Source of the DNA: Salpingoeca rosetta
Lineage: Eukaryota; Protista; Choanoflagellata
DNA length: 64,000 nt
Reading direction: 5' to 3'
NCBI GenBank assembly: GCA_033442325.1
Contig: JAWQFM010000021.1
Coordinates: forward strand, 666,022 to 730,021
Position 1 is the first letter of the stretch; every line of letters starts with the position of its first letter. The position numbers and the translations under genes are program-made. The notes under the pieces are model-generated. The model did no database searches. It was given only the letters and a program-made list of their open reading frames with translations, and was not told the DNA's origin. Positions 1 to 64,000 of this stretch are shown here, one piece after another.

Positions 1-30931: not shown

Positions 30932-31032
30932 TGCTGCTTGTCCTGCTCCTGCTCTTCATGCTGCTGCTGCTGTTGTTGCTGTTCCAGTTGCTGCTGCTCA
31001 TCATCTGCCGCCTTCATCTTCGTTGCCTCCAT
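30280..31032 (-). CDS. YbaK/ProX-superfamily aminoacyl-tRNA editing (deacylase) domain protein, intronless, N-terminal polyQ
   Basis: HDEVRTSEEAA...QGAKAIVV (conserved Lys), LVFPADEKFNSKKVK, RFA...ITGGVQPGGVPPFG, IVFNAGDRRFSLAI. The GAKA/VPPF pattern is closer to YeaK/ProXp-type members than to canonical YbaK. Confidence 0.9.
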
Positions 31033-31191
31033 TGTGGTTCACACGCCTTCTCGGCTTCCTTCCTTCTTGGTCTCGTCTCTCAGCTTCCTGGCTGCTGCCG
31101 TCCCCACTTTGTTGTCCCCACTTTGTTGTTGTTGTGTTTGTCTTCCACTGCTCTCAATCAGGCATTCATATCCGCGCCCCCTGCCGATTTG

Positions 31192-31205
31192 TGCTGACAT
31201 CAGCA
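31192..31205. promoter_or_regulatory. Palindrome TGCTGACATCAGCA (CRE/MARE-like bZIP site candidate) in the YbaK-like/PKS divergent intergenic region
   Basis: TGCTGA-CA-TCAGCA inverted repeat with A/T-rich flanks; one mismatch to the C-MARE consensus TGCTGACGTCAGCA. Confidence 0.3.
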
Positions 31206-31463
31206 AAAATTCTGCCTCACACATTTTCCCACACACAAAGACAAGGGAAGAACCGCAGCGCAAAGGCGCCGCACGCAAAAGCAAACAACAAGAAGGGAAC
31301 AAGCCACAGACACAAAGCACATCACAAGCCCACGCTGCCTCCACACACATTCCCGACCTTGTTGTTGGCGGAGCGTGTGCTGGGTGCCCAAACCAATCAT
31401 CCCATTCTTCTTCCTTGCTTGCTTGCTCGTCTCGCTTCTTCTTCCCTTCTATCTCCTGTGGCA

Positions 31464-31500
<37 letters not shown>

Positions 31501-31610
31501 CGGCAGTGATCGTGCTGGCAAGAAGAAGCAACACAGCACAGCAGCCAACGAAGAGCAAGCAGGCCACTCACCCCAGTGGACGCTGTCCTTTTCTTGCTCT
31601 TTTCTGTCCC

Positions 31611-31641
<31 letters not shown>

Positions 31642-31821
31642 CGTGCTCACTCCATTGAACACTGTGTTTGGTGGTTTCAGCATCGCACACTGCTCGCACA
31701 CAGCATACAGTGACTCAGTGCATCGTTCTTCGCACAGCACACACTGCCATTCAACCGACTTTCTTTTTCCCGTCCACTTCTTCGCGTGTCTTCTTCTGCT
31801 TGTTCTTCTTTCCCCAGCTAG

Positions 31822-32725
31822 ATGGCTGACCTTTCAACACGCCTGGCCGATGGCTTCGTATGCATTCCCGTCATCACGGCATGCGATGCCATCGGGCTCT
31901 TTGACTTGCCCTCGAATGCCGCCACGGCATCCAAGGGCGCGTGGACCATCTCCGAACTGGCGCAGCAGCTGGGCGTTCGCGACGGTTACCTCGCCGTCTG
32001 CCTGCGCCTCCTTGCTTCCCTCGGCTGGGTGTCCATCTCCTACACCACCACCACCACCACAGCCACCACAACGGCCACTCCCAGCCAAGCCACGGCCACA
32101 ACAGCCAAAACCAACGCCACAGACGCACAACAGCACGCGCGATTGGAAAAGCTGTTCACCATCAGTCCTGATTGCAAGCACAAGGCAGCCAAGATCCCGC
32201 CGCGGCTGCCTCGCCTCTTGCACCTGGATCTGGTGAACCTCTTTGCCACGAATGATGCTGCTGCTGCTCCAACTCCGTCGTCGTCGTCGTCGTCGTCGTC
32301 GACCTCGACAAGCGCGGCCCTCGACCAGCAGGCCACGGAGTTTGCCGAGATTGTGGCCACCGTCCTCCAGCAACGGCAGGAGGAGCACGCTGCCGACGAG
32401 TTGCTGCAGCAGCTCATTGATGGCTTCATCCTGGCGTGCGTTCTTGTTGGCATGCATCAGGCTGGCCGCCTGCTTGGCCTCAAAGGCGGCAACATTGACG
32501 CCATCGGCAACAGACTCACCGAGGAGCAGGTGGTGTCGCGCCTTGCCACGCAAGGCATCACTGATCCCAAAGATGTCGGCGTTGCCATCAGCACCGCCCC
32601 CATCCACTCCACATGCCGGGCGCCTCTTGTTCGCCTCCTTTCCGTTCACGACTGGCTTCAACAACATGACCAACACCAGCCACAGAAAGATCAACAACAG
32701 CAGCAACAACAACATGACCAGCAAC

Positions 32726-32756
<31 letters not shown>

Positions 32757-35115
32757 ACAGCCACAGCAAGAGCAACAGCAGCAACAACAGCAACAACAAG
32801 AGCAACCAGATCAGCAGCTCATCATCCGGTTGACAGACATTGGGCGCTTCATCTGCGAGCGTGCGCTGGTTGTGGGCACCACGGCCTCATACCGCAGCAT
32901 GTTTTCCCGCCTGACAGAGCTCATGCGCAGCGGGCCGGCCATCTTTGAGAAGAGCAAGGCCGAGCAGGACGTGGAGGAGGCGCACGTGAACCGCACCCTC
33001 AATGTCGTGGGAAGCGGATTCCAGCACCAGAAGTTCTTCGCCGACGTGGACGAGATTGTTCGCGCCATCTTCGACACGCCCGACTTTGAGGACCAGCCCT
33101 CCTACGTTGTGGACATGGGCTGCGGCGACGGCGAGTTTCTCAAGCGCGTGTACAACGTCATCCGCTCCAGTACGCTGCGTGGCCAGCACCTGTCGACCCA
33201 CCCCGTCTATCTCGTTGGCGCGGACTTCAACCAGACGGCCCTTGACGCCACACGCATCAACCTGGAGGGCCTGCCCACGCTCCTGCTCAAAGGAGACATT
33301 GGCGACCCGCAGCGCTTGCACCGCGACATGATGGACAAGTTCAACATCACCAGCGTGCACCAGGTGCTGCACATCCGCTCCTTCCTCGACCATGACCGCC
33401 CTTACATCCCAGCCAAGGCGCCCTCCCTCGCCCGCCAGCACGTGCCATACCACGGCGTGCACATCACGGGCGAGGGCTACCTCATCCCCGTGCACGACTG
33501 CATCCAGAGCCTGCTCGAGCACCTGCACCGCTGGAAGTCCATTGTCAGCGAGCGCCACGGGCTTGTGCTGCTTGAGGTGCACTGCCTGCCCGCCCTGGCC
33601 ACGCGGGAGCACCTGGGCTCGTGCGAGAGCCTGCACTTTGACGGCTACCACGGCATCTCGGGCCAGCTGCTGGTCACGGCCGCCAGTTTTGTCATGACCG
33701 CCGCAGAGGCGGGCCTCTTCCCCGTGCTGAGCCAGGCGCACGTGTACCCGCGCCTGCGTGCTTACACGCGCATCACGCTCAACCGCTACGTTTCCCGCCC
33801 TTACCGCGTCCGGTTTGCGCGGGAGGAGGACCTGCCTGGCCTGCTGCACCTGCAGGAGGTGTGCTGGCACCAGCCAGGCATGCGCGCCACGGCCCAAGAC
33901 CTCCTCGGCCGTATCCGCCGCCATCCAGAGGGACAGCTTGTCCTCGAGGAAATGCTGCATGCAGGCAACAACTACGGGGGCGACGACGACGACGACGATG
34001 CTGACACTGGCACTGCTGCTGGTCGTGACACCTCTACAAACCAGGATGCTCAACAGCAACAGCAGCAGCAACAACAACATCATGAGCAACAGCGGTTCAG
34101 GCTGGTGGGCGCGGTTTACTCCCAACGCATTGCAGGGGAGGACGCGCTGCTAAACGTGAGGTATGATCGCATCCACGACCTGCACGCGCCCGAGCACAGG
34201 CACGTGCAGCTGCTGGGGCTCAACGTGCTGCCGGAGATGCGCCACAAGGGATACGGCCGCACCCTGCTCAACTTCTTTCTCTACGTCACCAGCCTGGACC
34301 CCTTCACCAACAGCGTGTTTGGCGTCACCCGCTGTGGCGAGTACGCTCGCCACGCCCACCGCTACGAGTCGTGCCTGCACTACGTTGCTGCCACGCACGC
34401 GGAGTCTGGCCTGCCAAACGACCCCATTCTGCGCTTCCACGTGTCCAACGGCGCGCAGATGCTGCGCGTGCTGCCAAACTACCGCCCAGCGGACACGGAG
34501 AACCACGGCCACGGCGTCCTCATCCGCTACGAGCTCAGGCGCAGGCTCGACTACCACCACCACCAGCACCAGCACCAGCAGCACCACGAACAGCCACAGC
34601 AGCGCAAAGGCGCAAGCACTGCAAAGCACGGGTCATCGTCCTCCTCGTCGTCGTCAGCGTACCATAAGCTGCCGTCTGTGCCGCAGCTGGTGCAGGCCCT
34701 GCAGGAGCAGCAGCGCCAATTCCCGCAGCAACTCGAGGGCGCCCATGCCTTGCCTGCGCTCACCGCGGCTGCTGCAACAGCAAGAACACCAACATCAGCA
34801 GCAGCACCATCGTCGTCGGCAACAGCAACGTCGACAGGGGCGCAGCAGGCGGCAAGCGGGGAGGCTGCTGTGGCCACGAGCGAGGACGATGTGTTGCAGC
34901 AGATTCTCGACTGCGTGTGCGACCTGAAGGGGCTGGATGCCAGCGATGCTGACAGCGAAGGATATGCCACGGAGTCCTTCACGGCGCTCGGTCTTGATTC
35001 CATGGACCTGCTTGACTTGCAGCTGGTGCTCTCCACCCAGTTTGGCTGCGAGTTGCACCCGACTGCCTTTTTCCAGTTTCCAACACCCTCCGCGCTTGCC
35101 GCGCACGTGTTTGAG
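31822..35115 (+). other. Loading module: SxtA/AprA/GphF-type methyltransferase (to ~33800) - GNAT-like decarboxylase (~33800-34540) - ACP (~34880-35115)
   Basis: MT motifs HVNRTLNVVGSGFQH, VDMGCGDG, HIRSFLDHDRP, LLEVH, ESLHFDGYHGISGQ. GNAT motifs VQLLGLNVLPE, GVTRC, DPILRFHVSNGA, YRPADTENHGHGVLIRY. ACP motif LGLDSMD. Confidence 0.88.
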
Positions 35116-38100
35116 ACGTTTGTCTCCTCACAGCTCGAACAACAACAGCGACAACAACAACAGAAGCAGCAACAGCAACAGCAAGTAACCAGTGAAGCGA
35201 AGACAGCGCCCTCTTCTTCTTCTCCTTTGGCATCACCATCACCAGCACCATCACCATCAACAGCAACAGCAACAGCAACAAGCGGCGCCACCGCAGCACC
35301 ACTGCAGCCATCACAGCCAATGTCAACGTCCAACACCGTGCCCACCACCTCCACGGTTGCGCCGACAGCTGCGACAGCAACTGGAGCCAATGCTCACTCG
35401 TCCAGCAATGCGGAGGTGGTGATCACGGGCATGGCGGGCCGTTTCCCGCAGTGCGCGTCCGCCCGTGAGTTCTGGATGCGCATTCTCGCTGGGGAGGACC
35501 TGGTGACGGCCGCGCCAACAGGGCTGCGCCCGCGACACTCTGCTGCAGATGTCCAGCAGCATCAGCATCAGCATCAGCAGCAGCAACAGCAGCAGCCGGC
35601 CACACACGCCGGTGGGTACTTGCAAGACGTTGTTGGCTTTGACCGCGCGTACTTTGGGCTGTCGGAGACGGAGAGTGCGCACATGGACCCGCAGCAGCGG
35701 CTGCTGTTGATGACGGTTGTGCATGCCCTTGAAGACGCCCTGCTGCCGCCAAGCATGCTCAAGGGCAAGCGCGTCGCCGTGTTTGTGGGCGCCTTCTCCC
35801 ACGACTACGAGTGGATCTCACTCGCCCATCATCAACAGCAGCAGCACCACCACCAGCAGCAGCAACAACAGCAGCAGGAGCACCTGAGTACGTACTTCAG
35901 CACGGGTAACTCGTCCAGCGTGCTTGCTGGTCGCGTGGCGTACCAGTTTGACTTTCGTGGACCGGCCATCTGCGTGCACACGGCGTGTTCCTCCTCGCTT
36001 GTGGCTGCGCATCTTGCGCGCCATGCCCTGCTGCGCGGCGAGTGCGATGTTGCGCTCGTCTCTGGCGTCAACCTCATGCTGGCCGACGTCCTCTCGCAGG
36101 TGTTTGGCCAGGCAGGCATGCTGTCGCCCCAGGCGCGCTGCCGCACCTTTGCCGAGGGTGCTGACGGGTATGTGCGCGCGGAGACGTGCGCCACCCTTGT
36201 GCTGCAGCGCACAGACAGCCCGCTGCTGCTTGCTTCGCCGTACGCATGCATCAAGGGCACGGCGCTGAACCAGGACGGCCGCACCAACGGCCTCACCGCG
36301 CCAAACCCCGATGCGCAGCGCGCCGTGATTGAGGACGCGCTTGCGGATGCGGGCCTGCGCGCTGACGCCATCTCCTATCTGGAGTGCCACGGCACGGGCA
36401 CGTCGCTTGGGGACGCCATTGAGGTACAGGGTCTTAACGCCGTGTTCAAGCTGCGCACGCGCCCGCTGCACATTGGCTCTGTCAAGACCAACACGGGCCA
36501 CGCTGAGGCTGCCGCCGGTATGGTGTCGCTGTGCAAGGCGGCGATGGCCGTGCACGAGGGGCGCGTTCCACCCCACCTGCACTGCAGGAGGAAGAACTCG
36601 CTGCTGGCGCTGGACGTGGTGCCGCTCGTCATCACCGACGACGGCCTCGCCCTCTCCTCCGCTTCATCGTCTTCATCGTCGCAGCAAGCACATGCGGGTG
36701 GGGTGGCGGTGGGCATCAGCTGCTACGGCTACAGTGGCACCAACTCCCACGCCATCCTCACCAGCCGCGGGTGCGAGCGCATCTCCCGCCCGGCCTCGAT
36801 TTCGGCCCTGCTGGCCAGTCGCGGCCTGCATCTCGACGCTGCCACGGCTGCGGCGGCGGTGCCCGCCCCACACGGCGCCTCGTCCATGCATCTCGTGGCC
36901 ATGCCCGTGTCAGCGCAGAACACGGAGGCGTGCATGCAGGCAACGGCGGCCCTCGCTGCGTCTCTCGTGGATCCAGCACTTGCGAGCGCGTCACTGTCTG
37001 TGCTTGCCCTTGCCGCGTTGGTCGGACGTGAGCACGGACTGCCACGCCAGCTGCTGGTCATGTGCGATGCCGCGTCCCCGCGTCGCGCTGTTGCCAGCTC
37101 GCTCGCAGCGGCCGTGCACGCGCTCCAACCGTTTGCCCTGCAGCCATCGCCAGAGCTGGCCGCGCTACTGCCGCCACCTGGCCGTGGCGGGGCGCACGGC
37201 GAGCACGCTGGCGGCGATGCTGGTGGCAGCGTTGCGACATATGTGGTCGATGCCGCTCCAGCATGCCTCATGTTGCCCGTGCAGGCGGATCGCGTTGTCG
37301 TGGACCTGCCATCGTCGACGCGCGCCATGAGCCTGGCCATGTGGCCTGCCCACTTGCAAGCGCCAGCGAGTGCCCTCAACCGCATCCATGTTCCTGCCGC
37401 GTTGGCCGCTGCCCACTTGCAGAACGCATATCGCCTGTGTCGCTTCCTTGCCACGGGCTTCAAACTCGCCAGCAGCGCCTCTGCGGCTGCTGTTGTTCCC
37501 ACTGGTGGCTCAGGCACATCCGTTCAGCAACAACACAAGCAGAAGGGCCTTGTGGTGCGCGCACATGACGCATCGCACGTTGTGGCCTGCTTGCTTGCGC
37601 TCGGCGTCGTCTCCGAGGACCAGGCGAGCCAGGCCCTGCGTGACACAGCACCGGACGCTCTGTTGAAGCAGCTGTTTGGTTGGGCCAGGCAGCCAGGCCA
37701 AGCCGCATCGTATGAGGTTGTTGCCACCGCCAAGGGCGTGTCTTGCCTGACCTTGTCCACCAGCATGAGAGACAATGCGCCCTCTGCTGCCTCCACATCG
37801 TCGTCATCGCACCCGTATTCAACTGCGCCTGCAGCATCGGGTGCGGCTTGTGATGTCACGCTGGTGTCACAGCATGTCGCCTTTGTGCTCAGTGCCACGA
37901 ACCCTGTGCATTGGCATGCGCTGGCCACGCGCTTCGCTGCTCTGGAACGTTCCCTGACCAATGCCATTGTTGCCTGTAACGCTGAATTGTGGACCAGCAT
38001 GCAGGCTGTGCCGGCGTCGCTGCCGCGCCTGCCCCTCTACCCCTTTCAGCTGCTCCCGTCCTGGCTGCCAGATGACATGCCGCTCGCAGCCGTGCGCCTG

Positions 38101-41100
38101 AGCCCGGCCGTGTCTGGCCTGCCACGCAACCACGTCATCATGCAGCAGGAGCTGCTGCCTGGTGCCGCCCTCGTGTCCTCGCTGTTGACTGCGCTGCATG
38201 CGCTTGAGCTGTCGCCCACACAGCGCGCCCACGCCACCACCGAGCTCACGGGGGTCACCCTCTCCCGCTCGGTCTCTGCCGCTGACGTGCCGCACACACG
38301 GGCCGTGCTGGGCGGCGACGGCACATTCGCCGTCACTGTTGCTGCTGGCGGCACCCGTGCCTGCGAGGGCACGTGGCGCCTGGCCAGCCCGTGGTGCCGC
38401 ACCACGTTGCAGTGGAAGCAAGCGGCGGCGGCCCTCGCCTCATCCACGCTGCAGCACGCCGTGTCGCCCGACGACTTTTATGCGAGTATGGCTGCTCGCA
38501 GCATGCACTATGCAGGACCCCTGCGAGCGTTTGACGAGCGCATCACCTTCACCACCAGTGCGGGACCTACCGCTGCTGTGGCGCGTGGCCACATCTCCAC
38601 CACCACCACCCAAGCACGTGGTGACACCGACACCGCCTTGCTCATGGCGCAGGCGCTCGATGCCGGCATGCAGCTCTGCGTCGACCTGGCCGCCCGTGTT
38701 TTGGACGCCAACGGTGCCAGTAGCGGTGGTACCGGGCAGCACGGCAGTTCCTCCGTTTCGTCTGCATCGTCCGCGTCTTCGCAGCTCTCCTTCATGCCCG
38801 TGGCAATGGCGCGTGTGGTGATGCTGCTTGAGACGGCGTTTGCGCTGTCCACCAGCGGCCACGGCGCCAACAACGGCAGCAACGGTGGCCTGGAGGTGTA
38901 CGCGGGTATTGATTTGCCGCAGCCGTCGGACCTCGACGCCTTGCAGCGAACGGGCCGCATCAAGGTGACTGCGTGGGTGTGTGCCGCAAACGCACAGGGC
39001 AGGCTTGTTCTCTCTGCCGAGGGCATCTCCCTGCAGGCGTTCCGCAACATGGGTGCAGCTGCACCCGTTGGCCCGACACCCGCTGTTGCTGTGTCGCATG
39101 CACAGCAGCAGCCTTTGGCGGGCCGAGCCGCCTCGAGCGACGCACGGCAAGCGTTTGCCCCTGGCACCGCAGCCCAGGGCGGCGGGGACGCAGCAAGCCA
39201 CCCTGCCGCCTACCGCGACGTCATCTTCCCTGTTGCGTTGCCGCTTCCCACACCAGCACCAGCACCAGTATCGCTTCCGCCATCCGCCGTGCTGCACATT
39301 TCCCTGGTCTCCACCTCGCCCCTGCCATATGATGATGAGGCCCTGCAGGCCGAGTTCCATGCCGCGCCGCTCAACATCTCCATTCCCGTGCAGCCGCCGG
39401 CGCCCATGGAGGATGACGGCGCACACGACGCCCTGTTGCACATTGTCATGTCCGAGCTCTCCTCGGCCTCATCGCCCACTCCAGTGACCTCTCATCCCGC
39501 AGAAGGAGCAGCAGCGACAACAGCAGCAGAACCAGCACAGCAGGCGTCAGCACAGGCACACGTGCCGGCGCCTGTGACGACTGTGCTGATTCACGTGGAT
39601 CCTGTGCTGCTGGAGGCGAAGGAGGACGTGGTGGGTGCGAGCGATGCCATGCGCACGCGCGCTGCTGAGGTTTACTGGTCCCTCGTGCGCACCGTGCAGG
39701 TTGTGCTGGCTGCCCGCGCCCGCCACACGGACAGCCAGGCCATCTCCACCGTTGCCGTGTGCGTCCCACAACAGGGTCGGTTCTTTGAGGAAGTGTGGGC
39801 CGCGTGCAAGTCATTTGCGCGCGTGGTCTGGTCTGAGCGCCACTTTCGCCGCTCCTGCGCCATTGCTACCCTACCTGCTTCCCCAAACGCACCCGCCACC
39901 TCTCTCAACGACATCTACGCCCTCCTGCAAGCGTCAGACACGGCGCCAGCATCAGCGGCCTCTTCGTCGCCATCAACAACCACATTTGATCCGCTGCTCG
40001 TGCTGCGAGCAACACGCCCTTCGCAAGAGCGCGGCAGCCAGCAACAGCAAAGCGAGTGGGTGCAGGAGCGGTTCGTGCCCGTGCGGGCGGAGGACGTGTC
40101 GCCGTCCTGGCCATGGCACATCACGCAGCCCTCACAGTCGCACGCCTCGCTGGATGACCTGCAGCCCTCACCACTGAGCTGGGACGGCGACTGTCCCCCA
40201 GATGCCATTGTGGTGCAAGTCACAGCCGTTTCCCTCAACTTTCGCGACGTGCTCGGTGTTCTGGGCCTGTACCCTGGCCCACCAGCACCGCCTTGTCGCG
40301 ACTTTGCGGGTGTCGTGCTGGCCATTGGCACAGGGGTCCTCGCTGCCAACAGCACCGCAGTCTCTGTCGGTGATCAGGTCTTTGGCACCCACCCGGGTTG
40401 CCTCGCTTCCCACATCCAAGTGCACCCATCGCAGCTGGCTCGCGTGCCGTCGACGACCGATGCCTGGTCTCCGCAGCGGTGCGCTGCAGCTGTCAGCGTC
40501 GAGATGACGGTGACCATGGCGCTTGCTGATGGCGTCTCAGAGCGACTGCCGTCCGCCAAGGGTCTTGCCCTTGTCCATGCGGGCGCGGGCGGTGTCGGCC
40601 TCGCTGCTATCAGCCGCCTCACCAAGCTCGGGCTGCGCGTGTTTGCCACGGCGGGCTCCCAGCGCAAGCGAGACGTCCTGGTCAAGCTCCCGGGCGTCGT
40701 TGCCGTAAGTTCCTCCCGTGACTTTGCCGCCTTTGAGCGCGATGCCAGAGACGTCGTGCGCCAGCACGGCAGCGTCCACCTCGTCCTCAACAGCCTCTCT
40801 GGCCAGTTCACCTCCCTCTCGCTGCAGCTGCTGTCGCAGCAGGGAACTTTTGTGGAGCTGGGCAAGCGCAACATCATGACACCCGAGGAGGTGAGGGCAG
40901 TCCGCCCAGACGTCAACTACAGAGTGCTGGCCGTGGACGCCGTCGTCGACAACGACATGCACGCGTGCCACGCTGCCATGGAAGAGCTTGCCGAGCAGAT
41001 GCGCCGCGGTGTGGTTACACCGCTCCCAACGACAGAGTTTCCCCTCGACACCACCGGCGTACGGGAGGCGTTCAAGTTCATGCGCAGGGCAGAGCACGTG

Positions 41101-44100
41101 GGGAAGATTGTGCTGTCTGCGGACCACGAGCGCGTGGCACCTCGGTCAAGCCGCGTGCGTGGCGGCGTGTACGTTGTGAGCGGGGGACTGGGTGCGCTTG
41201 GCTTGCAGACGGCGGCGTGGCTGCTGTGCCGCGGCGTGGAGCACGTGGTGCTGCTGTCGCGGTCTGGGCGCGTGGGGCACCCGGACCTGGTGCCGCTGTT
41301 TGATGCGCTGCCGACGCAGCAGCGGATGGACCGGCTGGGCGCGGCGCAGCGCGGGCTGGCGCGGGTGCACGTGCGGGTGTGCGACGTGAGCCGGGAAGAG
41401 GATGTGCGGGAGATGTACCGGTGGTGTGTTGCCAAGCTTGGCGGAGTGGATGGGGTGTACCATGCTGCTGGTGTGACGTCTGACCGAGGGATTGAGAAGG
41501 TTGAGCGGGATGATGTGTGGCGCGTGTTTGGGGGCAAGGCTGGCGGGGCGTGGCACCTTGACCGGGTTGGGGAGGAGGTTGATGGGGTGGAGGTGGGTGA
41601 GTTTGTGGTGTACTCGAGTGCGTCGAGCGTGCTTGGGCTGCGTGGGCAGAGCGTGTATGCTGGTGCGAACGGGTATGCAGACGGGGTAGTGCGGCGGCGG
41701 CGCCGGGAGGGGAAACCGGCACTGAGCGTGCAGTGGGGCGCGTGGGCGTCCCACGGAATGGCGGCTGCGAATCTGGTCAAGAAAATGCAGGCCGTTGGCG
41801 CAGCCCCCATCACCCCTCCTCCCCCAATCGCATTTGCCATGCTGGATGCCCTGTTGGCCGCCAGCGAGGAAAGCCGAGGCGCCGTGTCCCTCGTCGTGTT
41901 TCCAGCCCACTGGACCACGTACGCAAAAGCCTTGCCAGCACAGAGCCGCGGTCCGCTCGCCTCGCTTACCGGTGTCGTGCAACCACAGCAGTCGCCCGAC
42001 GCTCTTGCTTCGTCACAGTCCTGGACACCCGAAGCGCTCCACGATGTGGTGGTGTCTTGTGTGAGGGATGTCTTGCCCCACACACCACAGCCGACTGATC
42101 CGCTCATGGACGCAGGGCTCGATAGCGTGTCGGTGATTGAGCTGCGGAACAGACTGGAGAGCGCCACTGGCTTGAGCCTGAGCGCCGGCCTCCTGTTCAG
42201 CTACCCGACCATTGACGCCATTGCCAAGCACCTGCAGACGCTGCTCATTCCAGCTGTGGATGCGCCTGTCGTCGCCCCTGCTGGCGCGGCTGAGCGGCGC
42301 GGGCTGGAGGCGGCGCTTGCCACAGCTGCCGTTGTTGGTGTTGCCTGCCGCTTCCCTGGCGCCGACTCTGCCCAGCAGTTTTGGCGCAATCTCAAGGCAG
42401 GTGTGGACTCGATTACGCCGCCACCGCGAACGCGACCGAAACTCAGCCGCGAATCGCAGGCCGGGTATGTCAGCGACGTCGGCTGGATGGACCCCAGCTT
42501 CTTTCAGCTGACCCTGGCAGAAGCGGCTCAGATGGACCCACAGCAGCGCATGGTGCTGGAGGTCGCGTACATGGCGCTGTGCAGTGCCGGCATTTCGCGT
42601 GACGCCGTGGCGGAGAAGCCAATCGGCGTGTTTGTTGGCATGTGCAGCTACGACTACACGGGCTTGCAGCTGCCAGCCACGCCTCTCACGGGCACAGGCC
42701 GTTCGCACGCCATCCTGGCCAACCGCGTGTCGTATGCGCTTGGGCTGACGGGCCCGAGTCTCACCGTGGACACGGCGTGCTCATCCTCGCTCGTGGCTGT
42801 CGACCTCGCCATGCAGAGCTTGCGCCAGGGCACCTGCACATACGCCATTGTTGCTGGTGTTAACGTCATTGCCAGTGACATCATGTTCAATGTTACGAAA
42901 CGTGGGCATGTTGTCGAAGACGAACCGGTGCCGGACGTTTGACGCTGGTGCAGATGGATACGTGCGCGGCGAAGGGTGTGGTGCCATTGTGCTGACGCTT
43001 GAAGGCAATGCCACCAGCAGTGGCGCAGCGGCTGCGACAGGGGCCGGTGGCGCTGGGGCTGAGCAGCAGCAACAGCAACAGCAGCAGCAGCAGCAGCAGC
43101 AACAGCGGTTGCACACGCGCGAGCCGCTTGCGTACATCAAGGGCAGCGCTGTGAACCAGGACGGGCGGACAGCGAGCCTGACGGCGCCGAGCGGACTTGC
43201 GCAGCGCAAGGTGATGCGAGCGGCGCTTGCGGATGCAGGTGTGCGGGCTGAGGATGTTGTGTATGTGGAGGCGCACGGTACGGGGACGAGTCTCGGGGAC
43301 CCGATTGAGGTTGAGGCTTTGCAGGATGTGTACTGTGGGCGCGGCAGCCAGGAGGGCGGCGACGTTGGTGGGCGACGTGAGCGGCTGTATGTTGGTGCCG
43401 TGAAGACGAACATTGGGCACCTTGAAGGGGCAGCTGGGATCGCTGGGCTGATCAAGGCGATTCTTGTTGTGCACCATGGGGAGGTAGTGCCGAACCTTCA
43501 CATGGATGCGCTGAATCCGCACATTGGGCATGTTGGCGGGGAGGGCGAGGTGGTGTTTCCTCGGAAGGAGGGGGGTGTTGGTGTTGCTGGTACGGTAGAG
43601 AGCGGGCGACTGGGGCCATCGTGCGTAGGCGGGGATGGGCGCGTGTATGCGGCTGTGAGCAGCTTTGGCTTTGGCGGCACAAACGCCCACGTTATCCTTG
43701 CACAAGCAACTCCGCCTGGCACCAGCACGGACGAGACTGCGGCATCTCGGGCCTTGCCATCGACATCACGTGAATTGACAGCAGCTACTGGTCCTTCCTC
43801 CCCCTCAGCAACAGCAACTGCTGTGAAAGTCCTCAAGGGCGTGTGCTTCATGTTCTGTGGCCAGGGCTCACAGTACGCGGAGATGGGCAAATCGCTTTAC
43901 GAGAACAACGTGGTCTACCGTGAGTGCTTTGACAAGCTGTGTACTCTCTGTGTTGAAGAAAACCTGCTGCCCACACCGCTGTGGGACGTGGTGTTTGGCT
44001 CGAAGACAGACGTCATCAACCAAACCATGTACGCGCAGCCGACTCTGTATGCGCTTGAAGCCGCCATGTACTCGGCCATCGCCAGCAGCGGCGTTGTGCC

Positions 44101-47100
44101 GGAGTTTGTGCTTGGCCACAGCCTCGGTGAGGTGGTGGCTGCATTTGCACTCGGAGTCCTCTCGCTCGAAGATGGCTTTCGCCTGGCATGCGCCCGTGGC
44201 ACGCTCATGCAGCAGCTGCCGGAGGGCGGGACGATGGCAGCCATCTTCTCCGACATTGACTCGGTGCGCAGCACCATTGCTTCACTCTCGCTTGAGGACA
44301 AGGTCGCCATTGCTGCCGTGAACGGCCCGAAGCTTGTCGTTGTTTCCGGCGATAAGCAGGGCGTGCTGGCGGTGGGCGAGGCGGGCAAGACGCGGTTTGT
44401 TGAGTTGACCGTGTCACACGCGTTCCACTCGCACCTGATGGCCGGCATGATTGCTCCTTTCGAGAAGCGTCTCACGGCGGCGGATGGCGTGACATTCCGC
44501 CCTGCACACAAGCACATGCGCATGGTGTCCACCGTGACTGGCGATGTGATTGAGGAAGAAGACCTGCACAGAGTGGATTACTGGACCACGCATGTCATGC
44601 GTCCTGTGCTGTTCTACAAGGCGCTGCAGCAGGCGGCGGCCAACGGCGCCACCACCTTCATTGAGATGGGCTCTCAGGACATTCTTGTCGGCATGGCTCG
44701 CCGATGCAAGCTCAAGGGCATCACTCTGACCAACATCATCAACAAGAAGGCAACTGCCGACGCCCCAGCCACCCTGGACAAAGTCGTGTCCGACTTGTCA
44801 ACGAGGGAGGGCGTAGTGATTGCTGAACGCAGCCAAGGTGCACAACAAGAACGGCAACAGAAGGAGGATGAGGAGGACCAGTTGCAGACTGCAACCTCGC
44901 CCTTGTTGTCTTTGCGACCATCTGACGTATTTGAACGCCGAAGGGACATTCCCTTCACGCTTCCCACGGCCCCAGCTTCCTCGCTGCCATCCAAGCGAAC
45001 ACAGCACAGCGAGCAGCTTGATGTCAGCCAGCAGCCGCGTTGCCTCGTGCACGCGCATGTTGAGGAATCGCTTGTGGCAGCAGCCTTGCCGGAAGACCCA
45101 GCACACTGGACGGCAGCGCCCATTTCAGCTGCATTTGCAACTTCAACCGCCAAAGTGCCGTCGTGGCTCAAGACAACCACACCCACGAGCAAGCATGATG
45201 TGATTGACGTCGTGAGCCAGCTGGAGCACGCGCCGCAGCTGACGTTTGTGTTTGTGCTGGACGGCCTGAGCACGGCCGATGCGCTGGTGCAGCTGGCCAC
45301 CTGGGGAGCGGCGGTGTGCGAAACCCTGTCCACAAGCACCACCAACATCACCATCGTGGTTGTTTCCTTCCTTGGCGAGAGCAGCGCAGAGGCGGGCGCA
45401 GCACAGCAGCTTGTGCCGTGGCATTTGGCGGGCGCGCTCAAAGCTGTGAGCGTGGAGCTTGGCGTCACTGCGCTGCGCCTGCTCGTGCTCTCGCCCTCTG
45501 CCCCGTGCATTCCCACACTGCCCACGGACACACCACACCTGGTGTTTCTGCAGACCAAGGCAACGGCAGCGCCCAAGGGTGCGCAAGCAGTGCACGCCGT
45601 GCAGGAGCAGGTGTTTGCCGTGGACATACAGGAGTCCGAGACCAGCAAGGCCGAGGCGCATGGTGCTGCGCCATCTTCTCTTTCCAAAGATCAGGCAGCG
45701 CCGGGCACGGCTGTTGTCACGGGCGGGCTTGGCCAACTTGGGCTGGCGGTGGCTGAGGTGCTTCTTGCACATGGGCACGAGCAAGTACTCCTCTGTTCCC
45801 GGCGCAGCGAGAGTGGCACGCCGAAGGACACACAGCATCAGCTGCAACAATTACGTGCGCGCTACTGCGAGGGACAGGCCGACCGCCTGTCTGTGCTGCA
45901 GGTGGACGTGAGCGACGAGCTGATGCTACTGGACACGCTGCGACCTTTTGCTCCACACATTGACGCCATCGTGCATTGCGCAGGCGTCACGCGCGACGCA
46001 GCCATTGACAGCGTTGCGCGCAAGGACGCACAAGACGTGCTGAGCGGCAAGCTCATGGGCGCGAACAACCTGCACACTGCAACCGTTCGCCTCGCCATGC
46101 CCCGCTTGAAGCGGTTTGTGCTGTTCTCCTCAGCCTCTGCGCTCTTCCCCATGCCGGGGCAGTACACATACGCTGCTGCAAATGCAGGCTTGCAAGGTAT
46201 TCACGCCCAGCGCACGGCTGCAAAACACCCGAGCCAGCTCGTCCTGTGGGGTCCGTGGAGCGGGTCAGGCATGATGGCCAAACTCTTGCCGGCCCAGGTT
46301 GCTCGGATGCAGCAGCGTGGCTTCTTCATGCTGGATGCCTCGCTGGGACAGCTGGCACTGAATTTCGTGCTCACAGCGTCGTCGAGCAGTGCATGCCACG
46401 TAACTTTCTGCACAACAGTGCCCACAGCGCACCGCCTCACAGCTGCGCTCGAGCTTCCAGCGACTACAGCAGCCTTTGCTGCTGCGCTGCAGGCAGCTGC
46501 TGAAGAAACCACCAGCCAACAGCACGACCAAGGCACGTCGAAGGCTCGACCGCGCGCACCGCAAGAGGTGTTTGCCCGCCTCGTTGGCATTGTTCAGGAT
46601 CTTCTGGGCACGGCCATCTCACAGCAGGAGCTGACAAAGCCACTCCGAGAGCTGGGATTCGACTCCATCGCTTCCGTCGAGCTTGCGCGTCAGGTTGAGC
46701 AGCAGTTGGGCGTGAGCGTTTCTGCCACAGCAGCATTCGATTTCCCGTCCATCCGCACATTGGCCCAGCACATCCACGAGCGCTTGGCTCACGTCAGCGT
46801 GGGCACGCCCATGTCTTTGTCACGACGAGGCGACAGCAGCGCTGAGATTGCGGTTGTTGGCGTTGGGCTGCGGTTTGCCGGGTGCGACGACGAGGCGTCG
46901 TTCTGGCGCATGCTGGAGGGCGGGGCGTGCACGGTGTCGACGCTGGCATCGCACGCCGGGCAGCGCACGTGGCAGCTGCAGCGGCCCATCAGCCAGGGCG
47001 GCGTGCTGTCGGACGTGAAGAGCTTTGACGCTGCGCTGTTCAACATCTCCAACCGGGAAGCCGTGAGCATGGACCCGCAGCAGCGGATCATGCTTGAGAC

Positions 47101-50100
47101 TAGCTACCGCGCGCTGGAGAGTGCTGGGATGACGCTTGAGCAGGCGCGCGCGGTGCGGACGGGGGTGATGATTGGATCTGGTGTGAACGAGTACCACAAG
47201 GTGCTTGAGCGTGCGCGTGCAGCGGGGAGCTATGAGGCGCAGGCTGGGCACATGATCACGGGGAACACGAGCAGTGTGCTTGCTGGGCGCGTGGCGTATG
47301 CGCTTGGGCTCAAGGGTCCGACGTTCTTTGTGGACACGGCGTGTTCGACGTCGCTTGTTGCTGTGCATCTTGGGTGCCAGTCGCTGCGCAGTGGCGAGAG
47401 CGACGTTGTGCTTGCGGGCGGCGTGAACGTGCTGCTTGACGGGGAGAACTGGGACATGCTGTATGACAGCGGGGCGCTGTCGAAGCAAGGGCAGTGCCGG
47501 GCGTTTGATGCGAGCGCGGACGGGTACGTGCGGTCTGAAGGGTGTGGCGTTGTTGTGCTGAAGCGGCTGGAGGACGCGGTGCGCGACGGCGACCCGATCC
47601 GGGCCGTGATCCGGGGCAGCGCGATGAACCAGGACGGGCGGTCGTCTGGGCTGACTGCGCCGAATGGCCCCGCGCAGACGGCAGTGATTGAGGCTGCGCT
47701 GCGCAGTGCGGGCGTTGCGGCTGGGGATGTTGAGATGCTTGAGGCGCACGGGACGGGGACGCCGCTTGGGGATCCGATGGAGATGCAGGCGGCGATTGCG
47801 GCGCTGCGCAAGGGCGAGAGTGCGTGTGGGCGCGTGCTGCATGTTGGGTCGATCAAGTCGAACATTGGGCATGCGGAGGCGGCGGCTGGTGTTGCGGGCC
47901 TGATCAAGGCGATCCTGAGTGTTGAGCGTGGTGTGATTCCGCGGCACGTGCACTTTGAGGAGCTGAATCCTGCGATTGGGGAGCTACCGCCGAGCGTGCG
48001 TGTTGCGACGGAGACGACGGAGTGGCAGAGCGACGTGCGCGTTGCTGGTGTGAGCTCGTTTGGCTTCAGCGGCACCAACTGCCACGTTATCGTGAGCGGC
48101 TACGACAAGCCGCCCTTGCAAAGCTTGCCAAAGTCCCCAGCTGTCTCTATACCGCTGCTGTTGTCCGCACATTTTGCCAAAGGCCTCCGGTCCCTCCGTG
48201 ACTCCGTCCTCGCTTCCGTTGACGATTCCAGCCTATTTGCCCTTGCGTCGTACCTTGCATTGCGCCGCAGTATGTTTCAGCATCGCCTGGTTGTCTGGCA
48301 CGATGGCCGTGCTACCGTGCCCGCTCCAAGTGCCGTCCTCGTGCCATTGAATTCCCAAGCGCTTCTCAGCATCTCATTCCCTTCAGATATGTGTGATCGT
48401 CTTCTTGGCGTGTTGACAAGCGACACGATGGCTGCACCCACAACCAGAGACGACGTCGTGGATTTGCTCGAGCAAGTGGTGGAAGAACCCGTGAGCTTGG
48501 ACCAGGACACTGCCTCGCACAAGCTGCGGGTCGATGACGCGGCAGAGCACATTCCTGTCACGGAGTGGCTCATGCGCGTGATTGCGGATGCTTTCCGCCT
48601 TGGCTTCACCCTGCAACAATCCAGCCTGGCCATGCTGTTCGATATGCAGGCTTTACCCACGCTGCCGCCACTGCCGCTGAATCAGCAGGAGTACTGGCCA
48701 CCAGTTGACATCTCACCAAATGCGCCATTGACGCTCGTGTCCACGTTCAAGTGGGTCGCCGTGGACCATGGAGACAACGACACCAGCACACTGGATGAGA
48801 GTGTACGGCACGTGTGTATCGGCGCCTCAGACGCGTTTGCTGCGCTGCCCGAGGACAAGCACGTGCTGTCATGGTCACAGGTCGTCAACGTGAGTCACGA
48901 TGAGGAAGCAGCACCTCCGCTGCTTGAAGCGGTGCTAGCTGACATGGATGATGCCGAAGACACCAGCGACAGGAAGCTGACAAGTATCGTGTTGCACCTC
49001 TCCTTCACCGACGTCAGCACAGACGACGCTGCTGCCTCTGCTGTCGCGTCTGCGCAACGTGCCCTTGCTGTGGTGAAGCAGATCTCGGCTGCGTCGCCAT
49101 CATGCGATGTGCACGTGTGCTTGAGTGGATCTCAGGACACAGAGCATCTGTGGGCTCCAGCTATCGGCTTGTTCAAGACAGCCCAGCTGGAAATGCCCCG
49201 TCTCAGTGCTGGTGTGATCGGACTGGAAGAGCCGAGCAGCGATGCGGTCGCAGCTGCCTACGCGCATTTGTGCACCACAAGGGCAACCCTGCTTTGCACA
49301 CCAAGCGGCGTTCAAGAGCTGCAGGCGGCAACGTCTGAGCGCCACGTCGAGGCAACCAACGAGGAGGCAAGCGCTTCTACTCCTGCGCCTGAAGAGCACG
49401 TATGCATCATTGCTGGTGGCGCGGGAAAACTCGGAAAGATCGTGTGCGAACGTTTGGCAAGCCAAGGCTTCAAGGTAGTGGCGCTCAGCAGGCGAAAGCC
49501 CAGTTCTGACGAGGCGAAGCAAAGCGTCGTGTCTGTCGTGTTTGAGCAGTGTGACATCACCAAGAGGGCAGACGTGGACAGTGTCCTGCAAAAGTATGCT
49601 GCAACCGGCAAGCAACTGAGCATCTACCAGTGTGCGGGGAGCTACCATGTTGGTCTGCTGAGTGGGAGCGAGTGGGCGGATGCGGAGGCGGTGCTGGCGC
49701 CCAAGATCCAGGGCACGATGAACCTGCACTGGGCGTCGCTGGAGCACAGCGTGTCGCAGTTTGTGCTGTTCTCGTCTGCGTCGTCTGTGTTTGGGTCTGT
49801 GGGGCAGGCGTTCTATGCGTCTGGCAACAGCTTTCTGGACCGGTTCCACAGCTGGCGCGTGCGGCAGGGGCTGCCGTGCACGTGCGTGAACTGGGGTCCG
49901 TGGGGCGGGTTGTACCCGGGGCACGTTGAGAAGCGATGGGCGGTTGAAGGGTATGCGCCGCTCGGGCAGGAGGAAGGGCTTTCCGTGCTTGAGGGGCTTG
50001 TGCAGGCTGATGCGAGCGACGCCGGGAGCACGGTTGTTGCGCGTGTGCTGCCTGAGGAGTTTCTCCGGGCGATGCAGGCGCCACTGCGCAGCACGGAGCT

Positions 50101-53100
50101 GGGCAGCGTGCGGGAGATGCTTGAGAAGGAGGTTGCTGCGCGTCGGGAGGCGCTGGCTCGCATGGGCGGCGGCAGTGGCGGCGGCGGCGGTCGTGGCTGG
50201 CGTGGCGCTGGCTCACATGCGGCGGGCACGGGCGGACGGCTCGGGGAAGCGCACAAGGCCGTTGTGACGCGGCAGGAGGTGCGCGATGGCGTGATTGGCG
50301 TGCTTGCGCAGGAGCTTGGTGGGGACGCGAAGGACATCCGTGCTGCGGCGAAGGCGAACACGCCGTTCTCTGAGCTTGGGCTGGAGTCGTTTCTTGCGAT
50401 GGAGATTCGGTCGCAGCTGCAGTCGCGGTTTGCGGTTGACCTGTCTGCGACGGTGTGCTACGACTACCCGACGGTGGACAAGCTTGCTGAGCACGTGTGC
50501 AAGCTGGTTGGCGCTGTGAGCAGCGACATGGCTGGCGAGGGCGAGGTGGTGGTGAGCACGAAGACGGGGCGGCGGCTTGCGGCTGAGGCCGGGCTGGCTG
50601 GCGCGATGGCTGAGCGCAGCGGTGGAAGCGGCAGCTTTTGCTGTCGTCGTGCTGTCTGTGTGTCTGCCTGGCGGGGTGTGTGACGAGGAGGTGCTGTGGG
50701 GGGCGTTGTGTGGCGGGGAGGATCTGGTTGAGGTTGTGCCTGGGGAGCGGTGGGATGTTGATGCGTACTATGATGCTGACGGGCACGCTGAGGGGCGGAT
50801 GTGGAGCCGGCGGGGCGGGTTCCTGCGCGGGATTGACGAGTTTGATGCTGAGTTTTTTGGCATCACGGGCCGTGAGGCGAGCAGCATGGACCCGCAGCAG
50901 CGGCTGCTGCTTGAGACGAGCTGGCACGCGCTTGAGAGCGCTGGGCTTGGCGGGAAGCGGCTTGGGCGTGGGCGTGCTGGGGTGTTTGTTGGTGTTTCTG
51001 GGAGCGAGTTTGCGACGCTGTGCGGGCGGGTGTCTGGTGCGAGCGCGGTTGGGGATGTGCATGCAGCGACGGGGACGGCGAGCAGCGTTGTAGCTGGGCG
51101 CGTGTCGTATGCGCTTGGGCTTGGCGGGCCGAGCGTTGCCGTGGACACTGCATGTTCGTCGTCGCTTGTTGCTGTGCATCTTGGATGCCAGTCGCTGCGC
51201 AGTGGCGAGAGCGATGTTGTGCTTGCGGGCGGCGTGAACATTGTGCTGCTGCCTGACGGCAACATCCACTTGACGAAGACGCGAATGCTGTCGAAGCAAG
51301 GGCAGTGCCGGGCGTTTGATGCGAGCGCGGACGGGTATGTGCGGTCTGAAGGGTGTGGCGTTGTTGTGCTGAAGCGGCTGGAGGACGCGGTGCGCGACGG
51401 CGACCCGATCCGGGCCGTGATCCGGGGCAGCGCGATGAACCAGGACGGGCGGTCGTCTGGGCTGACTGCGCCGAATGGCCCCGCGCAGACGGCAGTGATT
51501 GAGGCTGCGCTGCGCAGTGCGGGCGTTGCGGCTGGGGATGTTGAGATGCTTGAGGCGCACGGGACGGGGACACCGCTTGGGGATCCGATGGAGATGCAGG
51601 CGGCGATTGCGGCGCTGCGCAAGGGCGAGAGTGCGTGTGGGCGCGTGCTGCATGTTGGGTCGATCAAGTCGAACATTGGGCATGCGGAGGCGGCGGCTGG
51701 TGTTGCGGGCCTGATCAAGGCGATCCTGAGTGTTGAGCGTGGTGTGATTCCGCGGCACGTGCACTTTGAGGAGCTGAATCCTGCGATTGGGGAGCTACCG
51801 CCGAGCGTGCGTGTTGCGACGGAGACGACGGAATGGCAGAGCGAAGAGCGCGTTGCTGGTGTGAGCTCGTTTGGCTTCAGCGGCACCAACTGTCACATGG
51901 TTGTTCAGAACTACTCTCGCCCTGACACGACTGGCGCTGAGATTGACTGTTTTGATGATCAGGTCTCGTCCTTGCTCTTCTTCTCCGCTCACACCAAGGT
52001 TGCGTTGATCGAACAAATTGGCACCTTCGTCCAAAGGCTTGACCGCGAATCGGCATCTACATTCACTCGTGCCGCTCGAACCACACACGCCCGTGCTCGG
52101 TTGGACCTCTCTGTCCAGTTCGTGTTTACGTCCCTTGCAGACGCACAAGTTGGGCTTCGGTCCTGGCTGCAGTCGGCTCGATCGATCGACCACCTGGACC
52201 AGCCGCTTCTGCTTGACTTTGGTGATGTCCACTCCCGTTCTGAATCTCTGCTGTTGGCACTTCCGATGTCATCTGCATCGCCCCTGGCGAGCATGGTTGA
52301 GAGTGCGCGTGAACTCTGCCCTGGTGCGGATGAGCAACCGCTTGTCGAAGACCTGTGCTTGACGCGTCTCATCGCAGAGCAAGGCCTTGCGGTTTCAGTG
52401 GTGAACCACCCGCAGGCAGATTTGCTGAATGCCTGCACGCAATCATCTGTCACGCTGGAGTCGCTTCTACTGCAAATTTCCACCGCAGCTGAGGCTCCAC
52501 ATTCACCTGATGCCACTGTTGGCACTTCCTTTTCTGCTGACGCACTGCTGAAGATGCTGTCTTTCCATGGCCAGGTGACAGGCACGGATTGCACTGCGAC
52601 CGCGCAACTGGCGGGCTTGTCCACCGACACTCCTCGCAAGGCAAGCGATTGGGTTCACCTCCCCGCGTACCCATTTCAGCACCAGCGGTACTGGATCCAC
52701 AGTGACAAACCTGTGCACATTGGATTGGTTGATGACCGCTTGGTTCTGTCGGAGGTGCCGGGTCTGAAGGACGACACCGTCGCCACAACAGTGACTGCGG
52801 AGGATGAGAAGACCAAGGTCACGGAGCTGTCGGACGTTGCTGCGGAATGGCTCATCATGGATTCGACAAACGCCTGCGATGCACAAGCGCTTGCGCTGCC
52901 TGCTGAACGGGTGATCGTCGCTGACGACCATGTGCTTGACAGCGCATGGGACTTTGATGGTGCCCGGACCATTGCCTTGGCGTGCTCCACGGTTGAGAAA
53001 GCCGAGCAACTGGTGTTCTCCGTGCTGCATGATGTCTCATTGGGCCCAGGTCCATCACCAGCGATGACCGTGCTGTACTGTGCTCAACCTGTGTCCATGT

Positions 53101-56100
53101 GGACGCCGATTCGCAGCATGGTGCAGACCGCACGCTTGGAGCTCGGGCTCACCATCCGCGAACTTGCACTGGATGCAGACGAAGTACCAGGCAAGCTTAG
53201 GCCCCTTGCCACACTTGAATCCGGCCTTTCAGCGATGACACCCACCTTGGCGTGGCCACGTATGCCTGGGTGGCTGTCCGTGCCGCGCACGGCGCTCATC
53301 ACGGGCGGATCTGGAAGCCTCGGCCTTCAGACGGCGTGGGTTCTGGCTGAGGAAGGGTTTGCGCGCGTGGTGCTGATGGGGCGTCGATCCACGAAAGCCC
53401 TGTCCCCTGAAACGCGGGACGCAATGGAGCACATGCAGTTGCGCTTTGGCACGAAGGTCTCGTACGTGTCACTTGATTTCACTGCAAGTGATTCAGAGAT
53501 GCAGGATGCAATGCGGAGTCTTGCAAGCGTGTTGGGCGATGCACGCACCATTGATTGCATTGTGCATGCTGCAGGCATCAACAAGGACAAGCCCTTCTCC
53601 AGCCTGACATGGGATGATGTGACTGCTGTTCGCTCAAGCAAGGGCAAGGCCCTTGACGTCCTGTTGCGCCAGCTGGCCACGGCTGACATCGCTGTGGGCA
53701 TGGCCCTGTTGTATTCGTCAATCAGCGCTGTGTTTGGCGCGCGCGGGCAAGCGAACTACAGCCTGGCCAATGGAGAGCTCATTGCCCAGGCAGCGTCTCT
53801 CACTGCCGCTGGAACCCCCGCGTGTGCCATCTGCTGGGGACCCTGTGCCAACTCGGCCATGGTGGACAGCTTGACAGCTGCCCACATCGCACGCATGCGA
53901 GCGCATGGTGTTGACCTGCTGTCTGTCAGCGAATTTCGCACGGCCCTGCGCCAGGCGCTGGCAACGGTGGCAACATGCGGCGAGGCCACCAAACCCACTG
54001 CACTTGTGGCCTATGCCAAATGCGATGGTGATGCGCAGGCAGAGGAGACACCAACAAAGGCACAGCAGGAGTCTGCCAGAGCTGAAGCGTGGAACGAAGA
54101 GGATCTTGTCACGGAAATGTCCGACATTGCCCGCACAGTGTTGTGTTTGCGAGGTGAGGTTGGAGATCCGGATGAAACGACCTTTGGAGACTTGGGCGTG
54201 GACTCGCTGCTGGCGGTTGACATCCAGAAGGAGGTGCAGGAGCGCTTTGGCGTAGCCGTCACAGCGACGTTTGTGTATGATTACCCAACGCTGCGCGAAG
54301 CAGCAAGGCACGTGCGGTCGCTGCTGTCATCTGTCACTCCCGCTGTCAGTGGCGACATGTCACTGGTGCCGTTCCGACACAGCCAGGAGATTGCGGTTGT
54401 TGGCGTTGGGCTGCGGTTTGCCGGATGCGACGACGAGGCGTCGTTCTGGCGCATGCTGGAGGGCGGGGCGTGCACGGTGTCGACGCTGGCATCGCACGCC
54501 GGGCAGCGCACGTGGCAGCTGCAGCGGCCCATCAGCCAGGGCGGCGTGCTGTCGGACGTGAAGAGCTTTGACGCTGCGCTGTTCAACATCTCCAACCGGG
54601 AAGCCGTGAGCATGGACCCGCAGCAGCGGATCATGCTTGAGACTTACTACCGCGCGCTGGAGAGTGCTGGGATGAACGCTTGAGCAGGCGCGCGCGGTGC
54701 GGACGGGGGTGAGGATTGGGTCTGTGAGAACGAGTACCACAAGGTGCTTGAGCATGAGCGTGCAGCGGGGACGCTATGAGGCGCAGGCTGGGCACATGAT
54801 CACGGGGAACCCGAGCAGTGTGCTTGCTGGGCGCGTGTGCGTATGCGCTTGGGCTCAAGGGTCCGAGCGTTCTTTGTGGACACTGCATGTTCGACGTCGC
54901 TTGTTGCTGTGCATCTTGGATGCCAGTCGCTGCGCAGTGGCGAGAGCGATGTTGTGCTTGCGGGCGGCGTGAACATTGTGCTGCTGCCTGACGGCAACAT
55001 CCACTTGACGAAGACGCGAATGCTGTCGAAGCAAGGGCAGTGCCGGGCGTTTGATGCGAGCGCGGACGGGTATGTGCGGTCTGAAGGGTGTGGCGTTGTT
55101 GTGCTGAAGCGGCTGGAGGACGCGGTGCGCGACTGCGACCCGATCCGGGCCGTGATCCGGGGCAGCGCGATGAACCAGGACGGGCGGTCGTCTGGGCTGA
55201 CTGCGCCGAATGGCCCCGCGCAGACGGCAGTGATTGAGGCTGCGCTGCGCAGTGCGGGCGTTGCGGCTGGGGATGTTGAGATGCTTGAGGCGCACGGGAC
55301 GGGGACGCCGCTTGGGGATCCGATGGAGATGCAGGCGGCGATTGCGGCGCTGCGCAAGGGCGAGAGTGCGTGTGGGCGCGTGCTGCATGTAGGGTCGATC
55401 AAGTCGAACATTGGGCATGCGGAGGCGGCGGCTGGTGTTGCGGGCCTGATCAAGGCGATCCTGAGTGTTGAGCGTGGTGTGATTCCGCGGCACGTGCACT
55501 TTGAGGAGCTGAATCCTGCGATTGGGGAGCTACCGCCGAGCGTGCGTGTTGCGACGGAGACGACGGAGTGGCAGAACCCTGAGGCTGATGATGGTGCACC
55601 TTTGCTTCTCGCTGATGGCTCTGGAGCTCGTTTGCTTGGTCACCGCATCGCTGGTGTAAGCTCGTTTGGCTTCAGCGGCACCAACTGCCACGTTGTGGTT
55701 CAGAATACGCATTTGCTCGACACCGAGTCCCTTGCTGCGCCACCGCCGATTCCCCTCGTGTTCTGCTTTGGCAGCCCCTCAGCCGCACACACCTCTCATC
55801 GCCTGCGCCAGTGCATGGCCGGCCTCTCGTCGTCGGACAACGCTGTTGACTTGTTGGGCCTGTGGCTATTTCTCGCTGACAACACCTCCGACTTTGCGCC
55901 TGAGGTCGTGATTGTTGCTCGCACGCGCCAGGACTTCTTGACGGCTGCGTCGACCATCCTCAGCTCGAGCGATGATGCGGAAACCAAGCTTGCCGTGCGC
56001 GTGAGCCACGAGGATGAGCTGCTGCAGCAAGGCGTGTCACCCTTTGACGTGTTTGACGTCTCTGGCCTGGACGACTGGAAACGCGTGCTTCCCTGGATTG

Positions 56101-59100
56101 AAACCACAGCGGACGCTGCGACGGTTGCAGAATTGGCATCCGCATTGCCGCTCTCGGAGTTCCTTGGCCGCGTGCTCATCCCACACCTGCAGTCTGAGGT
56201 GTCGGACGAGTCCTCCACATCGCCGACGGCGCTGCACGACGTGAACCGTCGCGTGTTGGCACCGGTAGTGCAAGAGCTGCTGCATCTTGGCGGCACGGGC
56301 GCGACCCTGGCTGACATTCGCCGCACCTCCAGCTACAGCAAATGGACGACGCAGTTCATGTCCAAGCGATACTGGCTCACGCCTGGTCCAGGCCTGACGC
56401 CAGAGTGTGCTGCGATGGATACGATGCACACGCTGGAATGGACGACCACGCCGCTTCCGCTTGAACCTCGCGTCACCGCCCGCCGGGAGCGCGCACCCAA
56501 GGGGGTGGTGCTGCTTGACCTGTTTGGTGCTGCCGACGATGCCCTGCGAAGCGAGTTGCCCCATCGCGTGGATGTGCTTTGCAAGGACGGCACTGCGTGC
56601 TCTGTGAGCAAATGCAGCCTGGCTAGCGCCAAGGGCAGCACAACAGCGACGTTGACGACGTCGTTCGATCTGGCGCCGGCCGACGTGACGCCTCAGCGCG
56701 TGTTCGCCCTGCTTTCTCCTCGGTCCCTTGGCTGGACTGCGGTGCAAGCTGCGGTGGTGTGCGTGCCACAGCTTACCGCGACCGTCAGCATGGCGGCGGT
56801 CGTGCAACAACTGTACCCGTGGCTGCTCAAGTGCATCCAGGAGGGAGTGCGCCTGCGTGTGCTGGTGCCGGAGACGCTTGGCTCGTCAGCCAGCTCTGGC
56901 CGTGCTGTTCGCAAGTGGCAGGCGCTGACCGCGGCTGTTCGCACCGCCTGTCTTGAGCAGCAAACTGTGGATCACGCTGTGGTGTTTGTTGGGGCTGGCG
57001 TTGCGCAGCGTGACCTGGCCAGCGTGCTTCTCGCTGTGGACGACCTGCCACCCGTGACGGGCTTGGTTGCCAGCACTTCCCCGAACAAGGGCATGGATGC
57101 GGTATACTTGGAGCCGCGCGCTGTTCCCCTGTCCCAGAGCAGTGCCTTGACGCAGGGCAGGCTTGTGCCCTCGGCGCACGCGACTGCGCCAGGTGTCGCA
57201 ACTGGTGACGTGGCTGAGGTCGTGCTTGTGACGGGTGGCTCTGGTGCACTGGCACAGGTGGCGCGGGACACGCTGGCGCAGCAGTGCTCGTTGTTGGTGC
57301 TGCTGACGCGTGCGGAGTGTGCTGCCGCACAACCGCTGCCACGCGGCTATCTCCGTGGGCATGTGGTGTCGATGACGTGCGACATCACGGACCCGCGCAG
57401 CGTCAGGCTCTTGCTTGTTCGCTTGGGCAGCCTGGTGAAGAAGACACAACCGCAGCGGCGGATTCGGGTGACGAGCGTCGTCCACACGGCTGGGTGCACG
57501 CGCGATGCCCCCATCCGCCACCAGACGCCGGACCTGTTTGAGGAGGTGATGCAGCCGAAAGTGGCTGGTCTGCGCATCCTGCTGCAGGAGCTGTTTTCGT
57601 GCGGGCACAGGTGTGAGAGCGTGCTACTCTTCTCGTCTTCCAGTGCCGTGCTGGGCAGCCCGGGCCAGCTCAACTATGCCGTTGCCAATGCGCTGGCAGA
57701 CGCAACTGCACGCGAGCTTGTGCCCAACACGCACACGATCCACTTTGGGCCTTGGGACCCTGCCGTCGGTGGCATGACGGCGCAGCTGTCGTTGGCCAAC
57801 AGGGTGCGCATCGAGAGCCATGGCATGGGCTTCATCACGGAGGCGCAGGGCAAGCTGGCGCTCGCCAGCCTGTGGGCGACATGTCGCCCCGGCCGTGCTG
57901 ACGAGTTTGCGGAGCAGGTCACCTGGCAGGAGGTTGCGTGCATTGCGCTTGCCCAGACATCACCTCTCACGCCCAGCGCAGGTGCTGCTGACACGCAAAG
58001 GCCAGCAGCGGCCACCTCTCACGCCGCAGTTGCAACAGGGGCGCACCCAGCAGCCGGTGGCGGCCCGTCAGATGTACGAGAGCTTGTTGCTCGGCTGCTC
58101 GGCATGGATGTTTGGGACTTGGATGACAAGTCGCCGCTGCTCGCGTTTGGTCTTGATTCGCTGGTGGCGGTGGAGCTCCAGGGACAGCTGCAGCGGCTGT
58201 TTGGCGTCACGCTGTCCTCTGACGAGCTGCTGAGCCCGAGCTGCTCCGTCTCGTTCCTCGCTCGGGAACAGGCCGTCGCAGCAGCCCGCAAGCAGCAAGA
58301 GGCGGAGGCGGAGGCGTGGGCAAGCGAGGCAACAGCCACAGCACCCACACCAGCGCAAAGCGGCGGCATTGTGGGGTTTGTCCCACCAACGCCCACCGCC
58401 GCTGCTGCCGCCGCCAGTGGAGGTGGACTGGAGGCGGCAGACTTTGGCGTGCTGGAGTTGCTTCGCAGCCTTCCTCTAGCGCCCGCGCTGCTGTCAGACA
58501 TTGACTCGCTGTTGTCCAAGCTGCGTGGGCCCACAGCCATCCCTGCTGGTCCCCTGAGCGGTGGCGGGCGCGCGGCAACCCCAACGGCCGTGCAGCTGCT
58601 GGACCGGTACGGTGCACGGTTTGGGCGGGGGCGATCCGGGTCGCGAACACCAACACCGCAGCCGCGCACGGCCTCCCCTGCATTCAGGCCGCCACAGCTG
58701 GCGTCCAGGCTGCACCACGTTCAGCAGCAACAGCAGCAGCTGCAGCTGCTGCAGCAGCAGGGTCAGTACCACCCATCCACATCTGATGCGGGTTCGGAAG
58801 CTGCTGTTCGCAGGCCTGGTGGTGTGCTGACAGAGCTGTCACTGAACCAGCGTGCCATGTGGTATCTGTGGAAGACCCTCCCCCAGGCAGATGCGTACAA
58901 CATCTGCTACGTTGCGCGTGCGCGGCAGAAGCTGGACGTTGCTCGCTTGGAGCAGAGCCTTGCCGCTGTCGTGGACCACCACGCTTGCCTGCGACAGGTG
59001 TTTGATGAGGAGACGGGAGATCCGAGCACGCTGACGGTTGCCGATGCCCTCCGCTTCACGACCCGACCCATTCCAGGCGTGGGCCACGACCAAGATGTGG

Positions 59101-62100
59101 CAGCAACAACAACTGCAGCTTCGACAGCAGAAGAAACGCCGGAGCAGGCAGTGCTGCGTGCCGTGGCCCAAGTCCTGCGGCAGCAATGGTCGCTCTCTGA
59201 GGGCCCTGTTGTGGACTGCATGGTGTTTGCAAATGCCACGGAGCAGTACGTGGCCTTGTTTGTGCACCACATCTCTGCCGACTTTGTTGCGCTGCACACA
59301 CTTGCGGAGGAGTGGATGGCGCTGTACGCTGGCCGCTCTGCGCTGCCATCCGGTGCGGTGGAGCCGACATACAAGGACTTCATTGCCTGGCAGGCGCAAC
59401 AGCAGGTGGCCCTGCGCGATGCCGCCCTCTCCTACTACGAGGCGGAGCTGAGCCGCCTGCCGGCAGACCGGTCCCAGTTGCCGCCCGAGCTGCGTGCGGG
59501 CGACGAGGACAGCGGTGACGTTGACGGTGGCGGTGGCGCTGATCACGGCCACTCCGTGCAGTTCACCCTGCCACGCACGGAAGGGGATGCCCTGCTTGCC
59601 ACCAGCAGGCAGCAGCACGTGACGGTGTTTGCGCTGCTGTTGTCGCTGTATCAGCTCGTGCTGTCGCACGCGGCCAGCGAGCGTGAGCTGTGCGTGCTGT
59701 GCCCGACCGCGGGTCGCCCCGCCGAGTTTCGGCAGGTGGTGGGGCACTTCATCAACACGGTGCCCGTGCACACAACGGTGGACATGTCACGCACGCTTGC
59801 CCAGCACGTGCAAGCGGTGTTTGCAGGTGTGCAGCGCGCCATGCGCTTCCAGCACTTTTTCTTCTCCAACGTGGTGCGTGCCATGCCCCATGTGCGGCGG
59901 GCAGGTGCCAGTCAGCCCATCAGCGACGTGGCCCTCAACTTCTTTGACACCGGCGGCCTGCGCAGTCACGGCGTGCGTGGCGACAGTGGTGCGAGTGGGA
60001 CGAGTGGTGCGAGTAGTGCGCTGGAAGCCTTGACTGTGGCCCAGCAGATGACTGCGTTCGCGCTGATGCTTCATGTGGTTCGCAAGGGTGACGGCGAGTG
60101 GCACGTTGAGCTGCGCTCCCGAAAGAGCACCGCGGCAGCCCGTGAGTGCCTGGCGCGTATGTCGTGGCAGCTGGAGACGGTGATGCGGCGACTCGCAGCA
60201 AACCGCGAAGGCGTGCTTGCAGGCAACATTGGGCACACCATGGTGCAGGCGGACGTGCTGAGCCTGTATCGCTTCCAGCCACAGCACGAGCACCAGCTGC
60301 TGCATGAGCTGTCGCGGCAAGGCCTGGAGCGCGGCGCATGTTCGCTGTCGGACCTGGCCGTCGCCGACGAGGACGGCGAGCTCACGGTTGCCGAGTACCT
60401 GTGGCTGGCCAACCGCGTGCATGCGTGGCTGACGGACAAGGGCCTGCCCAAGGGCACCCCCGTGGGGCTGGACATGCCCAAGTGCCGGTATCAGCTGGCT
60501 GCGGCCGTGGGTGTGCTGCAGGCTGGCTGTGCGTTTGTGCCGTTCTCGGGAACGTGGCCGGATGAGCGCACGGCGCTGGTGCGAGACAAGTGCGAGCTGC
60601 GGGTTGTGCTGTCGATTCGCGGCGCCGGTGCCCCCGCTCTGCAAGGACTGGAGCGCATCGAGCTTGACGCGTTGCACGAGGACCTCCGGACGCAGCTCGG
60701 CGCTGCGAAGGGCACGAGCTTGGTCGGCTCGAGCCTGGTGGCTGATGCCAAGCTGGTTGAGCCGCTGGTGCCGTTTGCGCAGGTGATGCCAGAGGACCCG
60801 GCGTACATCCTGTTTACCTCGGGCAGCACGGGCACGCCCAAGGGGGTGGTGGTGCAGCATGGTGGCGCGTGCAACACGGTCATCAACACGGCAGACGTGT
60901 TTGGCATGTCAGCCCTGGAGCGTGGGTTCCGCGTGTTTGCCATCACGCAGCTGACGTTTGATCTTGCCATCTTTGACACGTTCTCAGCGCACATGTGCGG
61001 TGGTGCCGTGATTGTGCCAACGGACCGCATCAGCCGGGACCCCGAGGCGTGGGTGGACCTTTGCCACAAGTACCAAGTGACCACGTGGAACAGCGTGCCT
61101 GCGTTTGCGCAGATGCTGTGCGAGTACTGCGAGACGCTTGAGCTGCGTGCGCCGTCCATCCGGCACTTTATGCTCAGCGGCGACTTTGTGCCGCTGCCGC
61201 TGCCTGCACAGCTGCGCCGCGTGACCACGCCGGAGTGCGCTGTGCTCGCGCTTGGTGGGTGCACGGAGACGAGCATCTGGAACAACTTCTTTGACGTGAA
61301 GGAGGTGTGTGACGACTGGCGCACCATTCCCTACGGGTACTCCTTGCCCGGACAGCGGGTGCTTGTGCTGGACGAGAACCTGCAGCCGTGCGCCGTGGGC
61401 GAAGAAGGGCAGCTGTACATTGCCGGCGACAGCGTGGCCATTGGCTACTACAAGTCGCCAGACCTCACGCGCCGCGCGTTTGTGCCCCTGCCAGGGTGCC
61501 TGTTGAACGAGGATGGCGAACTTGCCAGCACCGCCGGAGAGGGCGCATGGCCGGGCTCGGCTGTGCTTGGACTGAGCGAGTGGGAGAGGGTGCTGCCACG
61601 GCGGCTGTACGCGACGGGTGACCGTGTTGTGCTGCTTTCTGACGGCGCGCTGTCGCTGCTGGGGCGCATCGACTTCCAGGTGAAGATTGGCGGCTTCCGC
61701 GTGGAGCTGAATGAGATTGACGCGCACCTGTCGCGCTTCCCCGGCATCCACACGTCATGCGTGGTGGTGATCAACAAGCAGCTGGTGGCGTACTTTTGCA
61801 CCAAGTTGCCCACGACAGCCACACCAACTGCAACAACTGCAACAGCAGGGGGCGCAGAAGGAAGCGCGCAGACGCCAGCAGAGGGGCGCCCGGAATGGAG
61901 CACGGAGGCGTTGGTGGAGTTCCTGCGCACGAAATTGCCAGACTACATGGTGCCTGAGCGATACATTGAGCTTGAGTCGTTGCCGCTGAACGTGAACGGC
62001 AAGATTGACCGCAAGATGCTGATGAAGCCCGAGTTTGCGGCTGAGGCGGCGACGGCCGGGCGCGCGCACGAGGTTGGCCCTTCGTCTGGCGTGTCTGATG

Positions 62101-62339
62101 CTGGGGAGCAGGTGCTTCGGGTGTGGCAGGACGTGCTTTTGTCTGGACTGCCCATCCCTGATGTGCGCGTTGTGCTGAAGGAGACCATCAAGCAGGCGGG
62201 CGGCGATTCGCTGTCGACTGTCATGTTTGTGTCGCGGCTGCGCAAGCAAGGCTTTGCCCTCAGCTTGCAAGCGGTTGGTCCAGACACCACGCTGGAACAA
62301 GTCATTGCTCTTGTCGAACGCAAGCAGAGCAAGGCCTGA
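31822..62339 (+). CDS. Giant hybrid type I PKS-NRPS: MT-GNAT-ACP | KS-DH-ER-KR-ACP | KS-AT-KR-ACP | KS-KR-ACP | KS-KR-ACP | KS-KR-ACP | C-A-PCP (frame breaks at ~42890, ~50630, 54675-54870)
   Basis: Four consecutive ORFs (31822-42942, 42848-50683, 50577-54683, 54837-62339) join within or at the start of KS domains with no intron-like sequence. Five KS (TACS, HGTGT, GHxExAAG), one AT (GHSLG, HAFHS), five KR, six ACP, C (HHISAD), A (FTSGSTGTPKG), PCP (GGDSL). Confidence 0.93.
35410..42245 (+). other. PKS module 1: KS-(AT remnant)-DH-ER-KR-ACP, fully reducing
   Basis: KS HTACSSS; DH HVIMQQELLPGA and LDAGMQ; ER SLNFRDVL..LYPG and HAGAGGVG; KR GGLGALG, HAAGVTSD, YAGAN; ACP GLDSV. Confidence 0.85.
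42325..46790 (+). other. PKS module 2: KS-AT(malonyl)-KR-ACP
   Basis: KS DTACSSS; AT FCGQGSQ, GHSLGE, AVNGP, VSHAFHS; KR GGLGQLG, HCAGVTRD, YAAAN; ACP GFDSI. Confidence 0.88.
46841..50510 (+). other. PKS module 3: KS-KR-ACP (AT-less)
   Basis: KS DTACSTS; KR GGAGKLG, GQAFYASGN; ACP GLESF. Confidence 0.83.
47478..55575 (+). repeat. Three near-identical ~550-bp KS 3' segments (47478-48028, 51290-51844, 55025-55575); the KS3 5' half (46844-47330) also recurs at 54387-54880
   Basis: Nucleotide strings match almost base for base, including synonymous sites. Confidence 0.93.
50630..54325 (+). other. PKS module 4: KS-KR-ACP (AT-less)
   Basis: KS DTACSSS; linker LPAYPFQHQRYW; KR GGSGSLG, HAAGINKD, GQANYSLAN; ACP GVDSL. 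Confidence 0.85.
54385..58265 (+). other. PKS module 5: KS-KR-ACP (AT-less)
   Basis: KS DTACSTS; KR GGSGALA, HTAGCTRD, GQLNYAVAN; ACP GLDSL. Confidence 0.82.
58830..62339 (+). other. Terminal NRPS module C-A-PCP, no TE or reductase
   Basis: C: LSLNQRAMW, HHISADF, GHFINTVP. A: AYILFTSGSTGTPKG, TFDLAIFD, WNSVP, LSGD, LGGCTETSIW, YATGD, GRIDFQVKIGGFRVEL, NGKIDR. PCP GGDSL, then stop. Confidence 0.9.
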
Positions 62340-63354
62340 GGGTGTGTGTGTGTGGTAGGGGGGGGGGAGTGTGTGGGTGGGTGTATGGGTGTATGGGTGT
62401 ATGGGTGTGTGTGTGTGTGGTGGTGGTGGTGCGCGCGCGCGCGCGGGAAAAGCGCTCATTTGTCAAGAGACCCAGGCAGCAGACACAGCTCCCAGGACGG
62501 CTTGAGCCGTGTGGAGACACACGGGCAGGGCTGACGGGTCGCAAAAGACTCGAAAGCACTGGGAGTGCGCGATGATGGTACAGGAGACGCAATGCGGTTA
62601 CCAATATCGGCAGTGTCGATACATTCCCAACCCCCACAGAGTACTGAAAAAACAACCCGCGATTCAATCGTTCTAACACCCCGGCGTGTGTCGGCTTCGA
62701 TCTAAACCAGTCTCAATTGGCCATACTTGCTCTGCTGGCTAAATCATAACGCTGCTTAGCCCGATAAGGCCTCCGGGGGGTATGTACGATAGAGGAGGGC
62801 TTAAAGGGAAAACAGAAAGCTGTACCATAGATCAACTGATTATAAGGGGGGGGGGAGGGTGTGTGGGTGGGTGTATGGGTGTATGGGTGGTATGGGTGTG
62901 TGTGTGTGTGTGGGTGTGGGTGTGCGCGCGCGCGCGCGTGAGTGTGTGTGTGTATGGGTGGGTGTGTTGAAGGAGAGAAGGTGCGTTGCTTGGGTGTGCT
63001 GAGGGATTAATGTTCTTCAGAGGGTGCGACACTTGTGAGATCTTAGACATGGATTGGTGGACGGAGTGTGTTTTCCCTTGTTTCTGATATGCTTCCATTT
63101 GTCAACTAGAAATGTGATTTGCTTCGTTTGCTTCGCATTGTGTGTTGTGTGTTCATCGCTCTTACTTGCTCTGACTCTCTTTCTTTCTTACTGATTTTCT
63201 TTTCATGTGAGCGTCGTGTGGGGTGTTGAGGCCACTGCGGCGGCCCATCTTACTCGTTGCTGTGCATTTGCTTGAGCGGGAACTTGCATGTGCACGAGGT
63301 AGCAAGGAGAAGATGCCGCCTGTCTCTGTGGGCAACCGCGGTGCCCCATTACAC

Positions 63355-63860
63355 GTTGCTCGATGTGTGGTTTGAGTTTGCCTGATGTGAATAAGCCACT
63401 GTCAGTGTTGTTTATCATCATCTGTGTTTTCATCTCGCATGTGGTCATTTTAGCCATTCGAACATCACTTACTGTATCATGTACTCACTCGCACATTGTA
63501 CCGCGAAAACGATATGGCAAGTCAGAGGTGGAGATGTAACACAAACAGAAACAAAGCGAGAGAGAAAGAAACAGAAAAGGAAACAGGACACAGCACAACA
63601 CAAGCTTGTTGTTGCTCGATGTGTGGTTTGAGTTTGCCTGATGTGAATAAGCCACTGTCAGTGTTGTTTATCATCATCTGTGTGTTTTCATCTCGCATGT
63701 GGTCATTTTAGACATTCGAACATCACTTACTGTATCATGTACTCTCACTCGCTCATTGTACCGCGAAAACGATATGGCAAGCCAAGGGTGGAGATGTAAC
63801 AGAAACAAGGCAAGAGAGAAAGAAACAGAAAAGGAAACAGGACACAACACGACACAAGCT
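63355..63860. repeat. Tandem duplication of a ~256-bp AT-richer unit (63355-63606, 63611-63860)
   Basis: Both copies begin gttgctcgatgtgtggtttgagtttgcctgatg and end ...acacaagct, with a few substitutions and indels. Confidence 0.92.
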
Positions 63861-64000
63861 GAACGCTCGTGATTGTCTGACGCATGAGGCCAACAACCAC
63901 AGATAGTTAGAACACAACATGTCGCAGACAGCGTTCTCCCAACTCCGACTGCTCCAACGCCTCAGCATCAAAGCCTTTGCTGTCAAGCAGAGCCAGCCAC

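What the first reader, a model, noticed from the sequence alone, without database searches (positions are those of the whole stretch)
58830..62339. Cysteine-type A domain paired with an ordinary C domain and no release domain
Reading pocket residues by eye (FDLAIF, WNS, FMLSGD, ALGG, TSIW) gives about DLFNMSLIWK, nearly the Cys code DLYN(L/M)SLIWK of thiazoline-forming NRPSs such as yersiniabactin HMWP2. Those A domains normally follow a cyclisation domain (DxxxxD), but here the partner has canonical HHxxxD (HHISADF). This predicts an uncyclised N-acyl-cysteinyl thioester with a free thiol. The protein stops right after the PCP, so release needs a trans factor, a downstream NRPS elsewhere, or thiol/hydroxyl-driven self-cyclisation.
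Basis: partly seen in the sequence, partly recalled or inferred. Interest (0 to 1): 0.72.

Follow-up and report, generated by a model that had tools for sequence, protein, structure and literature searches.

The report
Cysteine-loading end module of protist PKS-NRPS
This is the last module of a giant, transcribed polyketide-peptide synthetase gene in a eukaryotic microbe (other scan notes say a choanoflagellate). It most likely attaches an uncyclised cysteine to a fatty-like chain and then stops with no built-in release enzyme, which is a sound but fairly ordinary enzyme architecture in an unusual host.

Summary
Window 58830-62339 encodes C (HHISADF), A and PCP (GGDSLS), with a stop 42 residues after the carrier serine.

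- **A domain:** the pocket reads DLFNMSLIWK. That is one conservative change from PchE (DLFNLSLIWK), whose structure holds Cys-AMP.
- **C domain:** it groups with ordinary and acyl-accepting C domains, not with Cy domains.
- **3' end:** stranded RNA-seq covers the module without joints. The transcript runs through the stop into a non-coding 3' UTR, with poly(A) at 63476, and meets a convergent gene, so no TE or R exon follows.
- **Rest of the genome:** this is the only condensation domain, so no downstream NRPS exists.
- **Relatives:** two metagenomic relatives (69% and 41% identity) keep the C motif, the Cys code and the PCP terminus. dN/dS is 0.27.

The C + Cys-type A pairing is a minority arrangement but not new. 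Five bacterial modules in my sample have it.

The module is not a protein of its own. It ends a roughly 30-kb PKS-NRPS (AprA-like starter, five KS modules).

Caveat: that gene's frame is broken three times upstream by 1-nt indels, not introns. Whether these are real or assembly errors is unresolved.

Verdict: new member of a known kind, with moderate interest.

The parts
31822..42942 (+). Upstream ORF 1 of the same assembly line: AprA-like starter (AprA_N, WH, MT2-like), ACP, KS1, ER, KR, ACP, N-half of KS2
   Evidence: Pfam
42848..50683 (+). ORF 2: C-half of KS2, the only AT, KR, ACP, KS3, KR, ACP
   Evidence: Pfam
50577..54683 (+). ORF 3: KS4, KR, ACP, N-part of KS5
   Evidence: Pfam
42870..42890 (+). 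Frame break J1: +1 shift inside KS2, in unique DNA, with no extra DNA that could be an intron
   Evidence: tblastn of KS3 against the window and three-frame translation
50556..50680 (+). Frame break J2 in the ACP-KS4 linker
54675..54867 (+). Frame break J3: five 1-nt indels in KS5 relative to its 95%-identical paralog KS3 (+A 54675, -G 54723/4, +C 54772, +T 54838, +G 54867; net +3); in-frame TGA at 54681 and 54777
54837..58829 (+). Same ORF as the finding: C-part of KS5 (54843-55505), KR (57222-57755), ACP (58071-58232), Gln-rich linker
   Evidence: Pfam
58836..60125 (+). Condensation domain, ordinary type; HHISADF at 59265-59285
60354..62015 (+). Adenylation domain with motifs A3 (60816-60845), A4 FDLAIFD (60957-60977), WNSVP (61086-61100), MLSGD (61170-61184), LGGCTETSIW (61251-61280), A7 (61608-61622), A8 (61662-61709), A10 NGKIDRK (61995-62015); code DLFNMSLIWK
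62148..62312 (+). Terminal PCP; Ser of GGDSLS at 62208-62210
62337..62339 (+). Stop codon TGA, present in the mRNA
62340..63476 (+). 3' UTR. 62514-62887 has no RNA coverage and is flanked by ~90-nt direct GT/GC-rich repeats (UTR intron or strain indel). Poly(A) addition at 63476. No frame stays open for more than about 60 codons
30283..31032 (-). Divergent neighbour: stand-alone tRNA_edit (ProX/YbaK-superfamily) protein; possible but untested trans factor

Best explanation
The stretch is the terminal elongation module (C-A-PCP) of a roughly 10,000-residue hybrid PKS-NRPS encoded at 31.8-62.3 kb of the window in a eukaryotic microbe.

Shown:
- The domain order and intact catalytic motifs.
- A PchE-type cysteine pocket.
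- A C domain of the ordinary, acyl-accepting kind rather than a cyclisation domain.
- Transcription of the module, with a stop directly after the PCP and no further coding exon.
- Conservation of all of this in two relatives under purifying selection.

Inferred:
- The A domain loads L-cysteine on the PCP.
- The C domain transfers the reduced, hydroxylated polyketide chain from the preceding ACP to the cysteine amino group.
- This gives an N-acyl-cysteinyl-S-PCP that keeps a free thiol, with no thiazoline.
- The product leaves by hydrolysis through a trans-acting enzyme. Candidates are the stand-alone thioesterase-domain ORF on contig 9 or an unknown hydrolase. It does not leave through a downstream synthetase.
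For: - **Domains and motifs:**
- **Pocket:** aligned residue by residue to PchE (DLFNLSLIW), BmdB (DLYNLSLIW) and FmoA3 (different code). The best single-domain PDB hits are PchE, FmoA3 and BmdB. PchE's code with bound Cys-AMP is in PMC8807600, and the Cys code pattern is in PMC12283262.
- **C domain:** PDB hits are only ordinary C domains, although Cy-containing entries were in the same database. The closest bacterial C domains are N-terminal or follow FAAL-ACP, with the same HHxxxDF variant. In the tree, the three eukaryotic C domains form one clade (100) inside a clade (84) holding all LCL, most N-terminal (17 of 22) and all acyl-accepting rows and no Cy rows; Cy rows are the farthest.
- **RNA:** coverage is continuous over 58400-62326 with no joints or indels. 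Poly(A) is at 63476. A convergent gene ends at 63723.
- **No coding potential in the UTR:**
- **Rest of the genome:** one C domain in the whole genome. No TE or R domain on this contig. No Pfam hit in the next 10 kb. A PPTase is present.
- **Orthologs:** P0356 (69% identity, identical code, same stop) and P0077 (41%, HHINADF, DLFNLSLIW, ends after tandem PCPs).
- **Selection:** dN/dS is 0.27.
Against: - No biochemical data exist; code-based specificity can fail in diverged eukaryotic A domains. Identity to PchE is about 45% in the core, estimated from the alignment.
- In this assembly the gene's frame is broken at three sites upstream (seven 1-nt indels). The module may therefore not be fed by the full line in this strain, unless these are assembly errors.
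- The terminal PCP scores just under Pfam's cut-off (20.7 against 20.8).
- The release step has no direct evidence at all.
Confidence: 0.6

Rival explanations
1. The module is part of a recently broken, non-functional (pseudo)gene in this genome. The assembly line is interrupted in KS2, in the ACP-KS4 linker and in KS5, so at most an N-truncated half-KS-KR-ACP-C-A-PCP protein (from Met 54843) could be made, and no acyl-cysteine is produced.
For: The frame breaks are indels, not introns. The KS3 protein aligns across J1 with no extra DNA. There are five 1-nt indels and two in-frame TGA codons in KS5. RNA reads over the unique 4 kb of the module showed no indel against the assembly, so the assembly is clean there. 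No allelic contig exists.
Against: ORFs of 1368-3706 codons survive with no nonsense substitution at 65% GC. Five indels within 192 nt, mostly insertions, look like a local consensus artefact in a near-identical repeat. Another scan note reports a 1-base error elsewhere in this assembly (unchecked). The module is transcribed and has been under purifying selection.
Confidence: 0.22
2. The A domain activates something other than cysteine, such as serine, 2,3-diaminopropionate, alanine or a modified cysteine. The product would then have no free thiol.
For: Specificity here is inferred from ten residues only. Position 239 is Phe and position 299 is Met, and the domain carries a ~30-residue insert between A6 and A7. 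FmoA3, a close structural relative, activates a serine derivative (per my own knowledge, not a tool result) with a related scaffold.
Against: FmoA3's pocket differs at four positions, whereas ours differs from PchE at one, and Met at 299 occurs in accepted Cys codes (PMC12283262). The code is identical in the 69% ortholog and differs only by Leu at 299 in the 41% ortholog.
Confidence: 0.12
3. The protein is not the last subunit. The PCP-bound acyl-cysteine is passed in trans to another synthase, for instance the second assembly-line PKS on contig 5, which extends and releases it.
For: In bacterial lines, subunits ending in a carrier domain are normally followed by another subunit (my own knowledge). 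A second large PKS exists (6015-codon frame on contig 5).
Against: The genome has no other C domain. The contig-5 PKS does not start with a KS; it has about 700 residues and its own ACP before the first KS. According to another scan note (unchecked), it also lacks a release domain.
Confidence: 0.05

Closest known systems
Cys modules of thiazoline-forming NRPSs: PchE (PDB 7emy), BmdB (7ly7), HMWP2-type
   Same: A-domain scaffold and pocket. PchE is DLFNLSLIWK and BmdB is DLYNLSLIWK, against DLFNMSLIWK here. They share the LGGxTExSIW A5 region and are the best single-domain structural-database hits.
   Different: Those A domains sit behind a Cy domain (DxxxxDxxS) that makes a thiazoline. Here the partner has HHISADF and groups with ordinary C domains, so no heterocycle is expected.
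Bacterial NRPS modules with an ordinary C domain and a Cys-type A domain (P0206 of Pseudoalteromonas piscicida, P0367 with three modules, P0451)
   Same: The same pairing of an HHxxxD C domain with a DL[FY]NMSLIW A domain at normal spacing. P0206 has the identical nine-residue code.
   Different: They are internal modules of multi-module peptide synthetases with peptidyl donors. A-core identity is only 38-41%. P0451's C-terminal sequence looks like a thioesterase by eye, which I did not check by domain search.
Acyl-accepting (lipoinitiation or PKS-to-NRPS interface) C domains, e.g. the C domains after FAAL-ACP in P0105 and P0231
   Same: They follow an ACP rather than a PCP, carry the HHxxxDF variant of the active-site motif, and are among the nearest bacterial C domains.
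   Different: Only 25-28% identity. The three eukaryotic C domains form their own long branch.
Eukaryotic hybrid PKS-NRPS lines: nematode PKS-1/NRPS-1 (mentioned in PMC10394414) and fungal PKS-NRPS hybrids (my own knowledge)
   Same: A polyketide chain is handed to a C-A-carrier module inside a eukaryotic gene.
   Different: Fungal hybrids are single iterative PKS modules ending in a reductase or Dieckmann cyclase domain. This line is multi-modular and bacterial in style, has an AprA/SxtA-like starter, and has no release domain.

Membership tests
NRPS elongation module (C-A-PCP) | Condensation domain with the HHxxxD active-site motif | tested here: met
   PF00668 at 150.8 bits; HHISADF at 59265-59285
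NRPS elongation module (C-A-PCP) | Adenylation domain with core motifs A3-A10, including Asp235 and Lys517 | tested here: met
   PF00501 at 220.5 bits; TIGR01733 at 303 bits, below its cut-off of 317; all motifs located
NRPS elongation module (C-A-PCP) | Carrier domain with the phosphopantetheine-attachment serine | tested here: met
   GGDSLS at 62199-62216. It aligns to the LgrA PCPs. PF00550 scores 20.7 bits, marginally under the 20.8 cut-off. The motif is conserved in both orthologs.
Cysteine-activating A domains of the PchE/HMWP2/BmdB type | Specificity code DL[FYW]N[LM]SL[IV]WK | tested here: met
   DLFNMSLIWK, read from the alignment to PchE and BmdB
Cysteine-activating A domains of the PchE/HMWP2/BmdB type | Cysteine-dependent adenylation and loading | not testable with these tools
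   Needs an ATP-PPi exchange or carrier-loading assay
Heterocyclisation (Cy) domain | DxxxxDxxS in place of HHxxxDG, and clustering with Cy domains | tested here: not met
   HHISADF is present. No Cy entry appears among the PDB hits. Cy rows are the most distant group in the tree.
Self-releasing terminal module (TE, R or terminal C domain in cis) | A release domain after the last carrier domain | tested here: not met
   The stop is 42 residues after the serine. The rest of the transcript is non-coding. There is no TE or R domain on the contig. Both orthologs end the same way.
Continuous hybrid PKS-NRPS megasynthase | One uninterrupted reading frame, or frames joined by introns, from the starter to the terminal PCP | tested here: inconclusive
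   KS-KR-ACP-C-A-PCP are in one ORF. Three indel-type frame breaks lie upstream.

The most novel reading that the evidence does not exclude
A lineage of unicellular relatives of animals keeps an assembly line that makes a free-thiol N-acyl-cysteine polyol lipid. It releases or proofreads the product with the divergently transcribed ProX/YbaK-superfamily aminoacyl deacylase next door, recruited from tRNA editing to act on a cysteinyl or acyl-cysteinyl carrier thioester. That would be a new kind of trans release factor for a TE-less synthetase.
Probability: 0.05. Interest if true: 0.75.

Novelty: new member of a known kind. Interest (0 to 1): 0.42.

Why it matters
Assembly-line PKS-NRPS genes in protists are catalogued but almost never linked to a product. 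Choanoflagellate lines are mentioned in the papers I found only in a repeat survey (PMC8256042, PMC10394414).

This module gives a concrete, testable prediction for one such line:
- a thiol-bearing N-acyl-cysteine lipid;
- a conserved terminus without a release domain, implying a trans-acting release step;
- a transcribed gene in an organism that other scan notes name as a genetically tractable model.

It matters for natural-product discovery and for how bacterial-style megasynthases are kept in eukaryotes. It does not overturn any rule of NRPS enzymology.

Tried and rejected
- **Downstream TE/R exon:** rejected by RNA-seq (poly(A) at 63476, convergent neighbour), by the lack of any open frame in the UTR, and by the empty 10 kb downstream.
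- **Partner NRPS elsewhere:** rejected, because there is only one C domain in the genome.
- **Contig-5 PKS as a KS-first downstream subunit:** not supported; it begins with about 700 residues and its own ACP.
- **Introns as the cause of the three upstream frame breaks:** GT/GC-AG pairs that restore the frame exist by chance, for example 54664-54867. Every option at J1 and J3, and the best-consensus (GTGAGC) donor options at J2, would delete conserved KS residues. J1 has no spare DNA.
- **tRNA_edit neighbour as YbaK proper:** not met. TIGR00011 scores 55 bits against a cut-off of 153, and the best structure match is an uncharacterised protein.
- **More relatives:** the metagenome scan found none. 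The bacterial genome scan found only 23-25% identical modules. The first word search was swamped by multi-module bacterial NRPSs.
- **Odd joint at 58753>58722:** it comes from reads and a contig whose flanks do not match here, so it is most likely another CAG-rich locus.
- **Neighbouring ORFs within 30 kb upstream:** no tailoring or hydrolase domains.
Full report
**What is there.** The finding lies in ORF 54837..62339 (+, 2500 codons).
- Pfam places a KS C-terminal half, KR, ACP, Condensation, AMP-binding and a last PP-binding domain in this one frame.
- Three further long ORFs lie upstream on the same strand: 31822..42942, 42848..50683 and 50577..54683.
- Those ORFs carry an AprA-like starter (AprA_N, winged helix, MT2-like), then KS, ER, KR and ACP, and three more KS-KR-ACP sets. 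There is only one AT.
- The stretch is therefore the last module of a roughly 30-kb hybrid PKS-NRPS with five KS modules, not a protein of its own.
- The sequence after the stop is GT/GC microsatellite and low-complexity DNA. Neighbours include RIC1, a eukaryotic trafficking gene. The genome has 55.4 Mb in 68 contigs.
- Other notes of this scan name the organism as the choanoflagellate Salpingoeca rosetta. I did not verify this.

**The observation.**
- The translation shows HHISADF, all A-domain core motifs and GGDSLS.
- Using the A4, A5 and A10 anchors, the pocket is D L F N M S L I W K.
- A direct HMMER alignment to solved structures fixes the register. PchE reads DLFNLSLIW, BmdB reads DLYNLSLIW, and FmoA3 reads a clearly different DAYNVSSCW.
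- PchE's code, with cysteinyl-AMP seen in the pocket, is published (PMC8807600). A survey of bacterial codes gives the Cys pattern with Leu/Met at 299 (PMC12283262).
- PchE, FmoA3 and BmdB are the best single-domain structural-database hits of the A core.

**The C domain.**
- Against the PDB it hits only ordinary C domains (AB3403, TycC, LgrA, TomB, Txo). It hits no Cy domain, although Cy-containing entries were found through the A domain in the same database.
- Its nearest bacterial C domains are N-terminal ones, or ones that follow FAAL-ACP. Several of these carry the same HHxxxDF variant.
- I built an HMM of the C superfamily and labelled 1733 domains in the fetched proteins by motif and context. 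I then made a tree of 117 of them.
- The window's C domain and its two orthologs form one clade (support 100). That clade lies inside a 50-row clade (support 84) holding all LCL, most N-terminal (17 of 22) and all acyl-accepting rows and no Cy rows.
- Cy rows are the most distant group (nearest path 3.71, against 2.67 for LCL).
- The refuter 'clusters with Cy' is not met.

**How unusual the pairing is.** Among 1569 A domains in 385 fetched proteins, 47 have a Cys-type code.
- 39 follow a Cy domain and one is N-terminal.
- 7 follow an HHxxxD C domain: the two orthologs and five bacterial modules.
- The five bacterial modules are in P0367 (three), P0451, and P0206 of Pseudoalteromonas piscicida. 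One search confirms their spacing and labels.
The exception is already present in bacteria.
- The sample is biased toward relatives of the query.

**The end of the gene.** Three stranded RNA-seq runs were laid on 58400-63999.
- They give continuous coverage of 58400-62326 on the strand expected for a + strand mRNA. There are no joints and no indels.
- Two partial single-base differences appear: 60291 (His to Tyr) and 61651 (Leu to Gln).
- Depth is undiminished up to 62326. There is no GT between 62327 and the stop, so the stop is in the mRNA.
- Coverage is nil at 62514-62887 and resumes on the same strand at about 62970-63448. Untemplated A-runs mark a poly(A) site at 63476.
- The uncovered piece is flanked by ~90-nt direct repeats that the tool skipped. 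It is a 3'-UTR intron or a strain indel. Either way it lies after the stop.
- No frame in the covered UTR stays open for more than about 60 codons.
- From 63636 on, reads come from the opposite strand, with a T-run at 63723. This is a convergent neighbour's 3' end.
- The next 10 kb has no Pfam hit.
- No TE or R exon can be added.

**The rest of the genome.**
- There is one Condensation domain in the whole genome, this one.
- Thioesterase-domain hits lie only on contigs 9, 22 and 7. The best is a 504-codon ORF with no PKS domain beside it.
- There is no NAD_binding_4 hit on this contig.
- One PPTase is present.
- The only other assembly-line PKS is a 6015-codon frame on contig 5. It starts with about 700 residues and an ACP before its first KS, so it does not look like a downstream subunit.

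**Relatives.**
- The word search found one whole-module relative, P0077, on a JGI metagenome contig. It has KR, ACP, C (HHINADF), A (DLFNLSLIW) and two PCPs, then stops. It shows eukaryote-like inserts and the same GC pattern.
- The exhaustive search added P0356, on an ENA metagenome contig. It is 69% identical, with HHISADF and the identical code. It ends at the same residue position, followed by non-coding low-complexity DNA. Its frame is open to the 5' end of its contig.
- dN/dS is 0.27 against P0356 (dS 0.92) and 0.41 against P0077 (saturated).
- Bacterial genomes hold nothing closer than 25% identity. A metagenome scan added nothing.
- The module and its carrier-domain terminus are conserved features of a small eukaryotic family.

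**An unresolved problem upstream.** The four ORFs are not separated by introns.
- **J1 (about 42889):** a +1 shift inside KS2, in unique DNA. The KS3 protein aligns straight across it with no spare DNA.
- **J2:** a shift in the ACP-KS4 linker.
- **J3:** KS5 is 95% identical in DNA to KS3, but carries five 1-nt indels within 192 nt (net +3). ORF 3 and ORF 4 therefore share a frame and are separated by two TGA codons.
- There is no second copy of the region in the assembly.
- Frame-restoring GT/GC-AG pairs exist, but all of those at J1 and J3, and the best-consensus donor options at J2, delete conserved KS residues.
- **Favouring assembly error:** the clustering of indels, the excess of insertions, the absence of any nonsense substitution in about 10,000 codons at 65% GC, the transcription and the purifying selection.
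- **Favouring a real break:** the error-free 4 kb of the module and J1 lying in unique DNA.
I put about 0.2 on a really broken gene.

**How it most likely works.**
- **Shown:** the architecture, the motifs, the Cys-type pocket, the ordinary C domain, the transcript end and the conservation.
- **Inferred:** Cys is loaded on the PCP. The C domain acylates its amino group with the ACP-bound, largely beta-hydroxylated chain. The result is N-acyl-cysteinyl-S-PCP with a free thiol. Release is hydrolytic and in trans.
- I consider self-release unlikely on ring-size grounds (my inference). Thiol attack would need a four-membered thiolactone. Attack by a chain hydroxyl would need a ring of seven or more members.
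- The divergent neighbour at 30283-31032 is a tRNA_edit protein. It is about 60% identical to bacterial 164-residue proteins. It is not the YbaK equivalog. It is a speculative candidate for release or editing.

**Known or new.**
- The papers I could search mention choanoflagellate assembly-line PKSs only in passing. None describes this gene.
- The module type, the C + Cys-A pairing and TE-less termini are all known in bacteria.
- I class it as a new member of a known kind, of moderate interest because of its host and its clear, testable product prediction.

Noticed in passing
window 42870-42890, 50556-50680, 54675-54867: The PKS-NRPS reading frame is broken three times by 1-nt indels, five of them clustered in KS5 relative to the near-identical KS3. 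They are not introns. Whether they are real or assembly errors is undecided.
   Followed up: partly
window 30283-31032 (-): A stand-alone tRNA_edit (ProX/YbaK-superfamily) gene sits 790 nt from the PKS-NRPS start and is transcribed divergently. It is about 60% identical to bacterial 164-residue proteins and has a low-complexity N-terminal extension.
   Followed up: partly
window 63355-63837: A ~258-nt tandem duplication (82-99% identical copies) spans the zone where the poly(A) sites of the two convergent genes lie (63476 on +, 63723 on -).
   Followed up: no
window 62340-62970: About 90-nt GT/GC-rich direct repeats 490 nt apart flank a stretch with no RNA coverage in the 3' UTR. This is an intron or a strain deletion. 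The reads tool skipped the repeats, so no junction was seen.
   Followed up: partly
window 58722-58753: A CAG-rich (poly-Gln) linker before the C domain attracts reads and a 109-nt contig whose flanks do not match here. They probably come from another CAG-repeat locus.
   Followed up: partly
window 46831-47854 vs 54375-55400 vs 50834-51665: KS3 and KS5 share 95% DNA identity, and KS4 shares 87% with KS5. Long identical tracts suggest recent gene conversion between modules.
   Followed up: partly
G000 contig 5, 2049160-2067204 (-) (L011-L013): A second assembly-line PKS forms a single 6015-codon open frame with at least four KS domains. It begins with about 700 residues without a Pfam hit plus an ACP.
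   Followed up: partly
L001 (P0077): The 41%-identical metagenomic relative ends in two tandem PCPs rather than one. It has a ~45-residue low-complexity insert in the C domain at the same place as a shorter insert here.
   Followed up: no
window 60291 and 61651: RNA reads of one run show partial differences: C>T (His to Tyr, 4 of 6 reads) and T>A (Leu to Gln, 3 of 22 reads). These are strain or allele variants, or errors.
   Followed up: no
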